DNA of 64,000 nt from Verrucomicrobiota bacterium (GTDB lineage Bacteria > Verrucomicrobiota > Verrucomicrobiia > Opitutales > Oceanipulchritudinaceae): positions 56,992 through 120,991 of the forward strand of contig JBJHBA010000013.1 of NCBI GenBank assembly GCA_050485245.1, given 5' to 3'. The notes below the pieces were generated by a model. That model was not told the origin of the DNA and ran no database searches. It saw only the letters and a program-made list of their open reading frames with translations. The position numbers and the translations under genes are program-made. Below, one piece after another: positions 1 to 64,000 of this stretch. Numbering within the stretch: position 1 is the stretch's first letter; each line of letters starts with the position of its first letter.

Positions 1-1323
1 CTTGGCTTCCCAGTGGACGGAAGAGGCGATGAAGAGATTCACCAGAAGGGCATCGGAGCTTTGCCCGTAAATAAAACTGCCATACCGCCCGTGATTTTCC
101 ATTCCCGAACCGACACAGCACCAGAAACACTCTTCCGCTTGAGAATAGACCCGGTAATGGCCGGGGCGCAATGGTGTGAAATAGACGTAGCCTCCGTGCT
201 GAGGATGCTGACTGGAACGGATGTGATTAAATAGTGCCCGCTCATAATAATCGACCAGCCTCGGGGCGGCCTGCTCTTGAAAAAGCAGTTCCGTCAGCTT
301 GAGCATGTTGTAGGTGTTGCAGGTTTCCGGGCCTTCCCGGCTTTCCACCATTGCGGAAAAATCATCCCGCGGATGGAAGTGCTCGTGCACACTGTTGCCC
401 CCGATCACCACTGTGCGGTGGTCAACCACGGTTTCCCAAAAAAAGCGGGCGGCCTGCACCCAGTCCGGCTGTTCCGCTAATTGTCCCACCCGCAGGTAGC
501 CGATGACCTTGGGAATCTGCGTATTGGCGTGCAAGCCGGTCAAGGCATCCCTCGCTTCAAGGAGAGGATCCAAAATGGCCCGGTGACTGAATTGCCGGGC
601 CAGCCGGAGATGCGCCGGGTCACGGGTGTGGGCATAGATATCCGCAAAGATTTCATTCATTCCCCCATGTTCCGCCTGGAGCATCTGCTCAATCTGTGCA
701 TCCGACAAATCCTCCACCAAGTGAAGCGTCCAGTCCGTCAAACCGATCAAAATCTCACGCGCCTCCTCGTTTCCGGTCATAAACCAGACATCACGCAGCC
801 CCGCAAACAGCTTGTGCAGGTTATACCAAGGGACCCATTTCCCATTGAGGGTGAAGTTGCTCACATCGAGATTCCCCTTTGCCACTTCCTGCCACATTTC
901 GACCCCACCCGGGACCCCGCCCACATAGCCACTTTCCCCCGCTTCCTGACAGAGGCGCAACTCACGGATCATGTATTCCAGCCGCTGGCGGGCTTCAGCA
1001 TGACCCGTCACTGCCACGCTCTGAGCCAGTGCGGTGAGGTAATGGCCGGCGGTATGCCCATCCAGTCCGGTGGATTCCCAGTTCGGATAAGCGGGAGCCC
1101 GCGGTTCCAGCCCGGCCTCCCGCCGAAAAGGAGCCAGCAGCCGATCCGGATCGTGGGCCAGCAAATACGCAATATTGATCGTTTGCGCATCCAGAAAGGG
1201 ACCTTCTTCCAGTTGCACCGCCGAAAGGGGAAATAAGGAAACTGGCTCAAGGCCGTGCAAACCAGGGACCGCTCCAAGCATGAAAACACTTGTCAGACAT
1301 AGGAATAAAGAAATACGGGGCAT
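1..1323 (-). CDS. Glycoside hydrolase family 127 (DUF1680, beta-L-arabinofuranosidase-like); first 441 codons, 3' end beyond window edge
   Basis: Own minus-strand translation from ATG at 1323. It begins MPRISLFLCLTSVFMLGAVPGLHG (signal peptide) ...LSAVQLEEGPFLDAQ..DPDRLLAPFRREAGL..PAYPNWESTGLDGHTAGHYLTALA. The middle reads LTGLHANTQIPKVIGY. Near the edge it reads YFTPLRPGHYRVYS..CFWCCVGSGMENHGRYG. The frame stays open to position 1, so the ORF track lacks it (no in-window stop). Confidence 0.75.
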   Translation of the reverse strand, partial: MPRISLFLCLTSVFMLGAVPGLHGLEPVSLFPLSAVQLEEGPFLDAQTINIAYLLAHDPDRLLAPFRREAGLEPRAPAYPNWESTGLDGHTAGHYLTALAQSVAVTGHAEARQRLEYMIRELRLCQEAGESGYVGGVPGGVEMWQEVAKGNLDVSNFTLNGKWVPWYNLHKLFAGLRDVWFMTGNEEAREILIGLTDWTLHLVEDLSDAQIEQMLQAEHGGMNEIFADIYAHTRDPAHLRLARQFSHRAILDPLLEARDALTGLHANTQIPKVIGYLRVGQLAEQPDWVQAARFFWETVVDHRTVVIGGNSVHEHFHPRDDFSAMVESREGPETCNTYNMLKLTELLFQEQAAPRLVDYYERALFNHIRSSQHPQHGGYVYFTPLRPGHYRVYSQAEECFWCCVGSGMENHGRYGSFIYGQSSDALLVNLFIASSVHWEAK

Positions 1324-1423
1324 ACATCACATCATCCGGACAACCTTGCAGCTTGGCGAAACCGGCCAAACTTGACAGTCCAGCATGCTTCCTTCCTCCC
1401 TCCTCCTGCCTCCTTCCCCAAGC

Positions 1424-3982
1424 CTAGCGCCATTCGTGTTTGGGGTAGCGGCCTTTGAGGTCTTTTTTGACTCCGGCGTATGAGCCTTGCCAGAAAGCGT
1501 CGAGGTTGTCGGTCAATTGCACCGGTCGCTGGTTGGGGGCGAGCAGTTCGACTTTGAGCGGGAGGCGTCCGTTGGCCACGACCAGTTCCTTTTGGGGAAT
1601 ATCATAAAAATGCTGGAGTTTGGCCGAAGCAATGGCGGTGCCGTCGGCCTCATACCGGATCCGGGCGCGGTGTCCATTAGACAGCTCGATTCTCTCCGGG
1701 GCGTAGAGGTCAACCAGAGGAACGAGGGCGGGATTGAGCCAGGCACGCAGCTCCGGAAGCACCTCAATGTCTTTGAGGTCGCGGTGGTGGGTGACACCAT
1801 AACAGAGCTGTTCGATCACCAGTCGCCGGTCTGCTTCGGTAAACGGAGTAAAGCCGAGATCGGGGCAGGCACGGGCGAGGCAGTTCACCCGGGCAATCCA
1901 GTGATCGACGTTCTCATTCCACTTGCGCAAGGCGAGGCGCCCGGAGAGCACTTCCTCGGCAAAGGCCTCCGCTGCCATGGCTTGGTCAATCGTTTCGATC
2001 TCCTTGCGACGCAGGATCATCTGACGAAAACAGGTCTCCTCCCAGGCCTGTACCCGCTTGGCAGAGCGGTCGAATGCTGTCCGACGACGCACGGTAAAAT
2101 CCTCGGGAAACAGCTCTGCCAGCCAGGCTTCCTCAATGGCGGCATTTTGGGAGAGCAGCACGCTGACTTCCTTGCCCCGGGCGCGCTCCTCCATCGCCGT
2201 GGTCACGACCAGTTCGGCATCACGGGCCAGACTGTAGCGGTCGAGTTCACCCCGGCGTCCGGCAGAGGTTTCCACCGCATAATTCTGCCGGTTGAGGCGG
2301 CGGGCCACCTGATCGGGAAATCCGCTGAGGAGAACCTTGTGAATGGCTTCCCAGTCGGCTGCCACTTCCTCGGTGTCCAAGCCCTGGCGACGGGCAATAT
2401 CCATCAATTGACGGGCAACTTCTCCGGCCTGACGGGCGGCGAGAGCATGGATGCCATGATCCGCTGCCCAGCGCGGGTCAAACCGGTTCGCCGCGCAAAC
2501 ATTCCACGCCCGCAGTTGGGCCCAGTGATCGGAGGGTGGAGGTGGAAAATCGCCAAAGAGCAAGGCGTCACGGCGTTCCTCAAGTCCTTTTTCACGAACC
2601 GGTTGCAAAATACTGCGCCCCTCGGTCAGGGCCGAAAGCAGGCAAATACTCGGCACACAGCCCGCGCCATCGGCGGCCAGCAGCATGCGCGAAAGGCGTG
2701 GATGAAGCGGAAAGGCAGCCATCCGGCGTCCTTGCTCAGTCAGCTCGCCGCTGGTGTTGAGTGCGCCCAGAGCCTCCAGCAACTCCCTTCCTCGGGCAAG
2801 GTGCTCGGCGGGTGGTGCTTCAAACCAGGGGAAATCCGGATCGGCCCGGCCCTCGGCCGCTGCCAGTTGGAGGAGGATTTCCGCCAGCTCCAACCGGGCG
2901 ATTTCCGGTGCGAGCTGAGCCGGACGCCGGGCATGATCGGCCTGAGTCCAGAGTCGGATACAACGGCCGGGCGCAGTCCGCCCCGCCCGTCCCGCCCGTT
3001 GATCGGCGGAGGCCTGACTGATTTTCTCAATCAAAAGCGTGTTGAGCGCGCGCCGGGCATCATAGCCGGGAATCCGGGCCTGTCCGCTGTCAATCACAAG
3101 TCGAATGCCGGGTAGGGTGAGCGAGGTCTCTGCCACATTGGTCGAGACGATGACCCGCCCGTCGAGCTGACCATCACCCACCGCGGCATCCTGCTGCTCG
3201 GGAGTCTGTTCGCCGTGGAGGGCATGGATGGCCAGTCCACGGGACTCGGGCAGCGCCTGCAGGGCCTCAACCGTTTTCCGAATCTCAAAAGCCCCCGGCA
3301 TAAACACCAAGGTATTGCCCTCCAGCCCCTCACGGGCAGCGAGGCGAAAGGCTCTGGCGGCTGCCTCCCACACCGGAGTGTCCCGTCCCAGCTCGCTTTC
3401 CCTGGAGAAGCGGATCTCTATCGGAAAGGTCCGCCCCTCGGAGGCCAGACGGACACAAGGGGTCATAAACGACTCCAGCGCATCAGTTTGCAAAGTAGCC
3501 GACATCACCCCAAGGATGAGTTGCCGCCTGCCTTCCAACTGGCGGCGGCGGAGCAGGGCGAGGGAGACATCGCCATAGAGATGGCGCTCATGGAATTCGT
3601 CAAAAATGACCGCTCCAACGCCCTTCAATTCCGGATCCGTTTGCAGACGACGAAGCAGAACGCCCTCGGTGACAAAGAGAATGCGGGTCCGGGCGCTGGC
3701 TCTGCGCTCATGGCGAATCTGGTAGCCGACGATTTCGCCGAGGGAGGAGCCGGATTCCACTGCCACCCGCCGGGCCAGAAGACGGGCGGCCATCCGGCGT
3801 GGTTGCAGGACGATGACCTCGGGATGCTCGCTCCCCTCGAGGGCTTCAGCCAGAAAGGCGGGAACACGGGTCGATTTACCGGAGCCGGTCGGTGCGGTCA
3901 GGACAAAGTTGTGACGACTGGCGGCAGTCTCAAAAATCTGTGGTACCAGCTCATCGACCGGCAGGGGGGCCCTTGAAAACAT
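1424..3982 (-). CDS. hrpB: ATP-dependent RNA helicase HrpB (DEAH box)
   Basis: Track ORF 1424..4186. Motifs are TAPTGSGKSTRVP (Walker A), FDEFHER (DEAH box) and the C-terminal HrpB domain. Start moved to MFSRAPLPVDEL at 3982, because the 68 upstream in-frame codons are Arg/Pro-rich and not helicase-like. Confidence 0.9.
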   Translation of the reverse strand: MFSRAPLPVDELVPQIFETAASRHNFVLTAPTGSGKSTRVPAFLAEALEGSEHPEVIVLQPRRMAARLLARRVAVESGSSLGEIVGYQIRHERRASARTRILFVTEGVLLRRLQTDPELKGVGAVIFDEFHERHLYGDVSLALLRRRQLEGRRQLILGVMSATLQTDALESFMTPCVRLASEGRTFPIEIRFSRESELGRDTPVWEAAARAFRLAAREGLEGNTLVFMPGAFEIRKTVEALQALPESRGLAIHALHGEQTPEQQDAAVGDGQLDGRVIVSTNVAETSLTLPGIRLVIDSGQARIPGYDARRALNTLLIEKISQASADQRAGRAGRTAPGRCIRLWTQADHARRPAQLAPEIARLELAEILLQLAAAEGRADPDFPWFEAPPAEHLARGRELLEALGALNTSGELTEQGRRMAAFPLHPRLSRMLLAADGAGCVPSICLLSALTEGRSILQPVREKGLEERRDALLFGDFPPPPSDHWAQLRAWNVCAANRFDPRWAADHGIHALAARQAGEVARQLMDIARRQGLDTEEVAADWEAIHKVLLSGFPDQVARRLNRQNYAVETSAGRRGELDRYSLARDAELVVTTAMEERARGKEVSVLLSQNAAIEEAWLAELFPEDFTVRRRTAFDRSAKRVQAWEETCFRQMILRRKEIETIDQAMAAEAFAEEVLSGRLALRKWNENVDHWIARVNCLARACPDLGFTPFTEADRRLVIEQLCYGVTHHRDLKDIEVLPELRAWLNPALVPLVDLYAPERIELSNGHRARIRYEADGTAIASAKLQHFYDIPQKELVVANGRLPLKVELLAPNQRPVQLTDNLDAFWQGSYAGVKKDLKGRYPKHEWR

Positions 3983-4382
3983 ATCGACTGCATAGAGGAG
4001 CGCAGGGCAGGGGGCCAAGTGTAAACACGTCGGCAGAAAAGCCGCCCCGAGGTCCGTACATGTAGAAGCCGACCCGCCTATGGGCGGATCGGCTCTCGGA
4101 GGCCCCATTCTCATGGGGTAATCTCCTGCTATGGTCTCTGTCTCTCGCTGTCCTTGGCTATCTCTCTTTCGCCGCGCTCTCAACACGACGAAAAACCAAA
4201 TTTGTAAATTTTTTTACGTTTCTGTGCGCACCAATGCTGCGTGAAAGTGTCTGTTAAAAGAGCGAAGTGAAGGCTGAACCCTGTGTGGTTGGCTTCATAG
4301 GAATAGACCCCGAAAGGCAGGCGACGTTCATTTTCCTCACCGAATTTTAGACCTGCAGATCTAAAGTTTTTGCAACCCTTTT

Positions 4383-4670
4383 TTAATCAGGAGCTTTTAG
4401 TGAAACTACCGTAGCTCCCCAGCCCCCGCCACTCTGTCCGCCGGGGGCAAAAGACCGCACTCTTGGATCTTTTTGGAGGAAAGATTCCACCGTCCGCTTT
4501 ACCACGCCGATGCCTTTGCCGTGAATGACCCGGACCTCAAGAATGCCCTCCGCGAGGCACTCGTCAAAGTAGGCATCAAGCAGGGCGGCGGTCTCGCGCG
4601 GATGAAAAGTGTGGAGGTCGATCACACCGTTGATCGGCTGCTCAATCGGTTCAGGTTCCCACTCGTTCAT
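4383..4670 (-). CDS. Smr (small MutS-related) domain protein
   Basis: 95-aa ORF with VIDLHTFH ... VRVIHGKGIGVVKRTV, an Smr-type LDLHG/HGKG signature. Its start overlaps the queG stop by 4 nt. Confidence 0.8.
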   Translation of the reverse strand: MNEWEPEPIEQPINGVIDLHTFHPRETAALLDAYFDECLAEGILEVRVIHGKGIGVVKRTVESFLQKDPRVRSFAPGGQSGGGWGATVVSLKAPD

Positions 4671-5743
4671 GTTGTTTTCGGGTAGCGGCGGTTGATTTCA
4701 TCGATGGCCCAGTCGGCATGCTCCGCCAGCAAGGCATCCTCCCCCTCGCTCAACCTGCGGAGGGCAGCGCGGTCGTCGGGGGTGCCGGTATTGCCCAGCA
4801 CGATACAGCAGTTGCGTTTCCAGCGTTGAAGTCCACTGCGTTTCATCGGTGTGCCGACAAAGGTTTCGGCGAAGGTGGCCTCATCCCAGGCCAGCATTTC
4901 CTGTAAATCAGGGTAGGGACGGGCGGCCAGTTTGGACTCGCGCGTTTCCACCGCCCATTTGTTCCAAGGGCAAATATCCAGGCAGTCATCACATCCGAAG
5001 AGGTGATCGCCCATCGGGCGCCTGAACTCCATCGGGATGGCACCGGGATGCTCAATGGTAAGGTAACTGATACAGCGACTGGCATCGAGCTGATAGGGAG
5101 CGGTGATGGCCTGGGTCGGGCAGACATCGATACAACGGGTACAGGAACCGCAGCGATCCTGCATCGGGGAATCTGCCGGCAGGTCCAGCGTGGTCAGAAT
5201 GACGGCGAGAAAAAGCCACTGCCCATGTTCCTTGTTGATCGTAAGCGTGTTTTTGGCCTGCCAGCCGATCCCTGCGGCTGCGGCCACCGGCTTTTCCATC
5301 ACCGGGCCGGTATCGACATAGGGTTTTTGGGAACCACCCCATTCCCGCATCCGGGTGCAGAGGTGCTTGAGCCGCTTGAGCATGAACCGGTGGTAGTCGG
5401 CCCCGAGGGCATATTTGGCGATGCGCCCGCGCCGTTCCGGCTCAGGCTGGTAGTAATTAAGGCCCACCACCACAATCGAGCGGGCATCCGGCAAAACCCG
5501 ACGGGCATCGGTGCGCCGCTCCGGATCGCGGGACAGCCAGGCCATTTCCCCATGTTTTTGCGTATCAAGCCATTGTAAAAAATAGTCACGGCGCACATCC
5601 ACCTCGACCGGAGCCACTCCAAAGGCATCGAAGCCCAGCTCCCTGGCAAGGGATGCCAGCTCCGCTTTCTGTTCGGCCGGGTTGAGGGGAGGGGTGCTCA
5701 TCAGTTTTCCGATATTAAGCCAGAAGCCGGGTCCACCGATCAA
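4667..5743 (-). CDS. queG: tRNA epoxyqueuosine(34) reductase QueG
   Basis: Motifs are CGSCTRCIDVCPTQA, CISYLTIE and GCDDCLDICPWNK (two 4Fe-4S motifs), plus C-terminal HEAT-like repeats. A more likely start is MSTPPLNP at 5701. Confidence 0.9.
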   Translation of the reverse strand: MIGGPGFWLNIGKLMSTPPLNPAEQKAELASLARELGFDAFGVAPVEVDVRRDYFLQWLDTQKHGEMAWLSRDPERRTDARRVLPDARSIVVVGLNYYQPEPERRGRIAKYALGADYHRFMLKRLKHLCTRMREWGGSQKPYVDTGPVMEKPVAAAAGIGWQAKNTLTINKEHGQWLFLAVILTTLDLPADSPMQDRCGSCTRCIDVCPTQAITAPYQLDASRCISYLTIEHPGAIPMEFRRPMGDHLFGCDDCLDICPWNKWAVETRESKLAARPYPDLQEMLAWDEATFAETFVGTPMKRSGLQRWKRNCCIVLGNTGTPDDRAALRRLSEGEDALLAEHADWAIDEINRRYPKTT

Positions 5744-5896
5744 GGGATAAGTCGGGCCCCTTCACCCCACTCGAAATGGCCAGTGACACCGTGGCTGGAT
5801 GGCTTCATCACGAATGACTGAGCGAAACGCCACTGCAAGCGCCACGGTCACTTTCAGCAAGGAAAAGACCTGACTTTTTCGAGTGCGGATGCTCCG

Positions 5897-6355
5897 ATGG
5901 CTGCAATGACTCTGACGTTGAATCAACTACTGCTGATCCGGTATTGGCCTGATGTGCTGGGAATCCTCTTCGCGTTCCTCTCTGTCCTCCACGTTTATTG
6001 GGCATTTGGCGGCAAATGGGGCGGGCAGGTCACCATTCCACTGACAGAAGAGGGTAAACCACTCTTCCAAGCGGGACCGGCAGCCTGTCTGATCGTGGCG
6101 CTGGCACTGGGAGCTGCTGGCGTTTTAGTCGCTTTTCCCTCAGACCTGATCCGCGCAGGGGTTCCCGCCGGGGTGATTCAGGCTGGGCACTGGCTCTTAT
6201 TTGCCGTTTTCCTTCTGCGGAGTATTGGCGATTTCCGGTACGGAGGCCTTTTCCGAAGGGTCCGCCACACACCCTTTGCCCGCTATGACCGGATGCTATT
6301 CACCCCGCTCTGTCTGGTCGTGGCCTGCATGTTGTTGGTGCTGAATCTGAACTGA
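5897..6355 (+). CDS. DUF3995 family membrane protein
   Basis: 152 aa with 4 predicted TM segments. The LSVLHVYWAFGGKWGG motif is typical of DUF3995. Confidence 0.6.
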   Translation: MAAMTLTLNQLLLIRYWPDVLGILFAFLSVLHVYWAFGGKWGGQVTIPLTEEGKPLFQAGPAACLIVALALGAAGVLVAFPSDLIRAGVPAGVIQAGHWLLFAVFLLRSIGDFRYGGLFRRVRHTPFARYDRMLFTPLCLVVACMLLVLNLN

Positions 6356-6449
6356 GCCTTGCTGGGCCTGGAAAACAGGCTCAATCGACCGCGCGATCAA
6401 CAGAAGCCATGGATCATGTTCAAGAGTCATGCCTGCTCCAGGCATCTGC

Positions 6450-7925
6450 TTAAAGGGCCTTTTCCAGAAAGGCATGCAGCTTTTGGGCAAAGCCAGGGCC
6501 AATCCCAGGAACAGCAGTCAAATCATCGACCGTTGCCTGCCGAAGTTTGGCCAGGGTTCCGAAGTGATCGAGCAGTGCCTCTTTACGTTTGGGACCAAGG
6601 CCGCTGAAATCATCGAGGACGGACTCCTTCAACCTGCGGCTGCGCAGTTCAGCGTTGTAGGTGTTGGCCACGCGGTGGGCTTCGTCCCGAACCCGCTGGA
6701 GAAGCAGGCGGGCAGGGTCGGTGTCCGCCAACTTGAGGGGTTCGCGCTGGTCCGGAAAGACAATGGTCTCTTCCTTTTTGGCCAAACCTACCAGCGCTGG
6801 TGGCTCCAGGCCCTGTCCCAGAAAGGCTTTGAGCGCGGAGGCCACCTGTCCGCGCCCGCCGTCGATCACAATGAGGTCGGGGAAAGGCCGTTCTTCTTCG
6901 AACAAGCGACGGTAGCGGCGGCCCACCACTTCTTCCATCGCCCGGAAATCGTCATTCCCGATGAAACTCTTGATTTGATAGCGGCGGTATTGGGACTTGT
7001 CGGGCACGCCCTCGGTGAAGTGTACCATTGAGGCTACGCAAAAGGTCCCGGAAATGTGGGAGATATCAAAGCACTCGATATGGCGGGGTGGGGCGGGCAA
7101 CTGCAGCTTCTCGCCCAGACGTTCGAGAATGGGCAATGGATCGCGTGGGCGGCGCGGATCGCGCACAAACTTGCGGGTGCGGGAAATGGTGCCGCGCAGG
7201 GCCTGGATAAGGTCCCGCAACTCAGCGGCTTTCTCAAATGCGAGAGCGGCGGAGGCCTCCAGCATCTCTGTTTCCAGTTCCTTCAACCATTCCCGCGATT
7301 TGCCTTCGAGGAAGACGCAGGCCGAGCGCACGCGCTGATTGTAATCCGCCTCACTGACGATGTTGGCATGCCCATAAATCTCGGCCCGGATGTCGTCATA
7401 GAGCTGCCAGTGGCCGTCTTTCAGCCGCTGGGGGGAGGCATCGTGAAGAAGAATCCCGTATTTTACCCGCAGTTCAGCCAGAGTCTTGCGGACAAATCCA
7501 GAATGGGCAAAGGGGCCGAAGTAGAGCGACTGCTCATTCTGACGGAAACGCACCAGGCGAAAGCGGGGCAAGGGATTTTCCACATCGACCCGCACCATGA
7601 GGAAGCGTTTGTCATCGACGAAGTCGGTATTGTATTTCGGCTTCCACTCTTTGATCAGCTTTCCTTCGAGCAAGAGCGCTTCGCTTTCGCTGCGCACCTC
7701 GACGATTTCAAAATCGTGGATCAAGTCGATCATCGCAGCGACCTTGGGCTGTTGCCACTGCTTGCGGCGCGAATCCTGAAAATAGCTGGATACCCGACGC
7801 CGCAGGTTTTTGGCCTTTCCGACATAGAGGATGCCGCCAAAGCGGTCCTTCATCAGGTAGACGCCGGGGCCTTCCGGCAGGCGCCGGACTTTCTCCTTGA
7901 GTTTACTGCGGTCGGGAGGTGGCAT
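6450..7925 (-). CDS. uvrC: Excinuclease ABC subunit C
   Basis: Motifs are GIY-YIG (GVYLMKDRFGGILYVGKAKNLRRRVSSYF), a UVR domain (FEKAAELRDLIQAL), the endonuclease domain (ECFDISHISG) and a C-terminal HhH (AVPGIGPGFAQKL). Start set at MPPPDRSK (7925); the track ORF begins at 7970. Confidence 0.9.
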   Translation of the reverse strand: MPPPDRSKLKEKVRRLPEGPGVYLMKDRFGGILYVGKAKNLRRRVSSYFQDSRRKQWQQPKVAAMIDLIHDFEIVEVRSESEALLLEGKLIKEWKPKYNTDFVDDKRFLMVRVDVENPLPRFRLVRFRQNEQSLYFGPFAHSGFVRKTLAELRVKYGILLHDASPQRLKDGHWQLYDDIRAEIYGHANIVSEADYNQRVRSACVFLEGKSREWLKELETEMLEASAALAFEKAAELRDLIQALRGTISRTRKFVRDPRRPRDPLPILERLGEKLQLPAPPRHIECFDISHISGTFCVASMVHFTEGVPDKSQYRRYQIKSFIGNDDFRAMEEVVGRRYRRLFEEERPFPDLIVIDGGRGQVASALKAFLGQGLEPPALVGLAKKEETIVFPDQREPLKLADTDPARLLLQRVRDEAHRVANTYNAELRSRRLKESVLDDFSGLGPKRKEALLDHFGTLAKLRQATVDDLTAVPGIGPGFAQKLHAFLEKAL

Positions 7926-7988
7926 TTTATGACAGTCCTGATATAGTGTCTCTCTATCAGCGTTCCGCAAGGCGCGCTTGTATCCGTT

Positions 7989-9266
7989 ATGTCCCGTCCG
8001 CTCCGAGTCGAACTTCTTTGCCTTGGCGATGAGCTTTTACTGGGGATCCGCACCAACACCCACCTCGGATTCCTCGGTCAATCGCTCTCAGCCCATGGCC
8101 TGCCAGTCAGCCGTTCCCACGAGCTGCTCGATCAGCCTGCCCTCATCCGGGAGGTGTTCTCCGAAGCCTGGGCCCGAACCGATCTACTCATCACGACCGG
8201 TGGCCTCGGGCCGACGACGGATGACCTGACCCGCGAGACCATTGCCGAAGTATTGGGACGCAAACTGGTGCACTCCCCGGAGCAGGAAGCGCTTTTGCGG
8301 GATTTTTTTCAGTCCAGAGGCTACAGCCTGCCCACCAGCAACCTCCGGCAGTGCTACCTCATCGAAGGGGCGCAGGCACTCCACAATCCGCGGGGAACCG
8401 CTCCCGGTCAATGGCTGGAGGCCGACGGGAAAATTCTTATCATGTTACCCGGCCCGCCCAATGAGCTGACCCTGATGTGGGAAAAAGAAGCCCTCCCCCG
8501 GCTGGTGGCCAGGGAATGGGCGCGTCCCCGGGACCGATTCCTCCAGATCCGCACCAGCGGCATCGGCGAAAGCGCCCTCGCTGAAAAGATCGAGCCGATT
8601 CTGGCACCGCACGCTGACAAACTGCTGGTAGCCTACTGTGCCCACCCCGGCCACGTCGATCTGCGGCTCAGCCCGATTGGAAACGCACTGCGACAGGAGA
8701 CCTTGCAGGCGATCGGCGACCAAATCCGCGAAGTATTGGGCGATGATTTTTCCCATTTCGGGGAATGCGACTTGGCCGAGGTCATTATCCATGAACTGCG
8801 GGAGCGGGAACGCACCCTTGCCGTGGCCGAGTCCTGTACCGGCGGCCTGCTGGCCAGCCGCTTCACGGATATTTGTGGAGCCTCCCGCGTCTTCATGGGG
8901 GGCGCGGTTTGCTATCGGAACACAGTCAAAGAAAACCTGCTGGAAATCCCATCCGCACTGCTCAGTCAGCACGGCGCCGTCAGCCCGGAAGTGTCTGTGG
9001 CGATGGCGACCGCCGCCGCCGATCTCTTTGAGGCTGACTACGCCCTGAGTATCACCGGTTACGCTGGTCCCTGCGGAGGGCGTGAGCCACCGGGCACGGT
9101 TTATATCGGCCTCTCCAGCCCGCTGGGGGTCTGGTCTAAAAAGGTCGTCGCCCACGGGGATCGGGAGACGGTCAAACTGCGGGCCGTCAACGCTGCCCTC
9201 GATCTGCTCCGCCGCAAGATGCGCAAGTGCCAGGTTTATGATTTTCTCGACCGGCTCTGCATCTGA
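7989..9266 (+). CDS. cinA: CinA family protein (MoCF-binding domain plus NMN deamidase PncC domain)
   Basis: Motifs are LLCLGDELLLG and TTGGLGPTTDDLT in the N-terminal domain, and AVAESCTGGLLA in the C-terminal deamidase domain. Confidence 0.9.
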   Translation: MSRPLRVELLCLGDELLLGIRTNTHLGFLGQSLSAHGLPVSRSHELLDQPALIREVFSEAWARTDLLITTGGLGPTTDDLTRETIAEVLGRKLVHSPEQEALLRDFFQSRGYSLPTSNLRQCYLIEGAQALHNPRGTAPGQWLEADGKILIMLPGPPNELTLMWEKEALPRLVAREWARPRDRFLQIRTSGIGESALAEKIEPILAPHADKLLVAYCAHPGHVDLRLSPIGNALRQETLQAIGDQIREVLGDDFSHFGECDLAEVIIHELRERERTLAVAESCTGGLLASRFTDICGASRVFMGGAVCYRNTVKENLLEIPSALLSQHGAVSPEVSVAMATAAADLFEADYALSITGYAGPCGGREPPGTVYIGLSSPLGVWSKKVVAHGDRETVKLRAVNAALDLLRRKMRKCQVYDFLDRLCI

Positions 9267-9292
9267 TGGCATAAAAAGCGCATCCCGTTATC

Positions 9293-10165
9293 ATGAATCT
9301 CTTCTCTCTCGAGTTCTGGCTGCGCGAAATCACCATCGGCAATCTGGCTTTCTCTCCGCTCTCCATCCTCGGCGGATCCATCCTGCTGCTCGTTGTCATT
9401 CTGGTTCAGCGCATCCTGACCAAGGCCCTGCGCTACCGGATCTTTCCCCGTTTTGGCTTTGAGCCTGGCCTGGCCTTCGCTTACTCCGTCCTGGTCGGAT
9501 ATCTCTTTCTTTTCTTCGGCCTCGCCATGGTCCTGCCGATGGCCATCCGGGGTTTCAACTGGGCCACCCTCTCTGTCATTCTCGGTGCCATTTCCTTCGG
9601 TATCGGCTTCGGACTGCGCAACATCGCCGATAATTTTGTCTCCGGCATCATCATCCTGATGGAGCGCCCGATCAAAGTCGGGGACCGGATTGAGATGGGA
9701 GCACTGACTGGGAACGTAATTTCCATCAACGCCCGCAGCACCACGGTGCGGACCAATGATAATATCGACATCATTGTCCCCAACTCGCAACTCATCTCCG
9801 AGCAGGTGATTAACTGGAGTCACGGGGACCGAAAAGTGCGCTTCAAGATTCCTGTTGGCGTGCACTACAAGAGCGATGTCTTTGAGGTGCGCGATGCGCT
9901 CGTAGCCGCTGCCGTCAAAAATCCGCATGTGATGACGCAGCCCGCGCCCTCCGCCCGTTTTCTGGCCTTCGGGGATTCCGCTCTGGAATTTGAACTGCGT
10001 GTCTGGACCGAAACCCGCAGCGATAACCCCCGCGCCTTTCAGAGCGAAATGAATTTCCTGATCTGGGAGGAATTTAAAAACCGCAAAATCGAGGTTCCTT
10101 ATCCCCAACGGGACCTCTACATCAAGGAAATGCCCAGGGGAGAGACCGTCCTGGAAGAGGCTTAA
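9293..10165 (+). CDS. Mechanosensitive ion channel (MscS family)
   Basis: Three N-terminal TM helices, followed by ERPIKVGDRIEMGALTGNVISINARSTTVRTNDNIDIIVPNSQL (MscS beta domain). Confidence 0.85.
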   Translation: MNLFSLEFWLREITIGNLAFSPLSILGGSILLLVVILVQRILTKALRYRIFPRFGFEPGLAFAYSVLVGYLFLFFGLAMVLPMAIRGFNWATLSVILGAISFGIGFGLRNIADNFVSGIIILMERPIKVGDRIEMGALTGNVISINARSTTVRTNDNIDIIVPNSQLISEQVINWSHGDRKVRFKIPVGVHYKSDVFEVRDALVAAAVKNPHVMTQPAPSARFLAFGDSALEFELRVWTETRSDNPRAFQSEMNFLIWEEFKNRKIEVPYPQRDLYIKEMPRGETVLEEA

Positions 10166-11007
10166 GCCGGATTATTTCGCGCCCTTGTCTGCAAGCGACG
10201 CCGAAGGACCATCCCGGCCAGGGCCAAAGCACCCAGGATAGCGGCATAGGTCGAGGGCTCAGGAACGGTGGTCAGGTTGAAATGAACCTCGACGCCGAAA
10301 GCACCGATGAAATCATCGTTAAGCGATCCATCCACAATCTCTGCAAAAAGAATGGAGGCCTCGTATTGGGTTCCCAAAAGCAGGGTATCGGCCGGAAGCT
10401 CAAACCCAGTGGCATCAGGAGCGAGCATCCACTCAAAATCAGCATGCACACCGTCTGTAATGCGGAGCTGAATCAGCGCATTCGACGCGTTTGCATAAGT
10501 GGCTCCATTCCAAGTCAAAGATAAGGATTGAGAAGGGTCATACCATTGGGCATCCGACCAGGAAGTGCCCGTCAGGCCGGGGAGGACGCCAACCCCAAAG
10601 TCAGGGTATGCATCCGCCGTCAGGTCAATCGTGACGAAACCTGATCCAAATGTCCCGCCACTGTAATTAAAGGTGTAGGTCAAATCCGATGGCCAAACCG
10701 CATCAAAGGAAGCCTTGTCCGCATAGGTCGCGCGCAGATCGAAGACGGCATCGCCCGATCCGGTGTCCTGAATCATGGGCAAAGTGGTGCTGCCTGAGGA
10801 TAAAGTCACCTCGCTGAAGGCACCTGCTTCGGCTTCGATGGCTGCGTCGATCATCCAAGATCCGGCTTCCGCCGCTGAATCGCTTGTCTGATAGTGATTC
10901 TGGATCTTTGCGACGAGGTAATGGTCGATGACTTGTGATGGAAGTGCAGCCGTCAAAAAAGCACCACAGATGACCGAAAGAAGAACGGAGCGAAAACTCG
11001 GTTTCAT
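10162..11007 (-). CDS. PEP-CTERM sorting-domain secreted protein
   Basis: N-terminal signal peptide MKPSFRSVLLSVICGAFLTAALPSQ. The C-terminal VPEPSTYAAILGALALAGMVLRRR matches the PEP motif plus TM plus basic tail. Confidence 0.8.
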   Translation of the reverse strand: MKPSFRSVLLSVICGAFLTAALPSQVIDHYLVAKIQNHYQTSDSAAEAGSWMIDAAIEAEAGAFSEVTLSSGSTTLPMIQDTGSGDAVFDLRATYADKASFDAVWPSDLTYTFNYSGGTFGSGFVTIDLTADAYPDFGVGVLPGLTGTSWSDAQWYDPSQSLSLTWNGATYANASNALIQLRITDGVHADFEWMLAPDATGFELPADTLLLGTQYEASILFAEIVDGSLNDDFIGAFGVEVHFNLTTVPEPSTYAAILGALALAGMVLRRRLQTRARNNPA

Positions 11008-11403
11008 GAGCGTTCCTGAAGGAGGTTAAAGTAAGAGAGAGGGAATAATTTTTATTCATCTGGGGAATATCCATCAATCGAAACTGACTTGGATTGCACT
11101 TATTGAAGCCGTCCTGTCAGGCTTCATCAATTTGGCTAATCCCTGCTTGAGGGCAGCTCAAGGAGGTTCTGCCAAGGGGGGATCTGCCTGAAAAACAGTA
11201 TGTTTTGACGTTTTCTCGGCTCGATTTAGACGATTCTTATCGCCAAAAGTGAAAAAATGCTCCTTTCTCTTATGTTCTTTCGAGAGACGTTACGAGTCAG
11301 AGCCTGGTGGATTGTCAGTTGGAGAAAGCTCCTTTGATGATTTGAAACCCGATTAGCGGGAACAGTCTGTATATTCGCGCGGATCAGCGAAATCATCATC
11401 AAT

Positions 11404-11847
11404 ATGAGCAATTCCAAACTCTACGTGGGCAATCTGTCCTTCGATTTGGACGAAGCCGCCATCCGCGCGGCTTTTGAAGAAAGCGGTGAAGTCACCGATG
11501 TGTTCGTCGTCATGGATAAAATGACCGGACGCCCCCGCGGCTTTGCCTTTGTCACCATGGGGAGCCCTGAAGCTGCCCAGGCTGCCATTGAGCAGTGGAA
11601 CGGGACCGAACTCGGTGGCCGTGCCCTCACAGTCAACGAAGCCCGTCCGAAAGAAGAACGCAGTGGCGGTTTCGGTGGCGGCGGCGGCCGCTCCTTCGGC
11701 GGTGACCGTCGCGGTGGCGGCGGAGGCCGTTCTTTCGGCGGTGGCGGCGGAGGCCGCTCCTTCGGCGGTGATCGTCGCGGTGGCGGCGGAGGCCGTTCCT
11801 TCGGCGGTGATCGTCGCGGTGGTGGCGGCGGCGGCAGCCGTTACTAA
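11404..11847 (+). CDS. RRM-type RNA-binding protein with Gly/Arg-rich (RGG-like) tail
   Basis: RNP2 is LYVGNL and RNP1 is RGFAFVTM. The tail reads [15 protein letters not shown], repeated. Confidence 0.9.
11676..11838 (+). repeat. In-frame tandem repeat (about 39-nt unit GGCGGCGGAGGCCGYTCYTTCGGCGGTGAYCGTCGCGGT, 3 full copies plus one 27-nt copy) encoding [13 protein letters not shown]
   Basis: Read directly from the sequence at 11676-11838, inside the RRM gene. Confidence 0.8.
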
Positions 11848-11875
11848 TCGAGCCCTGCGCTCCCAATACTTTCAA

Positions 11876-11910
11876 CCACACGCTCGGGAAAACCGGCGTG
11901 TGGTTTTTTT
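11876..11910 (+). terminator. Rho-independent terminator of the RRM gene
   Basis: Stem CCACACGC (11876-11883) pairs with GCGTGTGG (11896-11903). It is followed by T7 (11904-11910). Confidence 0.7.
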
Positions 11911-11946
11911 ATGCCCCGAAGGGGAGTGCACGAGCTGGACCGAAGC

Positions 11947-12744
11947 TCAAATCGGGCGACTTTGTGGTTCGGTGACTGGCGGTAAGGACGGTTTTGATCC
12001 GGGCGGGTAACGCTCCAGAAAACGTGGCCAATCTTCGACCATGTTCTTGATCAGTTGGGCGAAGGCCTTGGTTTCGGTATCGCGCCGGACCTGATCCGCG
12101 GTTTCCCGGGTTCCCCAGGAGGTGGAGTGGGCGTGATTGCGCTCGGTGGCCTCGTAGGCTGAGTAAATGTAGCCGGTGCGCGTATCGATCAACATGGCTG
12201 TGGCCGTGGTGGTGGCGTAAATTTTCCGGTTGGGGGACAGCCCGAGGGTGATGACAGAAAGTGCCTTCCCTTTGTGCGCATCAAAGAAAACCGTATCAAA
12301 GGTGTAGAGCAGAACCAAATCCGCTTTGAGGCGGGCGGCGGAGTCCCGAATATCGCGGTCGCTCTCAATCCGATTGGGTAGGACCAAGCGGTTGAGGCGG
12401 ACGATGCCCTTGATGTGAGGCAGCTCCCCGATCGATTGCAAATGCAGTTCTTCCCCCAATTCATTGGCCAGAACTACAGTAAAACGTCCACCTCCGAAAC
12501 TGCCCCCATGCTGGCTGAGGTAGTGATTGCTGTAAGCCGTGCCCTGAACCCGCACCACCGCAATACTGGCTGGATACGGATAACTCGGCTCGAGCGCAAA
12601 TGCATCCCGCATGCTGGGAGGAGTGAACTGCTGCAAATCCGCACGGGTCCCCGGCGTGTGGTAACTTTCACATCCACTCATCAGGACGAGCAAAGGGAGT
12701 ACAAGGGCGGGGAAAATTAAAGACAGCTTTTGCATGCAGTTCAT
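11947..12744 (-). CDS. Hypothetical lipoprotein
   Basis: The internal start MNCMQKLSLIFPALVLPLLVLMSGC gives a signal peptide with a lipobox (LMSG|C). No family is recognised with confidence. The upstream part of track ORF (to 12846) is not signal-like. Confidence 0.6.
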   Translation of the reverse strand: MNCMQKLSLIFPALVLPLLVLMSGCESYHTPGTRADLQQFTPPSMRDAFALEPSYPYPASIAVVRVQGTAYSNHYLSQHGGSFGGGRFTVVLANELGEELHLQSIGELPHIKGIVRLNRLVLPNRIESDRDIRDSAARLKADLVLLYTFDTVFFDAHKGKALSVITLGLSPNRKIYATTTATAMLIDTRTGYIYSAYEATERNHAHSTSWGTRETADQVRRDTETKAFAQLIKNMVEDWPRFLERYPPGSKPSLPPVTEPQSRPI

Positions 12745-12901
12745 TCGCTTGAGAGGTTGAGAACGGGATCCAGAATAGGAACGGTGGCTATCTGTAAGAC
12801 ATTTTTCCCTGCAATTTGTTCGAAAGGAAAAGGGCTCCCGGCCCAATCCCTGGGATTTCCATTCGCCATCGACTGAATTCGTCCCCTAACTGAAGAGCGC
12901 T

Positions 12902-13741
12902 ATGAAGGATGAATCCGCTCCCGATATCCAAGCCATGCCCAAGGATGTGCAGCAGGCACAGGAAGAGGAAATGGCACTGGCCCCATTCCAGATCGTCATC
13001 CTCCTGCTCTCGATCTACGTGCTTCTGGCCATGGCCGCCCGCATCCTTCTGCCCCTCCCGGCGGACGTAAAATCCCTGCTCTACCTCATCGATACGGTCA
13101 TCTGTTTCATCTTTTTGGGCGATTTTTTCATCCGTTTCGGCAAGGCCGATCGCAAGCTGGCCTTTCTCAAGTGGGGCTGGATCGACTTTCTCGCCAGCAT
13201 CCCCTTTCTCGATCAACTCCGTTGGGCCCGCCTCGTCCGGGTCGCCCGCATTCTTTACCTTCTGCGTGGTTTCCGCTCTGCCCGGACCCTGATTTCCTTT
13301 CTCTTTCGCGACAAGCGACAAGGTGCCTTTGCCGTGGCCGCCTTCACTGCCTTGTCCTTTCTCTTTTTCTGCGCCATCGCCATCCTTGAGATCGAACGGG
13401 ACGTACCCGGCTCCAATATTCACTCCGCCGGTGACGCCCTCTGGTGGGCCTTTGTCACCATTACCACCGTTGGCTACGGCGACTTTTATCCGGTGACGAT
13501 CGAAGGCCGTCTCGTAGCCGCCGCCCTCATGCTCGTCGGCATCGGCCTCTTCGGCACCCTCTCCGGGATCATGGCCTCCATCCTCATTGGCAAGGACCAG
13601 GAGCGCGACGAAGCCCTCGTCCGCCTCGATGCCCGCACCAGCCAGATCCTCCAGCGCCTCGAACAACGCACCTGGACCCGCGAAGCCAAAAAAACACCCA
13701 CCCCTGATAGCGAAGGCCCCCGATCCGACGGAGCCGACTGA
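12902..13741 (+). CDS. 6-TM voltage-gated-type potassium channel
   Basis: Selectivity filter is TITTVGYGD. The S4-like segment RWARLVRVARILYLLRGFRSAR has Arg at every third position. Five further hydrophobic helices are present. Confidence 0.85.
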   Translation: MKDESAPDIQAMPKDVQQAQEEEMALAPFQIVILLLSIYVLLAMAARILLPLPADVKSLLYLIDTVICFIFLGDFFIRFGKADRKLAFLKWGWIDFLASIPFLDQLRWARLVRVARILYLLRGFRSARTLISFLFRDKRQGAFAVAAFTALSFLFFCAIAILEIERDVPGSNIHSAGDALWWAFVTITTVGYGDFYPVTIEGRLVAAALMLVGIGLFGTLSGIMASILIGKDQERDEALVRLDARTSQILQRLEQRTWTREAKKTPTPDSEGPRSDGAD

Positions 13742-13827
13742 TCGGACGAATCCGATGGATCAGGCGGTCAGGTCATAGCCATCAAATAAGCTTGTCGGTC
13801 CTATCGTCTCGCTTTTGCCTGCTGCTT

Positions 13828-14541
13828 ATGGACTGTCGCAAATCCAGGGAGACGCCACGGCGTTTACGGCCGAGTGGGGGCTATCGCAAACTGCAGAGTT
13901 TTCAAGTGGCCACCCTTATCTATGACGGAACCGTTTTGTTCTGTAATCGCTTTATTGATCGTAAAAGTCGGACTCACGACCAGATGGTGCAGGCCGCCCG
14001 CAGTGGTCGGCAGAACATAGCCGAAGGCAACCGTGCAGGAGCTACCAGTAGCAAATCGGAAATTCACCTAACGAATGTGGCCAGAGGAAGCCTTGAGGAG
14101 CTGCTTCTGGACTTCGAGGATTATCTGCGGCAGCGGAAGCTGGAACTCTGGAGCAAGCAGACTCTGCAAGCACAAAAGGTGAGGAAGCTGGGCCAGTTCA
14201 TTGGCAGTTCACACTCGGATCATTCAGCAGATTCGTTGCTGAAGGCACCGACTGATGCCGGAGCAAGGGCACGTGCGGAACTGTATGCACCTTGGTTGGA
14301 GCACCCCGAGGCCATGGTATCCGCCAACACCCTGATCTGCCTCATCCACCAGGCCAACTACCTGCTCGACCGGCAACTTTTGGAGTTGGAAAAGCGCTTT
14401 GTCGAAGAAGGTGGTTTTTCGGAGACGCTTGCAGCCGCCCGCATCGCCCAACGACAGGAAGCGAGGAACAGCCGCCCAAAGCGGCAGCAGCCCCGAAAGA
14501 CCAGAACTTTCCGCTCTGTCCTCGCTGTGGAGCCCTCATGA
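13828..14541 (+). CDS. Four-helix-bundle protein with 'four helix bundle suffix' region (23S rRNA IVS-protein family)
   Basis: Motifs are [71 protein letters not shown] and ..[19 protein letters not shown] at 13828; the track starts at TTG 13792. Confidence 0.75.
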
Positions 14542-14633
14542 CCCTGCGTACCGCCCGGCAGGGCAAGCAAGCCGGAAACTCTTTTTGGGGCTGCACCGCT
14601 TACCCAGATTGCAGGGGGACCCGGAAATACTGA
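14475..14633 (+). CDS. -1-frame continuation encoding a topoisomerase-type C4 zinc finger; no own start codon
   Basis: The -1 frame reads [52 protein letters not shown], a CxxC...FWGC..YPxC finger. It is entered exactly at the heptamer C_CCA_AAG (14475-14481) of the preceding ORF. The alternative is a 1-nt indel or sequencing error. Confidence 0.45.
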
Positions 14634-14677
14634 ACCCTCGGATCAGACCGATTAGACGGATCCGATCGACCACAGAA

Positions 14678-14744
14678 CATGCGCCATTTTGGCGCATGTG
14701 CTGTGCCAAGGTGCCCGCTTCTGGCGCGTGTGCACAGCACTTTT
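14678..14744 (+). promoter_or_regulatory. Paired hairpins and a direct repeat between the zinc-finger stop and clpB (terminator and/or clpB control region)
   Basis: Hairpin 1: CATGCGCCA (14678-86), loop TTT, TGGCGCATG (14690-98). Hairpin 2: GTGCTGTGC (14698-14706) pairs with GCACAGCAC (14732-40), followed by TTTT. A direct repeat TGGCGCRTGTGC occurs twice. Confidence 0.3.
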
Positions 14745-14806
14745 CCACTGATTTCCAACAACTTACGACCCTCCCGTTCCGGCCTGCTTTATGCGGGGAG
14801 TTTGCC

Positions 14807-17428
14807 ATGAACATCGATCTCAATCGTTTTACGGAAATGGCCCGGGCCGCTGTCATAGGGGCACAAGGGGAGGCCCGTTCACGCAACCATCAGCAGGTCG
14901 ATGGCTGGCACTTGCTGGCGGCCTTGGTCACACAGGAGCGTGGCTTGGTTCCGGCCATCCTGCGCAAGCTGGAGATCTCCGATGCGGCAGTCTCCCTCGC
15001 CCTGCAGCGGGAACTGGAGCGTCTGCCCTCCGTCACCGGTTCGGTCGATGCCAGCCGTCTCTACATCACGGAGACGGTCAACGACGTCCTCACCCGGGCC
15101 GAGGCAGTGGCCAAGCGCCTGAAGGACGCGTTTATCTCTGCCGAACACCTCTTTCTCGGTCTGGCGGAGACGGAAAAGGACGCCAAACTGCGGCAATTTT
15201 TCAAGAGCTTTGAACTGACGCCGGACCGCATCCTGGAAGCGATGAAAAGTATCCGAGGTGGCCAGCGGGTGACCTCGGAAAATCCGGAATCCACCTTTGA
15301 GGCCCTCGAGAAATACGGGGTGGATCTGGTGGCGATGGCGCGGGCCGGGAAGATGGACCCGGTGATTGGCCGGGACGCGGAAATCCGGCGGGTGGTGCGG
15401 ATTCTTTCCCGCAAGACGAAGAACAATCCTGTCCTGATCGGCGACCCCGGGGTGGGGAAGACCGCCATTGTCGAAGGGCTGGCCCAGCGCATCGTGCGCG
15501 GGGACGTGCCCGAGGGCTTGAAAGACCGGACGATTTTTGCCCTCGATCTGGGAGCATTGATTGCGGGGGCCAAGTATCGCGGTGAATTTGAGGAACGCCT
15601 CAAGGCGGTCCTGGCCGAGATCAAAAACGCGGAAGGCCGGATACTGCTCTTTATCGATGAGCTGCACAACATCGTTGGCGCGGGCCGGACCGATGGGGCG
15701 ATGGATGCGGGCAACCTGCTCAAACCAATGCTGGCGCGGGGTGAGCTGCACTGTATCGGAGCGACCACCCTCGATGAATACCGCAAATACATTGAAAAGG
15801 ACGCCGCCCTCGAGCGCCGCTTCCAGACGGTGATGGTCGATCAGCCCACCGTTGAGGACACCATTTCGATCCTGCGCGGCTTGCGGGAACGGTTTGAACT
15901 GCATCACGGCGTGCGCATCACTGACAACGCCCTCGTCAATGCCGCCACCCTTTCGCACCGCTACATTTCCGACCGCTTTCTCCCCGACAAGGCGATTGAC
16001 CTCGTCGATGAGGCCGGAGCGATGATTCGGACGGAAATGGACTCGATGCCACAGGAGCTGGACGAACTTTCTCGACGGGTGATGCAGTTGGAAATCGAGG
16101 AGGCCGCCCTGACCAAGGAAAAAGACGAAGCCTCGCAACGCCGCCTCGAAACCCTCCGTTCCGAGCTGGCCGGGCTGCGCGAGGAACTCACAGCCCTCAA
16201 GAGCCAGTGGGAGGCTGAAAAGAATCTGGTCGGCGAGTCCCAGCGCCTGCGGGAGGAAATTGAAAAGACCAAGCGCGAGATGGAAGCCGCCGAACGGGCC
16301 TACGACCTCAACCGCGTAGCCCAGCTCCGACACGGGGTGCTGCCCGATCTGGAGGCAAAATTAAAAGCCGCTCACGCCCGGGCCGCGCAGCGGACTGGCA
16401 ACGAGCTGTTCAAAGAAGAAGTCACCGCCGAGGAAATCGCGGAAATTGTCAGCCGCTGGACCGGGGTGCCCGTTTCGCGTCTGGTCGAAGGTGAAAAAGA
16501 AAAACTCCTGCGCCTCGAGGACATCCTGCACGAGCGCGTGGTCGGGCAGGACGAAGCGGTCACCGTGGTATCCGAAGCCATTCTCCGTGCCCGGGCCGGA
16601 ATCAAAGACCCACGCCGCCCGATCGGCTCCTTCCTCTTCCTCGGACCAACCGGGGTAGGGAAGACCGAGCTGGCCAAGACCCTCGCCGGAACCCTCTTTG
16701 ACAGCGAGGATAACATCGTGCGCCTCGACATGAGCGAATACATGGAAAAGCACTCGGTCGCCCGCATGATCGGCGCGCCTCCCGGCTACGTCGGCTACGA
16801 CGAAGGCGGTCAACTGACCGAAGCGATCCGACGCAAACCCTACAGCGTGGTGCTCTTCGACGAAATCGAAAAGGCACACCCCGATGTCTTTAATGTGCTC
16901 CTGCAAATCATGGATGACGGTCGCATCACCGACAGCCAGGGCCATACCGTTGATTTCAAGAACACCGTCATCATCATGACCTCCAACATCGGCAGCCGCT
17001 ACCTGCTCGAAGGGGTTACTGGTGAGACGATCCCCGAAAGCGTGCGCGAAAGTGTGCTCGCCGAGTTGCGACAGGCCTTCCGTCCGGAGTTCCTCAACCG
17101 CCTCGATGACACCATCCTCTTCAAGCCGCTTTCACTGGAACACATTGAGCAAATCGTCGGCTTGCTCCTGCAGGATGTGAACCGCCGCCTGGCAGAGCGG
17201 GAAATCACCCTCGAGCTGACCCCCACCGCCCGCAAATGGGTGGCGGAACGCGGCTACGATCCGGTTTACGGAGCCCGCCCGCTCAAGCGTTTCCTCTCAC
17301 GGGAAATCGAGACCAAACTCGCCCGCCAGATTATCGGCGGCGAAGTCCACGAAGGCGACGCCGTCACCTTTGATCTCGTCGATGGCCGACTCACTCCCGA
17401 AGTCGCCCTCCGGGCTGAGCTAGAGTAA
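14807..17428 (+). CDS. clpB: ATP-dependent chaperone ClpB
   Basis: Clp_N repeats are present. Walker A motifs are GDPGVGKT (NBD1) and GPTGVGKT (NBD2), with a long coiled-coil middle domain. Start set at [12 protein letters not shown] (14807); the upstream 136 codons of the track ORF are non-homologous. Confidence 0.95.
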
Positions 17429-17469
17429 GCCAACCTTAAATTCCCGCCCCCTTTTCCCCAGAGCCCATA

Positions 17470-17521
17470 TTTTTCGTACAACCCTAACGTGGCGTACGCC
17501 ACGTTAGGGTTGTACGAAAAA
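17470..17521. repeat. Perfect 52-nt palindrome (REP-like element)
   Basis: The sequence is TTTTTCGTACAACCCTAACGTGGCG-TA-CGCCACGTTAGGGTTGTACGAAAAA. The arms are fully complementary (read by hand). Confidence 0.85.
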
Positions 17522-17653
17522 TGGATGGGGTTGTGGAGTCGCAGGAGTTTGTTGATGGCATGAAATTGGCTTTTTAAGCAGGTAAACGGCATATTATACC
17601 TGCTTTAGAGAGATCGGAACGGACGGGCTTCGACTTACATCTGGTTAATTTCA

Positions 17654-17680
17654 GTACAACCCTAACGTGACGTACGCCAC
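17654..17680. repeat. Second, degenerate copy of the same palindromic element (one arm conserved)
   Basis: GTACAACCCTAACGTGACGTACGCCAC matches 17476-17502 at 26/27 positions. The opposing arm has decayed to ACGTCTGTGTCC. Confidence 0.75.
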
Positions 17681-17763
17681 ACGTCTGTGTCCGCCGGGGG
17701 GCTGTCGTTGGGGGGAGGCGGATTCAGTGGTTCTTCGTTGGGGTAAGGATGAAATTGGAGAAG

Positions 17764-17791
17764 AAAAAAAGCCGGGGAGGTGTCCCCGGCT
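17764..17791 (-). terminator. Rho-independent terminator of the BCCT transporter gene
   Basis: On the minus strand, stem AGCCGGGGA, loop CACC, stem TCCCCGGCT, followed by U7 (plus-strand A7 at 17764-17770). Confidence 0.75.
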
Positions 17792-17830
17792 TTGAGAAGA
17801 AGTTGATGATTGGATACGGCCAAAGGAACC

Positions 17831-19831
17831 TCAACGCACTGTATGGAGGAAATGAAGGTGGCGCTCGTATTGGTCGATGACATCATGGATGACATCCGAT
17901 TTGGACCAGCCCATGATATCGTAGTCCTGACCGCCTTCCTTGAAGTGAACCTCGGCTCGGTAGAACTTGAGGTTTTCCATTCGCTTGCGGCGGGTATCAC
18001 TGAGGGCAAAGGACGGTGGTTCATAGCGCCGGGGACGAACCTGATAGTAGAAATCGGTCTCATCTCCGTGCAACACCTCGACCCAGAGCTTTCCTTTATC
18101 GCCCGTTTCCACGCGGGCCTCGATGTTCTGCTTCTTGAGTTCTTCACAGACCTCATCGAATGCCGGACGGGCGACTTCAGCAATGAACCGTTCTACTTCC
18201 TCACGGGAAGGATGGTGAATCATGGCCTTGAGCCGCTGCTTCCAGGTTTTTTCCAGTTGACCAGTCCCCGGATGAACCCGGGCATCGCGCAAGGTGGTAC
18301 GCTTGACGGTTTCAATGTGCAAGGCCCGCCCCAACCCCCAGCACATGAATATCATGATGACGGTGAACGGCAGGGCACTGGCGATACTGGCGGTTTGCAA
18401 AGCGCCAAGACCACCCGCAATGAGGAGAACCGCGGCAACCACACCCTCGGTTACGGCCCAGAAGATCCGCTGCCAGAGTGGCGATTCTTCCTGTCCTCCC
18501 GACGTCAGCATATCGACGACGAGTGAGCCGGAGTCGGAAGAGGTCACAAAAAAGGTCACCACCAGCAGGGTGGCCAGAAGAGACATCAACCCGGAAAAGG
18601 GCAGGTGCTCAAAGAACTGGAAGATGGCCACGGACGAGTCGGCGGCCACGGCCTCGGTCAGCCCTTCGATCCCCTGAATCATCACCATGTGAATGGCGGT
18701 ATCGCCAAAGAAGGTCATCCACATGAAGGTGAAGCCGACGGGGACAAAGAGCACGCCGCCGACAAATTGCCGCACGGTGCGGCCCCGGGAAACACGGGCA
18801 ATAAACATCCCGACAAAGGGCGACCAGGCAATCCACCAGCCCCAGTAGAACAAGGTCCAGCCCCCGATCCAACCGGTGGGTTCATAGGCGTAGAGGTTGA
18901 AGGTCGCCGCCATCAGCCCGGAGATGTAATTTCCGGTATTCTGGACCAGCGTCTGAAGGAGGAAAATCGTCGGTCCGAAGACCAGGACAAAGACCAGCAG
19001 GATGATGGCGAGAATGATGTTCAACTCAGATATCCGGCGGATGCCGGTATCCAGACCCAGACCGACCGAAAGGGTGGCAATCGCAGTGATCACCGCAATC
19101 AGAATGACCTGCACGGTGATGGTCGAAGGCACATCAAAGAGATAATTCAGCCCCGAATTGACCTGGATTACCCCAAAGCCAAGCGAAGTGGCGACGCCGA
19201 AGATGGTTCCGAGGACGGCAAAGGTATCGACGGTGTGACCAATCGGTCCGTAGATGCGCTCCCCAATCAAGGGATAGAAAGCGGAGCGAATGGTCAGAGG
19301 CAGGTTGTGCCGGAAGGCAAAGTAAGCCAACGACAAGGCGACGATGGCGTAGATTGCCCAGGCATGCACTCCCCAGTGAAAGAAGGTAATCCGCATGGCC
19401 TCACGGGCTGCCTCCACTGTGGCTCCTTCCCCGACCGGAGGGCTGACGTAGTGCATGATCGGCTCAGCCACCCCAAAGAACATCAGGCCGATGCCCATGC
19501 CGGCGGAAAAGAGCATGGCGAACCAGGAGGCGTAACTGTAATCGGGCTCGCTGTGATCCGGGCCCAGTTTGATTTTTCCAAACTCGGAAACCGCCATGAA
19601 GATGACGAAAACGAGAAAGCCGGCAACCGAGAGGACATAAAACCAGCCAGCCGAATCCACGATCCAGCCTTGAACCGCATTGAAAACGCTCTCTGCAGTG
19701 GTCTGGAAAAAGATGGTGAAAAGGACAAAGGCCAGGGCGAGAATGGCAGAGGAGAAAAATACCGGTGGGTTGATCACAATCCAGGGCTTTTTCACCGCGG
19801 ACTGAGGTGTTTCGGGATCAGGTGTTTGCAT
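17831..19831 (-). CDS. BCCT family (betaine/carnitine/choline) transporter with long cytoplasmic C-terminal domain (BetT-like)
   Basis: 12 TM segments. The BCCT signature is GWTLFYWGWWIAWSPFVGMFIARVSRGRTVRQF. A hydrophilic tail of about 150 aa follows. Confidence 0.9.
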   Translation of the reverse strand: MQTPDPETPQSAVKKPWIVINPPVFFSSAILALAFVLFTIFFQTTAESVFNAVQGWIVDSAGWFYVLSVAGFLVFVIFMAVSEFGKIKLGPDHSEPDYSYASWFAMLFSAGMGIGLMFFGVAEPIMHYVSPPVGEGATVEAAREAMRITFFHWGVHAWAIYAIVALSLAYFAFRHNLPLTIRSAFYPLIGERIYGPIGHTVDTFAVLGTIFGVATSLGFGVIQVNSGLNYLFDVPSTITVQVILIAVITAIATLSVGLGLDTGIRRISELNIILAIILLVFVLVFGPTIFLLQTLVQNTGNYISGLMAATFNLYAYEPTGWIGGWTLFYWGWWIAWSPFVGMFIARVSRGRTVRQFVGGVLFVPVGFTFMWMTFFGDTAIHMVMIQGIEGLTEAVAADSSVAIFQFFEHLPFSGLMSLLATLLVVTFFVTSSDSGSLVVDMLTSGGQEESPLWQRIFWAVTEGVVAAVLLIAGGLGALQTASIASALPFTVIMIFMCWGLGRALHIETVKRTTLRDARVHPGTGQLEKTWKQRLKAMIHHPSREEVERFIAEVARPAFDEVCEELKKQNIEARVETGDKGKLWVEVLHGDETDFYYQVRPRRYEPPSFALSDTRRKRMENLKFYRAEVHFKEGGQDYDIMGWSKSDVIHDVIDQYERHLHFLHTVR

Positions 19832-19878
19832 AGGAAAAAGAGGTTAGGATCTAGAATATTGAGAAGAGAGGGTACGGT

Positions 19879-21225
19879 TCAGTAGTAGTAGCCGAAGTTG
19901 ATATTGAGGCGGGACTGCCAAGTGCGGCCGACATTGTCCGCCCACATTCCGGGGCGAAAATCGCCCACGAACTCATTTCCATTGGAATAAGCCCAGTCGG
20001 CATAGATATACCAGCCCCCGCGGGCGAAAGCCGCCCCGAGGATGTTCATTGCGCTGTCATTGAAGCCAGTGGCGTGTTTGCGGATCACGCTGTAGTCGTT
20101 GTAGAAGGTGATGGAATCAAGCCAGTCCACCGGCGTGACCCAGGTATAGCTGAGAGCGGCGGAGAGAATCGTGCCCTTGGATGCAATATCGGTGGTGTAG
20201 TCATAGAAGCCCCCGGTGATGTGATCCTCCGCGCTGTCATAATCGTAGCGGGTGGCCTGCAGCATCAAGGTCCAGGGGCCTTGGGTGGATCGGGAATGGA
20301 TCGAGACTGCCCAGGGGTTGGCGTTGGAGAAGGTTCCGCGTCCGTCGAGGCGGCCATACTGGAGTGAGATGCCTAGATCCGTTGGGAGGGCCAGCTCCTC
20401 AAGATGGCGGACCAGCCGGAGATTGGCTTGTCCCCGCTCGCGGTAGCCGGTCGGCGTGCGGTTGCCGAAGTAGGTTGGGTCATTGCGCGCATCGACCAGA
20501 TCAAAGGAATAGCGGGAGCCCACCTTACTGGAACCCCTGCCCTGCGGCGGAGAGGCTGCAAACAGCCCGAAGTCAAGGGTCCAGCCCTCCAGCTCACGGG
20601 TATAGACCAGACCGACATCCATGTCATCGGCCAGCCCGACATAATAGTGCTGGTCAAAGAACCAACTGTTAGCCGGGCCATAGGGACCGACTCCAAACGG
20701 CACTCGCGTCAGCCCGCCTTTCAGCGTGGATGCCTCATCCAGCTCGTAGGCCAGTTCGAGGGTATGGAAAAAATTATAGCCTGAATACCAGCGGTATTCT
20801 GCCGAACCACTCAAAGGCGTGTCATCGGCGTAGTCCACGTTGACCCGAAAGGTATCGAGGACAAAATCGCCACCGTGCCCACCTCGCGAAGGACCGCTCG
20901 ATCCAGTGTTGTAATCACCCAGTATCCAGTTGGCCCGGATGGCACCGCCAATGCGGAAATTGCCGATCCGAATTCCGTCGGCAGGTGCATCGGGGTCGCC
21001 TTCAACCGCAGGTTCGGCCAGAGTGGAGCCTTCGGCTTCAAGCGTGCGTTCCTGGTGGGAGACACTACCTTCAATCGTGGCGAGTTCGGCCCGGGCGGCG
21101 TGGAGTTCCGCTTCCAACCGGGCAATGCGTTCCCGTAGTTGCTGGGAATCCTGCTGGGCGTGCAGGGCAAAGGGAAGCAGCAACCCGAGAAGGAGGCACT
21201 TTCGTGAGAATATGCGATGATACAT
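19879..21225 (-). CDS. Putative outer-membrane porin with N-terminal coiled coil
   Basis: Signal peptide CLLLGLLLPFALHAQ. A heptad segment QQLRERIARLEAELHAARAELATIEG follows. The body has alternating beta-strand-like, Tyr/Gly/Asp-rich sequence and ends ...NINFGYYY (aromatic C-terminus). Confidence 0.65.
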   Translation of the reverse strand: MYHRIFSRKCLLLGLLLPFALHAQQDSQQLRERIARLEAELHAARAELATIEGSVSHQERTLEAEGSTLAEPAVEGDPDAPADGIRIGNFRIGGAIRANWILGDYNTGSSGPSRGGHGGDFVLDTFRVNVDYADDTPLSGSAEYRWYSGYNFFHTLELAYELDEASTLKGGLTRVPFGVGPYGPANSWFFDQHYYVGLADDMDVGLVYTRELEGWTLDFGLFAASPPQGRGSSKVGSRYSFDLVDARNDPTYFGNRTPTGYRERGQANLRLVRHLEELALPTDLGISLQYGRLDGRGTFSNANPWAVSIHSRSTQGPWTLMLQATRYDYDSAEDHITGGFYDYTTDIASKGTILSAALSYTWVTPVDWLDSITFYNDYSVIRKHATGFNDSAMNILGAAFARGGWYIYADWAYSNGNEFVGDFRPGMWADNVGRTWQSRLNINFGYYY

Positions 21226-21259
21226 GGACTGTAGGGTTTGGCCGCAACACGCGGCGGGG

Positions 21260-21898
21260 TTATTCGGCTACCTGCACAAATGGCAGTTCTCCGATGCCGT
21301 TGACGATGAACTGCACGGCAATGACCGCGAAGAGCAGTCCCATCAACCGGCGCAAAACGCGCAGGGCAATCGGGTTGAGCCAGGCTGCTCCGCTGACGGA
21401 GAGCCGAAGGATGAGATAACAGGAAAGATAAACCACCGGCACACTCAGCAAAAGGGCCATGGTATGGGCATAGGTCACGGCCTGGGTCTGGAGAATGACA
21501 ATGGTGGAGATGGCACCGGGACCACAGAGCAGGGGAATGGCCAGCGGCGTGATGGCAATGTCTTCCTTCTCCTTGGCGATTTCTTTTTCCTCCGGACTCA
21601 GACGAATCGGAGAATCCGGGGAGCGTAGCATATCGAAGGCGATGGAAAAGAGAATGATTCCACCCGCGATTTGAAATGCCGGCAGGGTGATGCCCAGGAT
21701 CGAAAAGAGGAACTGGCCAGCGATGGCAAAAAAGAAAACGACACCACCCGCCACCAGACAACCGAAACGTGCCGCCCGAATCCGCTCCTCTTTGGTATCC
21801 CCCGGGGTGATCGCTAAAAAAGCGGGTACCGTGGAAAAGGGATTGATGATCGCAAAGAGCGAGATCGGTGCCAGCAGGATAAATTCAAAGAGACGCAT
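21260..21898 (-). CDS. MarC family (UPF0056) integral membrane protein
   Basis: Motifs are FAIINPFSTVPAFLAIT and GITLPAFQIAGGIILFSIAFDML. Six TM segments. Confidence 0.85.
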   Translation of the reverse strand: MRLFEFILLAPISLFAIINPFSTVPAFLAITPGDTKEERIRAARFGCLVAGGVVFFFAIAGQFLFSILGITLPAFQIAGGIILFSIAFDMLRSPDSPIRLSPEEKEIAKEKEDIAITPLAIPLLCGPGAISTIVILQTQAVTYAHTMALLLSVPVVYLSCYLILRLSVSGAAWLNPIALRVLRRLMGLLFAVIAVQFIVNGIGELPFVQVAE

Positions 21899-22018
21899 GT
21901 GCCTTGAACACAGCTATCAGAGCGGAAAAGTGAGTCAAGGGCAGGTTGCCCATTCACTGCCAAGGAAAGCCATTCCTTGTCACTTGCACTCAGAACGGAG
22001 CGGTGCGAACGTGTGGGC

Positions 22019-22918
22019 ATGAAAGCAGCCTGGACGCTTTACAATCGCTACACCGGCAAACTGGAACCCGAGCAAATCTATGGGGAAGCCTGGCTGCGGC
22101 GGGCGTATGAAACGCCAGTCGGGCGCTTCCTGACCTGGGCAGTGGCCAAACGGACTTTTTTCTCCCGCTGGTACGGCCAGCGCATGCAGCGTCCTTCGAC
22201 CATTCCTTTGATCGAGCCATTTATCGATGCCTATGGGATCGATCGGGATACCTTTGCCGATCCCGTTACCTCGTTCGCCTGCTTCAACGATTTTTTTATT
22301 CGCCGTCTCAAGCCAGAAGCGCGGCCGGTGGACCCCGATCCCTCGGCGATTGTCTTTCCAGCGGACGGGCGCCACCTTCTTCTGCCCCGTCTGGATGCGC
22401 ATACCCGGCTTTGGGCCAAGGGCGAAGGCTTTGAGCTGGAAGAATTTGTGGGATCAGAGGGACTGGCCCGCACCTTCAGGAACGGTGCGGCAGTGGTCTC
22501 ACGCCTGGCTCCAGTGGACTATCACCGCTTTCACTTTCCGATCAGTGGGCGGGCCAGTGCGGCCCGGTTGATCAACGGGCCGCTCTATTCGGTGCACCCC
22601 ATCGCTCTGGCGCGATCCACCCGTTACCTCACCGCCAACAAACGGACGGTGACCCTGATCGAAAACGAGGGCCAGCCGCCAGTCGCCATGGTGGAAATCG
22701 GGGCGACCAACGTTGGCAGCATCGATCAGACCTACACCCCGGGTCCGGTGGTCAAAGGGGAGGAAAAGGGGTATTTCGCCTTTGGCGGGTCATGTGTGGT
22801 GACGATTTTTGCCGAAGGCAGCGCCTCATTCGCCGGGGATCTGGCTGAACATTCGGGCCAAGGCCGCGAAATATACGCCCACGTCGGCGACCGGATGGGG
22901 CAGTTTGCCCAAGCTTAG
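22019..22918 (+). CDS. psd: Phosphatidylserine decarboxylase proenzyme
   Basis: PSD-like core with the self-cleavage-type motif FAFGGSCVV near the C-terminus. Start set at MKAAWTLYNRY (22019). Confidence 0.8.
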   Translation: MKAAWTLYNRYTGKLEPEQIYGEAWLRRAYETPVGRFLTWAVAKRTFFSRWYGQRMQRPSTIPLIEPFIDAYGIDRDTFADPVTSFACFNDFFIRRLKPEARPVDPDPSAIVFPADGRHLLLPRLDAHTRLWAKGEGFELEEFVGSEGLARTFRNGAAVVSRLAPVDYHRFHFPISGRASAARLINGPLYSVHPIALARSTRYLTANKRTVTLIENEGQPPVAMVEIGATNVGSIDQTYTPGPVVKGEEKGYFAFGGSCVVTIFAEGSASFAGDLAEHSGQGREIYAHVGDRMGQFAQA

Positions 22919-23035
22919 AGTGGTCATTTGTGGCTTGGAACCTGCACGATGATGCCTAGTTTCAATGCCCGTCACTCGCATGATTGAACAGGCTGTCATA
23001 TATTACCCATTGCAGCGAGCCGCCTCACCTTCCCC

Positions 23036-25003
23036 ATGAAAGCCATTAGTATCGCCCTCCGCATTGCGGATTTTCTCAAGCAATACCCCCCCTTCAATGT
23101 CATGAAAGAGGAGGATCTGGTGAAGCTGGCGGCAGAGGGCAGGGTGAAATTTCATGAAGCCGGGGAGATCATTTTTTCGCAGGGACAACCGCGCGGCCAG
23201 TATGTTTATGTCATCAATGACGGACGGGTGCGGATTGTGGAGGAAACCCCAAAGGGAGAAAGCCTGATCGACCTGCGCGGGATCGGTGACTTGCTTGGCC
23301 TGCAGGGGGTGCTCAGCGATGGACCTTATGTCAACACCGGGATCACCGAAACCGACGTCCTCCTCTATGCCTTGCCCCGGGAACAGGTGGCCAAATTGGC
23401 GGAAGACTCACCCGCCGCCCAACGCTATCTGGCCGCATACTTTTCACTCAATCCGGCTTACGGAAGAAAAAGCCATCCACCCATGCCGGGCATGCGGACC
23501 ACCGATGAAGTGATTACACCGACCACCTTGCACAAAGGGGGCTTGGTCGAAGTGGAGGCTCCCCAGCGGATTGCCAGAGAAACCCTCCATACTGCCCGTT
23601 CGGACGAACTTGCCAGGGAGGCGGCCATGCGCCTTCGCTCCAAGCGAATCGACTGTATTGTGGTGGTGGATGAAGCCGGGCGCCCTTTGGGAAAACTGAC
23701 GGATGGTGATTTGCGGGACCGGTTTATTGAAGGCCGCTTACGTGATGGTTCCACCATCGGGGATCTGATGTTCCGGGACATCGCTTTTGGCAAGCCAACC
23801 GACAGCACCGGTAAGCTGATGGTGCGCCTGACCCGGGCAGGAAAGCGATTTCTCATCATCACTGAGGATGGGACCGCGGACACACCAGCGGTGGGCATCG
23901 TTTCCGAGCGGAACCTCTTTCTGCACTACGGCCGTTTCCCCACGCTCCTCGGCGAGGCCATGTCGGAAGCTCCGGATTTTGTGGCCCTTCGGTCGATGCG
24001 GGATCGGGTGGAAGCCCTCATCCTGGAATTTCTTGAAGACCGTTCGGAAGTGGCCTGGCTGATGGAGATGAGCGGGGTGCTCAATCGCCGCCTGACCCAA
24101 CGGGTGTTGGAACTGGTCGAAGCCGATATGGCGGGAATCGGCTATCTGAAACCAAAGGTCAAATTCTCCTGGCTGATGATGGGCAGTGGGGGACGGGATG
24201 AATTGCTGATTCGCTCGGCGGTCTATCATGCCCTGATATATGAAAATCCGAAACCGGAGGAGGCCGACGCCTCACGCACTTATTTCCGGGAACTGGGACG
24301 GCGTGCTTCCGATGGCCTCCGGCAGTGCGGGTTTCTGGAAAGCGAACAAGGTGTTCTCGCCCGCAACTCCCAGTGGTGTCTGCCCTTTTCCGAAATGTGT
24401 GCCCACTACAGCGCGATGATCGCCCGTCCGCATGAAGAGAATGTCTATGATGCCCGGGACGCCTTTGACTTTCGTCCGGTCGAACACCGATCCAAGCTGG
24501 CAATGGATTTGCGTGCGCACATTACCCGGGAAATCGCCGCGCATCCCGACTTCATCCCGCAAATGGCTGCGGACTCCCTCCTCAACCAGCCTCCACGGAC
24601 CATTTTCAAGGATCAGGTGGTGGATGAGTACGGGACCCAGAACGATACCCTGGAAATCAAGTCCCACGCCTTGCTGCCTCTGGTCGATACCGCCCGGGTC
24701 TTTAATTTGGCGGCTGGTGACATGATGCGGACCGGAACCCACCGCCGCCTGCGGGCGGAGGCACGTCGAATCGAATTGGACGATCCAGCCGGAGCGGCCA
24801 TGCTCAATGAAGCGGCGGAAGCCTTTATTGTCGCCGCCTACGCCCGAACCAAGGAAGGGCTCTTGCGGGGGACTGACGGAGCGGTCATCCACCCTTCCGA
24901 CCTGGACGCGGAAACCCGCACCCTGCTGAAAACCGCCTTTCGCACCATCCTCGGCACGCTCGAATTGCTGGCCAATCGCTTCAACCTGGAATTGCGTGGA
25001 TGA
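23036..25003 (+). CDS. Cyclic-nucleotide-binding / CBS-pair / DUF294 nucleotidyltransferase-like / DUF294_C protein
   Basis: N-terminal cNMP-binding-like segment is FHEAGEIIFSQGQPRGQYVYVINDGRVRIVEE. Two CBS-like segments are present (RIDCIVVVDEAGRPLGKLTDGDL and FLIITEDGTADTPAVGIVSERNL). A GSGGRDELL segment of DUF294 type and a helical C-terminal domain follow. Confidence 0.75.
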   Translation: MKAISIALRIADFLKQYPPFNVMKEEDLVKLAAEGRVKFHEAGEIIFSQGQPRGQYVYVINDGRVRIVEETPKGESLIDLRGIGDLLGLQGVLSDGPYVNTGITETDVLLYALPREQVAKLAEDSPAAQRYLAAYFSLNPAYGRKSHPPMPGMRTTDEVITPTTLHKGGLVEVEAPQRIARETLHTARSDELAREAAMRLRSKRIDCIVVVDEAGRPLGKLTDGDLRDRFIEGRLRDGSTIGDLMFRDIAFGKPTDSTGKLMVRLTRAGKRFLIITEDGTADTPAVGIVSERNLFLHYGRFPTLLGEAMSEAPDFVALRSMRDRVEALILEFLEDRSEVAWLMEMSGVLNRRLTQRVLELVEADMAGIGYLKPKVKFSWLMMGSGGRDELLIRSAVYHALIYENPKPEEADASRTYFRELGRRASDGLRQCGFLESEQGVLARNSQWCLPFSEMCAHYSAMIARPHEENVYDARDAFDFRPVEHRSKLAMDLRAHITREIAAHPDFIPQMAADSLLNQPPRTIFKDQVVDEYGTQNDTLEIKSHALLPLVDTARVFNLAAGDMMRTGTHRRLRAEARRIELDDPAGAAMLNEAAEAFIVAAYARTKEGLLRGTDGAVIHPSDLDAETRTLLKTAFRTILGTLELLANRFNLELRG

Positions 25004-25665
25004 ACCGGACGGTTGCCCAGACCTTCGAGCGCTATTTCCAGCCGACCTGGGACCAGTACCTTGGCTGGGAAAATGCCCGCTTCGTGGTGCTGGACTGCGA
25101 ATCAACGGGCTTCGATCCTAAGCGGGACCGAATTGTTTCAATCGGAGCGGTGGCCCTCCAGCATTACGAAATGCTTTTGGACGATGCCTTTGAGGTGTTC
25201 CTTCCCATTGCCTACAACACCTCGGCCGTCACCGTGCATGGCATCACCCGCGAAGCGGCCGAGGCCAAAGGGGTGGATGAGCCAGTGGCAATGGAGCGTT
25301 TTCTTCACTTTCTGCGCGATGCCGTCATCGTCGGGCACCACGTCGGGCATGACATCCAAATGCTGGAAGAGGCGGCCTATCGCCATTTCGGAATCAAGAG
25401 CCTCCCAAATCTTTCGGTGGATACCATGCATCTGACACTGCGACTGCAAGATGCCGGGGTGCTCCCGGTAGCAGAGTGCCCCGATTTCAGTCTGGATGGC
25501 CTTTGCCAGCGTTTCGGGATCCCTCCCCATGACCGGCATACCGCCATGGGTGATGCTTTTTTAACCGCCCGGATTTTTCAGATCTTGCTGCGAAAGGCCA
25601 AAAAAGCAGGTTTTCTTCAACTCGGGCACCTCACCGAGCGCCATCAGGCTACAGAAGAGGGCTGA
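25000..25665 (+). CDS. DEDDh 3'-5' exonuclease (DnaQ/epsilon-like)
   Basis: ExoI is VVLDCESTG, ExoII is VGHHVGHDIQML and ExoIII is HTAMGDAFLTARIF. Its start overlaps the upstream stop (ATGA). Confidence 0.8.
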   Translation: MNRTVAQTFERYFQPTWDQYLGWENARFVVLDCESTGFDPKRDRIVSIGAVALQHYEMLLDDAFEVFLPIAYNTSAVTVHGITREAAEAKGVDEPVAMERFLHFLRDAVIVGHHVGHDIQMLEEAAYRHFGIKSLPNLSVDTMHLTLRLQDAGVLPVAECPDFSLDGLCQRFGIPPHDRHTAMGDAFLTARIFQILLRKAKKAGFLQLGHLTERHQATEEG

Positions 25666-25810
25666 GTCAGATCCTGCCGAACCGCTTATCACGGATTTGA
25701 GGACATTTCCGCAGCCCGTTTGGGCCAATTCCGAAGAGTTGGCTTGCCTCTGAAGCGACTTCACGCTCCCTTATTTTATTTTGGGTAACCTTTAGCCGTC
25801 AGTGTTCACC

Positions 25811-26350
25811 ATGAGTCAACCGACCGACTACAACTACGACAGCAAGATCGAAGGCGATGTCATCGTATCCAAGGCGGATGCCGTCATCAACTGGGTGCGC
25901 AGTCACTCGGTCTGGCCCATGCCGATGGGGCTGGCCTGCTGTGCGATTGAGTTGATGGGCACAGGAGGCTCCCGCTTTGATATTTCGCGCTTCGGGATGG
26001 AAGTGATGCGCTTTTCACCCCGGCAGAGCGACTGTATGATCGTCGCCGGAACCGTCACCTATAAGATGGCTGAAGTTGTCCGCCGGATCTACGATCAGAT
26101 GGCTGAGCCAAAATGGGTTGTGGCGATGGGGGCCTGCGCTTCCACCGGGGGTATGTATCGAAGCTATGCGGTGCTGCAAGGAGTGGACAGAATCGTCCCG
26201 GTCGATGTCTATATCTCCGGTTGTCCGCCCCGCCCGGAAGCCCTTCTCGACGGCATGATGAAGCTTCAGGAGAAAATCCGGCAGGAACGCTCCACCGGTG
26301 GCTTGTTCCGCCAGCGGGAAACCAAGCCGCTGTCCTATCAAAATGTCTGA
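25811..26350 (+). CDS. nuoB: NADH-quinone oxidoreductase subunit B
   Basis: Motifs are [20 protein letters not shown] and [10 protein letters not shown] (N2 cluster ligands). Confidence 0.95.
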
Positions 26351-26382
26351 ATGACCGCACGCCCGGAAGAATTTTCCACGAG

Positions 26383-27018
26383 ATGACCGAACTCCTCACC
26401 CGATACGATTTCATCCAGCTCCGCGAGACCCTGGATCATCCTGCCTACAACTGCCCGCGTGATCGGGTGGTGGAGTTGCTTCAGGCTCTGCGGGATGAGC
26501 ATGGCTACGACCTGCTTTCAGATGTTACGGCCATCGATCATTACGAGGCCTCTCCACGTTTTGAAGTGGTCTATCACCTTTATTCGACCGGGCGCCATCA
26601 GTGGGTCCGGATCGTTACTCCCTGCGATGGTGATGAAGAGCCGACTTGTCCCAGCATCGTTTCCCTCTGGCCCGCTGCCAACTGGCACGAGCGGGAAACC
26701 TACGATATGCTGGGGATTCACTTTGAAGGCCACCCGGACCTGCGCCGTATCCTCATGTGGGATGGATATCCCTACTACCCCCTGCGAAAGGAATTTCCCC
26801 TGGCCGGTATCGAAACAGAGCTTCCCTCTGCGGAAATAGCCGAACGCACCCGCGCCAAGGTGGAACCTGCACCCATGATGGGGGGGCCCTTTCATTCGCC
26901 TCAGCACGGGACCATGCGTCACCGCGAGCCCAGGGCGGATGACGAGTCCTGGACCGAAACCCAGCCCAAGCAGCCTGAAGAAGCGGCGGCTCCCCAACCT
27001 AGAGATTTCAACACCTAA
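26383..27018 (+). CDS. nuoC: NADH-quinone oxidoreductase subunit C
   Basis: Motifs are YDLLSDVTAIDH, WPAANWHERETYDMLGIHFEGHPDLRRIL. Start at MTELLTRY (26383). A Pro/Glu-rich tail of about 40 aa follows. Confidence 0.9.
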   Translation: MTELLTRYDFIQLRETLDHPAYNCPRDRVVELLQALRDEHGYDLLSDVTAIDHYEASPRFEVVYHLYSTGRHQWVRIVTPCDGDEEPTCPSIVSLWPAANWHERETYDMLGIHFEGHPDLRRILMWDGYPYYPLRKEFPLAGIETELPSAEIAERTRAKVEPAPMMGGPFHSPQHGTMRHREPRADDESWTETQPKQPEEAAAPQPRDFNT

Positions 27019-27047
27019 GCCCTGCGGGGCTCACCTCAGTCTTTCCC

Positions 27048-28286
27048 ATGGCGGAATCCAAAGAAATTTCCATCGGCGACATTGGAGCACGCTCGGCAGC
27101 CGCCGAGCAGGAGTTCGGGGGCGACAAGCTCACCATTAACATGGGGCCCTCTCACCCTGCCACCCACGGGGTACTTCGGCTGGAGCTGGAACTCGACGGT
27201 GAAACGGTGACCAAATGTGATCCGGTCATTGGCTATCTCCATCGCGGAGATGAGAAAATCGCCGAAAAAATGACCTACAACCAGTTCATCCCGTACACGG
27301 ATCGACTGGATTACCTTGGTCCCATCCACAACAACGTCACTTTCGCCTTGGCGGTTGAAAAGCTCGCAGGCCTCGAAACCCCGCCCCGGTGTCAGGCGAT
27401 TCGGGTCCTTTGCTGTGAGTTGGCCCGCCTCCAGAGTCACCTTCTCGGCTGCGGAGTATTCGGGATGGATGCCGGTGCCCTCACCGTCTTCATGTACACC
27501 TTTACGGAACGGGAAAAGCTCTACACCCTGATGGAGCAGCTGACCGGTGCCCGTTTCACTACCAGCTATACCCGGATCGGTGGTCTCGCCCGCGATATTC
27601 CCGATGGCTGGCTGGGGAATGTTCTCAAAGTGATGAACGAACTGGAGCCGGTTATCACCGAAATCGACAAGCTTCTCAGCCGGAACCGCATTTTCTACGA
27701 CCGCACGGTCGATGTCGGGGTCATTTCCAGGGAGGATGCTATTGCCTACGGGCTCACCGGCCCAAACCTGCGGGCCAGCGGGGTGGCGGTGGATCTGCGC
27801 AAAGACGCTCCTTATCTCGGCTACGACCAATATGACTTCGACGTTCCCGTCGGGCAGAACGGTGATTGCTACGACCGCTGGCTGGTTCGTCTGGAGGAGA
27901 TGCGCCAATCGATCCGCATCGTCCGTCAGGTTATTGATAAGATGCCCGACGGCCCATGGTATGCGGAAGATGCCAAAAAGATTTTTGCACCCCGCAAAGA
28001 CAAGATCCTCACCAGCATGGAGGAACTCATTCAGGACTTCATGATCGTGACAGAAGGACCCCAAATGCCAGCGGGGGAAGTGTATTTTGAAGCCGAGAAT
28101 CCCAAGGGAGCGCTCGGCTTTTACATTGTATCCCATGGAGGCGGCGTTCCCTACCGGATGAAGATCCGCAGCCCCTCCTTCTGTAACCTTTCCATTCTTC
28201 CAAAGCTCTGCCTGGGTGCGATGGTGCCCGACATCCCGATCATCCTGGGCAGTCTCGACTTCGTCCTGGGAGAGTGTGACCGCTAG
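27048..28286 (+). CDS. nuoD: NADH-quinone oxidoreductase subunit D
   Basis: Motifs are NMGPSHPATHGVLRL and a C-terminal DFVLGECDR. Confidence 0.95.
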   Translation: MAESKEISIGDIGARSAAAEQEFGGDKLTINMGPSHPATHGVLRLELELDGETVTKCDPVIGYLHRGDEKIAEKMTYNQFIPYTDRLDYLGPIHNNVTFALAVEKLAGLETPPRCQAIRVLCCELARLQSHLLGCGVFGMDAGALTVFMYTFTEREKLYTLMEQLTGARFTTSYTRIGGLARDIPDGWLGNVLKVMNELEPVITEIDKLLSRNRIFYDRTVDVGVISREDAIAYGLTGPNLRASGVAVDLRKDAPYLGYDQYDFDVPVGQNGDCYDRWLVRLEEMRQSIRIVRQVIDKMPDGPWYAEDAKKIFAPRKDKILTSMEELIQDFMIVTEGPQMPAGEVYFEAENPKGALGFYIVSHGGGVPYRMKIRSPSFCNLSILPKLCLGAMVPDIPIILGSLDFVLGECDR

Positions 28287-28299
28287 ATTTTTCCCCGCC

Positions 28300-28809
28300 A
28301 TGGCATATACACCATCCGAAGCACTCGTCGCCTATGTGGCCAAGGTCGTCCCGCGCTATCCGCAGAAACGCAGCGCGGTTATGATGCTCCTGCACCATAT
28401 TCAGCGCGAAGACGGGCGCATTTCCCTCGAAGCCCAGGAATGGGTGGCAAAACAGCTAGAGATCTCGCCGATGCAGGTCCGCGAAGTCGTCACCTTTTAT
28501 CCCTACTACCGCGAACACGCCATCGGGAAGCGCTATATCCGCGTCTGCCGAACCCTTTCCTGTGCCCTTGGAGGCAGTTACAAGCTTTGCGACCAGATCT
28601 GCGCCTCCTTTGATACCAAACTCAACGAGGTTTCGCCCGACGGCCGCGTCACGGTGGAGTTCGCCGAGTGTCTCGCCAGTTGTGGAACCGCTCCGGTGAT
28701 CATGATTGACGACGACCTCCATGAGAAAGTAGACGAGGCTAAAGTCGAAGAGCTGTGCGCGAAAATCAAAGCCGAGACCCCGGCAGAAACCGCTCCCCAC
28801 GCCAGTTAA
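28300..28809 (+). CDS. nuoE: NADH-quinone oxidoreductase subunit E
   Basis: 2Fe-2S ligands are CRTLSCALGG and ECLASCGTAPV. Start at MAYTPSE (28300). Confidence 0.9.
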   Translation: MAYTPSEALVAYVAKVVPRYPQKRSAVMMLLHHIQREDGRISLEAQEWVAKQLEISPMQVREVVTFYPYYREHAIGKRYIRVCRTLSCALGGSYKLCDQICASFDTKLNEVSPDGRVTVEFAECLASCGTAPVIMIDDDLHEKVDEAKVEELCAKIKAETPAETAPHAS

Positions 28810-28823
28810 AGGAGTATCCGGCC

Positions 28824-30203
28824 ATGTTGATGTCTTTTCCCAAAAACACCGAAGCCCACCCTCTCGAACGGCGGATCATTCTGAAGAATTCCGAAAATCC
28901 GGATTTTGATCAGTCGATTGAGTGTGCTTTTCGTCACGGGGGCTATGAGATGCAGAAAAAAGCCTTCGGGATGAAGCCCGAGGAGGTGCATCAGGAAGTT
29001 CTCGACAGCGGCATCCGGGGACGCGGTGGGGCAGGCTTCCCGGCCGGGATGAAGTGGAAGTTTCTCGATCGCAAGAGTGGCAAACCGATCTACCTGATCT
29101 GCAACGCTGACGAATCCGAACCTGGCACCTTCAAGGACCGCCAGATCATGCATAAGGATCCGCACCAGTTGATCGAGGGCATGATGATCACGGCATATGC
29201 CATCCAGGCTGCCCAGGCTTTTATCTATATCCGTGAGGAGATGCCCTATGCGGCGCAGATACTCGAGGATGCCATTGAAGAAGCCCGCGCCCACAATCTG
29301 GTGGGGGACAACGTCCTCGGCAGCGGATATTCCTGTGAAATCATCGTCCACCGCGGGGCCGCCGCTTATATTTGTGGAGAAGAAACCGGCCTGATCGAGT
29401 CGCTCGAAGGCAAACGGGCCTACCCGCGGATCAAGCCGCCCTATTTCCCCGCCGCCCTTGGCCTCTACATGTGCCCGACCATCGTCAACAACGTGGAAAC
29501 CCTCTGCCACGTGCGACACGTGATGGAATACGGCGGCAAGGAATACGCCAATATCGGCACCCCGAACAACACCGGCACCCGTATCTGGTGTCTCAGCGGA
29601 CACGTCCGCAACCCCGGTTACTACGAACTCGAAACCGGGAAGGTGACATACGGACAATTGATCTTCGAAATCGGCGGTGGCCTCCGCCCCGGGCGCAGCC
29701 TGCAGGCTGTCATCCCCGGTGGATCCAGCGCCAAAGTCTGGCGGGCCGGTGAACGTTTTCAGGGCAAGCTGCGGGACGGCACTCCCTTCGACTGGGGCAT
29801 CGAAGACATTCCCCTTGATTTTGACAGTCCCATGGCGGCCGGTTCCATGAGCGGGTCTGGCGCCGTAATGGTGATCGATGACAGCGCTGACATCGTGGAA
29901 GTACTGGCCAATATCAACGCGTTTTACGCCCACGAAAGCTGCGGGCAGTGCACTCCTTGCCGCGAAGGCAGCCTCTGGATGAAAAAGATCACCACCCGGA
30001 TGGTCAATGGCGGGGCACGCGCCGAGGACGGTGAGCTGCTGGCCTCCATCGGGGATCAAATCGCAGGGCGGACGATCTGCGCCCACGGTGAGGCCTGCGC
30101 TTGGCCGACCCAGAGTTTTGTCGCCAAGTTCGGGGACAAATTCCAAGCCAAGTCCAAGGATAATGCCGCTGGAACCCATCGCAGCGAATACCGCCTCGTA
30201 TAG
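28824..30203 (+). CDS. nuoF: NADH-quinone oxidoreductase subunit F
   Basis: FMN/NADH site is GRGGAGFPAGMKW. The N3 cluster motif is ESCGQCTPCREG. Confidence 0.95.
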   Translation: MLMSFPKNTEAHPLERRIILKNSENPDFDQSIECAFRHGGYEMQKKAFGMKPEEVHQEVLDSGIRGRGGAGFPAGMKWKFLDRKSGKPIYLICNADESEPGTFKDRQIMHKDPHQLIEGMMITAYAIQAAQAFIYIREEMPYAAQILEDAIEEARAHNLVGDNVLGSGYSCEIIVHRGAAAYICGEETGLIESLEGKRAYPRIKPPYFPAALGLYMCPTIVNNVETLCHVRHVMEYGGKEYANIGTPNNTGTRIWCLSGHVRNPGYYELETGKVTYGQLIFEIGGGLRPGRSLQAVIPGGSSAKVWRAGERFQGKLRDGTPFDWGIEDIPLDFDSPMAAGSMSGSGAVMVIDDSADIVEVLANINAFYAHESCGQCTPCREGSLWMKKITTRMVNGGARAEDGELLASIGDQIAGRTICAHGEACAWPTQSFVAKFGDKFQAKSKDNAAGTHRSEYRLV

Positions 30204-30213
30204 CATTTAAATC

Positions 30214-31914
30214 ATGAGCGAGTCCTCCGATCAACTCATCACCATCAACCTCGACGGCAAAGACGTTCAGGTCCCTTCCGGGCTCAACCTGATTGAGGCC
30301 GCCGAGCAGCATAAGGTAGAGATCCCCCACTACTGCTACCATCCCAAGCTGAGTGTGCCGGGTAACTGCCGGATGTGCCTGGTTGAAATGGGAACACCGG
30401 GCATCGACCGGGCGACGGGAGAACCGATGCTCAATGAAGACGGTTCTCCCAAGATCATGTGGGTCCCCAAGCCGGTTATCGGCTGTGCCACCAAGGTTTC
30501 ACCTGGGATGCACGTCCGCACCCAGTCTCCCACGGTTAAGGAAGCCCGCGAAGGGGTGATGGAATTTCTGCTCGTCAACCACCCCCTTGATTGCCCCATC
30601 TGCGACCAAGCTGGAGAGTGCCGCCTGCAGGAGTTTGCCACCGACTACGGACGGGGTTTCTCCCGCTTCATCGAACAGAAAAACGTCAAGCCCAAGCGCA
30701 CCCGGATCGGACCGCGGGTCGTCCTCGACGACGAGCGCTGCATCCTCTGCTCCCGCTGTATCCGCTTCTGTGACGAAATCATCGGTGAGCATATCCTCGG
30801 CTTTACTGACCGCGGCAGCTATTCGACCCTGACCATCTTCCCCGGCAAGGAACTCGAGAGCAATTATTCGCTCAACACGGTCGACATCTGCCCGGTGGGA
30901 GCCCTCACCAGCACGGATTTCCGCTTTAAAATGCGGGTCTGGTTCCTCAAGGAGACTCCCTCCATCGACACCGAGTCGAGCGTCGGCTGCAACACCCTCG
31001 TGGGCAGTCGCGAAGGCAAAATCTACCGCATCACCCCCCGCCGCAACGATGCGGTCAACGATACCTGGATGCCGGATAGCGGGCGCGTACTCTATAAGCA
31101 GGTCGATTCTGACGACCGCATGACGCAATATGCCATCGACGGAAAACCCTGCTCGCCGGATGAAGCCTTTGCCCTCAGTGCGACCCTCCTGCGCAATGCC
31201 CCCATCGCGGTGGTCGGCAGTGGCCGCCTGAGTGTGGAGGAGCAGTTCATTCTCAAGTCCCTCCGCGACCGCCTGCCCGAAGGCACCCTCACTTTCCTCG
31301 TCGGACGCACCGGTGAAGAGGACGGCATGCTGATCAGCGCCGACCGCAATCCCAATGTGCGCGGAGCCCTCCTGACTGGTTTGACGGACTCCATTCCGGC
31401 CAACGATCTCAAGGAACTGGGTGCCCTCATCGATGCCGGAAAAGTCAGCACCATCCTCACGGTGGGGGAACCGCTCTGTGTTGCCGGGATCACCAAGGAG
31501 CAGATGAAGAAGGTCGATGTCGTTTTCTTGGGAACCCACCACTGCGATACCAGCCAGTTTGCCAAGGTGGAAATCCCACTGCTGACTGTCTTCGAAAAGT
31601 CGGGCACTTTCGTCAACCAGCAGTTCCGGGTGCAGAAATTCCAGCAGGCCATCCCCGGTCCCAAGGGTGTGCTTTTCGGGCTGAGCAATCTGACCCGCCT
31701 CTATCAGGCCGTGACCGGAGAGAAAACCTTTGCACCCAGCCCGGCGGCGATTTGGAAGAAAATGGGCGAAGACATCGCGGAATTTTCCGGATTCACTTTT
31801 GAAAGCATCCCTTCCACCGGACAGGTGGTTTCCGACCAGCGTTTTTCCCAGCTTCCTTTTGTGGAAGGAACTTCGCTTCATTTTGAACCCCGGAAGGAGG
31901 CTTCACCGGCCTGA
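30214..31914 (+). CDS. nuoG: NADH-quinone oxidoreductase subunit G (short form, 566 aa)
   Basis: Motifs are CYHPKLSVPGNCRMCLVE, HPLDCPICDQAGEC and RCILCSRCIRFC. Confidence 0.9.
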   Translation: MSESSDQLITINLDGKDVQVPSGLNLIEAAEQHKVEIPHYCYHPKLSVPGNCRMCLVEMGTPGIDRATGEPMLNEDGSPKIMWVPKPVIGCATKVSPGMHVRTQSPTVKEAREGVMEFLLVNHPLDCPICDQAGECRLQEFATDYGRGFSRFIEQKNVKPKRTRIGPRVVLDDERCILCSRCIRFCDEIIGEHILGFTDRGSYSTLTIFPGKELESNYSLNTVDICPVGALTSTDFRFKMRVWFLKETPSIDTESSVGCNTLVGSREGKIYRITPRRNDAVNDTWMPDSGRVLYKQVDSDDRMTQYAIDGKPCSPDEAFALSATLLRNAPIAVVGSGRLSVEEQFILKSLRDRLPEGTLTFLVGRTGEEDGMLISADRNPNVRGALLTGLTDSIPANDLKELGALIDAGKVSTILTVGEPLCVAGITKEQMKKVDVVFLGTHHCDTSQFAKVEIPLLTVFEKSGTFVNQQFRVQKFQQAIPGPKGVLFGLSNLTRLYQAVTGEKTFAPSPAAIWKKMGEDIAEFSGFTFESIPSTGQVVSDQRFSQLPFVEGTSLHFEPRKEASPA

Positions 31915-31962
31915 CGCGATGCCCGCCTTTTGGTAGTAGAGCGTAAACCATTTGCTGACAAC

Positions 31963-33048
31963 ATGATCTGGCAAGACATATTCATCGGACTGCTCAAGGC
32001 GTCTATCATGATCGGGGCGGTCATGTCCTGCGCCGGCTACGCCGTGCTCGTCGAGCGCAAGGTGGCTGCCTGGATTCAGGGGCGTCCCGGTCCCAACCGC
32101 ACGAGCCTTCCTCTGATTGGGGCACTCCCCATCATCGGCCCCTTCCTCACACGTCTGGGAGTCTTTCAACCGGCGGCCGACGGCCTGAAGTTTCTCTTCA
32201 AAGAAGAGCCCTTCCCCGGACACGTGAACAAATTTTACTACGTGCTGGCCCCGCTGGTCGCCTTCATCCCTGCGATGTTGACCATGACCGTGCTGCCGGT
32301 GGGGCAGTGGACGGTGGATGGTGTCACCCAACCCATCGTTCTGGCCAATCTCGATATCGGTATCCTCTTCATTCTGGCCGTTTCCTCTCTGGGGGTCTAC
32401 GGCATCATCCTCGCAGGATGGGCGGCCAACTCCAAATATCCTTTCCTCGGCGGCATCCGGGCCAGCGCCCAGATGATCAGCTATGAGCTGTCCCTCGCCA
32501 TGTCGCTGCTGCCGGTATTCATGTGGTACGGGGGCAGCCTCAACATCGCCTCCATTGTCGAGGCACAGTCCGGGGTCTTCCCTGTCTGGACCATACTTAT
32601 CCAGCCGCTCTCCGCCCTGATCTTCCTCGTTGCCCTCTTTGCCGAGACCAACCGTCTGCCCTTTGATATGCCCGAGTCGGAAACTGACCTTGTGGCGGGG
32701 TATAATACCGAATACGGTGCCTTCAAGTTCGGCCTCTTCTTTGTTGGAGAATACACCCACATCATCATCGGGTCGGGTGTCTTCGTCGCGCTCTTCCTCG
32801 GAGGCTGGCACATTCCCTTTGTGGAGCTGTCTTCCATGCCAGTCGGCATCCCCGGTGCCTTGCTCTCTATCGGAGCCTTTGCACTGAAGACTTTTGCCGT
32901 CGTCTTTTTCTTTATCTGGATTCGCTGGACCCTGCCGCGTTTCCGCTACGATCAGGTGATGAACCTTGGATGGAAAATCCTCCTTCCTCTTTCCGTCGCC
33001 AACCTCATCTTCTACGCGATCCTCATCGCGGTAATTGAACAATTTTAG
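31963..33048 (+). CDS. nuoH: NADH-quinone oxidoreductase subunit H
   Basis: Polytopic membrane protein. Motifs are ERKVAAWIQGRPGPNR and ETNRLPFDMPESETDLVAGYNTEY. ATG at 31963. Confidence 0.95.
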   Translation: MIWQDIFIGLLKASIMIGAVMSCAGYAVLVERKVAAWIQGRPGPNRTSLPLIGALPIIGPFLTRLGVFQPAADGLKFLFKEEPFPGHVNKFYYVLAPLVAFIPAMLTMTVLPVGQWTVDGVTQPIVLANLDIGILFILAVSSLGVYGIILAGWAANSKYPFLGGIRASAQMISYELSLAMSLLPVFMWYGGSLNIASIVEAQSGVFPVWTILIQPLSALIFLVALFAETNRLPFDMPESETDLVAGYNTEYGAFKFGLFFVGEYTHIIIGSGVFVALFLGGWHIPFVELSSMPVGIPGALLSIGAFALKTFAVVFFFIWIRWTLPRFRYDQVMNLGWKILLPLSVANLIFYAILIAVIEQF

Positions 33049-33059
33049 GAGGGATTCTC

Positions 33060-33602
33060 ATGGCTACAAAAATCGTCGAACGTAAGCCCCTCAGTCTGGC
33101 GGAAAAAACCTATCTTCCGCAGATCGTGAACGGTCTCAAGATCACGATGCAGAACATGTTCAAACCCACTGTGACCCTCGAGTATCCGGAAGAACGTCCG
33201 GATATTCCTCCCGGTTACCGTGGGGTTCCGACTCTGGTCAAAGATCCCAACGGGCGCACCAAGTGCGTCTCCTGTCAGCTCTGTGAGTTTGTTTGCCCAC
33301 CCAAGGCCATTCGAATCACCCCGGGTGAAATCTCCGGCAGCTCTGAATATGCCCATGTCGAAAAGGCACCGCAGGAATTTGATATCAATATGCTGCGCTG
33401 CATTTACTGCGGCTTCTGCCAGGAGGTATGCCCTGAGGAGGCAATTTTTCTCAAGGATATGTTTTCCCTCTCCGGTTACACCCGGGAGGAAATGGTCTTT
33501 AAAAAGGAAAAGCTCCTCGAACTGGGCGGAACGCTTCCCGACAGGCATTACAAATGGGACAAGAAAAAAGCCGCTGAAGCGTCGGCTGGCGCCCATCACT
33601 GA
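33060..33602 (+). CDS. nuoI: NADH-quinone oxidoreductase subunit I
   Basis: Two 4Fe-4S motifs, CVSCQLCEFVCP and CIYCGFCQEVCP. Confidence 0.95.
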   Translation: MATKIVERKPLSLAEKTYLPQIVNGLKITMQNMFKPTVTLEYPEERPDIPPGYRGVPTLVKDPNGRTKCVSCQLCEFVCPPKAIRITPGEISGSSEYAHVEKAPQEFDINMLRCIYCGFCQEVCPEEAIFLKDMFSLSGYTREEMVFKKEKLLELGGTLPDRHYKWDKKKAAEASAGAHH

Positions 33603-33628
33603 TCTCTCAATATCCAACGCAACTTTCC

Positions 33629-34147
33629 ATGGACTGGCTCTTCTTCATTCTCGCGGCAATCACGCTGATCCCGGCGTTGTTTGTGGCGGTCGCCCGTAAT
33701 CCGGTCAATGCGGTGATGAACATGATTATCTCCCTCGTCGGTATGGCCGGGCTGATGGTCTTGCTCGAAACCTACTTCCTCGCGGTCTTGCAGATTATCG
33801 TCTACGCCGGGGCCATCATCGTGCTCTTTCTTTTCATCATCATGCTGATCGATGCGGAAAGGGCACCGCCCGCCAGCCTTCTGCGCACCCTTGCTGCCGG
33901 AGTTGGACTCTTACTCCTTCTGGTCGGTGCCTGGGCACTGAGTTTCTCCGGCCAGGTCGGCCCTTTTCCCGCGATTTCCACTCCGGCCCCGATGGCTGCC
34001 TCCAAGGTCTTCGGAGTCGAGCTGTTCACCCGCTTTATGCTGCCGTTTCAGGTTGCCGGATTCATGCTGTTGATCGCCATGATCGGAGTTATTGTGGTGA
34101 GCAAGAAGCACCTTGAAACCGATTCGAAGGAAGGAGGTCAGGCGTGA
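33629..34147 (+). CDS. nuoJ: NADH-quinone oxidoreductase subunit J
   Basis: 5-TM protein in the conserved operon position. Motif [25 protein letters not shown]. Confidence 0.9.
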
Positions 34148-34464
34148 GCATCGAACTGTCCCACTACCTTTTTGTGGCCAGCGCGCTGTTTGCCATCGGC
34201 TTCTTCGGCGTGCTCCTGCGGCGCAACACCCTCGTCATTTTCATGAGTCTGGAACTCATGCTCAGTGCCTCTATCCTGGCACTGGTGGCTTTTTCCCGTT
34301 TCCATTCCACCCCGGAAGCCGCCCTCTACAGCGGCAATGTCTTTGTCCTATTCATAATTGCCATTGCCGCCTGTGAGGTGGCGGTTGGCCTCGCCATCAT
34401 CGTGGCCCTCTGGCGTCGCCGCCAGACCGTCGATGTGGCTGAACTCGCGGAGATGAAAAACTAA
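34144..34464 (+). CDS. nuoK: NADH-quinone oxidoreductase subunit K
   Basis: 106 aa with 3 TM segments. Motifs are LMLSASIL and [19 protein letters not shown] start overlaps the nuoJ stop. Confidence 0.9.
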
Positions 34465-36350
34465 TGGTCCCGCAACTGCTCACTACCATTCTACTCAGCC
34501 CGCTGGCTGCGGCCGGTATGATCTGGCTTTTCGGGCGGAGCCACCACAACCTTGCCGCCGGTCTCTCCGTCCTCGCGGCCGGTGTGGCCATGGCCTCAGC
34601 CCTCTACCTCCTGCTGATTGCCTGGGATGGCAACCCGTTCCTGTCCGCAGGGATTGAGTGGCTGACGCTGGGAGAATTCACCATTTCCTTTGGCTATCTG
34701 CTCAACCCGGTGTCCGCCGCCATGTTGCTGGTGGTGACCTTTGTCGGGTTCTGGATCCATGTCTTCAGCCTTGGCTACATGCAGGGGGATCCGGGCAAGG
34801 GTCGCTTCTTCGGCGGGCTCTCCATCTTCATGTTCTCGATGCTTGGCATCGTCCTCGCCGACAACCTCTGGATGGTCTTCATCTTTTGGGAACTGGTCGG
34901 CTTCAGCTCCTACATGCTGATCGGTCACTATCTCAACGACGAGGCCGGGGCCGCCTCCCGGAAGGCTTTCATCGCCAATCGGGTGGGGGACTTCGGGTTC
35001 CTCCTCGGTATCATCCTGGTTCAGTGGCAGTTCGGGACCACCAGTTTTGCTGCGCTTGAAGCCGCCGGAACCAGCCTTTCCACTGTGGCCGGACTTCTCC
35101 TTTTCTGCGGAGTTCTCGGGAAATCGGCACAGATGCCTCTTCACGTCTGGCTGCCGGACGCAATGGCGGGCCCCACCCCGATCTCCGCCCTCATCCACGC
35201 GGCCACCATGGTGGCAGCCGGGGTCTTCCTCCTCGCCCGGCTCTTCTTCGTCTTTTCGCCCGATGCCCTTTCCCTCATTCTCTGGGTGGGCACAGTGACC
35301 GCACTGAGCGCCGCCATCTGGGCTTTTGCCCAGCGCGACATTAAGAAGATCCTCGCCTATTCAACGCTTTCTCAGCTGGGCTTCATGGTCGCCGCCTTCG
35401 GGCTCGGAACCCTCTATGGGCGTGAACACGCCGCAGAGGGGATGGCCCTCTATTACGGAGTCGGAGCGGCCATGTTCCACCTCACGACCCACGCCTTTTT
35501 CAAGGCACTGCTCTTCCTCGGCTCCGGCTCGGTCATCCATGCCTGCCACCATGAGCAGGATATCTTCAAAATGGGCGGGCTGCTCAAGAAAATGCCCATT
35601 ACCGGCACGACCTTTCTCATTGGGGTGATCGCCATCGCCGGGGTGCCTTTTATCTCCGCCGGCTTTTTCAGCAAGGACGCCATCCTCTACATCGCCATGC
35701 AGCAAAACCAGGCGGTCTTTGGCATCCTTACCTTCACCGCCCTGCTCACCGCTGCCTACATGGGGCGCCTCTTCTTTATCGCCTTTCTCGGTACACCCAA
35801 CAGCGAGCATGCCGACCATGCGCATGAATCTTCCTGGACGATGTGGCTGCCATTGGTGGTCCTGGCCATTTTCTCTGTTGGAGGCGGTTACATGGTGCTC
35901 TATCCCGAGACCGTTCACCTCGCACTGGACGGCTATGTGCCGCATCCGGTGGGGAACGAACACTGGCTGTTTGTGGGTCTCTCCCTTGCCTTGGCCGCGC
36001 TCGGTCTGCTCGGGGCCCGTCTGTTCTATGGGGTTGGCTCTGCTGAGGATCGTCTCGAAGCCAAAGTGCGTCCACTGTGGGCGTTCTCCCGCTCCCGCTT
36101 TTACTTCGATGAAATTTACAGCTGGTATATCGAGAAAGTCCAACAGCGCTTTGCCAACATGCTGGATTTCATCGACGCCATCCTGATCGGCGGACTGGCC
36201 GTGCGTGGCCCCGCTGGGATCATGGGCCTCTTTGGCCTGCTCGGGCGCAGTGCCCATACCGGCAATATCGGCGCCTACGTCTGGTGGTTCTTCATCGGAC
36301 TTCTCTTCATTCTGGGCTTTTCCACCGGGCTTTTTGCCCAGCTATTTTAG
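34464..36350 (+). CDS. nuoL: NADH-quinone oxidoreductase subunit L
   Basis: Antiporter-like subunit. Motifs are WELVGFSSYMLIGHY and GKSAQMPLHVWLPDAMAGPTPISALIHAATMV. TAATG overlap with nuoK. Confidence 0.95.
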   Translation: MVPQLLTTILLSPLAAAGMIWLFGRSHHNLAAGLSVLAAGVAMASALYLLLIAWDGNPFLSAGIEWLTLGEFTISFGYLLNPVSAAMLLVVTFVGFWIHVFSLGYMQGDPGKGRFFGGLSIFMFSMLGIVLADNLWMVFIFWELVGFSSYMLIGHYLNDEAGAASRKAFIANRVGDFGFLLGIILVQWQFGTTSFAALEAAGTSLSTVAGLLLFCGVLGKSAQMPLHVWLPDAMAGPTPISALIHAATMVAAGVFLLARLFFVFSPDALSLILWVGTVTALSAAIWAFAQRDIKKILAYSTLSQLGFMVAAFGLGTLYGREHAAEGMALYYGVGAAMFHLTTHAFFKALLFLGSGSVIHACHHEQDIFKMGGLLKKMPITGTTFLIGVIAIAGVPFISAGFFSKDAILYIAMQQNQAVFGILTFTALLTAAYMGRLFFIAFLGTPNSEHADHAHESSWTMWLPLVVLAIFSVGGGYMVLYPETVHLALDGYVPHPVGNEHWLFVGLSLALAALGLLGARLFYGVGSAEDRLEAKVRPLWAFSRSRFYFDEIYSWYIEKVQQRFANMLDFIDAILIGGLAVRGPAGIMGLFGLLGRSAHTGNIGAYVWWFFIGLLFILGFSTGLFAQLF

Positions 36351-36356
36351 TCAGCC

Positions 36357-37943
36357 ATGACCGCACTTTTCTCCCTCGCATTCTTCGATGCCACTGCTGA
36401 GTTTCTCCGTTCAGTAGATGCCGCGGCCCTGGGACGGATCAATACCACCGTCCTGCTGCTTTCGATCCTGACCCCGCTCTGTGTGGCCATTGCCCTGGCG
36501 ACTACCGGCAAGGTTACCAACGCAGCTATTCGTGGAGCCGGCCTCTTTGGTTTTTTGGTTCCTTTTCTCGGGGCAACCTGGCTGTTCGTCTCCTACCAGA
36601 CGATTGTTCAGGATGGAGGCTACGCCTTTCTGTTTATCGCGCCAACCGGACTGGAATTTATCGGCATCCACCTGTTTCTCGGCCTCAACGGTATTTCCAT
36701 GCCGCTCTTCTGGATGGCCTCCATCGTCGGTCTGGCTGCCGGATGGTACGGACTGCGGGAAGACAAGGATCGCTTGCGGATTTTTGCCATCCTGCTGCTG
36801 ACTATGCAAACAGGCCTGATGGGTCTCTTTGCCTCGATCGATATCTTCTTCTTTTACTTCTTCCACGAATTCGCCCTTATCCCGACTTTCATCATGATCG
36901 CGATGTGGGGTGGACGTGGCCGCAAGGTGGTGGCGCTGGAACTGACCATCTACCTGACCGTCGGCGCCATGCTGACTCTGGCCGGACTGATTGCCCTATT
37001 CATCTTCAGCGGAGCGTCCTCCTTCGACATGATCACCTTGCGTCAGTCCATTGCTGACATTCCGGCGGAGAAAACCGTTTTTGCCCTGCTCTTGGTCGGA
37101 TTCGGTATCCTTGTTTCGCTCTTTCCCTTCCACACCTGGGCTCCGCGTGGTTATGCCACGGCTCCGGCCTCCGTCGCCATGCTGCATGCGGGGGTACTGA
37201 AAAAATTCGGCCTGTATGGCTTGATCCAGATCGCCCTCCCACTGCTTCCCGAAGGCCGTGAATTCTGGGCTCCAACCCTGATGTGGCTGGCCATCGGCAA
37301 TGTGCTCATCATAGGCTTTGTCACGCTGGCCCAGCGTGACCTCAAATACATGCTGGGGAATGCCTCTGTCATGCACATGGGCTACGCCTTCCTCGGCCTG
37401 TTTGCCTATTCAACCGTCGGGGTGGGGGGAGCCGTCCTCATGCTCTTTGCCCACGGCCTGTCCATCGCCCTCTTGTTCCTGCTCGCCGACGTGATCGAGC
37501 ATCGGGCCGGAACCACCGAGTTCAGCGAACTGGGTGGGCTCTCCAAGAGTGCTCCGGTGCTGATGGCATTTTTCGTTGCCGGGACCATGGCCAGCATCGG
37601 CCTGCCGGGTTTTGCCAACTTCTGGGGAGAAATGGCCATCTTCGTGGCATTGTTCAAATCGTCCACTCCCTGGGTGGTGGTCCCGGCGGTGGCTGGGATC
37701 GTGATCAGCGCCATCTATGGTCTTCGGGCCGTTTCCCGGATTTTCTTCGGTGCATCCAAGCGCACTTACGACGGGGGTGATCTTACCACCCAGGAAAAAT
37801 TCCCCGCCTTTCTCCTTTTGATCGCCCTATTGGTGGTCGGCTTCTGGCCCCGCCTTTTCTCCGACAATCTGGATGCCTCCATTCAGGCCAACGGAGTACC
37901 ATCTTCCACCGCTACCGTCGTCGAGACGGCTTTATCCGAGTAA
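36357..37943 (+). CDS. nuoM: NADH-quinone oxidoreductase subunit M
   Basis: Antiporter-like subunit with HTWAPRGYATAPASVAMLHAGVLKKFGLYG, in the conserved operon position. Confidence 0.9.
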   Translation: MTALFSLAFFDATAEFLRSVDAAALGRINTTVLLLSILTPLCVAIALATTGKVTNAAIRGAGLFGFLVPFLGATWLFVSYQTIVQDGGYAFLFIAPTGLEFIGIHLFLGLNGISMPLFWMASIVGLAAGWYGLREDKDRLRIFAILLLTMQTGLMGLFASIDIFFFYFFHEFALIPTFIMIAMWGGRGRKVVALELTIYLTVGAMLTLAGLIALFIFSGASSFDMITLRQSIADIPAEKTVFALLLVGFGILVSLFPFHTWAPRGYATAPASVAMLHAGVLKKFGLYGLIQIALPLLPEGREFWAPTLMWLAIGNVLIIGFVTLAQRDLKYMLGNASVMHMGYAFLGLFAYSTVGVGGAVLMLFAHGLSIALLFLLADVIEHRAGTTEFSELGGLSKSAPVLMAFFVAGTMASIGLPGFANFWGEMAIFVALFKSSTPWVVVPAVAGIVISAIYGLRAVSRIFFGASKRTYDGGDLTTQEKFPAFLLLIALLVVGFWPRLFSDNLDASIQANGVPSSTATVVETALSE

Positions 37944-37955
37944 TCCATTTTTGCG

Positions 37956-39470
37956 ATGAACGATCTATCGAGTCTTCGTGTGCTGACCGACACCCATTCC
38001 TGGGTGGCCATTCTTCCTGAAATCATCCTCGGAGTCAGTGCCCTGTTGCTGCTGGTGCTGGAAGTGGGCCTGCCCAAACTGCGCAAATCGATTCCTGCCA
38101 TCGCCATTGCCCTTCAAGGCATCGTCCTCGCCTATGTCCTGTGGCTGATTATCGGGGTGAGCCGGGCGGGGCCCGAAAGCTACTTCGCCGGAATGATTCT
38201 GCAGACGGGCACCACTGACCTGATGCGGGCCTTTTTCATCGGCTCCGGAGTGGTGGTTTCCCACCTCGGCATGGTCTACCTGAAGCGCCACCCCCTCGCC
38301 CGGGTGGAATTCTTCCACCTCGTCATGGTGGTGGTCGCAGCCATGATGCTGCTCGTCCAGAGCAGTCATTTTGCCATGCTCTTTGTCGCCCTCGAGACAG
38401 TCACGATCGGCTTCTATATCCTCGTCGCTTACGGCCGCACCAATTCGCTCTCCCTCGAAGCCGGGCTCAAATATCTCATCGCGGGTGCGCTCAGTTCCGG
38501 CATCATGCTCTTTGGCATCGTCCTCCTTTTCGGTGTCGGCAGCAACCCTCTCCTGCCGGGTAGCAGCATCGATCCGCTCCAGTTCGGCAATCTGGCCACC
38601 TTTCTCGCTGCCAGCGGTGAAGCCGGACCCAATGCCCACAACCTGATGGCCCTGATCGGCGCTGGCCTCGTGCTTTCGGGTATCGCTTTCAAAATCGGTC
38701 TCGTTCCTTTCCAGATCTGGATCCCCGATGTCTACCAGGGCGCGCCGACTCCGATCACCGCCTTTCTCGCCGTTGCTTCCAAGGCGGCCGGGGTGATGCT
38801 GCTCATCCTCCTCCTGAGCGGTCCCTTTGCGGCGCTCTCCCACCTGACCACTCCGCTGCTCACCGTGCTGACCGCACTGACCTTACTTTTCGGGAATCTC
38901 GCCGCCCTGCCGCAGCGCAACGTCAAGCGCCTGATGGGACTCTCCGGCGTGGCCCATGCCGGCATCCTGCTCCTCGGTGTCATCGCCTCCAGCCAAGTGC
39001 CCTGGGCCGCCACCGCCGTCCTCTTCTATCTCTTTGTCTATGCCCTCGCTTCCTTCGGGGTGTTTGAGGTCATGGCCCATGTCGGCGCGGACAATGATGC
39101 CGATCAGGAAATGGAGTATTACAGCGAGCTGATGCAGAAACAACCGGGGCTCGGTGCTGGCCTCGCCATTGGCTTGGGCTCACTCGCCGGCATCCCCCCG
39201 CTCGCCGGGTTCATTGCCAAGTTGCTGATCTTTTACGCGGCCTTTCAGGCCGGTCTCTATGTCCTCCTCGGGCTGGCCATTTTTGGCGTCATCCTGTCCA
39301 TTTACTACTACTTCGGCTGGATGCGGGCCTCGGTGATGAAAGGCCTCTTCCTCGATCAGGAATGTCCGGAAGTCAGAATCCCCGGCAGCGGTGCCAAAGT
39401 CATTCTCTACACTGTCAGCGCACTGACCGTCGTTCTTGGGCTCTATCAGGGAATGATCAACTTGGGCTGA
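37956..39470 (+). CDS. nuoN: NADH-quinone oxidoreductase subunit N
   Basis: Antiporter-like subunit with PFQIWIPDVYQGAPTPITAFLAVASKAAG. It is the last gene of the operon. Confidence 0.9.
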   Translation: MNDLSSLRVLTDTHSWVAILPEIILGVSALLLLVLEVGLPKLRKSIPAIAIALQGIVLAYVLWLIIGVSRAGPESYFAGMILQTGTTDLMRAFFIGSGVVVSHLGMVYLKRHPLARVEFFHLVMVVVAAMMLLVQSSHFAMLFVALETVTIGFYILVAYGRTNSLSLEAGLKYLIAGALSSGIMLFGIVLLFGVGSNPLLPGSSIDPLQFGNLATFLAASGEAGPNAHNLMALIGAGLVLSGIAFKIGLVPFQIWIPDVYQGAPTPITAFLAVASKAAGVMLLILLLSGPFAALSHLTTPLLTVLTALTLLFGNLAALPQRNVKRLMGLSGVAHAGILLLGVIASSQVPWAATAVLFYLFVYALASFGVFEVMAHVGADNDADQEMEYYSELMQKQPGLGAGLAIGLGSLAGIPPLAGFIAKLLIFYAAFQAGLYVLLGLAIFGVILSIYYYFGWMRASVMKGLFLDQECPEVRIPGSGAKVILYTVSALTVVLGLYQGMINLG

Positions 39471-39472
39471 TC

Positions 39473-40810
39473 TCAGTCGATCGAGATCCACTCTTCCGTG
39501 TCAAGAATCCAAAAGACCCGTGGATTGGAAGTGCCCGGATGGTAGGCGAGCCAGCCATAGCCTGAAAAATCATAGAGCCAGCCGTATTTTTCAGATAAGG
39601 CGAACGTCCATCCCAAGGAAAGGTCCCACACCCACCATCCATGTGATATGGCCTTCTCTTCATCAAACCACCACCAGCCGTGGTCTTCGTGCCAGAGCCA
39701 GGGATAGAAGGTGTCATTGACCCAACCAATATGGAAATGCCTCAACCACCCGTCGGCATGACGATGTGTCCCGAGAAAGCGCGACGGCCGTTCCACCCGC
39801 TCAAGTTCGACTGGAAAGCGGATTCCGCGCAGAGTTAAGGGAATGCCGATTTCCATCCAGAGTTCATTTTCAAAATGGGCTTCTTGGATATAAGCGCTCC
39901 GGACCCATGCGCCTGATTCGTCCTGATATGCGAAGTTGGCCCGAACGACCCGAATTTCAGAGTCCTCCCGCCCATCCAGACGAAATACGGCAGCACCAAT
40001 CCCGATATTTTCCTCTCCGACGGCGGCAATCTGCGGACCTTCCCCCACAATGTGCACCAGCTCGATCCGCGCTTCCAAGTCTTCGGCCGTCAGCTCTATC
40101 GCTTGGCCATTCTCGATCGAGAAGACGCGGAAATAAGGGATTCCGCAGCAAACATCATCGCGGTTATCAAACACGTACCAGCGGGGGCCAGGATATCTGG
40201 TTATCTGATACCCGCCTTCATCCCCGCCACTGGCCATTACATAGTCGACGCCTTCCCAGTTCTCCCGGACCCATTCGGCTAACCGTTCCCCGTGCAACGG
40301 AGTCGGCAGCCTGAAACTCCAGTGCACATAAGGAGCTTCTCCAATCCGATAAGTGCTCCCTTCTCCATACTGCGCCTGCAGGTCTAGCCAAGGTTGATAG
40401 GTTCCTGCTTGAAGGGCTCTATCCACCTGAAAGCTTGGATTGGTCAAAGAAAAATGCCCTGGTACCCAGTACGTCCAGACAGAGGTCTGAGAGATGGCCG
40501 GATCCTTGCCATAGATCAACATCAGGTCATCGAATATCGCGGCCACTTTCTCCGGATTCGCCTCCAGTTCGCCGTCTTCCAGCAGCGTCAAATGCACCGC
40601 CCGATTCATCGCCGCTTCTTCCAGATCCCATCCTCCATACCTCCAGGAGGGAGTGTACCACATTTCAGCATCTTCGGGATCGTAAAACTCCCGCTCAAAT
40701 CGTTCCCCCTCCGGGAAATCGGTCTGCGCCTCCAGTGGAGATAGCATGATGCAAAGCGCAGAGATGAGAGTGCCTATGCTTGGATTCCGATAGAAAGAAG
40801 TGACAAACAT
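39473..40810 (-). CDS. Hypothetical secreted protein with Trp-rich C-terminal repeat module
   Basis: 445-aa ORF with signal-like N-terminus IGTLISALCIMLSPLEAQ and non-shadow amino-acid composition. The last 92 aa contain 15 Trp in repeated GW-x-W/Y motifs. No family recognised. Confidence 0.6.
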   Translation of the reverse strand: MFVTSFYRNPSIGTLISALCIMLSPLEAQTDFPEGERFEREFYDPEDAEMWYTPSWRYGGWDLEEAAMNRAVHLTLLEDGELEANPEKVAAIFDDLMLIYGKDPAISQTSVWTYWVPGHFSLTNPSFQVDRALQAGTYQPWLDLQAQYGEGSTYRIGEAPYVHWSFRLPTPLHGERLAEWVRENWEGVDYVMASGGDEGGYQITRYPGPRWYVFDNRDDVCCGIPYFRVFSIENGQAIELTAEDLEARIELVHIVGEGPQIAAVGEENIGIGAAVFRLDGREDSEIRVVRANFAYQDESGAWVRSAYIQEAHFENELWMEIGIPLTLRGIRFPVELERVERPSRFLGTHRHADGWLRHFHIGWVNDTFYPWLWHEDHGWWWFDEEKAISHGWWVWDLSLGWTFALSEKYGWLYDFSGYGWLAYHPGTSNPRVFWILDTEEWISID

Positions 40811-40886
40811 GGTCGTCGCCTAACCTGAAACCGGAGCTAAGGTCAATTGATTAGTTTATGTCGCGGCTTGTGCGGTGGGAGCGGCC

Positions 40887-43442
40887 TTAGCAATTGGCGT
40901 CCAGAAGTGCCTGCAGGAATTCGCGCAGGCAAGGCACATCATCCGTCGCCGGATCTGCCAGCATTTCGGCCAAAACCGAGCAGAAACGGGCATGCCCCTC
41001 AGGACCAGCCAGATAGACCGGGAAGGATTCCGGGTTATTCCAGCCGTCGGCAACGAAGTGATTGAATCCTTCGAGAATCCACCGCTTTTGCTGACAACGT
41101 CGTACTTCTTCGCGCTTTTCGGCAAAGATCGGGCTGATCGCATCAAGAAACGCCCGACGCAGGCGATTGATCTCCCGCTCAAGTTCTCGGATTTGCTCGC
41201 GGATGTCTTCCCAGCCTTCCTGCGTCTCGCGCACGAAGTCCCGATAACCGTCGAGTTCCGCCTTGTCCGCATCTGTCAAAGCACTGCGCCCATTGAGCAT
41301 GGCATCAATGATCCGGTCCATATCGCCTTCCGGCCGCTGGTCACCCTGGAAGAATTCGCGGAGGGCTCTGATATGAATGTCTTTCAGGCAGTCCCCATAT
41401 TGTTGAAAGGCCATTTCCAAAAGAACATCTCCGTCGGCTGCCTCCTTGGCGGCTTCGGCCATCGCTTCATCGTAGCTTTTGCCATGCATCAAGCCATGGG
41501 CAAGGGTGCGTTGATAAGTCAGCTGGGCATCTGTCCCGACAAGAACCGGATCGGTCGGTAGAGCGGTTTGAATCAGAATCTGGCAATGACCCGTGACCCG
41601 TGACCATTCACCGCCCACTTCGAGCATATTGCTCCAGGCCGACTCTCGCCAGCCAGCCGCCAGCAGGATATGCAGGGGCATGGTATCACGCATTTCCCGG
41701 ATGTCGCGGAACTCTTCCCGCATCTGCTCGTAGAGAGCTTTAATCTGGGCCTGCAAGGCCTCAATCTGCGCCTTGTAATCCTCGTAGATTGCTTGAATCT
41801 CCGGACAGTTAAAACCGATTTCCACCCAAGATGGCGGCCAGTTGCGGCGGAAATTATGGTTCCGCATGTTGATGTCTTCGTTGAAAATCGCGGCCTTTTC
41901 TTCGAGCCGGGCAATCACTTCCTCAAGCAGGGCTTCCGCCATTCCCCGGATTTCAGGATCATTCGTTGGACAGGGTCCGGTTCCTGAACCATCAGCCGGT
42001 GGAATCACATCGCCTCCTTCGGCCGGGCCATCACCTTCGGGTGGTTCCTCCCGGTCCGGATAGGGCCATGGTGGAGAGGCATCACCGCCCGGACCGACTC
42101 CCGGAGGCGGAGGAGGACCATCACCACCTCCGGCACCGTCTCCGCCGCCACCACCGTTGCCACCGCCGTTACCGCCACCGCCATTTCCTGGTCCCGGTCC
42201 AGGGCCAGGGATAATCGGCCACTCCACGATCGGGGGAATCTTGAAGGCGGGTGGTATCCAAACCATGCGGCAGGGAATATCCTCCGGGTCAAAAGGAGGC
42301 GATTCCAAGGTGGACCCTCGACCTGTGCCGCAGGTCAAGTCAACCCGCTTGATGGAAAAATAAGCCGGGGCCGAAGGGTCGCAGGCCACACTGCCGGACG
42401 GCGCACAATAGGCGTCCACATTGACCGCATTGTAACGGTGGCGTTTGGTATTTCCCCGCAGACACAGTTCCCAGACTTCCTGCATCACCCCAGCGGAACC
42501 AGGTGAGTTCGTCGTGTTCAGAATGAGTTCCAGCTCGGCGATCGCCGGATCGCGCAAGGTGCCCAAGCCTTCGTGCTCACGTGCGTGCGCCTGAATTTCG
42601 AAGGCTTCCCGCCCATCCAGATTGATGATCGCAGCAAAATGCACCTCAAAATGAGGGGTGCCGCAGTCCGTGACCACCTGATCAATGAAATCACGAATCA
42701 GAAATACCCGGTCTCCATTGGTAATCGCCTGATGAAGATGCGACGAAACGCTGCTGGCTTGTGGCGCCGGACCATAGGACAATAAAGCGTTGATCAACGT
42801 GTTGTAGAAAGTTTCATCAGCCGCCCGTACCGCTGTCAGATTGATGATGTTGGGCCAGTGGTGAAAGGGCATGAGGTACTGGTGAGTCAGCCCGCCAAGG
42901 GGAGCAGTGATACTGCCCGCCGTGTTTACCCGGGCTTCCACTTCGGAGAAATCAAGATTGGCGGAAGTATCCACATCCCATCCATAGCCGAGGAAAAATA
43001 CATCCACCCGCCCGGTCTGATCGTGACGGTACTCCGCATCACAGGTGCTGGTAGGATGCTGGAGAGCCGTGATACTGACAGGTAGGGGGGCGGGGGCGGC
43101 AGCGATCATGGCAGGATTGGCCAGCCACGCAAACTGGGTGGTGCCAGGTGCCACCGGGAAACGGAATTGGGCAGGTGTGGTGGTTCCGCTCGGCAAGGAA
43201 ATTGGGATCCAGCCAACCATAAAGTCCGGCGAGTGCCAGAGTTCATAATCATCGCTTACCGTCCCGGTGATTTCCACCACCATCGATTGCTGCCCGGGAA
43301 TCACGACGGAATGGATCTCAGGGGCGGACTTCACTATGGTCGTCGCGAACAGGGTCAGGGTGGATACGAATCCAGTCAACCAGTAGGGCCTCAATTTGAC
43401 TGGCCAAAAAATTGAATGCAAGGGTCGGTGCGGTGCGGACAT
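40887..43442 (-). CDS. Hypothetical large (851 aa) membrane-anchored/secreted multidomain protein
   Basis: Hydrophobic segment YWLTGFVSTLTLFATTIV near the N-terminus. An N-domain of about 370 aa is followed by an 80-aa Gly/Pro/Asn spacer (PGPGPGPGNGGGGNGGGNGGGGGDGAGGGDGPPPPPG...). The C-domain is about 350 aa, Glu/Arg-rich and helical. No family recognised. Confidence 0.65.
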   Translation of the reverse strand: MSAPHRPLHSIFWPVKLRPYWLTGFVSTLTLFATTIVKSAPEIHSVVIPGQQSMVVEITGTVSDDYELWHSPDFMVGWIPISLPSGTTTPAQFRFPVAPGTTQFAWLANPAMIAAAPAPLPVSITALQHPTSTCDAEYRHDQTGRVDVFFLGYGWDVDTSANLDFSEVEARVNTAGSITAPLGGLTHQYLMPFHHWPNIINLTAVRAADETFYNTLINALLSYGPAPQASSVSSHLHQAITNGDRVFLIRDFIDQVVTDCGTPHFEVHFAAIINLDGREAFEIQAHAREHEGLGTLRDPAIAELELILNTTNSPGSAGVMQEVWELCLRGNTKRHRYNAVNVDAYCAPSGSVACDPSAPAYFSIKRVDLTCGTGRGSTLESPPFDPEDIPCRMVWIPPAFKIPPIVEWPIIPGPGPGPGNGGGGNGGGNGGGGGDGAGGGDGPPPPPGVGPGGDASPPWPYPDREEPPEGDGPAEGGDVIPPADGSGTGPCPTNDPEIRGMAEALLEEVIARLEEKAAIFNEDINMRNHNFRRNWPPSWVEIGFNCPEIQAIYEDYKAQIEALQAQIKALYEQMREEFRDIREMRDTMPLHILLAAGWRESAWSNMLEVGGEWSRVTGHCQILIQTALPTDPVLVGTDAQLTYQRTLAHGLMHGKSYDEAMAEAAKEAADGDVLLEMAFQQYGDCLKDIHIRALREFFQGDQRPEGDMDRIIDAMLNGRSALTDADKAELDGYRDFVRETQEGWEDIREQIRELEREINRLRRAFLDAISPIFAEKREEVRRCQQKRWILEGFNHFVADGWNNPESFPVYLAGPEGHARFCSVLAEMLADPATDDVPCLREFLQALLDANC

Positions 43443-43601
43443 GGTGCAGAGCGGTTGAAGGTAGAGGACGCCTCCTGCACTGAACGCAAGGCTCAGATGC
43501 GAGAAGCCTTACGAGCTTGTCCGATGCCCGGCGAAGGAGCGAACCAAAAGAGTGTTAAAAATAAGTAAAATTAATCAGGTATATTAGACACTTGAATGGA
43601 A

Positions 43602-44081
43602 TTATCCGTTGGTACGGTAGCGCCGGATTTCAAAGGCGGATTCCTGCCGGATGACTTCAGGTGCTCCAAACAGGTGCTCAAATGGGGGGAAGCAAGCATC
43701 GCCTTCGAAGTTGCCATACACGACCGTGAGCATGAGTTCGTGGACCTTGGGCAAGGCCTGACGATAGATCTCGGAGCCTCCGAATATCCAGACCTCTCCT
43801 GCGGTCGGATGCCTTTCCAATGCCTCCAGTGAAGGGAGCACGGTGCAGCCCGGGATGATCTGAACCGATCGGGTAATCACAATGTTCTCCCGCCCCGGGA
43901 GGGGCCGCCCGATCGACTCATAGGTTTTCCGGCCCATCGCAATACTCTGGCTCTGCGTACACTGCTTCACCCACTTGAAATCCTCGGGCAGATTCCACGG
44001 TATCCGCCCATGGTCACCAATCACACGATTCTCCGCCATCGCCGCGATGGCCTTCCAGGGTTTGTCAACTTGCTGAGTCAT
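43602..44081 (-). CDS. folA: Dihydrofolate reductase
   Basis: Motifs are AIAAMAENRVIGDHGRIPW, MGRKTYESIGRPLPGRENIVITR and VWIFGGSEIY. Confidence 0.9.
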   Translation of the reverse strand: MTQQVDKPWKAIAAMAENRVIGDHGRIPWNLPEDFKWVKQCTQSQSIAMGRKTYESIGRPLPGRENIVITRSVQIIPGCTVLPSLEALERHPTAGEVWIFGGSEIYRQALPKVHELMLTVVYGNFEGDACFPPFEHLFGAPEVIRQESAFEIRRYRTNG

Positions 44082-44233
44082 GATCGGAAAATGAGCCTCC
44101 CCTCCCAGTGAATCCAGCTGGAAATCCGCAGACGGGCACTTTCGGTCTCAAATGGGCACAACCATTATCATCCAGACTAGTAGTGACGGCACGGCACTGC
44201 GAGAATGGCCGTATTCCGCTTGGGAGGTTCCGC

Positions 44234-44809
44234 CTAAGAATACTTCTTTTGCCACACCTGCCAGAATTCCATTTCCGCCAGAAGCGCCAACGGGTCGCGG
44301 CTGCGACGGGATTCCTGGCAGTCGAACCAGGGCTCCAGTAATTGCTTTTCTTCGCCCGGAGCCAGCGGATGCGGTGGCCCGTCCGGTTCGGATCCATATA
44401 GAAAATACCCAAACAACAAACCCCCGGGCTTGAGCAGCTGATGAACCCTTCGGGCGTAAGCAGGTCGTTCTGAAGGATTGATCGCACAGAGAAAGGTGCG
44501 CTCGTAAATGGCATCAAATGACTTCTCTTCAAATGGATAATGAAAAAAGTCCCCTACCAGCAGGCTGGCCCCCGCAGCCTCACATTTTGGACGGGCGCGG
44601 GCCACTGCGGTTCGGCTTAAATCCATCCCGATCGGGCAATTGCCCGCTTGGGCAAATGCAATGACTTCATAGGCTGAACCACACCCAGGGACAAGAACGT
44701 GACCAAATGGTTTGGTCTGCCTTTGGAGAAAATTTGAAAAATCGCTCGGCACACCTCCGAAGTCCCATGGAGTATGCCCGCTTCGATAGCGTTCTTCCCA
44801 ATCAACCAT
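44234..44809 (-). CDS. SAM-dependent methyltransferase, thiopurine/halide methyltransferase (TPMT)-like
   Basis: Motifs are WEERYRSGHTPWD and VLVPGCGSAYEV (motif I). Start set at MVDWEERY (44809). Confidence 0.7.
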   Translation of the reverse strand: MVDWEERYRSGHTPWDFGGVPSDFSNFLQRQTKPFGHVLVPGCGSAYEVIAFAQAGNCPIGMDLSRTAVARARPKCEAAGASLLVGDFFHYPFEEKSFDAIYERTFLCAINPSERPAYARRVHQLLKPGGLLFGYFLYGSEPDGPPHPLAPGEEKQLLEPWFDCQESRRSRDPLALLAEMEFWQVWQKKYS

Positions 44810-44906
44810 GGATGACCATATTCTGCTTTTCAACCCCTGCAACAGTAGTCGCGCCTATTAACTCTCCAGTCAGGTCATGAATCGGTCTCGTTGCGTATGA
44901 CACGGG

Positions 44907-45359
44907 TCACCTGCTCTCAGCTCCATGAAAGCTCTCCATCGCGAACTCCGCCTCCTCCAACAGTTCGCGCAGCAATGCCAGTCGGTGCAGGCCCATCTCA
45001 GCTGCCAAATGTGCTTCCATCCTTGCGGATGCCGCCAGTAAGGCCTGAACCGCGTCCTCTCCGCGTTTCGTCAGATAGATCCGCTTGGCTCGTCTGTCCG
45101 ATGTTTCCGGCTCCAGCCGGACATGGCCGTGCTGCATCAAATAGTCTACCAGATAGGCCATGCTTTGTTTCGTCATGCCTGCCCGTTCCGCCAATACGGT
45201 AACCCGGACCCCTTCCGCTCCAAGATGGCGATAAACCGCTCCATGAGCGGGTCGAATCTCCGGGAATCCTGCTTCCGCCAGCTCCCCATAGGTGTATGTG
45301 GCGAGTTTGCGGTAAGGGCCACGCAGTAGTGAACCAAGAGAGGGAGATCGGGATGACAT
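44907..45359 (-). CDS. MarR family transcriptional regulator
   Basis: 150 aa with a winged-HTH pattern (VTVLAERAGMTKQSMAYLVDYLMQHGHVRLEPETSDRRAKRIYLTKRG). Confidence 0.85.
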   Translation of the reverse strand: MSSRSPSLGSLLRGPYRKLATYTYGELAEAGFPEIRPAHGAVYRHLGAEGVRVTVLAERAGMTKQSMAYLVDYLMQHGHVRLEPETSDRRAKRIYLTKRGEDAVQALLAASARMEAHLAAEMGLHRLALLRELLEEAEFAMESFHGAESR

Positions 45360-45371
45360 GATGCGAATACC

Positions 45372-45397
45372 TTGACATTAGACAGGTAAACTGTCAA
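45372..45397. promoter_or_regulatory. Candidate MarR operator / divergent promoter region
   Basis: Nested inverted repeats TTGACA-N14-TGTCAA enclose GACAG-GTAAA-CTGTC, in the 63-bp MarR/cupin intergenic region. Further TGACA/GTCAA half-sites lie downstream. Confidence 0.35.
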
Positions 45398-45422
45398 TAA
45401 TAGTCAAAATATCTGACAATTT

Positions 45423-45878
45423 ATGGATGCTGACACTTTCTCTCATACGATTATCCCTGCTATTGACCGTGAAGCACTGGATGTTTTTGGGGTTCGGGTG
45501 ACCGTGTTGGTCGACGGATCGTCGAGCGCAGGTACGTTTTCTCTCGCCCGGCTGGATTGTCCGCCCGGAGCAGGAGCACCACTTCACTACCATGCGGAGC
45601 GAGAGCGGTTTTACCTGTTCGCGGGGCAGCTCTGTGTCACATGTGAGGGGAGGGAATGCCTACTGGGGGCGGGAGACTCACTGGAGGTGGAACCTCATGC
45701 CAAACATGCGTTCCGAAATCCTTCCCGCGACCAGATGGCGATTGCTTTGACCTTGGGTACTCCGGCCGGACACGACCGATTTTTCCATGCCGCAAACGCA
45801 TTGCTCCGATCGGGAGAATTCACTCCTGAGCGGGCCATCCTCATGTGTGCCGAACATGGGATTAACCTGGTGGGCTAA
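45423..45878 (+). CDS. Cupin domain protein
   Basis: The 151-aa protein has a PLHYHAERERFYLFAGQL...G..LEV.PHAKHAF pattern, i.e. cupin motifs 1 and 2. It is divergent from the MarR gene. Confidence 0.75.
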   Translation: MDADTFSHTIIPAIDREALDVFGVRVTVLVDGSSSAGTFSLARLDCPPGAGAPLHYHAERERFYLFAGQLCVTCEGRECLLGAGDSLEVEPHAKHAFRNPSRDQMAIALTLGTPAGHDRFFHAANALLRSGEFTPERAILMCAEHGINLVG

Positions 45879-45933
45879 CTTGCTGATTACGATAATCAGC
45901 CAGACTGGTAGCGACAGCGGATGAAAGCAAAAA

Positions 45934-45964
45934 AAGGCCGGAAGCGGGGGATGCTTCCGGCCTT
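45934..45964 (-). terminator. Rho-independent terminator (for the minus-strand OMP gene; may also stop the cupin transcript)
   Basis: A 12-bp stem AAGGCCGGAAGC/GCTTCCGGCCTT with a 7-nt loop. The minus-strand RNA continues with U7 (plus-strand A-run 45928-45935). Confidence 0.7.
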
Positions 45965-45986
45965 GGAAAAATAGATAGGGAAAGAA

Positions 45987-46622
45987 TCAGAGAGGGATTT
46001 GCATGGAGAGCGTGCCCATGTGGGTCTTCACGCTGCCCTCAGTGATGGAATAGCCCAGTCCGATTCCATACCCACGCTCAAACCACTTCTGGATTTGGGC
46101 ACCGAAGGTGAATGCGGATTCACGGGACTTGTCGTGGCGATCCCAACCGGCGGTGTAAACCATGGTAAGGGAATCTGAGAAGGGAACTTGTACCCCGGCC
46201 TCGAAGCCATAAATCCAGGAATCGTCATTCCCCGGGAGATTGACGCCGCCCACTCGGGTGCGGGTCCATCCGTAACCGGTGCTAGCACCCAGAAATGGCT
46301 GGACTGCTTCAAGTGGAAGCCAAAAGCGCAAGCCACCGGAGAGGTCGTGCCCACGGGCGGTGATGCTGTTGCCGGAGACGTTGGCGTATCCGTAGCTGAG
46401 GATGGCGTCAACATGGTAGAAGCCTTCGGTCACGGCAGCAAAATTAGCCGTGGCACCACCATGGTAACCACTCATGCTGCTGGGCAAACCAGTGTCGCTC
46501 AGGCGGATGTGGCTAGCCTCGAGTTGAAGGTAAGTCGCGCCCAAAAGGTTGGACGGAGTTTCCGCTGCAGATGCTACGGTGGCAGACGCCAGCGCGAGAA
46601 AAGCGAACAGTTTCAGTTTCAT
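45987..46622 (-). CDS. Outer-membrane beta-barrel protein (small OMP, OmpA-like barrel/OmpW-like)
   Basis: Signal peptide MKLKLFAFLALASATVASA. The body has alternating aromatic/Gly-rich strands, e.g. GLRFWLP, GYGWTRT and YGFEAGVQVPF. Confidence 0.7.
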   Translation of the reverse strand: MKLKLFAFLALASATVASAAETPSNLLGATYLQLEASHIRLSDTGLPSSMSGYHGGATANFAAVTEGFYHVDAILSYGYANVSGNSITARGHDLSGGLRFWLPLEAVQPFLGASTGYGWTRTRVGGVNLPGNDDSWIYGFEAGVQVPFSDSLTMVYTAGWDRHDKSRESAFTFGAQIQKWFERGYGIGLGYSITEGSVKTHMGTLSMQIPL

Positions 46623-46748
46623 TCGATTTTGGTCGGTAGGGTTTGGTTTGTAGATCCTGATTATTAGGACAATTCACCACACTGTAACAATTCACGATTT
46701 CGTCAAGATAAACGCTCACTATAGGTAAAGTGTTAATAGAACCACTGC

Positions 46749-47639
46749 TTATAGGGCATCGTATTCGATCTTCGACAATTCAGCCCAGAAGCTGCCGACC
46801 GCAACTTCACTTTCCATTCTTAAGGGGACATGGGGAGGCTCGGTGGAAAACCAGAAGCGGACGCCTGAGTTGGAACTGCGGGAGAAAACACCTCCCAGGT
46901 CCTTGATATCGGGTTCGAGCACAATGGCTTCCCGGCGGCCGATAGAGAAGCGCCGTTGGACGGTGTCCTTGACGTCAATATAGGTCAGGAAGAGTTCTCT
47001 GCCATTTGTGGTGGGGACAACGATATGGTTTCCCGGGATGAGATCGAAGGTTCCGACAAAGAAAGTGATCCCCATTGGATCCCAGGTTCCGGGAACCACC
47101 GGGATCGGGTCACGATGCTCCCCGGTGAGAAGGTTGCTGTATTGAACAGTGTTGTCTACCGGGTCAACGACCATCACCACTCGCCTTTCCCGGCGGCCTT
47201 CGTTTTGGTCATTGGTGTAATGAAGGGTGCGGGTCATTTGCTTATCGACCCAGGTAGTTGTGGTATTGCGGACTTTATAAAAACTGTCGGCGAATGAATT
47301 GGTCCGGGCGACGAGGGTGAATTTATACACTTCCTCTCCCTCCAGATCATCCGTTTCCACCAATAGTTCTGCGGAGCCGACAGTGATCCATCCCCATCCG
47401 ATGCGGTAGGTCAGCCGCATTCCGGGGGTGAAGGCGATGCTTCGATCCGGAGAAGGAACCGTTATGGAAGCCAGCATCTCCGGGGTAAGGTTGTCGGCGG
47501 TGAAGGGGTCTTCAAACTCGTCACCTTGCAGTGGAAGCACTGCGAGGGTGACCAGAAAAATCCCTACTAAATGCGGCAATCCGCGCCACCCTGCAAACCG
47601 GATAGCGGACCGCAAAGAATCTGTATATATCGCGTTCAA
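46749..47639 (-). CDS. DUF3108-like protein
   Basis: N-terminal TM/signal segment. GMRLTYRIGWGWITVGSAELLVE resembles the DUF3108 opening strand. Recognised from memory only. Confidence 0.5.
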   Translation of the reverse strand: MNAIYTDSLRSAIRFAGWRGLPHLVGIFLVTLAVLPLQGDEFEDPFTADNLTPEMLASITVPSPDRSIAFTPGMRLTYRIGWGWITVGSAELLVETDDLEGEEVYKFTLVARTNSFADSFYKVRNTTTTWVDKQMTRTLHYTNDQNEGRRERRVVMVVDPVDNTVQYSNLLTGEHRDPIPVVPGTWDPMGITFFVGTFDLIPGNHIVVPTTNGRELFLTYIDVKDTVQRRFSIGRREAIVLEPDIKDLGGVFSRSSNSGVRFWFSTEPPHVPLRMESEVAVGSFWAELSKIEYDAL

Positions 47640-47653
47640 TGCCTTGTTTGGAG

Positions 47654-50182
47654 TCAGGAAATTTTCACCGCGTTCAATTTCCAGATGTCCGAGGCATATT
47701 CCGAAATGGTCCGGTCCGAGGAGAATTTTCCGACCCGTGCGGTGTTGAGAATTGCCATTCTCGCCCAGCGTGCCGAGTCCCGATAGGCTTCATCGATTTG
47801 AGCCTGCGTTTCGACATAACTTTGGAAGTCCGCCAAAACGAAGTAGGGATCGCCTCCTTCGAGCAGGGAATCCTTCACCGGGCGCAAGGCATCAGGTTCC
47901 TGCAGGGTAAAGTAGGAAGACCCGAGCCAGTCGACGACATCCCGCAACTCAGGATTATGGAAGTAGATATCGTATGGGTTGTAGCCGCGTTCCGTTAACT
48001 CGGCGACTTCATCGACGTTCATCCCGAAAATGAAAATATTTTCGTCCCCCACTTCCTCTTTGATTTCAACATTGGCGCCGTCGAGGGTTCCAATGGTGAG
48101 TGCCCCATTAAGGGCAAACTTCATATTTCCGGTGCCGCTGGCTTCCTTCCCGGCGGTGGATATCTGCTCGCTGACATCGGCCGCGGGAATCATTTGCTCC
48201 GCCAATGAGACACGGTAGTTGGGCATGAACACGACTTTTAGCTTATCTCCAACCCTGGGATCCGAGTTGATTCTCGCCCCAACCGCATTGATGGCATGAA
48301 TGATCTTTTTCGCCAGCCAGTAACCGGGGGCGGCTTTTGCTCCGAAAAGGAAGACCCTTGGAACTCGCTCTAGTTCAGGATTCTGCAGAATCTGGCGATA
48401 GAGATATAGAATGTGAAGCAGGTTGAGGTGCTGGCGCTTATACTCATGCAGGCGCTTAATTTGAACATCAAAGATGGCATCCGCACTCACCTCAATGCCG
48501 GTCTCAGCCTTGATGGTTTCGACCAGTCTTTCCTTGTTGGCCCGCTTGATCTGCATGAAACGCTTCTGGAACTCTGCATCGTCCGCATACTTGTCCAGTT
48601 TGCGCAGCTTTTTCAGATCCGCCTGCCAGCCGTCTCCAATCGTTTCAGTGATCAGAGTGGAAAGTTTGGGGTTACAGGCCAGCAACCAGCGGCGGGGGGT
48701 AATGCCGTTGGTCTTGTTGCGGATCTTATTTGGATACAAATCATCAAAATCCTTCAGGATGTGTTTGCGCAGCAGACTGGTGTGCAAGGCCGCCACTCCG
48801 TTCACCGCATTGGAACCGACCACAGAGAGATAGGCCATGCGGATCATCTTGGGGTTGCTCTCTTCAATCAGCGAGAGTTTCTCCTTCATCTTGTCATCTC
48901 CCGGCCATTTGGCTTCGACTTCTTCTTCGAGGAAGCGGCGGTTGATCTCGTAAATGAGTTGCAGGTGACGCGGAAGGACGCGTTCAAAGAGAGGAACACT
49001 CCACTTTTCCAGCGCCTCGGGTAACAGAGTGTGGTTGGTGTAATTGCAGACCCGTCGAGTGATGTCCCAGGCTTCATCCCATTCCAAGCCTTCCTCATCA
49101 ACCAACAGGCGCATCAATTCAGCGACGGTGATGGCCGGGTGGGTATCGTTGAGTTGAATGGTCACCGTATCGGGGAAGGTCTTCCAGTCGTGATTGGAGA
49201 CGCGCCAGCGACGGATGATATCCTGCAGGGAACAGCTCACGAAGAAATACTGCTGGACCAAGCGGAGTTCTTTCCCGGATTCGGACGTGTCATTGGGGTA
49301 GAGCACCTTGGAGACCGTCTCCGCCACTGCTTTTTCCCGAACGGCTTCGACGTAGCCACCATCATTGAAGATCTCGAGGTTGAAATCTTCTGAGGCACGA
49401 GCTTCCCAGAGCCGGAGAAAGTTAACGGTTCCCACTCCATATCCGGCAATCGGGATGTCGTGAGGTTGCCCGATGATCGTTTCGGTATCATACCAGCGTG
49501 GGTGAGGGTGGCAGAATTCATCAAACTCAGTCTCCACCTTGCCATAAACGCGGACATTCCGGCAGTATTCCGGACGGACGATGCTCCAGGGTGTTCCGAA
49601 CTTGCGCCAGGCATCAGGGTGTTCCTCTTGCTTGCCATCGTCGAAGGTCTGTTTGAAGAGACCGAACTCATAAAAGATACCATATCCGATGGCTGGCAGT
49701 TCGAGTGTAGCAAGTGAATCAAGGAAGCACGCGGCCAAACGTCCGAGACCACCGTTGCCCAAGCCCATGTCTTCCTCCTCTTCACACAACTCCTCCAGTT
49801 CCAGCCCGAGCGATTTCAGCGCCTTCTTGGTCTGTTCGTAAACACCGGCATTCCAGATGTTGTTGTTGAGCAAGCGACCCATCAGATATTCCAGACTGAG
49901 ATAATAGACCCGTCGGACATTTTCATCATGGTGCGTCTCCATGGTGTTGATAAAACGGGCGAGGATGCGGTCATGGATCGCATGGCTGGTGGCAATCCAC
50001 CAGTCGCGTTTGGTCGCGGAACGCTGGTCGCGTGCGAGGGTAAAGTGCAAGTGATCAATGATGGAGGCTTTGATGCCCTCAACGGTTTCACTGATGCGGG
50101 AGGCGTCTCCGTTGGCCAAGCCTTTTGTCTTGGACGGGACATTGGCGTTGCTTGCCTTCCGGGTGTTTTTCTTGGTTGTCAT
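47654..50182 (-). CDS. glgP: Glycogen/alpha-glucan phosphorylase
   Basis: PLP-site motif is [28 protein letters not shown]. Length is 842 aa. Confidence 0.95.
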
Positions 50183-50329
50183 AAAAATATCTTGGAACGG
50201 TGTTAAGGACCGGCCCCGATGGGGGGCTCCTTAAATGATGCGACTATACACCTCTTCGCAAGGGTGTGAAGTGGAAAGCCGAATCGAGCGATGTTAATTC
50301 CTTGAAACGGATGTAGCAGGTCGCGGACC

Positions 50330-52234
50330 TTATCCGTCCAGACCAAATCGTTTTCTCCATTCACTGCGCCGGACTTCAAAAAAAGTAGGGCGTCCTTTAG
50401 GATCTGACAGCGGATTGCGGCAGCCCAGCAGTTGCTCGGCCAGCAGGGGCAGTTCTTTTTCCTGCAGGCCTCCTTCCTCCCGCACCATTTTCTGTGTTGC
50501 CAGCCGGGCCACGGTTTCTCGGGCGAGGGCATCCAGTTCCGGCCGCAGCCCTCGTTCCCGAATCAAGCCTATCAGATCCCGCACCAGTTCGGTGCCCGCC
50601 TCCGGCTCAAACCAGGAGGGCATGCCCCGGATCCGAAAGAAATTGCGGCCAAAAAGTTCCAAATCAAATCCCAGTCCCTGAAAGAAGCCGAGGTGGGCTT
50701 CAAGTACATCGGCTCCCACCGGATCCAGCTCCAGATTAACGGGGAAGAGCAGAGTTTGCATGGGAGCACCTTCTTCCTGGAGTGCCGTCTCCACTTTTTC
50801 AAAAAAAACTCTCCGTCTGGCGGCCGCAACGTGCAGGCAGACAAAACCGTCGGTACTCTCAAACAGTGCCAGTCCGTCACGGGTCAATCCAAGATAGCGC
50901 CAGTCCAGTTTTCGCACCGGGGTCGAGGGCGTCGTGGCAGGCTCATTGCGAGATGCGCTTTGCCGGAACCCGTCCAGAGATGCGGGGGGAGGGGAAAATG
51001 GGCGGGTTTCCACTGGATCAGTGGGGGCTGGCGCAGTGGGGGTCTCTGTCGGTTCCGCCTTCACCGGAGGATGGATGGGTGGTGCCTGCTTTAAGCCTTG
51101 GTCTGTTCGAGCACGCAACAATTCAGCGGCTTTCTGTCTGGCGGCCTGCGTGGGGGATTCGGGAGGGCGAACCGCTTGGGCGGATGGAATCCTGTCCACC
51201 GGGCGTGCCCGTTTCAGCACTTGGTCAGAGGTGGTGCGAAGGGAACCGAGAATAGCCTGCATCACAACTTGCCGCACGAGTCCTTCATCGCGGAAGCGGA
51301 CTTCCCGTTTGGCCGGATGCACGTTGACATCTACTGCCGCAGGCGGGAGATCCACAAACAAAAAGGCGAGGGGATAGCGACCTTTGGGGATATAAGTATG
51401 GTAGCTTTCGATCAGGGCATAGCTCAACACCCTGTTGTCCACTGGCCGTCGGTTGACGAATGTAAACAGTTCGGCGCGGGTGGAACGCCCCGCTCCGGGG
51501 CGTCCGATCAGCCCCGAAACACTGATACCTCCAGAACTTTCCTTTTCGACCGTGGTGTCGTTGAGGGGAATAAGATCTTCCGACAGTTGCCTGCCGAAGA
51601 TTTCCCGGACCCGTTGTTTGAGGTCGGATCCCGGCGGGGAGCGAAAACGGAGGTTCCCGTCCTCAATCAAGGCAAAGCCGATCTCTGGGTGCGCCACCGC
51701 AAAAAGGCGGCATAACTGGGTAATATGGGCCGCTTCGGTGCGGTCGGTTTTGAGGAACTTCCGTCGTGCGGGAACACTGTGAAAGAGACGGGCGACTTCG
51801 ATCGTGGTGCCGGGCGGGCAACCGGCATCTTTCACCGTGAGGGGGCCGAGGCCATCGGCCTGGATCTCTGTCCCGGACTCTGCCGCTTTTTCCCGGGTGC
51901 GCAGGGTGAATTTGCTGACACTGGCAATACTGGGAAGTGCTTCTCCGCGAAAACCGAAGCTGCCGATGCGCAAGAGGTCAGCCGTTTCCCGCAGCTTGCT
52001 GGTAGCATGCCGCTGCAGGCTGAGCACAGCGTCTTCCCGGTCCATCCCGCAGCCGTCATCCGTCACCCTGATGTAGCGTTTGCCCCCCGTCCGAAACTCG
52101 ATTTCGATTTGAGTGCAACCCGCATCCAGGGCGTTTTCCACCAGCTCCTTGACCACTGCCACCGGGCGTTCGACGACTTCACCAGCGGCAATCTGGTTGG
52201 CGACATGGTCAGAGAGTTGTTGAATGCGGGCCAT
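50330..52234 (-). CDS. mutL: DNA mismatch repair protein MutL
   Basis: Motifs are IAAGEVVERP, ELVENALDAG, DDGCGM and GFRGEALPSIASV. Start at MARIQQLS (52234). Confidence 0.9.
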   Translation of the reverse strand: MARIQQLSDHVANQIAAGEVVERPVAVVKELVENALDAGCTQIEIEFRTGGKRYIRVTDDGCGMDREDAVLSLQRHATSKLRETADLLRIGSFGFRGEALPSIASVSKFTLRTREKAAESGTEIQADGLGPLTVKDAGCPPGTTIEVARLFHSVPARRKFLKTDRTEAAHITQLCRLFAVAHPEIGFALIEDGNLRFRSPPGSDLKQRVREIFGRQLSEDLIPLNDTTVEKESSGGISVSGLIGRPGAGRSTRAELFTFVNRRPVDNRVLSYALIESYHTYIPKGRYPLAFLFVDLPPAAVDVNVHPAKREVRFRDEGLVRQVVMQAILGSLRTTSDQVLKRARPVDRIPSAQAVRPPESPTQAARQKAAELLRARTDQGLKQAPPIHPPVKAEPTETPTAPAPTDPVETRPFSPPPASLDGFRQSASRNEPATTPSTPVRKLDWRYLGLTRDGLALFESTDGFVCLHVAAARRRVFFEKVETALQEEGAPMQTLLFPVNLELDPVGADVLEAHLGFFQGLGFDLELFGRNFFRIRGMPSWFEPEAGTELVRDLIGLIRERGLRPELDALARETVARLATQKMVREEGGLQEKELPLLAEQLLGCRNPLSDPKGRPTFFEVRRSEWRKRFGLDG

Positions 52235-52301
52235 ATTGCCGACAAAGCCAAGCGGAGGCACGCCAAAGGGGCAAAACCAATTTTTCCGTCCGAAAAAAAC
52301 C

Positions 52302-53807
52302 TTATTCGTCTGCCAATTCCTCCACTTTCACCTCATGGCTGCGCCCATTCAGGGTCATCCGCATATGGTGGATCTTGGAGACTTCCGCTGGACTGGAGCT
52401 GGATTTGGCGAGATTAGAAGCAGAATCGGCTGATACCGCCTGTTTAGCGGTGGCTTCGGCAGCCGGTGCCTGCTTGCTCTTATAATGTTTCTCCAGCTCT
52501 TGAGGGAACATGGCGTAGATGACGCAGTGCTCGTCATCGTCAGGCAGTCCTTTTCCCTTCAGTTCGGCCCGGAGTTTTTCCATGCGGGGTTCGAGGAGAT
52601 CGGCCGGACGCACTTCGATGGGCTTTTTACCACATTTCTCCGCCGCAATCCTGCGTACCTCGGGATCTACGGGAGCCGGGGTTTGCCCGTAATAGCCGAG
52701 AGCGATGTCCATGGCGGAAGGGGAGAAATTCTTCCACCGCCCAAACTTGACGTTGAGCATGGCCTGAACACCCACGATTTGGGAGGTCGGGGTTACCAGT
52801 GGAATCCAACCTAGCGCTTTGCGGACCACCGGAATTTCTGCAAATACCTCTTCAAACTTATCTTCCATCTTCTGCTCCTTCAACTGGTTACGGAAGTTGG
52901 AGAGCATGCCGCCGGGGACCTGATAGACCAGGGCGTCGGAGTCGACGACTTCATTGTTATGGGAAGTAAACGCTTTCAGGTCGGCGTAAACCCCGGTAAA
53001 GTGTTCCCGCAGTTTGGCCAGGGCATCGAGATCGTAGTCCGGCTTCCGCGGATGGTTCTCCAGCAGGCTGAGCATCCGCACGGTGTCCGGTTGCCCGGTG
53101 CCATTGGCAAAAGGGATAATCGAGGTATCGATGGAATCCGCCCCGGCTTCAATGGCCGCAAAATAAGTGGCACCTCCCAGACCAGCCGTCTCGTGGGTGT
53201 GCACATTGATCGGAATGCCGACTTTGGCTTTCAGCCCCTTCACAATTTGATAGCAGACATAGGGCGGGATCAGGCCGGCCATGTCTTTGATACAGATCGA
53301 GGCGCAGCCCATTTTTTCCAAAGCCATCCCCAGCTCGATAAACTTCTCAATGGTATGAAACGGGCTGGAGGTATAACAGATGACGCCCTGCGCGTGCTTG
53401 CCGGCGGCATTCACTGCGCCGACCGCTGCTTCAATATTGCGGGGGTCATTGAGGGCATCGAACACCCGGAACACATCCATCCCGTGCTTGGCCGACATCT
53501 GGACAAAGGCGGTCACCACATCGTCGGGGAAATTGGCGTATTGGACGATGTTTTGCCCCCGCAGCAGCATCATGTGCGGAGTCTTCGGGGTGCCTTTTTT
53601 GATCGCATCCAGCCGATCAAAGGGAAACTCGTTGAGGAACCGGAGGCCAGCATCAATCGTGGCACCACCCCAGGTCTCCAGCGTGCCAAAGCCCAGATTA
53701 TCCAGAGTCTCCAAGGCAGGCAACATATGCTCTGTACGCATGCGGGTGGCTGCAAGTGACTGGTGCCCGTCCCGCAGGACGGTGTTGTTGAAAACGATTG
53801 GTGCCAT
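52302..53807 (-). CDS. Carboxyltransferase of the oxaloacetate decarboxylase alpha / pyruvate carboxylase B / transcarboxylase 5S type, without a biotinyl domain
   Basis: Motifs are VLRDGHQSL, the HMGL-like TIM barrel (HTHETAGLG) and the PYC_OADA region. It ends ..HHMRMTLNGRSHEVKVEELADE* with no EAMKM motif. Confidence 0.85.
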   Translation of the reverse strand: MAPIVFNNTVLRDGHQSLAATRMRTEHMLPALETLDNLGFGTLETWGGATIDAGLRFLNEFPFDRLDAIKKGTPKTPHMMLLRGQNIVQYANFPDDVVTAFVQMSAKHGMDVFRVFDALNDPRNIEAAVGAVNAAGKHAQGVICYTSSPFHTIEKFIELGMALEKMGCASICIKDMAGLIPPYVCYQIVKGLKAKVGIPINVHTHETAGLGGATYFAAIEAGADSIDTSIIPFANGTGQPDTVRMLSLLENHPRKPDYDLDALAKLREHFTGVYADLKAFTSHNNEVVDSDALVYQVPGGMLSNFRNQLKEQKMEDKFEEVFAEIPVVRKALGWIPLVTPTSQIVGVQAMLNVKFGRWKNFSPSAMDIALGYYGQTPAPVDPEVRRIAAEKCGKKPIEVRPADLLEPRMEKLRAELKGKGLPDDDEHCVIYAMFPQELEKHYKSKQAPAAEATAKQAVSADSASNLAKSSSSPAEVSKIHHMRMTLNGRSHEVKVEELADE

Positions 53808-54004
53808 AAGAAAAATGATGCTGCAGGACGTCTGCTATTAGCGCAACCCATATCGCTCAGGTTTCGGCCGGAAAAAATCCCATAGGATATCAGAAAATGG
53901 GCACTTTCCGCCTGCCGGTTTGCCCATGAATGGGGGGATTGTGAAAAAACGGGTGAAATCGCGCTTGCCTCACACCAAGACAAAAAGCTTTATCCTTTTC
54001 TTCA

Positions 54005-57000
54005 ATGCCCAAACGCACGGACATTGAAAGTATCCTTCTCATCGGCTCCGGCCCGATCATTATCGGCCAAGCCTGTGAATTCGACTATAGCGGCACGCAA
54101 GCATGCAAAGCTCTGCGGGAGGAAGGCTACAGGGTCATTCTCGTCAACAGCAATCCGGCAACCATCATGACGGACCCGGAATTTGCTGACGTGACCTACA
54201 TCGAGCCTTTGACGGTGGAAACGCTGCGCAAGATCATCGAGCGCGAGCGCCCCGATGCGCTGCTCCCCACGCTGGGAGGTCAGACGGCGCTCAACCTTTC
54301 CTGCAAGCTCTATGAGGAAGGCATCCTCGAAGAGTTTGGGGTCGAGATGATCGGGGCACGCTATGAAGCGATTCAAAAGGGTGAAGACCGCGAACTCTTC
54401 AAGGAGGCGATGATCAAGATTGGCCTCGATGTGGCCCGCAGCTATGTGGTCAACTCGCTTGAAGAGGCCCGTCAGGCCGCCGAGGATATCGGTGCATTCC
54501 CGCTCATTTCACGGCCCAGCTTTACCTTGGGGGGAACCGGTGGAGGGGTGGCCTACAACCGCGAGGATTTTGAAGAACTGGTCATGCGCGGCCTCGATGC
54601 CAGCCCGGTGCATGAAATCATGATCGAAGAGTGCCTTCTCGGATGGAAAGAATTCGAGATGGAAGTGATGCGCGACCACAAGGACCAGTGTGTTGTCATC
54701 TGTGCGATTGAGAATTTCGACCCGATGGGCGTGCATACAGGGGACTCCATCACCGTGGCTCCCACCATGACGCTGACGGATAAAGAGTATCAACTCATGC
54801 GGGACGCCTCCTTTGCCTGTATTCGCGAGGTGGGAGTGGAGACCGGTGGTTCCAACATCCAGTTTGCCGTAAACCCGGAAAATGGACGCATGGTGGTGAT
54901 CGAAATGAATCCTCGGGTCAGCCGATCCAGCGCCCTCGCTTCCAAGGCAACCGGTTTTCCCATCGCCAAACTCGCCGCCAAACTCGCCGTCGGCTACTCG
55001 CTCGACGAGCTGCAAAACGATATCACCCGCGAGACCCCGGCCTGCTTTGAGCCCACCATTGATTACGTGGTGACCAAAATCCCGCGCTTCACTTTTGAAA
55101 AATTCCCAGGGACCGATGACACCCTGACCACTTCAATGAAGTCCGTCGGCGAAGCCATGGCGATTGGCCGGACCTTCAAGGAATCATTCCAAAAAGCCCT
55201 CCGCTCACTCGAAATCGGGGCGCGGGGCCTCGGTGGCGGCGGCCGCTTCGGGGGTGACGAAATTACCGACTCCGAGCAGATCCGCAATGGACTGACCCGC
55301 GCCACCGCGGCTCGCCCGTTTTTCCTCCGCTATGCCTTCCGCGCCGGAATGTCGGTTGAGGAGATTCAGGAGCATACGGCCATGGATATCTGGTTCCTGA
55401 CGCAAATTCAGGAGATCGTCGAGATTGAGAAAGCCCTTACGGAAGCGGGTAAATCCCTCTCCCCGGCCTTGCTCAAACAGGCCAAGGAAGCTGGCTTCAC
55501 CGATGTCCAAATCGAGCATTGCACCGGCTTGCCAATGGAGGAAATCAAGTCCCTCCGTGCGCAGCATAATTTGCAGACCAGATATCGGTTGGTCGATACC
55601 TGTGCCGCCGAATTTGAGGCTTTTACTCCCTATTATTACTCTTCTTTTGGCGACGAAAACGAAATCATCCCCAGCGACCGCAAAAAAGTGATGATTCTCG
55701 GGGGCGGGCCCAACCGCATTGGGCAGGGGATCGAGTTCGACTACTGCTGCGTCCACGCTTCCTTTGCTCTATCAGAGAACGGCTTTGAGACCGTCATGGT
55801 CAATTCGAATCCGGAAACGGTATCGACCGATTACGATACCTCCGACCGCCTCTATTTTGAGCCGCTGACCCTTGAGGACGTCCTTGAGGTCTATCATCAG
55901 GAAAAATGCTGGGGTGCGATCGTCCAGTTTGGCGGCCAGACGCCGCTCAATCTCGCACAGGAACTCAAAGCCGCGGGCGTCAATATTATCGGGACTTCTC
56001 CCGAGATGATCGATGCCGCTGAAGACCGCGAGATTTTCAAGCGTATTCTCGATGAGACCGGCCTGCGCCAGCCAATTAACCGGATTGCCCGCAACGAGAA
56101 AGAGGCTTTTGCCAGTGCGCAGGAAATCGGCTTCCCCATTCTCCTGCGTCCCAGCTTTGTACTCGGTGGCCGGGGCATGTTCATTCTCTACAGCGAGGAA
56201 GAAATGCGCAAGGTCGTCCGTGAGGTCTTTGACGTTGCTCCCGGAAAACCAGTCCTTCTCGACCAGTTTCTCGAAGATGCCATCGAGCTGGATGTCGATG
56301 CGATCAGCGATGGCGAAACCACCGTCGTCGCCGGAATGCTCGAACACATTGAATTCGCCGGCGTCCACAGTGGCGATGCGGCTATGGTCCTGCCTCCCCA
56401 CACCCTCGGCCGCAGAATTCTGGCTGAAGTCCGTGAAGCGACCGCTTCCCTCGCCAAGGCACTTAACGTGCGTGGGTTGATGAATATCCAGTTCGCCATC
56501 AAGGATGAGGATCTTTATGTCCTTGAAGTTAATCCGCGGGCTAGCCGCACCGTCCCCTTTGTCTCCAAGGCCATTGGCGTTCCACTTGCCAAATACGCCG
56601 CACTAATCATGGCCGGCAAAACACTCAAGGAGCTTGGGTTCACTGAAGAAATCACGCCTCCTTACTGGACGGTGAAGGAAAGTGTCTTCCCCTTTGCCCG
56701 CTTCCCCGGTGCCCCCATTGCCTTGACCCCTGAAATGCGCTCAACCGGTGAGGTCATGGGCATCGACGAAGACATCGGGATTGCCTTCGGAAAAGCTCAA
56801 ATGGCGGTTGGCCCTGCACTTCCGGACAAGGGAACTGTCTTTATTTCGGTGAAAAATGCCGATAAAGGGAATGTAGTCGATATCGCCCGCCGAATCCATG
56901 CCCTCGGGTTTGACATCGTTTCGACCGCCGGCACCGCCAAAGTCCTTATGGATCACGGTCTGCCCGTTCGCATGGTCTACAAGGTCAGCGAGGGGCGTCC

Positions 57001-57235
57001 ACACATTGTTGACCTGATCAAGAATCGGGAAATCGCCATGGTGATCAACACTCCCAGCGGAATGATCCCGCGCCAGGACGAAAACCACATCCGCACTCAG
57101 GCCATCAAATTCGGCGTGCCCATCATTTCAACCCTGACCGGAGCCCGCACCACGGTGGATGCCCTTCAAGCCATGCGCAAAAAGGACATCGCTGTTCGCC
57201 CCATTCAGGAGTATCACCAGCTTTTGCGGAAGTAG
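54005..57235 (+). CDS. carB: Carbamoyl-phosphate synthase large subunit
   Basis: 1076 aa. N-terminus is [33 protein letters not shown]. The ATP-grasp halves are duplicated and a C-terminal MGS-like domain is present. Confidence 0.97.
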
Positions 57236-57301
57236 CTCTGCTCCCCGTAAGCCTTGCTGAGTGTTTTGATTATGTTTGGGCGGGACTTTCCGGAGTCCCG
57301 C

Positions 57302-57772
57302 TCAATTGCAGTCACCGAGATAGACTGGCGAAACATGGATCGAAGTGGAGTCGAAAAACTTTTTCACTGCTTCAGGGTAAAACCGAATATGGCGCAGACT
57401 TTCCAGCGCCAGCCAGGAGACGCCGATTTGATGGTTGTCGGTTTCCACCCCCGGGGCCGCTGCCAGAGGATCCTTGATGGAACAGAAAAATACACTCTCC
57501 AGCTGATGAAACTGGGAGTGGCGGGCCTTAAAGGTGTGATTCTTCCCAATGTATTCCCGCACATAGAGCAGGCGCTCAACAGTCACCTCCACGCCGACTT
57601 CTTCCAGACATTCCCGCCTGACGGTCTCTTCCAGAGTCTCACCGGGAAGTTGCCCTCCACCTGGTAGGATATAGTACACCCCTTCTCGGTCACGCATTTT
57701 GGTGGCGAGAAGCTTGCCATCACAGATGATGACAGCACGGGCTGCAGTGCGTATGGGCCTGATTTTCGACAT
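57302..57772 (-). CDS. NUDIX hydrolase
   Basis: Nudix box is [24 protein letters not shown]. Confidence 0.85.
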
Positions 57773-57870
57773 CCTGCGCTAGGCTATAGGCGGGAGAGGG
57801 CTCAGGGCACAAGCCATTATTCTTCTCAGTAGCTTCCTCATGACCGCATCCACCGCACGGGGATTTGCTC

Positions 57871-58584
57871 TCAGCGGAAAAAATTGTATTTGGTAATGGC
57901 CCAAAATGCTCTTATCCCGTCACGCCATCCGATCTTTTTCCCCTCCTCATAGGTGCGTCCGTAGTAGGAGATCCCCACCTCGTAAATTCGGCACTTTTGC
58001 TTGGCCAGCTTCGCCGTGATCTCCGGTTCCACTCCGAAGCGATCCTCTTCAATCGTGATTTTGTCCAAAACCTCCTTCCGGATCATTTTGAAGCAAGTCT
58101 CCATGTCCGTCAGATTGATGTTGGTCGCCATATTGGAGAACAACGTCAGCATCCGGTTCCCCACCATGTGCCAGAAATAGACCACTCGGTGCGCTTGTCC
58201 GCCCATGAAGCGTGAACCGAAAACCGCATCTGCCTTCCCGTCGGCTATCGGCTTGAGGAGGATAGGGTACTCTGCCGGATCATATTCCAGATCCGCATCC
58301 TGTACGATGACCACATCGCCCGTTACCTCGGCAAATCCTTTGCGCAAAGCAGCCCCTTTGCCTTCATTATTTGGAGAGGAAATAACTCTCAGGGGCCCAT
58401 CAAATACCGGTTTCAGCTCCTGCAGCTTTTCACTGGTCCCGTCGGTTGAGCCGTCGTCGACCACGATTATTTCGTGAATGGAGCAGGGCGACTCCAGAAT
58501 ACGCTGCAGGATGGTGGAAATGGTACCTGCCTCATTGTAACAGGGAACGACAACCGAAAGCTTGGGTGGGGGGGATTCAGGCAT
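57871..58584 (-). CDS. Glycosyltransferase family 2 (polyprenol-phosphate glycosyltransferase-like)
   Basis: Motifs are [24 protein letters not shown] and [10 protein letters not shown]. Confidence 0.85.
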
Positions 58585-58779
58585 GGCTGTGAAATTGACC
58601 GCCTGCTACTCTGGTGCCTGTTCAAGCACAAAACAATCTTCAAGCTCAACGCATGCACGTTTTTCCCCAATCGAGGGAATCTGGCTGGCAAATACGTCCT
58701 CTCAAAACAGCAGCCAACACCTTCATCGTTGACGTAGAGGCGAAATATCGAAAGTTTGCCCGTTTTTCCTCACCCCGCG

Positions 58780-59475
58780 ATGAAAGACGATAACAAATTG
58801 CCCTCCCCCCGGGAGCCCAGAATTCCACCTCTGCCCACTTTCGATCCGAATAGTGATCTTCCGCCAGATGCGGATATCGAGGATCGTTTCAATGATTTCT
58901 GGAAGAAGAATGGTCCCACCATCTTCGCGGCCATTGCCGTTTTCGGGCTGATCATTGTCGGCTATCAGGTTTATGGCTTCATGCAGGAGCGTAAAGCCGA
59001 TCGCATCGCGGCGGAGTTCAATACGCTTCAGGATGCATCGGCCAAACTGGAGTTTGCCGAGCGTCACGGCAATACCCGCCTCGGCGGCATCGCCTGGCTC
59101 GATCTCGCGGACGATGCCTTCGCCGCGGAAAACTTTGCCGATGCCGCCAGCCGTTACGAGACCGCCACCCGCAGCCTGGCCGGAAGTCCGCTCTCCGCCA
59201 GAGCACGTCTCGGAAATGCCATGTCGCGGCTCCGCCTCGGCGAGGAGAACGCTCCGATGCTCCTGGACCAATTGGCCCGCGATCCAGAGGTGCTCGTCTC
59301 GATTCGTGCCGAGGCCGCTTACCTATTGGCCGTCACCCATTATTCCGGAGAAAATTTCAGGCAAGCTCGCCGTGCGCTCGATCTGCTCGCCACATTTGAG
59401 GATGCTCCCATGTGGCAGCAGCGCGGCTTACGGCTCGAATCCCGTCTTCCTGCCTCCGAAGAAGCTGACGTCTGA
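58780..59475 (+). CDS. Single-pass membrane protein with TPR-like periplasmic domain (YfgM-like architecture)
   Basis: Cytoplasmic N-terminus, then a TM segment (TIFAAIAVFGLIIVGYQVY), then a helical Ala/Leu/Arg-rich domain. Assignment rests on architecture, not strong motif identity. ATG at 58780. Confidence 0.5.
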   Translation: MKDDNKLPSPREPRIPPLPTFDPNSDLPPDADIEDRFNDFWKKNGPTIFAAIAVFGLIIVGYQVYGFMQERKADRIAAEFNTLQDASAKLEFAERHGNTRLGGIAWLDLADDAFAAENFADAASRYETATRSLAGSPLSARARLGNAMSRLRLGEENAPMLLDQLARDPEVLVSIRAEAAYLLAVTHYSGENFRQARRALDLLATFEDAPMWQQRGLRLESRLPASEEADV

Positions 59476-59553
59476 TTCTGGCTTGATCACCCGGCAGACG
59501 ACAGACCCGCTTTCCCTTCGACCAATACAGGATCATCCGAAAGAATCACCAAC

Positions 59554-60369
59554 ATGTCGTTCTATGCCAAGCTGCTAGCCGCCTGGAAAGATGCCGATTC
59601 CATGCTCTGTGTAGGGCTGGATCCAGAAATTGAGCGGCTTCCGCTCCACCTCACCAGAGAATCCCAGCCGCTCTTTGCCTTCAACAAAGCCCTCATCGAC
59701 GCGACCGCGCCTTTCGCCTGCGCTTTTAAACCTCAGTTCGCGCACTACGCAGGGCAGGGGAGACTGGATGAACTCGCGGCCACCATTGATTACATTCGGA
59801 ATAACTACCCTGGAAAGGTCATTATTCTGGATGCCAAAAGAGGCGATATTGGTAATACCGCTAAAATGTATGCCCGTGAGGCTTTTGAAATTTATCAGGC
59901 GGATGCCGTTACCGTGAACCCCTACATGGGCGGTGATACCCTAGCCCCGTTTACCGAATACACCGATAAGGGCACCATCGTCCTTTGCCGGACCTCCAAC
60001 ACCGGTTCCGGTGAACTCCAGTCCTTGCGCTCTTCAGATCATAACGAGGCGATCTACGAAACAGTCGCCCGCCTTGCCGCAGGGCCATGGAATGCCCGGA
60101 GAAATATCGCCTTGGTCGTAGGAGCAACCTACCCCGAGGAGTTAGCCCGCGTTCGCAGCATCGCTCCAGACCTTCCCTTACTCGTCCCGGGTATCGGAGC
60201 ACAGGGCGGAGATCTTGAAAGTGTTCTTCGCGCCGGGCGGACGGCAGATGGCTATGGCTTGATGATCAATAGCTCCCGCGGCATCATCTACGCAGGGCAG
60301 GGCGAGGATTTCGCTTTGGCTGCAGCAGAAGCAGCCCGTGAGCTGGTTGAAGCCATGCGCACGGTTTGA
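59554..60369 (+). CDS. pyrF: Orotidine 5'-phosphate decarboxylase (type 2)
   Basis: Motifs are LCVGLDPE, KPQFAHY, ILDAKRGDIGNT and NPYMGGD. Confidence 0.9.
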   Translation: MSFYAKLLAAWKDADSMLCVGLDPEIERLPLHLTRESQPLFAFNKALIDATAPFACAFKPQFAHYAGQGRLDELAATIDYIRNNYPGKVIILDAKRGDIGNTAKMYAREAFEIYQADAVTVNPYMGGDTLAPFTEYTDKGTIVLCRTSNTGSGELQSLRSSDHNEAIYETVARLAAGPWNARRNIALVVGATYPEELARVRSIAPDLPLLVPGIGAQGGDLESVLRAGRTADGYGLMINSSRGIIYAGQGEDFALAAAEAARELVEAMRTV

Positions 60370-60408
60370 TTCAGGAGGACTAAGCACCCCCGCCCACACT
60401 GCATTTTT

Positions 60409-61212
60409 TCAGCGAGCCACTTTTTCGCATTCCGCGCGGGAACTCTCGGCAACCATTGTGGTGTCCTTCGCACTGTCGACGGCAGCTTCTTCCAGGCGGT
60501 CCAGCATTCGCCCCCCGAGTTGCCCCACCGCTATCATGCGTGTGCCCAAACGATTCTTGAAATAAAAATAGGCGATCATTGCCGGAATCCCGATCACCAG
60601 CCCGGTTGCCGTGGTGATCAATGCTTCCCCAATGTTGCCTGCCAGTTCATCCGGCTTTCCCATGCCACCTTGGCCGATTTTTTGAAAAGCACCGATCATC
60701 CCACTCACTGTCCCAAGCAAGCCCACCATCGGAGCCACCGTCGCTATGACATTGAGATAGTTGATCCACTGTCCAATGGCATTCTCTTCCCCTTCCGCAG
60801 CCTCCACAAAGGCCGCTTCCATCGCCTCACGGTTTGCATCCACTCGTTCCAGTCGAACCTTGTTCAAGCAGGCCAGCATGAGTCTACTCAGGACGGTCTG
60901 CTGTCCGTTCAATATTTGAACTGCTGCAGGGATGTCTCCTTCGCTTAATTGTGCCAGCGGCTGCACATCTTCTTTTGCCGTGAACCGCCCCGCGCTGGTA
61001 TGAGCAAGACAGTGAAAACAGAGGTAGAACGTAGCCAACATGAGTATCCCCAGAGGATACATCGCCCATCCTCCTTGCGAGACCAGTTCAAACAGACTGG
61101 TCCCGGAGGTGGACTCCTGGCCCACAGCCAGGAGGGGCAGCGGGGTGAATCCTGAAAACAAGATGAGCACCCGGAATAGAATAGGACAGGAGGAGCAACG
61201 ACACACTTTCAT
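60409..61212 (-). CDS. MotA/TolQ/ExbB proton-channel family protein
   Basis: Signal-like N-terminus and 3 TM segments. Motifs are VAPMVGLLGTVSGMIGAF and GEALITTATGLVIGIPAMIAYFYF. Confidence 0.85.
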   Translation of the reverse strand: MKVCRCSSCPILFRVLILFSGFTPLPLLAVGQESTSGTSLFELVSQGGWAMYPLGILMLATFYLCFHCLAHTSAGRFTAKEDVQPLAQLSEGDIPAAVQILNGQQTVLSRLMLACLNKVRLERVDANREAMEAAFVEAAEGEENAIGQWINYLNVIATVAPMVGLLGTVSGMIGAFQKIGQGGMGKPDELAGNIGEALITTATGLVIGIPAMIAYFYFKNRLGTRMIAVGQLGGRMLDRLEEAAVDSAKDTTMVAESSRAECEKVAR

Positions 61213-61235
61213 CGGTTGTTTGATTAATCTTTGGA

Positions 61236-62102
61236 TTAATGTGAAAATTTTAAATTCAATGCTTCCGGCGGTTTCAGAGACCGTTCAAGTTGATCATCTT
61301 TCAGCCGAACGGCTGTTTCATTTTCGCCCATTTTCTTGGCTGAGTGAATCGCACCAGCGTAGCAGAAATTTAAATACGGGATCTCTACACTTCCGGAGAA
61401 AACGATTGGACGGAGATAATAATAAAATGCATTCTCCCAGTCTTCATCTAGTTCAGATAACTGGCCGAGTACCCACCAGCCGAGAGCAGTTCTTCCTGTC
61501 CGGGGAAAGCGAAGGCTCCACTCTATCGCCGTCGATTGCGCTTCAGAATATGCACCGGTTAGATAATATCCCAGAAGAATGCTATCCTCCAGCATTTCAT
61601 TCCATCGCAGATTGCCGGGGGACTCCCTTTTAAGTCTTTTTGCACGTAAAAGCATGTCATGCGCCCGCCCCGCTTGAAGATAGTGTTCAAGATTTTCAGC
61701 AAACCACCCAACCTCAGACTCTGGCAGCCAGCTGAAAAAAGGCTCTCGTTGCACAAATAATAGATCAATCAGACTCAACCCCTCCTCCAGTTTATTGGAG
61801 TGAATCAAGTCCAGAGCATGTGGCTTCAACCCACTTCCCGGTAATCGAAGCTGTGTCACTTCATCTCTGTGAAATACATATTCAACTCCCCCTCGATCTA
61901 TCCTGAGCCCCAGTCCCAGCCGATCTTCGGATACAGAATGCAACACCCCACTGAATTCACGTCCGGTCTTGGTCGTTACCACAATCGGTCCTGACAGCTC
62001 ATCGAAGATCTCCTCCGGTGTCAGTGCGAATAGTGCATTGCCGACCCCAGTAATTAAAAGCAGCAGAAAAGTCCATATCAAGTGAACCTTGACCAATTTC
62101 AT
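61236..62102 (-). CDS. Hypothetical exported protein (288 aa)
   Basis: Signal-like N-terminus HLIWTFLLLLITGVGNALFA. The ATGA start overlaps the stop of the upstream TPR gene. Lower G+C than the window backbone. No family recognised. Confidence 0.55.
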   Translation of the reverse strand: MKLVKVHLIWTFLLLLITGVGNALFALTPEEIFDELSGPIVVTTKTGREFSGVLHSVSEDRLGLGLRIDRGGVEYVFHRDEVTQLRLPGSGLKPHALDLIHSNKLEEGLSLIDLLFVQREPFFSWLPESEVGWFAENLEHYLQAGRAHDMLLRAKRLKRESPGNLRWNEMLEDSILLGYYLTGAYSEAQSTAIEWSLRFPRTGRTALGWWVLGQLSELDEDWENAFYYYLRPIVFSGSVEIPYLNFCYAGAIHSAKKMGENETAVRLKDDQLERSLKPPEALNLKFSH

Positions 62103-64000
62103 GCGTCACCTCCCGTTTCCGCCTGGTTCTCTGGTGAATGGCGGTCCTCCCCAGAGGGAATGTCCATCACCAGATCCTTCGGCAGCATCGCTTTAAGCCG
62201 ACTGAACTCGCTTTCTGCAATTACTTGAACATCACTCCCGGTGAGATCTGTAAAATAGAGAACTTCTCTATATGTTCTCCAGGCGGCCTCGATGTTGCCG
62301 CTGTTTTCAAATAGTGACGCGGACCGAAGGTAGGCGATGCCTACCAGATCCGGATACGCCCGATACATGTTGTAGACACGCTGGTAATAGGCAATTGCCT
62401 CAGAAGTCCGTTCGGAAGCCTCAAAAATGTTTCCCAGCAATAGCAAGGCTTCAGCCTGAGGCCGTCCTCTGGCATGCCGCATCCGCAGCAACTCTTCAAG
62501 CATCGGAACCGCTTCCATCCCACCGCTGAGATGAACTTTACACCTCGCATAACTCAAGCTTGCCTCCACTCCTAATGGATGCCCCGGGAGCTCGTGAATC
62601 AGCCGGTGGAACCAGCTTGCTGCGGCCGCATAATCCTCGGTTGAATACGCCTTTACCCCCAAACCATAGTAGGCACTTCCTCGCTCAACAGATGTTGGAT
62701 ACCTCTCAAGCAGCTCCTTAAAGTAATCAGTTGCTCGCAATCGGTTTGTTCCGAGAAGACCCAGGCCTATACGGGCAAGTCCGTGTGCATCCATCGACTC
62801 AATCGGAACAACTTGATCAAGGGATCCAATGATCTCATATTCGGAAATGTTCCCACTTTGCTTGTCCAGCTTCTCCGCAGAATAAAGCATCAAGCGGCTA
62901 TACCATGTCCATTGCTCGGCATTCATCGCCTCGACTGATGCACTGTGAATCCAACTCTCAAAACTCGGATAAGCATGATGACTTGTTTGCGTATCCATCT
63001 TTTGATACAGCCTGCGAAATCCATCTAATATGTTTTGAATCTCAGTGGCATCGGGGTCATTTCCAAAACGGGATAGTGCCATTTCGTATGCAGGAATCGC
63101 TTCTGCAGAGCGCCCCTGCATTTCACGGGCCCAGCCAACCCAGTAGAGAGCCTCACTTACCCTATGATATGAATCCAGGTCCTCGCGTTCAGCATAATTC
63201 CTGAAGTGGCGGGCCATGAGATCATACTCTTCCAGTGCCCTGAATATCTTACCCGCTTGGAAGACGGCGTAGGAAAACAAGTTCTTTGCTTCAGGGCCAA
63301 TATGACGAAATAATACAGAGGCTTCCAGTAACCGCCCCAGACCCATCAGAGTATCTCCTTTCAGCACTTGTGCCTCATGCCGTGATGCATGATCCGGAAA
63401 TCCCTGCAAGTATGCTTCAATTTGTCCCAGTGCTCCCTCATAGTCGCGGAGAGCATACAGTACAGTGCCTCTTCTGTATTCGATTTCTCCGCGAAGATGA
63501 TGATCTTTTGCCGTAGAGTAAAGTAGTGCATCAAGCTCTTGCAGGGATTGAATATAGTTCTTTTCAAAGTACCATGAAAGTGCATGCCAGAACGCGGCGT
63601 TTATCGCCAGTGCGGTTTCCTGGTGGCGATCAATATACGCCGAAAAATCACGTCTCGCCGCATCATTTTTTTCCTGCAGCAGATAATTGAATCCCCGGGA
63701 AAATTGCCAGCGCCCGTGGAATGGATGCCCTTCGTATCCTTCCATTAACTGACTGAGCAAGGCAATCGCCTTATCATAATCCCGTAACTCTTGGTAGGCG
63801 TTGGCCATTAAAAACAAAGCCAGTGGAGCTTGTGGTGATTCCGGGTAGAGCGCCACAAAGGTAGTGGCAATCCTCAGGCAGGCATCCCATTTTTTTAATT
63901 CCTGCCCCGCCAATAACCATCGGTAATGACCTTCTTCGCGTACCCTCTCTGGGAAATCTTTGCTTTCGGCCAGCTCTTTGAAAACTACCCATGCTTCTCG
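62099..64000 (-). CDS. Tetratricopeptide-repeat protein, 5' end beyond window edge (at least 633 aa)
   Basis: Repeated 34-aa A-x-x-x-Y/A-x-x-G helical-pair patterns occur throughout, e.g. AEALLLLGNIFEASERTSEAIAYYQRV and ALFLMANAYQELRDYDKAIALLSQL. I checked the frame by hand and it stays open from the track start (63913) to 64000. Confidence 0.75.
   Translation of the reverse strand, partial: REAWVVFKELAESKDFPERVREEGHYRWLLAGQELKKWDACLRIATTFVALYPESPQAPLALFLMANAYQELRDYDKAIALLSQLMEGYEGHPFHGRWQFSRGFNYLLQEKNDAARRDFSAYIDRHQETALAINAAFWHALSWYFEKNYIQSLQELDALLYSTAKDHHLRGEIEYRRGTVLYALRDYEGALGQIEAYLQGFPDHASRHEAQVLKGDTLMGLGRLLEASVLFRHIGPEAKNLFSYAVFQAGKIFRALEEYDLMARHFRNYAEREDLDSYHRVSEALYWVGWAREMQGRSAEAIPAYEMALSRFGNDPDATEIQNILDGFRRLYQKMDTQTSHHAYPSFESWIHSASVEAMNAEQWTWYSRLMLYSAEKLDKQSGNISEYEIIGSLDQVVPIESMDAHGLARIGLGLLGTNRLRATDYFKELLERYPTSVERGSAYYGLGVKAYSTEDYAAAASWFHRLIHELPGHPLGVEASLSYARCKVHLSGGMEAVPMLEELLRMRHARGRPQAEALLLLGNIFEASERTSEAIAYYQRVYNMYRAYPDLVGIAYLRSASLFENSGNIEAAWRTYREVLYFTDLTGSDVQVIAESEFSRLKAMLPKDLVMDIPSGEDRHSPENQAETGGDA

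Follow-up and report, generated by a model that had tools for sequence, protein, structure and literature searches.

A frameshift-prone frame break, and candidate -1 frameshift site, between the suffix domain and the zinc ribbon of a four-helix-bundle gene in a Verrucomicrobiota bacterium

A four-helix-bundle gene of a Verrucomicrobiota bacterium contains a frameshift-prone frame break: its Top1-type zinc ribbon (hereafter referred to as the finger) lies in the -1 frame relative to the rest of the gene, and an in-frame C_CCA_AAG heptamer, an SD-like tract and a predicted 12-bp helix are found at the junction between the two frames. The gene was studied within a window consisting of the whole 64,000-nt stretch of contig JBJHBA010000013.1 that was analyzed. 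The cis-signals for -1 frameshifting at this locus are better than had been realized in the preliminary description of the sequence. The term “programmed” is nevertheless applied to the site only as a candidate designation, because the finger shares the frame of the remaining gene in all the finger-bearing relatives and the helix can be explained by mutation.

Results

Organization of the locus

The zero-frame product of 237 aa is composed of a four-helix bundle, followed by the suffix domain and a 19-aa out-of-frame tail (Table 1). The NCBIfam cutoffs for both TIGR02436 and TIGR04258 were passed, and the ORF could therefore be assigned to the corresponding family; the PF05635 match on the four-helix-bundle core (29.3 bits) was below the gathering score of 33.8. 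The same 237-aa product was predicted from a Logan contig (L001), and no paralogue of the gene was detected inside the window. The finger encoded in frame 3, which corresponds to the -1 frame and is open over 14256-14633, begins with CPRCG, with its first Cys codons from position 14517, and matched PF01396 (Zn_ribbon_Top1) with a score of 37.9-39.5 bits (gathering score 32). The sole start codon upstream of the finger in this frame is a TTG at 14292, which has no SD and is located 75 codons before the finger. Translation with a -1 slip at C_CCA_AAG yields a 268-aa fusion. Members of the finger-bearing subfamily have Zn_ribbon_Top1 in the same ORF; here, the finger is intact but in the -1 frame. 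All the elements listed in the preliminary description were present at the positions given for them. The end of the frame-1 four-helix-bundle ORF at 14541 agrees with the ORF coordinates and with the TIGR02436 and TIGR04258 matches, and the claim of a complete finger in the -1 frame with no plausible start codon of its own is borne out by the PF01396 match and by the TTG at 14292, without an SD, as the only candidate start. Likewise, the in-frame C_CCA_AAG within the frame overlap and the resulting 268-aa fusion were both found as described.

Table 1. Coordinates of the features at the locus, numbered from the first nucleotide of the window.
Feature	Coordinates	Strand	Details
Upstream flank, degenerate 9-nt-periodic GATC-type repeat	13713..13771	+	
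Zero-frame ORF, 237 aa	13828..14541	+	Frame 1; ATG 13828, TGA 14539-14541
Four-helix-bundle core, residues 24-93	13897..14106	+	TIGR02436, 32.1 bits (cutoff 24)
Four-helix-bundle suffix domain, residues 164-210	14317..14457	+	TIGR04258, 71.7 bits (cutoff 40)
SD-like purine tract GGAAGCGAGGAACA	14457..14470	+	GAGG core 14463-14466, 8 nt 5' of the heptamer
Slippery heptamer C_CCA_AAG, zero frame	14475..14481	+	Codons CGC CCA AAG (14473-14481)
Extended inverted repeat	14479..14601	+	AAGCGG-CA-GCAGCCCCGAAA (14479-14498) versus the reverse complement of TTTTGGGGCTGC-A-CCGCTT (14583-14601)
-1-frame coding segment: 12-aa linker and Top1-type zinc ribbon	14481..14633	+	PF01396; stop TGA 14631-14633
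Helix 5' arm GCAGCCCCGAAA	14487..14498	+	5 nt after the heptamer; in the lineage-specific linker
Zero-frame stop TGA	14539..14541	+	Overlaps ATG 14538-14540 (finger frame) as ATGA
Helix 3' arm TTTTGGGGCTGC	14583..14594	+	Family-conserved FWGC codons of the finger
Downstream flank, direct copy of the upstream 9-nt-periodic repeat	14632..14672	+	

Position of the frame break and reliability of the sequence

Homology in frame 1 extends to the end of the suffix domain, at about position 14457, and homology in the -1 frame begins at the latest at DQNFP (about 14500) and is certain from the first Cys codon at 14517. The intervening linker, which is built of repeats, varies in both length and sequence across the family, more so than any other part of the gene. 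In the DNA alignment, the window exceeds the homologues with the longest linkers by two bases net, which is equivalent to -1. As judged from these alignments, the frame break (net -1/+2 nt) falls within the hypervariable linker that separates the suffix domain from the zinc ribbon.

A sequencing or assembly error would account for such a break if the true genome had one base more or fewer within 14458-14516, making the gene an ordinary single ORF. The junction does contain short homopolymer runs (CCC, AAA and CCCC), but these runs are merely 3-4 nt long. A Logan contig obtained with a different assembler (SRR31311414) was 100% identical to the window over 12376-14605 (2,230 nt), although the organism is on record from one sequencing run only, and this contig therefore probably shares reads with the deposited assembly. 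The 26 long ORFs of the window, extending up to 1,093 codons, are uninterrupted, and 22 other ORFs of the window with Pfam matches have complete domains (e.g. BCCT 1-483/485 and Complex1_49kDa 1-271/271), none being apparently broken, which indicates a low rate of indel errors in the contig. Given the identical second assembly and the 22 intact neighbours, we consider an error in the sequence to be very unlikely.

The slippery heptamer

The presence of the heptamer in the junction exceeds chance expectation. In-frame X_XXA_AAG heptamers were found at a frequency of 1 per 14,753 codons in the 26 long ORFs of the window, and the probability of finding one by chance in a 20-codon junction was estimated, from codon usage, at about 0.3%; any heptamer of the X_XXY_YYZ type would be expected in a 14-codon junction about 5% of the time. 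The C_CC.A_AA.G sequence is the most efficient heptamer measured in Escherichia coli, with 54% frameshifting in combination with the IS3 pseudoknot (PMC4066793). The X_XXA_AAG heptamers had been described earlier as the efficient class in bacteria. Species bearing tRNA-Lys(CUU) still employ such motifs in IS elements (PMC4066793; see also PMC5009743). AAG and AAA codons are used about equally. No tRNA genes were found in the window, and tRNA-Lys was not found in 60 homologous loci, in which only tRNA-Met and tRNA-Ser were detected. A second shift-prone site, the tetramer (CG)A_AAG, is present in frame within the junction, at 14496-14499.

The downstream helix and the SD-like tract

Downstream of the heptamer, GCAGCCCCGAAA pairs with UUUUGGGGCUGC (14583-14594) in a predicted 12-bp helix consisting of 11 Watson-Crick pairs and one G-U pair, with an 84-nt interior and a duplex energy of -20.9 kcal/mol. 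This helix was present in every MFE and centroid fold, with predicted pair probabilities of 0.79-1.0 in 159-, 301- and 501-nt contexts. Published stimulatory structures start 5-8 nt downstream of the heptamer (PMC4066793), a range into which the predicted helix falls. The “weak hairpin” noted previously in this region is present, but a larger structure encloses it, with the 12-bp helix (14487-14498/14583-14594) at the base. Contiguous helices of at least 12 bp at a spacer of 4-9 nt were rare, following only 0.074% of the positions of the window and 0.15% of the 1.39 M control positions that the window and 88 loci provide together. The two other combinations of heptamer and helix in the control DNA (L007 and L010) were antisense or intergenic, and were therefore discarded as recoding sites. 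The folding energy of the 14482-14600 region (-47.2 kcal/mol, z = -1.63 relative to shuffled sequences) was unremarkable, with 13.7% of GC-matched native windows folding as well, and no frameshift element or other family was matched in Rfam.

Upstream of the heptamer, the duplex of GGAAGCGAGGAACA with the anti-SD has an energy of -7.9 kcal/mol, a value matched by only 4.9% of 6,142 coding positions in the window. The GAGG core and the heptamer are 8-9 nt apart, at the lower limit of the spacings of 9-14 nt that have been published (PMC5009743). The tests for the helix and the SD were devised after the structure had been seen, and their p-values are thus optimistic.

Inverted repeat and possible origin of the helix

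The 5' arm of the helix sits in a 20-nt, roughly 90% inverted copy of the FWGCTA codons of the finger, which begins at the AAG of the heptamer and continues through the spacer; the reverse complement of 14583-14601 reads AAGCGG-T-GCAGCCCCAAAA. The local alignment score of this inverted repeat (26) was higher than those of all 2,000 shuffled sequences (maximum 25), and the same score for linker-to-finger complementarity exceeded those of all 51 homologous genes (maximum 21, median 15). The outer six pairs had a predicted probability of only about 0.02 in wider sequence contexts. As the 3' arm corresponds to the family-conserved FWGC codons, it is the lineage-specific 5' arm that appears to have been made to fit. 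Complementarity in the spacer and in the AAG cannot aid slippage, and a templated inverted copy therefore fits this pattern better than selection. Template switching is known to make hairpins de novo (PMC8794818), and the inverted copy resembles the footprint expected of such an event, which could have given rise to both the helix and the frame break at once. A template switch could also have replaced the usual GATC-repeat linker, with a change in length that was not a multiple of three. It leaves unexplained the SD-like tract and the in-frame CCCA just upstream, for which we estimated a probability of roughly 0.5%. Removal of the 20-nt arm restores the frame, but this was rejected as evidence, because any junction excision of length 2 mod 3 has the same effect.

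Integrity of the finger

We scored the out-of-frame finger of the window with a family HMM built from 45 homologous fingers. The score obtained was 76.8 bits, and the leave-one-out scores of functional fingers ranged from 65.8 to 81.4 (median 77.2). All the invariant residues have been kept in the -1-frame finger, and no signs of decay, such as stops or lost conserved residues, were seen in the finger frame. The gene thus displays one of the features of a pseudogene, a disruption relative to intact homologues, but not the other, further degeneration downstream. This integrity points either to a recent break or to continued expression of the finger.

Relatives and genomic context

The fusion belongs to a very large family, as at least 8,000 candidates were scored in the protein search, all of them significant. 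The best 120 of 8,000 matches were 250-355 aa long and, with the exception of the window's own, had PF01396 in one protein. The window shares domain content and order with the four helix bundle suffix domain-containing proteins (TIGR02436, TIGR04258 and Zn_ribbon_Top1), with 60-68% identity to numerous members from Verrucomicrobiota, Desulfobacterales and elsewhere, and differs from them in the frame of the finger and in a linker without the GATC-type 9-nt repeats of most members. The pattern of 9-nt-periodic repeats flanking the gene (Table 1) is family-wide.

For the frame check, 80 loci were taken from GTDB species genomes. In all finger-bearing homologous loci (49/49), the finger and the remainder of the gene shared one frame, and about 30 of the 80 fetched loci had no finger in any frame; the window alone, among the loci compared, had a finger out of frame. 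No X_XXA_AAG heptamer was found in the linkers of the relatives examined. The preliminary description had proposed an alignment of orthologous loci, with a conserved two-frame layout and heptamer taken to support recoding. The outcome was the opposite, with a single ORF in every finger-bearing locus and neither the layout nor the heptamer conserved, in a comparison that covers relatives no more than 68% identical. The site is, consequently, a candidate rather than an established -1 programmed frameshift site. The nearest relatives (67-68% identity) belong to Verrucomicrobiota, and also to Desulfobacterales, Geobacter, Acidobacteriota, Chloroflexota and Planctomycetota, and a protein search over 5.8 billion clusters identified no relative above 68% identity other than the window's own cluster. 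Scans of JGI metagenome DNA anchored on the linker flanks or on the heptamer-helix cassette gave 0 matches. Exact-protein look-ups of the gene and a neighbour returned one Logan contig only, from SRR31311414, and the called protein of the window (P0001) had no record in the exact look-up.

The gene stands alone among unrelated housekeeping genes, which here encode an ion channel and ClpB, and elsewhere an ABC transporter and an RND pump, or a PQQ propeller protein and an alcohol dehydrogenase. Flanking ion-channel or ClpB genes were found in 0/88 fetched loci. No defence family was matched by PADLOC, and nothing was found in a promoter/terminator scan.

Discussion

The order of the elements at the junction (SD-like GAGG, 8 nt, C_CCA_AAG, a 5-nt spacer and a stable predicted 12-bp helix) suggests how two proteins might be made from this gene. 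Most ribosomes would terminate at 14541, releasing the 237-aa finger-less protein, and a minority would slip by -1 on CCA-AAG as the helix reaches the mRNA entrance, with re-pairing of the peptidyl-tRNA-Pro from CCA to CCC and of the tRNA-Lys from AAG to AAA. Ribosomes that had slipped would then synthesize the 268-aa full-length protein. The signals at the junction argue for the production of both isoforms in this way, whether selected or merely tolerated, but both the slippage and its rate are inferred, and we consider the case for this reading to be evenly balanced. Truly selected, programmed recoding would account for less than half of the weight given to slippage. The site has three features of a canonical one, a heptamer that is in frame within the overlap, a -1 frame that is open with a meaningful continuation and a predicted RNA structure starting 5 nt 3' of the heptamer, and the natural occurrence of finger-less loci (about 30/80) makes the existence of two products plausible. 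The two-isoform reading proposed previously is thus strengthened by the heptamer, the predicted helix, the SD-like tract and the intact finger, and weakened by the lack of any relative sharing the layout. As a singleton from one sequencing run, the site lends itself less readily to interpretation as programmed.

The expectation for the joint occurrence of heptamer, helix and SD by pure chance is about 2e-7 per junction, increasing to perhaps 1e-6 to 1e-5 if the helix is taken as the product of a template switch. Both these values are small in comparison with our estimate of the prior for genuine, non-classical recoding in frameshifted genes, about 1e-3 to 1e-4. They are counterbalanced by the fact that two of the tests were devised post hoc and by the complete absence of conservation among the relatives found.

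Frame breaks in bacterial genomes are mostly due to mutation and not to recoding, and the strongest alternative to slippage is a plain recent truncating mutation, either an indel in the low-complexity linker or a small template-switch rearrangement there, after which only the 237-aa protein would be produced in meaningful amounts. The finger would then be a young relic set to decay, and the heptamer, the SD-like tract and the helix would be coincidental or by-products. This reading is favoured by the position of the break in the repeat-built linker, where the gene varies most, by the single ORF found everywhere else in the family, and by the naturally occurring finger-less members, which indicate that loss of the finger may be tolerated. 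A recent event would likewise have left the finger intact, and the roughly 90% inverted 20-nt copy starting at the AAG of the heptamer is the footprint that a template switch would be expected to leave (PMC8794818). The heptamer would still have required the pre-existing in-frame CCCA, and the SD-like tract would be a further coincidence (about 5%), the combined pure-chance expectation being the 2e-7 per junction given above. Moreover, such a cassette, whatever its origin, should slip in E. coli-like translation systems (PMC4066793). On balance, a mutation of this type, with truncation as its only outcome, is a serious possibility that we nonetheless judge to be somewhat improbable. A more specific version of the slippage reading is that of a newborn recoding site, in which a single template switch broke the frame, made the helix and completed C_CCA_AAG, and in which selection now retains the arrangement for supplying both forms that occur naturally in the family, finger-less and finger-bearing, from a single gene at a fixed ratio; we regard this scenario as rather unlikely.

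We attach almost no credence to independent translation of the finger, either from its own initiation site or by termination-reinitiation at the ATGA (14538-14541): the overlap of the zero-frame TGA with an ATG in the finger frame is suggestive of the latter, but the only other start is the distant, SD-less TTG at 14292. Reinitiation at the ATGA was itself rejected, because the ATG is the codon of the invariant Met238 within the finger, and the product would be devoid of the first CxxC pair. Transcriptional slippage was also discarded, the runs being just 3-4 nt long.

Slippage at the heptamer, if it occurs, would have parallels in several known systems, and the locus combines a dnaX-like layout with an outcome of the IS3-type OrfAB kind and the features of compensated indels. 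The same three parts are found in E. coli dnaX (tau/gamma), namely an SD-like element, an X_XXA_AAG heptamer and, about 5-6 nt further on, a stem-loop, and the SD and stem-loop are stimulators of dnaX frameshifting (PMC5009743). However, the dnaX heptamer is A_AAA_AAG, the shift generates the shorter product and the site is conserved in many bacteria, whereas the heptamer here is C_CCA_AAG, the helix closes an 84-nt interior, the shift would generate the longer product and the site is a singleton. The slippery site of E. coli copA is also C_CCA_AAG. Like the gene described here, copA is chromosomal and non-mobile, with two proteins, CopA and CopA(Z), obtained from one mRNA with a downstream structure (PMC6182138, PMC9548414); its stimulator is a pseudoknot, its shifted product is a short truncated chaperone and its frameshifting has experimental support, whereas our locus is known from sequence alone. 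In OrfA-OrfAB elements of the IS3/IS911 type, a -1 shift at heptamers of the X_XXA_AAG class likewise adds a start-less downstream domain, and an SD-like stimulator is present in about 56% of IS elements (PMC5009743, PMC4066793). The two-frame layout defines the whole family in these elements, whereas the window constitutes an exception among single-ORF genes and no transposase is involved. Finally, in compensated (“savior” or leaky) indels, a DNA-level indel is, similarly, partly reversed by slippage near the lesion (PMC5009743), and single-bp deletions in E. coli are suppressed at an aggregate level of 1-10% even without programmed signals (PMC10861913). Such indels usually have no dedicated stimulator, unlike this locus, which has a high-efficiency heptamer and a well-placed predicted helix at the lesion.

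The biological implications differ between these readings. If the locus is only a fresh mutation, it serves as a caution that an apparently perfect slippery site, stimulator included, can arise unprogrammed. If the helix originated by template switching, the locus would provide a rare snapshot of a complete frameshift cassette born in one mutational step. Confirmed -1 frameshift sites in bacterial chromosomes are few outside dnaX, insertion sequences and phages. If frameshifting does occur here, the site would be an addition to this short list, in a widespread gene family of unknown function, and would point to separate roles for the proteins with and without the finger.

Features of the frame junction

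The junction holds several features besides the C_CCA_AAG heptamer, the candidate −1 slippery site. The core of the heptamer sits in the 5-nt loop of a small local palindrome, which in wider folding contexts is predicted to compete with the six outermost pairs in the long inverted repeat. Another shift-prone site, an in-frame tetramer, lies within the 5′ helix arm, and a slip at this position would also yield an intact fusion. The zero-frame stop and an ATG in the finger frame share an ATGA, the classic overlap of translational coupling; this ATG encodes the invariant methionine within the zinc finger, and the overlap is therefore probably accidental.

Only one other in-frame X_XXA_AAG heptamer was identified among the 26 long ORFs of the window. 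It has the same CCCAAAG sequence, and no helix of at least 9 bp was found downstream from it.

Positions of features in the window
Feature	Position	Strand	Context
Degenerate GATC-type repeat copies	13713-13771 and 14632-14672		Flanks of the family gene
Palindrome GCCGC-CCAAA-GCGGC	14471-14485		
Shift-prone tetramer (CG)A_AAG	14496-14499		Junction, within 5′ helix arm
ATGA overlap (zero-frame stop TGA/finger-frame ATG)	14538-14541		
Hairpin CACAGAACATGCGCCA ttt TGGCGCATGTGCTGTG	14671-14705		Between family gene and clpB
CCCAAAG	23248-23254		cNMP-binding/CBS/DUF294 nucleotidyltransferase gene (22988-25003)
NADH dehydrogenase (nuo) operon, complete-looking	25796-39470	+	

Surroundings of the gene

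The independent Logan contig L001, corresponding to window positions 12376-14605, ends within the finger, 4 nt downstream of the inverted repeat, at what may be a graph branch due to strain variation or to the repeat that follows. The hairpin preceding clpB consists of 16 bp (94% complementary) with a 3-nt loop, and was not called in the terminator scan because it lacks a T-run. Pfam scanning covered the nuo subunits B, C, D and E and confirmed all four, and the later ORFs have sizes that fit I, J, K, L, M and N.

Distribution of the family and its GATC-type repeats

The same protein, of 250-300 amino acids and with 55-68% identity, was found in Verrucomicrobiota, Desulfobacterales, Geobacter, Acidobacteriota, Chloroflexota, Planctomycetota and Omnitrophota. 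In these homologous loci (L002-L089), it was always encoded by a stand-alone gene flanked by unrelated housekeeping genes, an arrangement resembling that of a horizontally mobile single-gene cassette; two copies were present in some loci (L056, and L026, in which the second copy lies directly downstream). No zinc ribbon was detectable in any frame in about 30 of 80 family loci (among L043-L081), the ORF stopping after the suffix domain, and a finger-less form thus occurs naturally beside the finger-bearing one.

In the gene family (homologous loci L002-L081), GATC repeats with a 9-nt periodicity (GATCNGNCN) surround and build the gene, and form clusters where modules meet, in four places (5′ flank, bundle-suffix loop, suffix-finger linker and 3′ flank). 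Across 45 loci, 126 of the 150 GATC-N5-GATC pairs fell inside the gene ±150 nt, which accounts for only 14% of the sequence. In the window gene, degenerate copies remain in both flanks and the linker copies have been lost. Repeats inside the ORF are translated as DRS, DPT or DQT peptides; their retention in coding and noncoding positions alike suggests that they act at the DNA level.

Follow-up and report, generated by a model that had tools for sequence, protein, structure and literature searches.

The two genes described here lie on the same strand, between nuoN and folA, in the window, a stretch of 64,000 nucleotides from a Verrucomicrobiota bacterium that was analysed as a whole (Table 1). 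The ORF listing agreed with the original prediction of two co-directional minus-strand ORFs separated by a short gap; the NCBI call for the large gene is 830 aa, with the start 21 codons further downstream. The predicted tail-to-tail arrangement against the end of the nuo operon was also borne out, as the stop codons of the small ORF and of the convergent gene at 37956-39470 (+) are 2 bp apart, and the latter gene and the one at 36357-37943 are of the nuoM/nuoN type (Proton_antipo_M in Pfam). On the other side, 43602-44081 (-) is folA (DHFR_1 in Pfam). Pfam also recognized a TPMT-like methyltransferase, a MarR, a cupin, a DUF3108 and a glycogen phosphorylase gene nearby, so that the surroundings, described earlier as entirely housekeeping, are mostly but not strictly so. 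Neither a terminator-like hairpin nor a sigma-70-like promoter was found in the intergenic spacer, so that co-transcription of the large and small genes may be possible.

Table 1. Features of the two-gene locus (positions counted from the first letter of the window)
Feature	Residues	Position	Strand	Basis and remarks
Large gene		40887..43442	-	ORF listing, 851 aa, ATG start
Signal-peptide-like N-terminus	1-40	43323..43442	-	Hydropathy, lipoboxes/signal peptides of relatives; inferred
Variable beta-rich region, possibly Ig-like	41-135	43038..43322	-	9-21% identity to relatives
Conserved alpha/beta core domain, candidate catalytic/ligand-binding	136-375	42318..43037	-	32-38% identity, best-conserved part
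Pro/Gly/Glu-rich low-complexity spacer	376-495	41958..42317	-	Sequence
All-helical C-terminal domain	496-851	40890..41957	-	AF2 long helices, pLDDT 65-84; invariants
Intergenic spacer between large and small gene		40811..40886	-	76 bp, from sequence
Small gene		39473..40810	-	ORF listing, 445 aa, ATG start; predicted exported mosaic protein
Signal peptide	1-28	40727..40810	-	Hydropathy, comparable N-termini in relatives; predicted
N-domain, unnamed widespread extracytoplasmic family	52-232	40115..40657	-	Local HMM
Poorly conserved middle region	233-342	39785..40114	-	Alignment; specific to ~430-aa subfamily
Trp/Tyr-rich ~100-aa terminal module	343-445	39476..39784	-	Small-family profile matches

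Both genes are real and have distant relatives, and their families are unnamed. The two frames are uninterrupted over 851 and 445 codons and follow the usual coding pattern of GC1>GC2<GC3. Their GC3 is 0.61 and 0.60 (window mean 0.646, sd 0.066) and their codon-usage distance to the other window genes is typical (JS 0.025 and 0.058), in keeping with the ordinary composition noted before. Both proteins are singleton clusters in a collection of 15 billion proteins. No significant match for either was found in Pfam, NCBIfam, PHROGs, PADLOC or PDB sequences, so the earlier statement that they belong to no recognizable family stands; homologues with conserved columns exist for both. Hydropathy confirmed a hydrophobic N-terminal segment in each protein. 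In the small protein the strongest window covers residues 10-28 (mean KD 2.04), with the hydrophobic core IGTLISALCIMLSPL followed by PLEA-Q and a probable cleavage between EA and Q. The window of the large protein is moderate (residues 22-38, KD 1.55), with a basic n-region followed by hydrophobic LTGFVSTLTLFATTIV and KSA. Relatives of the large protein carry a lipobox or signal peptide at this position (P0003 'LILGPMGC', L006 'AAAFLAC', L008 'MLFAAAC'). Hydropathy revealed no other TM-like segment in either protein, and both products are probably Sec-exported, as judged by prediction. The conserved cysteines and the extracytoplasmic fusion partners described below fit this as well.

The anatomy originally proposed for the large protein held for its Cys-containing middle (Cys260, 327, 346, 354, 371 and 391), its low-complexity spacer and its helical C-domain. 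The Ig-like start found indirect support only: Big_5 matches three of nine relatives in the N-terminal region and L004 matches Flg_new_2 there (Pfam), Big_5 (PF13205) has no Pfam match in the window protein itself, and AF2 places strands in residues 41-135 with low confidence. In the core domain (~240 aa), 17 polar residues are invariant in 7/7 full-length members at ~30% overall identity, namely H140, D158, H194, N198, R245, D251, N274, D276, E282, H286, D298, C327, R329, N331, D343, R366 and C371. The motifs of this domain are FHxWPNIINLT, RDFI, EVHY..INLD, LxDP and W.LCLRGN, and it has no Pfam or PDB match. The Pro/Gly spacer is present in every relative and carries a conserved embedded PxxPWP motif (P458 W459 P460); it appears without secondary structure in the AF2 model (pLDDT <50), and it produced spurious Gly-linker PDB matches and word saturation in the initial homologue search. 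Conserved cysteines of the C-domain are C620, C685 and C821, with C851 in six of seven members, and the domain ends in ..NC. Altogether, 60 columns are invariant over seven members of the large family at ~30% identity. The AF2 model of the large protein has a mean pLDDT of 47, exceeding 65 only in the helical domain, and that of the small protein is unusable (pLDDT 34). Foldseek, suggested in advance as a way of placing the proteins, returned only generic coiled-coil matches for the large-protein C-domain (best E 0.012 in PDB and 0.006 in BFVD). With models this poor, biochemical function can only be inferred.

Relatives of the large protein (P0002, P0003, P0006 and L004-L008) are 26-34% identical over 72-98% of the length and have a patchy distribution over Verrucomicrobiota, Planctomycetota and Desulfobacterota; two of them, L005 and L007, are split by frameshifts. 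The large protein is a member of a very sparse unnamed family, predicted to be exported or of lipoprotein type. It would be a secreted or lipid-anchored protein in which a fixed core of two domains lies behind a variable Ig-like domain. The invariant polar constellation is most simply read as a putative hydrolase-type active site or ligand pocket, formed in the alpha/beta domain by invariant His, Asp, Asn, Arg and one Cys. The second core domain may be a disulfide-stabilised helical bundle, and the spacer between the two would be extended over ~100 residues. The invariant residues His286 and Cys327 are separated by 41 positions, and the His lies at the end of a predicted strand in a domain model with pLDDT <50. 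Clan CD peptidases of the caspase, legumain and gingipain type have a His...Cys dyad ~35-55 residues apart at strand ends and are marked by His-Gly and Ala/Gln-Cys motifs in a caspase-hemoglobinase fold. The residue after His286 is not Gly, and the C11, C13, C14 and C25 profiles had no match in the large protein or its relatives; we take the clan CD resemblance as a lead only. A lytic transglycosylase (SLT) was considered for the C-domain motif GWRESAW and rejected, as its Glu is not conserved (KQGLW, RKDWW and RENLW in relatives) and the SLT profile had no Pfam match in the large protein.

Full-length relatives of the small protein are 25-33% identical (P0005, P0007-P0012 and loci L003, L009-L012 and L014-L019), and the profile built for this family gave strong matches, with E down to 1e-128. 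The local HMM of the N-domain found 46 matching segments in 150 retrieved proteins and scored the window segment at iE 5e-67. This domain closes with a conserved Cys pair, WGDCPxGC in relatives and the vicinal C221-C222 in the small protein. It stands alone in signal-peptide or lipoprotein forms of 200-300 aa, and its partners vary among the Trp module, T9SS CTD, PKD, a lipobox only, or none. PF22148 (Fervidolysin_NPro-like) matches 7 of 26 N-domain members (best E 7e-7), P0150 reaching 46 bits where the cutoff is 21, and one member matches PF16361 (Peptidase_S8_N). The small protein, whether whole or as its N-domain segment, has no Pfam match at E≤1 and stays below the PF22148 gathering cutoff (21 bits); since it lies under every Pfam threshold, the prodomain assignment is transitive. 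Subtilase prodomains help their own protease to fold and inhibit it tightly, and the N-domain may be subtilase-prodomain-like in function. Fervidolysin, the structure of which is cited in PMC8260994, was not recovered when the N-domain profile was compared with PDB sequences.

The terminal Trp module was confirmed, with 15 Trp within the final 105 residues of the small protein. Its consensus is GW..s.WfG......PWIyH..HGW........W.yD..LGW..T....YP..Y......WLYY..G...PR.FY......W., and repeated [YF]PW/GW motifs are visible in the alignment. The small-family profile matches 828 library proteins at E≤1e-3, mostly through this module, which ends ≤25 residues from the C-terminus in 108 of 118 module-only matches. 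In ~6 of the 118 proteins it is found at the N-terminus, directly behind the signal peptide, and in P0030 one copy is internal; the module is therefore better seen as a binding domain than as a secretion signal. Its fusion partners include subtilases, CotH/LTD, Big_7, ELWxxDGT, beta-propeller and cyclophilin proteins, and every fusion partner of both small-protein modules is extracytoplasmic (T9SS CTD, PKD, Big_7, subtilases, CotH). No match to the module was found in Pfam, NCBIfam or PDB sequences, where the only PDB signal, 30 residues of the retinoschisin discoidin domain, was not significant (E=0.4). The T9SS CTD (Por_Secre_tail, TIGR04183) was tried as a candidate and had no match in the small protein or in 18 other module-bearing proteins. 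The module is probably a surface or glycan-binding anchor. It would serve at the end of the chain for binding or retention, its target probably being a glycan of the envelope or the extracellular space, and would tether many different exoenzymes in related bacteria. The small protein would thereby display its N-domain, whose partner may be a protease that it binds and perhaps also inhibits or chaperones; the Trp module is likewise present in several subtilases. As both of its modules recur in hundreds of other exoproteins, the small protein is less of an orphan than was first thought.

The original prediction saw in these genes a two-gene cassette and the best candidate in the window for an undescribed envelope or surface system, and co-occurrence of the pair in related genomes had been named beforehand as a test. 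Co-occurrence was searched by tblastn, all-vs-all ORF BLAST and a Trp-module HMM, in genomes with relatives no closer than ~30% protein identity for these genes. A small-family gene or Trp-module ORF was present at none of eight large-family loci (L001, L002, L004-L008 and P0006 on a short contig), five of which had 8-10 kb of downstream flank. Likewise, a large-family gene was absent from all informative small-family loci (L009, L010/L011/L015-L017 and L018/L019), and no other conserved neighbour was found in loci with relatives. The gene downstream of the large-family member differs in every locus, and the neighbours are unrelated (epimerase, GroEL, transposase, MacB-type ABC, subtilase, ValRS, M32 peptidase and SpoIIE phosphatase). 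Small-family genes occur after clpB, beside gltX-type genes or as tandem copies; in a close relative of the window organism (ClpB 89% identical) the gene follows clpB and is not near nuo or folA. Pair conservation is absent among the loci examined, and the cassette reading fails because relatives of the two families are never neighbours there.

We consider it reasonably probable that the two chromosomal genes are independent, that they encode Sec-exported proteins of uncharacterised families, and that they are chance neighbours in this lineage and not a conserved functional cassette. A lineage-specific operon, whose products cooperate at the envelope and whose pairing is absent elsewhere, is in our view unlikely. 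It could take the form of a Trp-module protein that docks or regulates the large protein, and it would agree with the shared strand, the 76-bp gap free of a terminator-like hairpin, the export predicted for both proteins and the prodomain-like N-domain, a domain type that binds an enzyme partner. However, the co-occurrence results speak against it, and prodomain-like folds go with subtilases, whereas the large protein has no subtilase signature and no invariant Ser. The same co-occurrence data, in which the downstream gene is not conserved, weigh against the large protein being a secreted toxin or antagonistic effector with the small protein as its immunity or accessory partner, which we regard as highly improbable. 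Such an effector might be polymorphic-toxin-like, or an alpha-helical pore former acting through the C-domain, and the patchy spread over three phyla, the multi-domain secreted architecture and weak helical Foldseek matches to the ClyA and SmhB pores and to TcaA (E 0.14-0.8) would fit it. However, these matches are not significant and are listed among dynein, SMC and chemoreceptor coiled coils, and both core domains are conserved family-wide without a variable toxin tip. Moreover, the trafficking domains RHS, PAAR, TPS and LXG were not found in Pfam and NCBIfam searches, PADLOC gave no match, and the small protein, predicted to be exported and modular, is unlike typical immunity proteins.

Recent acquisition of both genes as a mobile-element or phage cargo island between nuo and folA seems very unlikely. 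The large family is sparse and phylum-hopping, and the L005 relative adjoins a DDE transposase, but GC3 and codon usage fit the window, which has no tRNA at all, and neither integrase nor repeat boundary is near the genes. Furthermore, tblastn of both proteins against 72,556 plasmids and 50,697 phages gave no match, and a search of IMG/VR found no Trp module. That the ORFs are spurious or decaying and without function is scarcely credible: the missing annotation, the singleton clusters and the frameshifts in L005 and L007 could be read in this way, but the frames are uninterrupted with a typical coding GC pattern, and neither the invariant columns of the large family nor the profile E-values of the small family would be expected of such ORFs.

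Beyond the preferred reading of two independent exported proteins, it is possible, though doubtful, that the Trp module is an undescribed, widespread surface-retention or glycan-binding domain and the large protein the founder of a new envelope-hydrolase family. If so, the module would define a class of tethered exoproteins in Verrucomicrobiota-like bacteria without T9SS, taking in subtilases, CotH kinases, adhesins, cyclophilins and prodomain-like proteins, and the large-protein hydrolases would be presented on a Pro/Gly stalk and might have a His-Cys dyad. The significance is modest, being that of domain discovery rather than of a new two-gene system.

Several known systems resemble parts of this locus. 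Polymorphic toxin systems likewise pair a large secreted protein of several domains with a small gene that follows directly on the same strand (Zhang et al., 2012, PMC3482391), whereas in the large family a trafficking domain is lacking, the C-terminus is conserved rather than variable, and the downstream gene is not conserved. The large protein recalls Big_5 (SbsA-type Ig-like) surface lipoproteins in that three relatives carry Big_5 and several have lipoboxes, but its conserved core has no counterpart in the libraries searched. Subtilase prodomains and I9-type propeptide inhibitors are approached by the N-domain family through the PF22148 matches in its central part, and, like free propeptide-type inhibitors, the N-domain also occurs without an attached catalytic domain. 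Unlike classical prodomains, members of the family extend further at the C-terminus, with GDG.DI...WGDCPxGC, and the N-domain has neither a fused protease domain nor a conserved adjacent protease. In pairing with alternative terminal partners it behaves like the 'choice-of-anchor' domains of NCBIfam, a likeness of behaviour and not of homology; no named model was matched in NCBIfam 20.0. The Trp module resembles terminal sorting or retention domains, among them the T9SS CTD and the choline-binding and other aromatic cell-wall-binding repeats, in its length of ~100 aa, its predicted all-beta structure and its many aromatic residues, and in closing the sequence of numerous exoenzymes and adhesins that are otherwise unrelated; among N-domain proteins a T9SS CTD can take its place (P0022). 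In contrast to terminal sorting domains such as the T9SS CTD it is not strictly C-terminal, and none of the Por_Secre_tail, CHU_C-type or CW_binding models matched it.

The ORF listing confirmed the two co-directional minus-strand ORFs, here called the large and the small gene, which are separated by 76 bp. Only 2 bp separate the end of the small ORF from the stop codon of a convergent gene that matched Proton_antipo_M in Pfam, as did a second nuoN/nuoM-type gene; upstream of the large ORF, at a distance of 159 bp, lies a dihydrofolate reductase gene (Pfam). The ordinary, non-shadow composition attributed to the pair was upheld, with codon usage indistinguishable from that of 44 further long ORFs in the window and a GC1>GC2<GC3 pattern in both genes; plus-strand ORFs of 182 and 228 aa overlapping the pair were rejected as shadows. 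Full-length hydropathy analysis agreed with the N-terminal signal or anchor segments proposed for both products, giving a clear hydrophobic core at residues 10-28 of the small protein and a moderate one at residues 22-38 of the large protein, preceded by a basic n-region, and no further membrane-span-like segment in either. The NCBI record of the large protein (P0001, 830 aa) starts downstream at a non-ATG codon, and the upstream ATG gives the better signal-peptide n-region. Elsewhere in the window, an ORF among MarR, cupin and DUF3108 genes had a signal-peptide-like N-terminus and no Pfam match, and may encode another small envelope protein.

Coordinates of features in the window and in loci (L numbers) carrying relatives of either protein
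Sequence	Feature	Coordinates	Strand	Remark
Window	Large ORF	40887-43442	-	851 aa
Window	Small ORF	39473-40810	-	445 aa
Window	Upstream ATG to NCBI start, large gene	43380-43442	-	21 codons
Window	PxxPWP motif, large protein	42063-42071	-	P458-W459-P460
Window	Adjacent cysteines, small protein	40145-40150	-	Cys221-Cys222
Window	nuoN/nuoM-type gene, convergent	37956-39470		Proton_antipo_M
Window	nuoN/nuoM-type gene	36357-37943		Proton_antipo_M
Window	ORF among MarR, cupin, DUF3108 genes	45987-46622	-	211 aa
Window	Genes syntenic with L010/L015	11.4-17.4 kb
L010	clpB region, close relative	7030-11092
L015	clpB region, close relative	4868-8888
L005	Split large-family gene and surroundings	4973-12134		Frames 6932-10330 and 10257-12134
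L007	Split large-family gene and surroundings	3667-11776		Frames 9810-10502 and 10382-11776
L018	Tandem or enlarged small-family genes	1390-4700
L019	Tandem or enlarged small-family genes	480-3790
L012	Tandem or enlarged small-family genes	2-2346
L009	Tandem or enlarged small-family genes	857-2962
L013	Two adjacent Trp-module ORFs	5963-8820
L002	Glx-tRNA-synthetase-type gene or fragment	2669-2833		tRNA-synt_1c / Anticodon_2
L003	Glx-tRNA-synthetase-type gene or fragment	3913-5304		tRNA-synt_1c / Anticodon_2
L014	Glx-tRNA-synthetase-type gene or fragment	1643-3025		tRNA-synt_1c / Anticodon_2

The original prediction had proposed the two genes as the best candidate in the window for an undescribed envelope or surface system and had named in advance a lack of pair conservation as evidence against it; the pair was absent from the large- and small-family loci of other genomes, and co-occurrence was found from neither side. 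From the large side, small-protein tblastn, all-against-all BLAST of ORFs of at least 100 aa and a Trp-module HMM detected no small-family gene in L001, L002 and L004-L008, five of which offered 8-10 kb of downstream sequence. Apart from the large gene, no gene was common to several of these loci, whose neighbours included an epimerase, GroEL, a DDE transposase, a MacB-type permease, a subtilase, ValRS, an M32 carboxypeptidase and a SpoIIE-type phosphatase. From the small side, no large-family gene was found in L003, L009-L012 and L014-L019, with L003 and L014 uninformative on the upstream side, where they hold less than 350 bp. These loci fell into three settings: between clpB and acetolactate decarboxylase (L010, L011, L015-L017), as tandem paralogues (L009, L012, L018/L019), and beside thiamine-synthesis and Glx-tRNA-synthetase-type genes (L003, L014). 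The organism behind L010 and L015 is closely related to that of the window, with ClpB 89% identical and syntenic neighbouring genes; its small-family gene directly follows clpB, whereas the window has no gene at this place and synteny ends there. The adjacency of the large and small genes in the window is therefore lineage-specific. In all, Glx-tRNA-synthetase-type genes or fragments lay near one large-family and two small-family relatives, which is probably background synteny of related genomes and not a link.

We therefore favour, with moderate confidence, the reading that these are two independent exported proteins and no system. Two conserved-hypothetical exoprotein genes would stand side by side without forming a functional unit, the large one belonging to a rare three-phylum family and the small one assembled from two common, unnamed extracytoplasmic modules. 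A lineage-specific functional pair is unlikely: the 76-bp gap is free of a terminator-like hairpin, which makes a local operon possible, but nothing was found in support of functional coupling. Transport of the genes as mobile cargo is very improbable and a mobile-island origin unsupported, since tblastn gave no match to either protein among 72,556 plasmids and 50,697 phage genomes, an IMG/VR scan yielded no Trp module, the window had no tRNA or Rfam match, and the composition of the pair is native to the window. We assign a similarly slight probability to a toxin/immunity pair, and likewise to non-functional ORFs.

The statement that neither protein belongs to a recognisable family held throughout: neither hmmscan against Pfam-A, NCBIfam 20.0, PHROGs and PADLOC nor phmmer against the full set of PDB chain sequences yielded a significant match, and the few sub-threshold matches (E~0.01) were confined to the Gly-rich linker or coiled-coil-like helices. 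Searches of PDB sequences with four alignment profiles (A4, A6, A7 and A8, among them the small-protein subfamily, A6, and the Trp module, A7) and with the homologue P0150 were likewise without significant result, and MHC and scFv matches were rejected as arising from Gly linkers.

A word-indexed search of 5.8 billion proteins, whose first run was saturated by the Pro/Gly linker, recovered the large protein itself (as the 830-aa NCBI entry) and two relatives at 26-27% identity; repetition with a linker-free alignment and profile added only P0006. Scanning one genome per GTDB species gave five further loci, in two Desulfobacterota MAGs (one with a 1456-aa version, one frameshifted), an uncultured Verrucomicrobiota MAG, a Pedosphaera MAG (split gene) and a Planctomycetota MAG. 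The large gene is rare and patchily distributed, since the species-representative set held no relative above ~34% identity. The split Desulfobacterales gene (L005), in overlapping frames and adjoining a DDE_Tnp_1 transposase, reflects either pseudogenisation or an error of long-read assembly, and the split Pedosphaera gene (L007) lies after a 1751-aa subtilase and before valyl-tRNA synthetase.

The Cys-containing middle, Pro/Gly spacer and helical Glu/Arg-rich C-domain described for the large protein were all recovered. In the alignment the N-terminal region is variable, matching Big_5 in three relatives and Flg_new_2 in one and neither of these nor any other model in the window protein, and several relatives open with a lipobox. 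It is followed by a conserved core domain of ~240 residues (136-375; 32-38% identity to relatives), a low-complexity Pro/Gly/Glu spacer, and a conserved helical domain of ~355 residues terminating in ..NC. All members keep the PxxPWP motif within the spacer, so this stretch is more than a plain linker. Among 60 invariant columns in the seven full-length members, 17 belong to the core domain and are polar (H140, D158, H194, N198, R245, D251, N274, D276, E282, H286, D298, C327, R329, N331, D343, R366 and C371), and the helical-domain invariants are mostly hydrophobic, plus cysteines. This distribution suggests a catalytic or ligand-binding core and a disulfide-stabilised structural helical domain; if the two proteins are independent, the chance that the core is an enzyme falls somewhat short of even. 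An AF2 model from a four-sequence alignment had a mean pLDDT of 47, with only the helical domain moderately confident, and its Foldseek matches in PDB and BFVD were confined to generic long-helix proteins (E>=0.006). A ClyA-like pore was rejected as unsupported by Foldseek, and reading 'RES' in the C-domain as an SLT feature was abandoned on the evidence of the alignment.

For the small protein, a word-indexed search found one relative, and HMMER, run exhaustively over 1.84 billion cluster representatives with a family profile of two sequences (E<=1e-3), found 828 proteins, only about ten of them related over the full length and the others matching one of two modules. A first metagenome scan with the small protein gave no locus; a second, with a wider alignment, gave five. 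The AF2 model from the two-sequence alignment was unusable (pLDDT 34). The N-domain (residues ~52-232) makes up stand-alone proteins of 200-300 aa in signal-peptide or lipoprotein form, is found in tandem in P0095 and P0150, and is elsewhere joined to a T9SS C-terminal domain, FlgD_ig or PKD. Its near-invariant WGDCPxGC loop is cut in the window protein to Cys221-Cys222, which may represent a vicinal disulfide or a site that has degenerated.

The Trp-rich end noted for the small protein, with 15 Trp in the final 105 residues, corresponds to a Trp/Tyr-rich module of ~100 residues (~343-445). Of 118 retrieved proteins matching this module only, 108 had its end no more than 25 residues from the C-terminus, 100 of them no more than 10, and in about six it lay right behind the signal peptide, preceding regions assigned by eye, with no profile search, as cyclophilin/FKBP-like and BNR-like. 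Its partners were subtilases, CotH and lamin-tail proteins, Big_7 arrays, ELWxxDGT repeats and PQQ-type propellers; the CotH/lamin-tail protein P0030 carries two copies (residues 1168-1262 and 1474-1567), each after an LTD. Pfam and NCBIfam gave no match over the module in any partner scanned, a 38-sequence profile gave only an insignificant 30-residue discoidin-domain match in PDB, and nothing relevant on a Trp-rich terminal domain in Verrucomicrobia was found in the literature. Because the module sits at a terminus in nearly every case, can occupy either end and accompanies unrelated exoenzymes, it appears to act in binding or retention rather than as a secretion signal. For an independent small protein, a surface or glycan-binding anchor is about an even prospect.

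The main result is one of caution: adjacent, co-directional orphan genes for secreted proteins resemble a system, yet the most basic comparison between genomes goes against them. Beyond that, the yield is ordinary yet usable domain discovery, raw material for annotation and no surprising system, which by itself opens no long-standing question. The Trp module, which has over 800 cluster representatives but is covered by neither Pfam nor NCBIfam, could serve as a sequence handle for listing the tethered secretomes of little-studied PVC-type bacteria, and the large family, rare and spread over three phyla, has a sharply defined invariant residue set suited to mutagenesis.

With regard to known proteins, the invariant His286 and Cys327 of the large protein, 41 residues apart with the His at the end of a predicted strand, are reminiscent of clan CD peptidases; this is a lead only, as the usual His-Gly motif is absent and neither HMM nor structure supports it. 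When 26 members of the small-protein N-domain were scanned one by one, seven matched PF22148 (Fervidolysin N-terminal prodomain-like; best E 7e-7, with P0150 at 46 bits against a cutoff of 21 bits) and one matched Peptidase_S8_N. The window protein matched neither, so its prodomain link is transitive. For an independent small protein, we tentatively regard the N-domain as a possible protease-binding unit, a prodomain-like extracytoplasmic domain with exchangeable anchors, a reading made attractive by the same anchor module being carried by subtilases.
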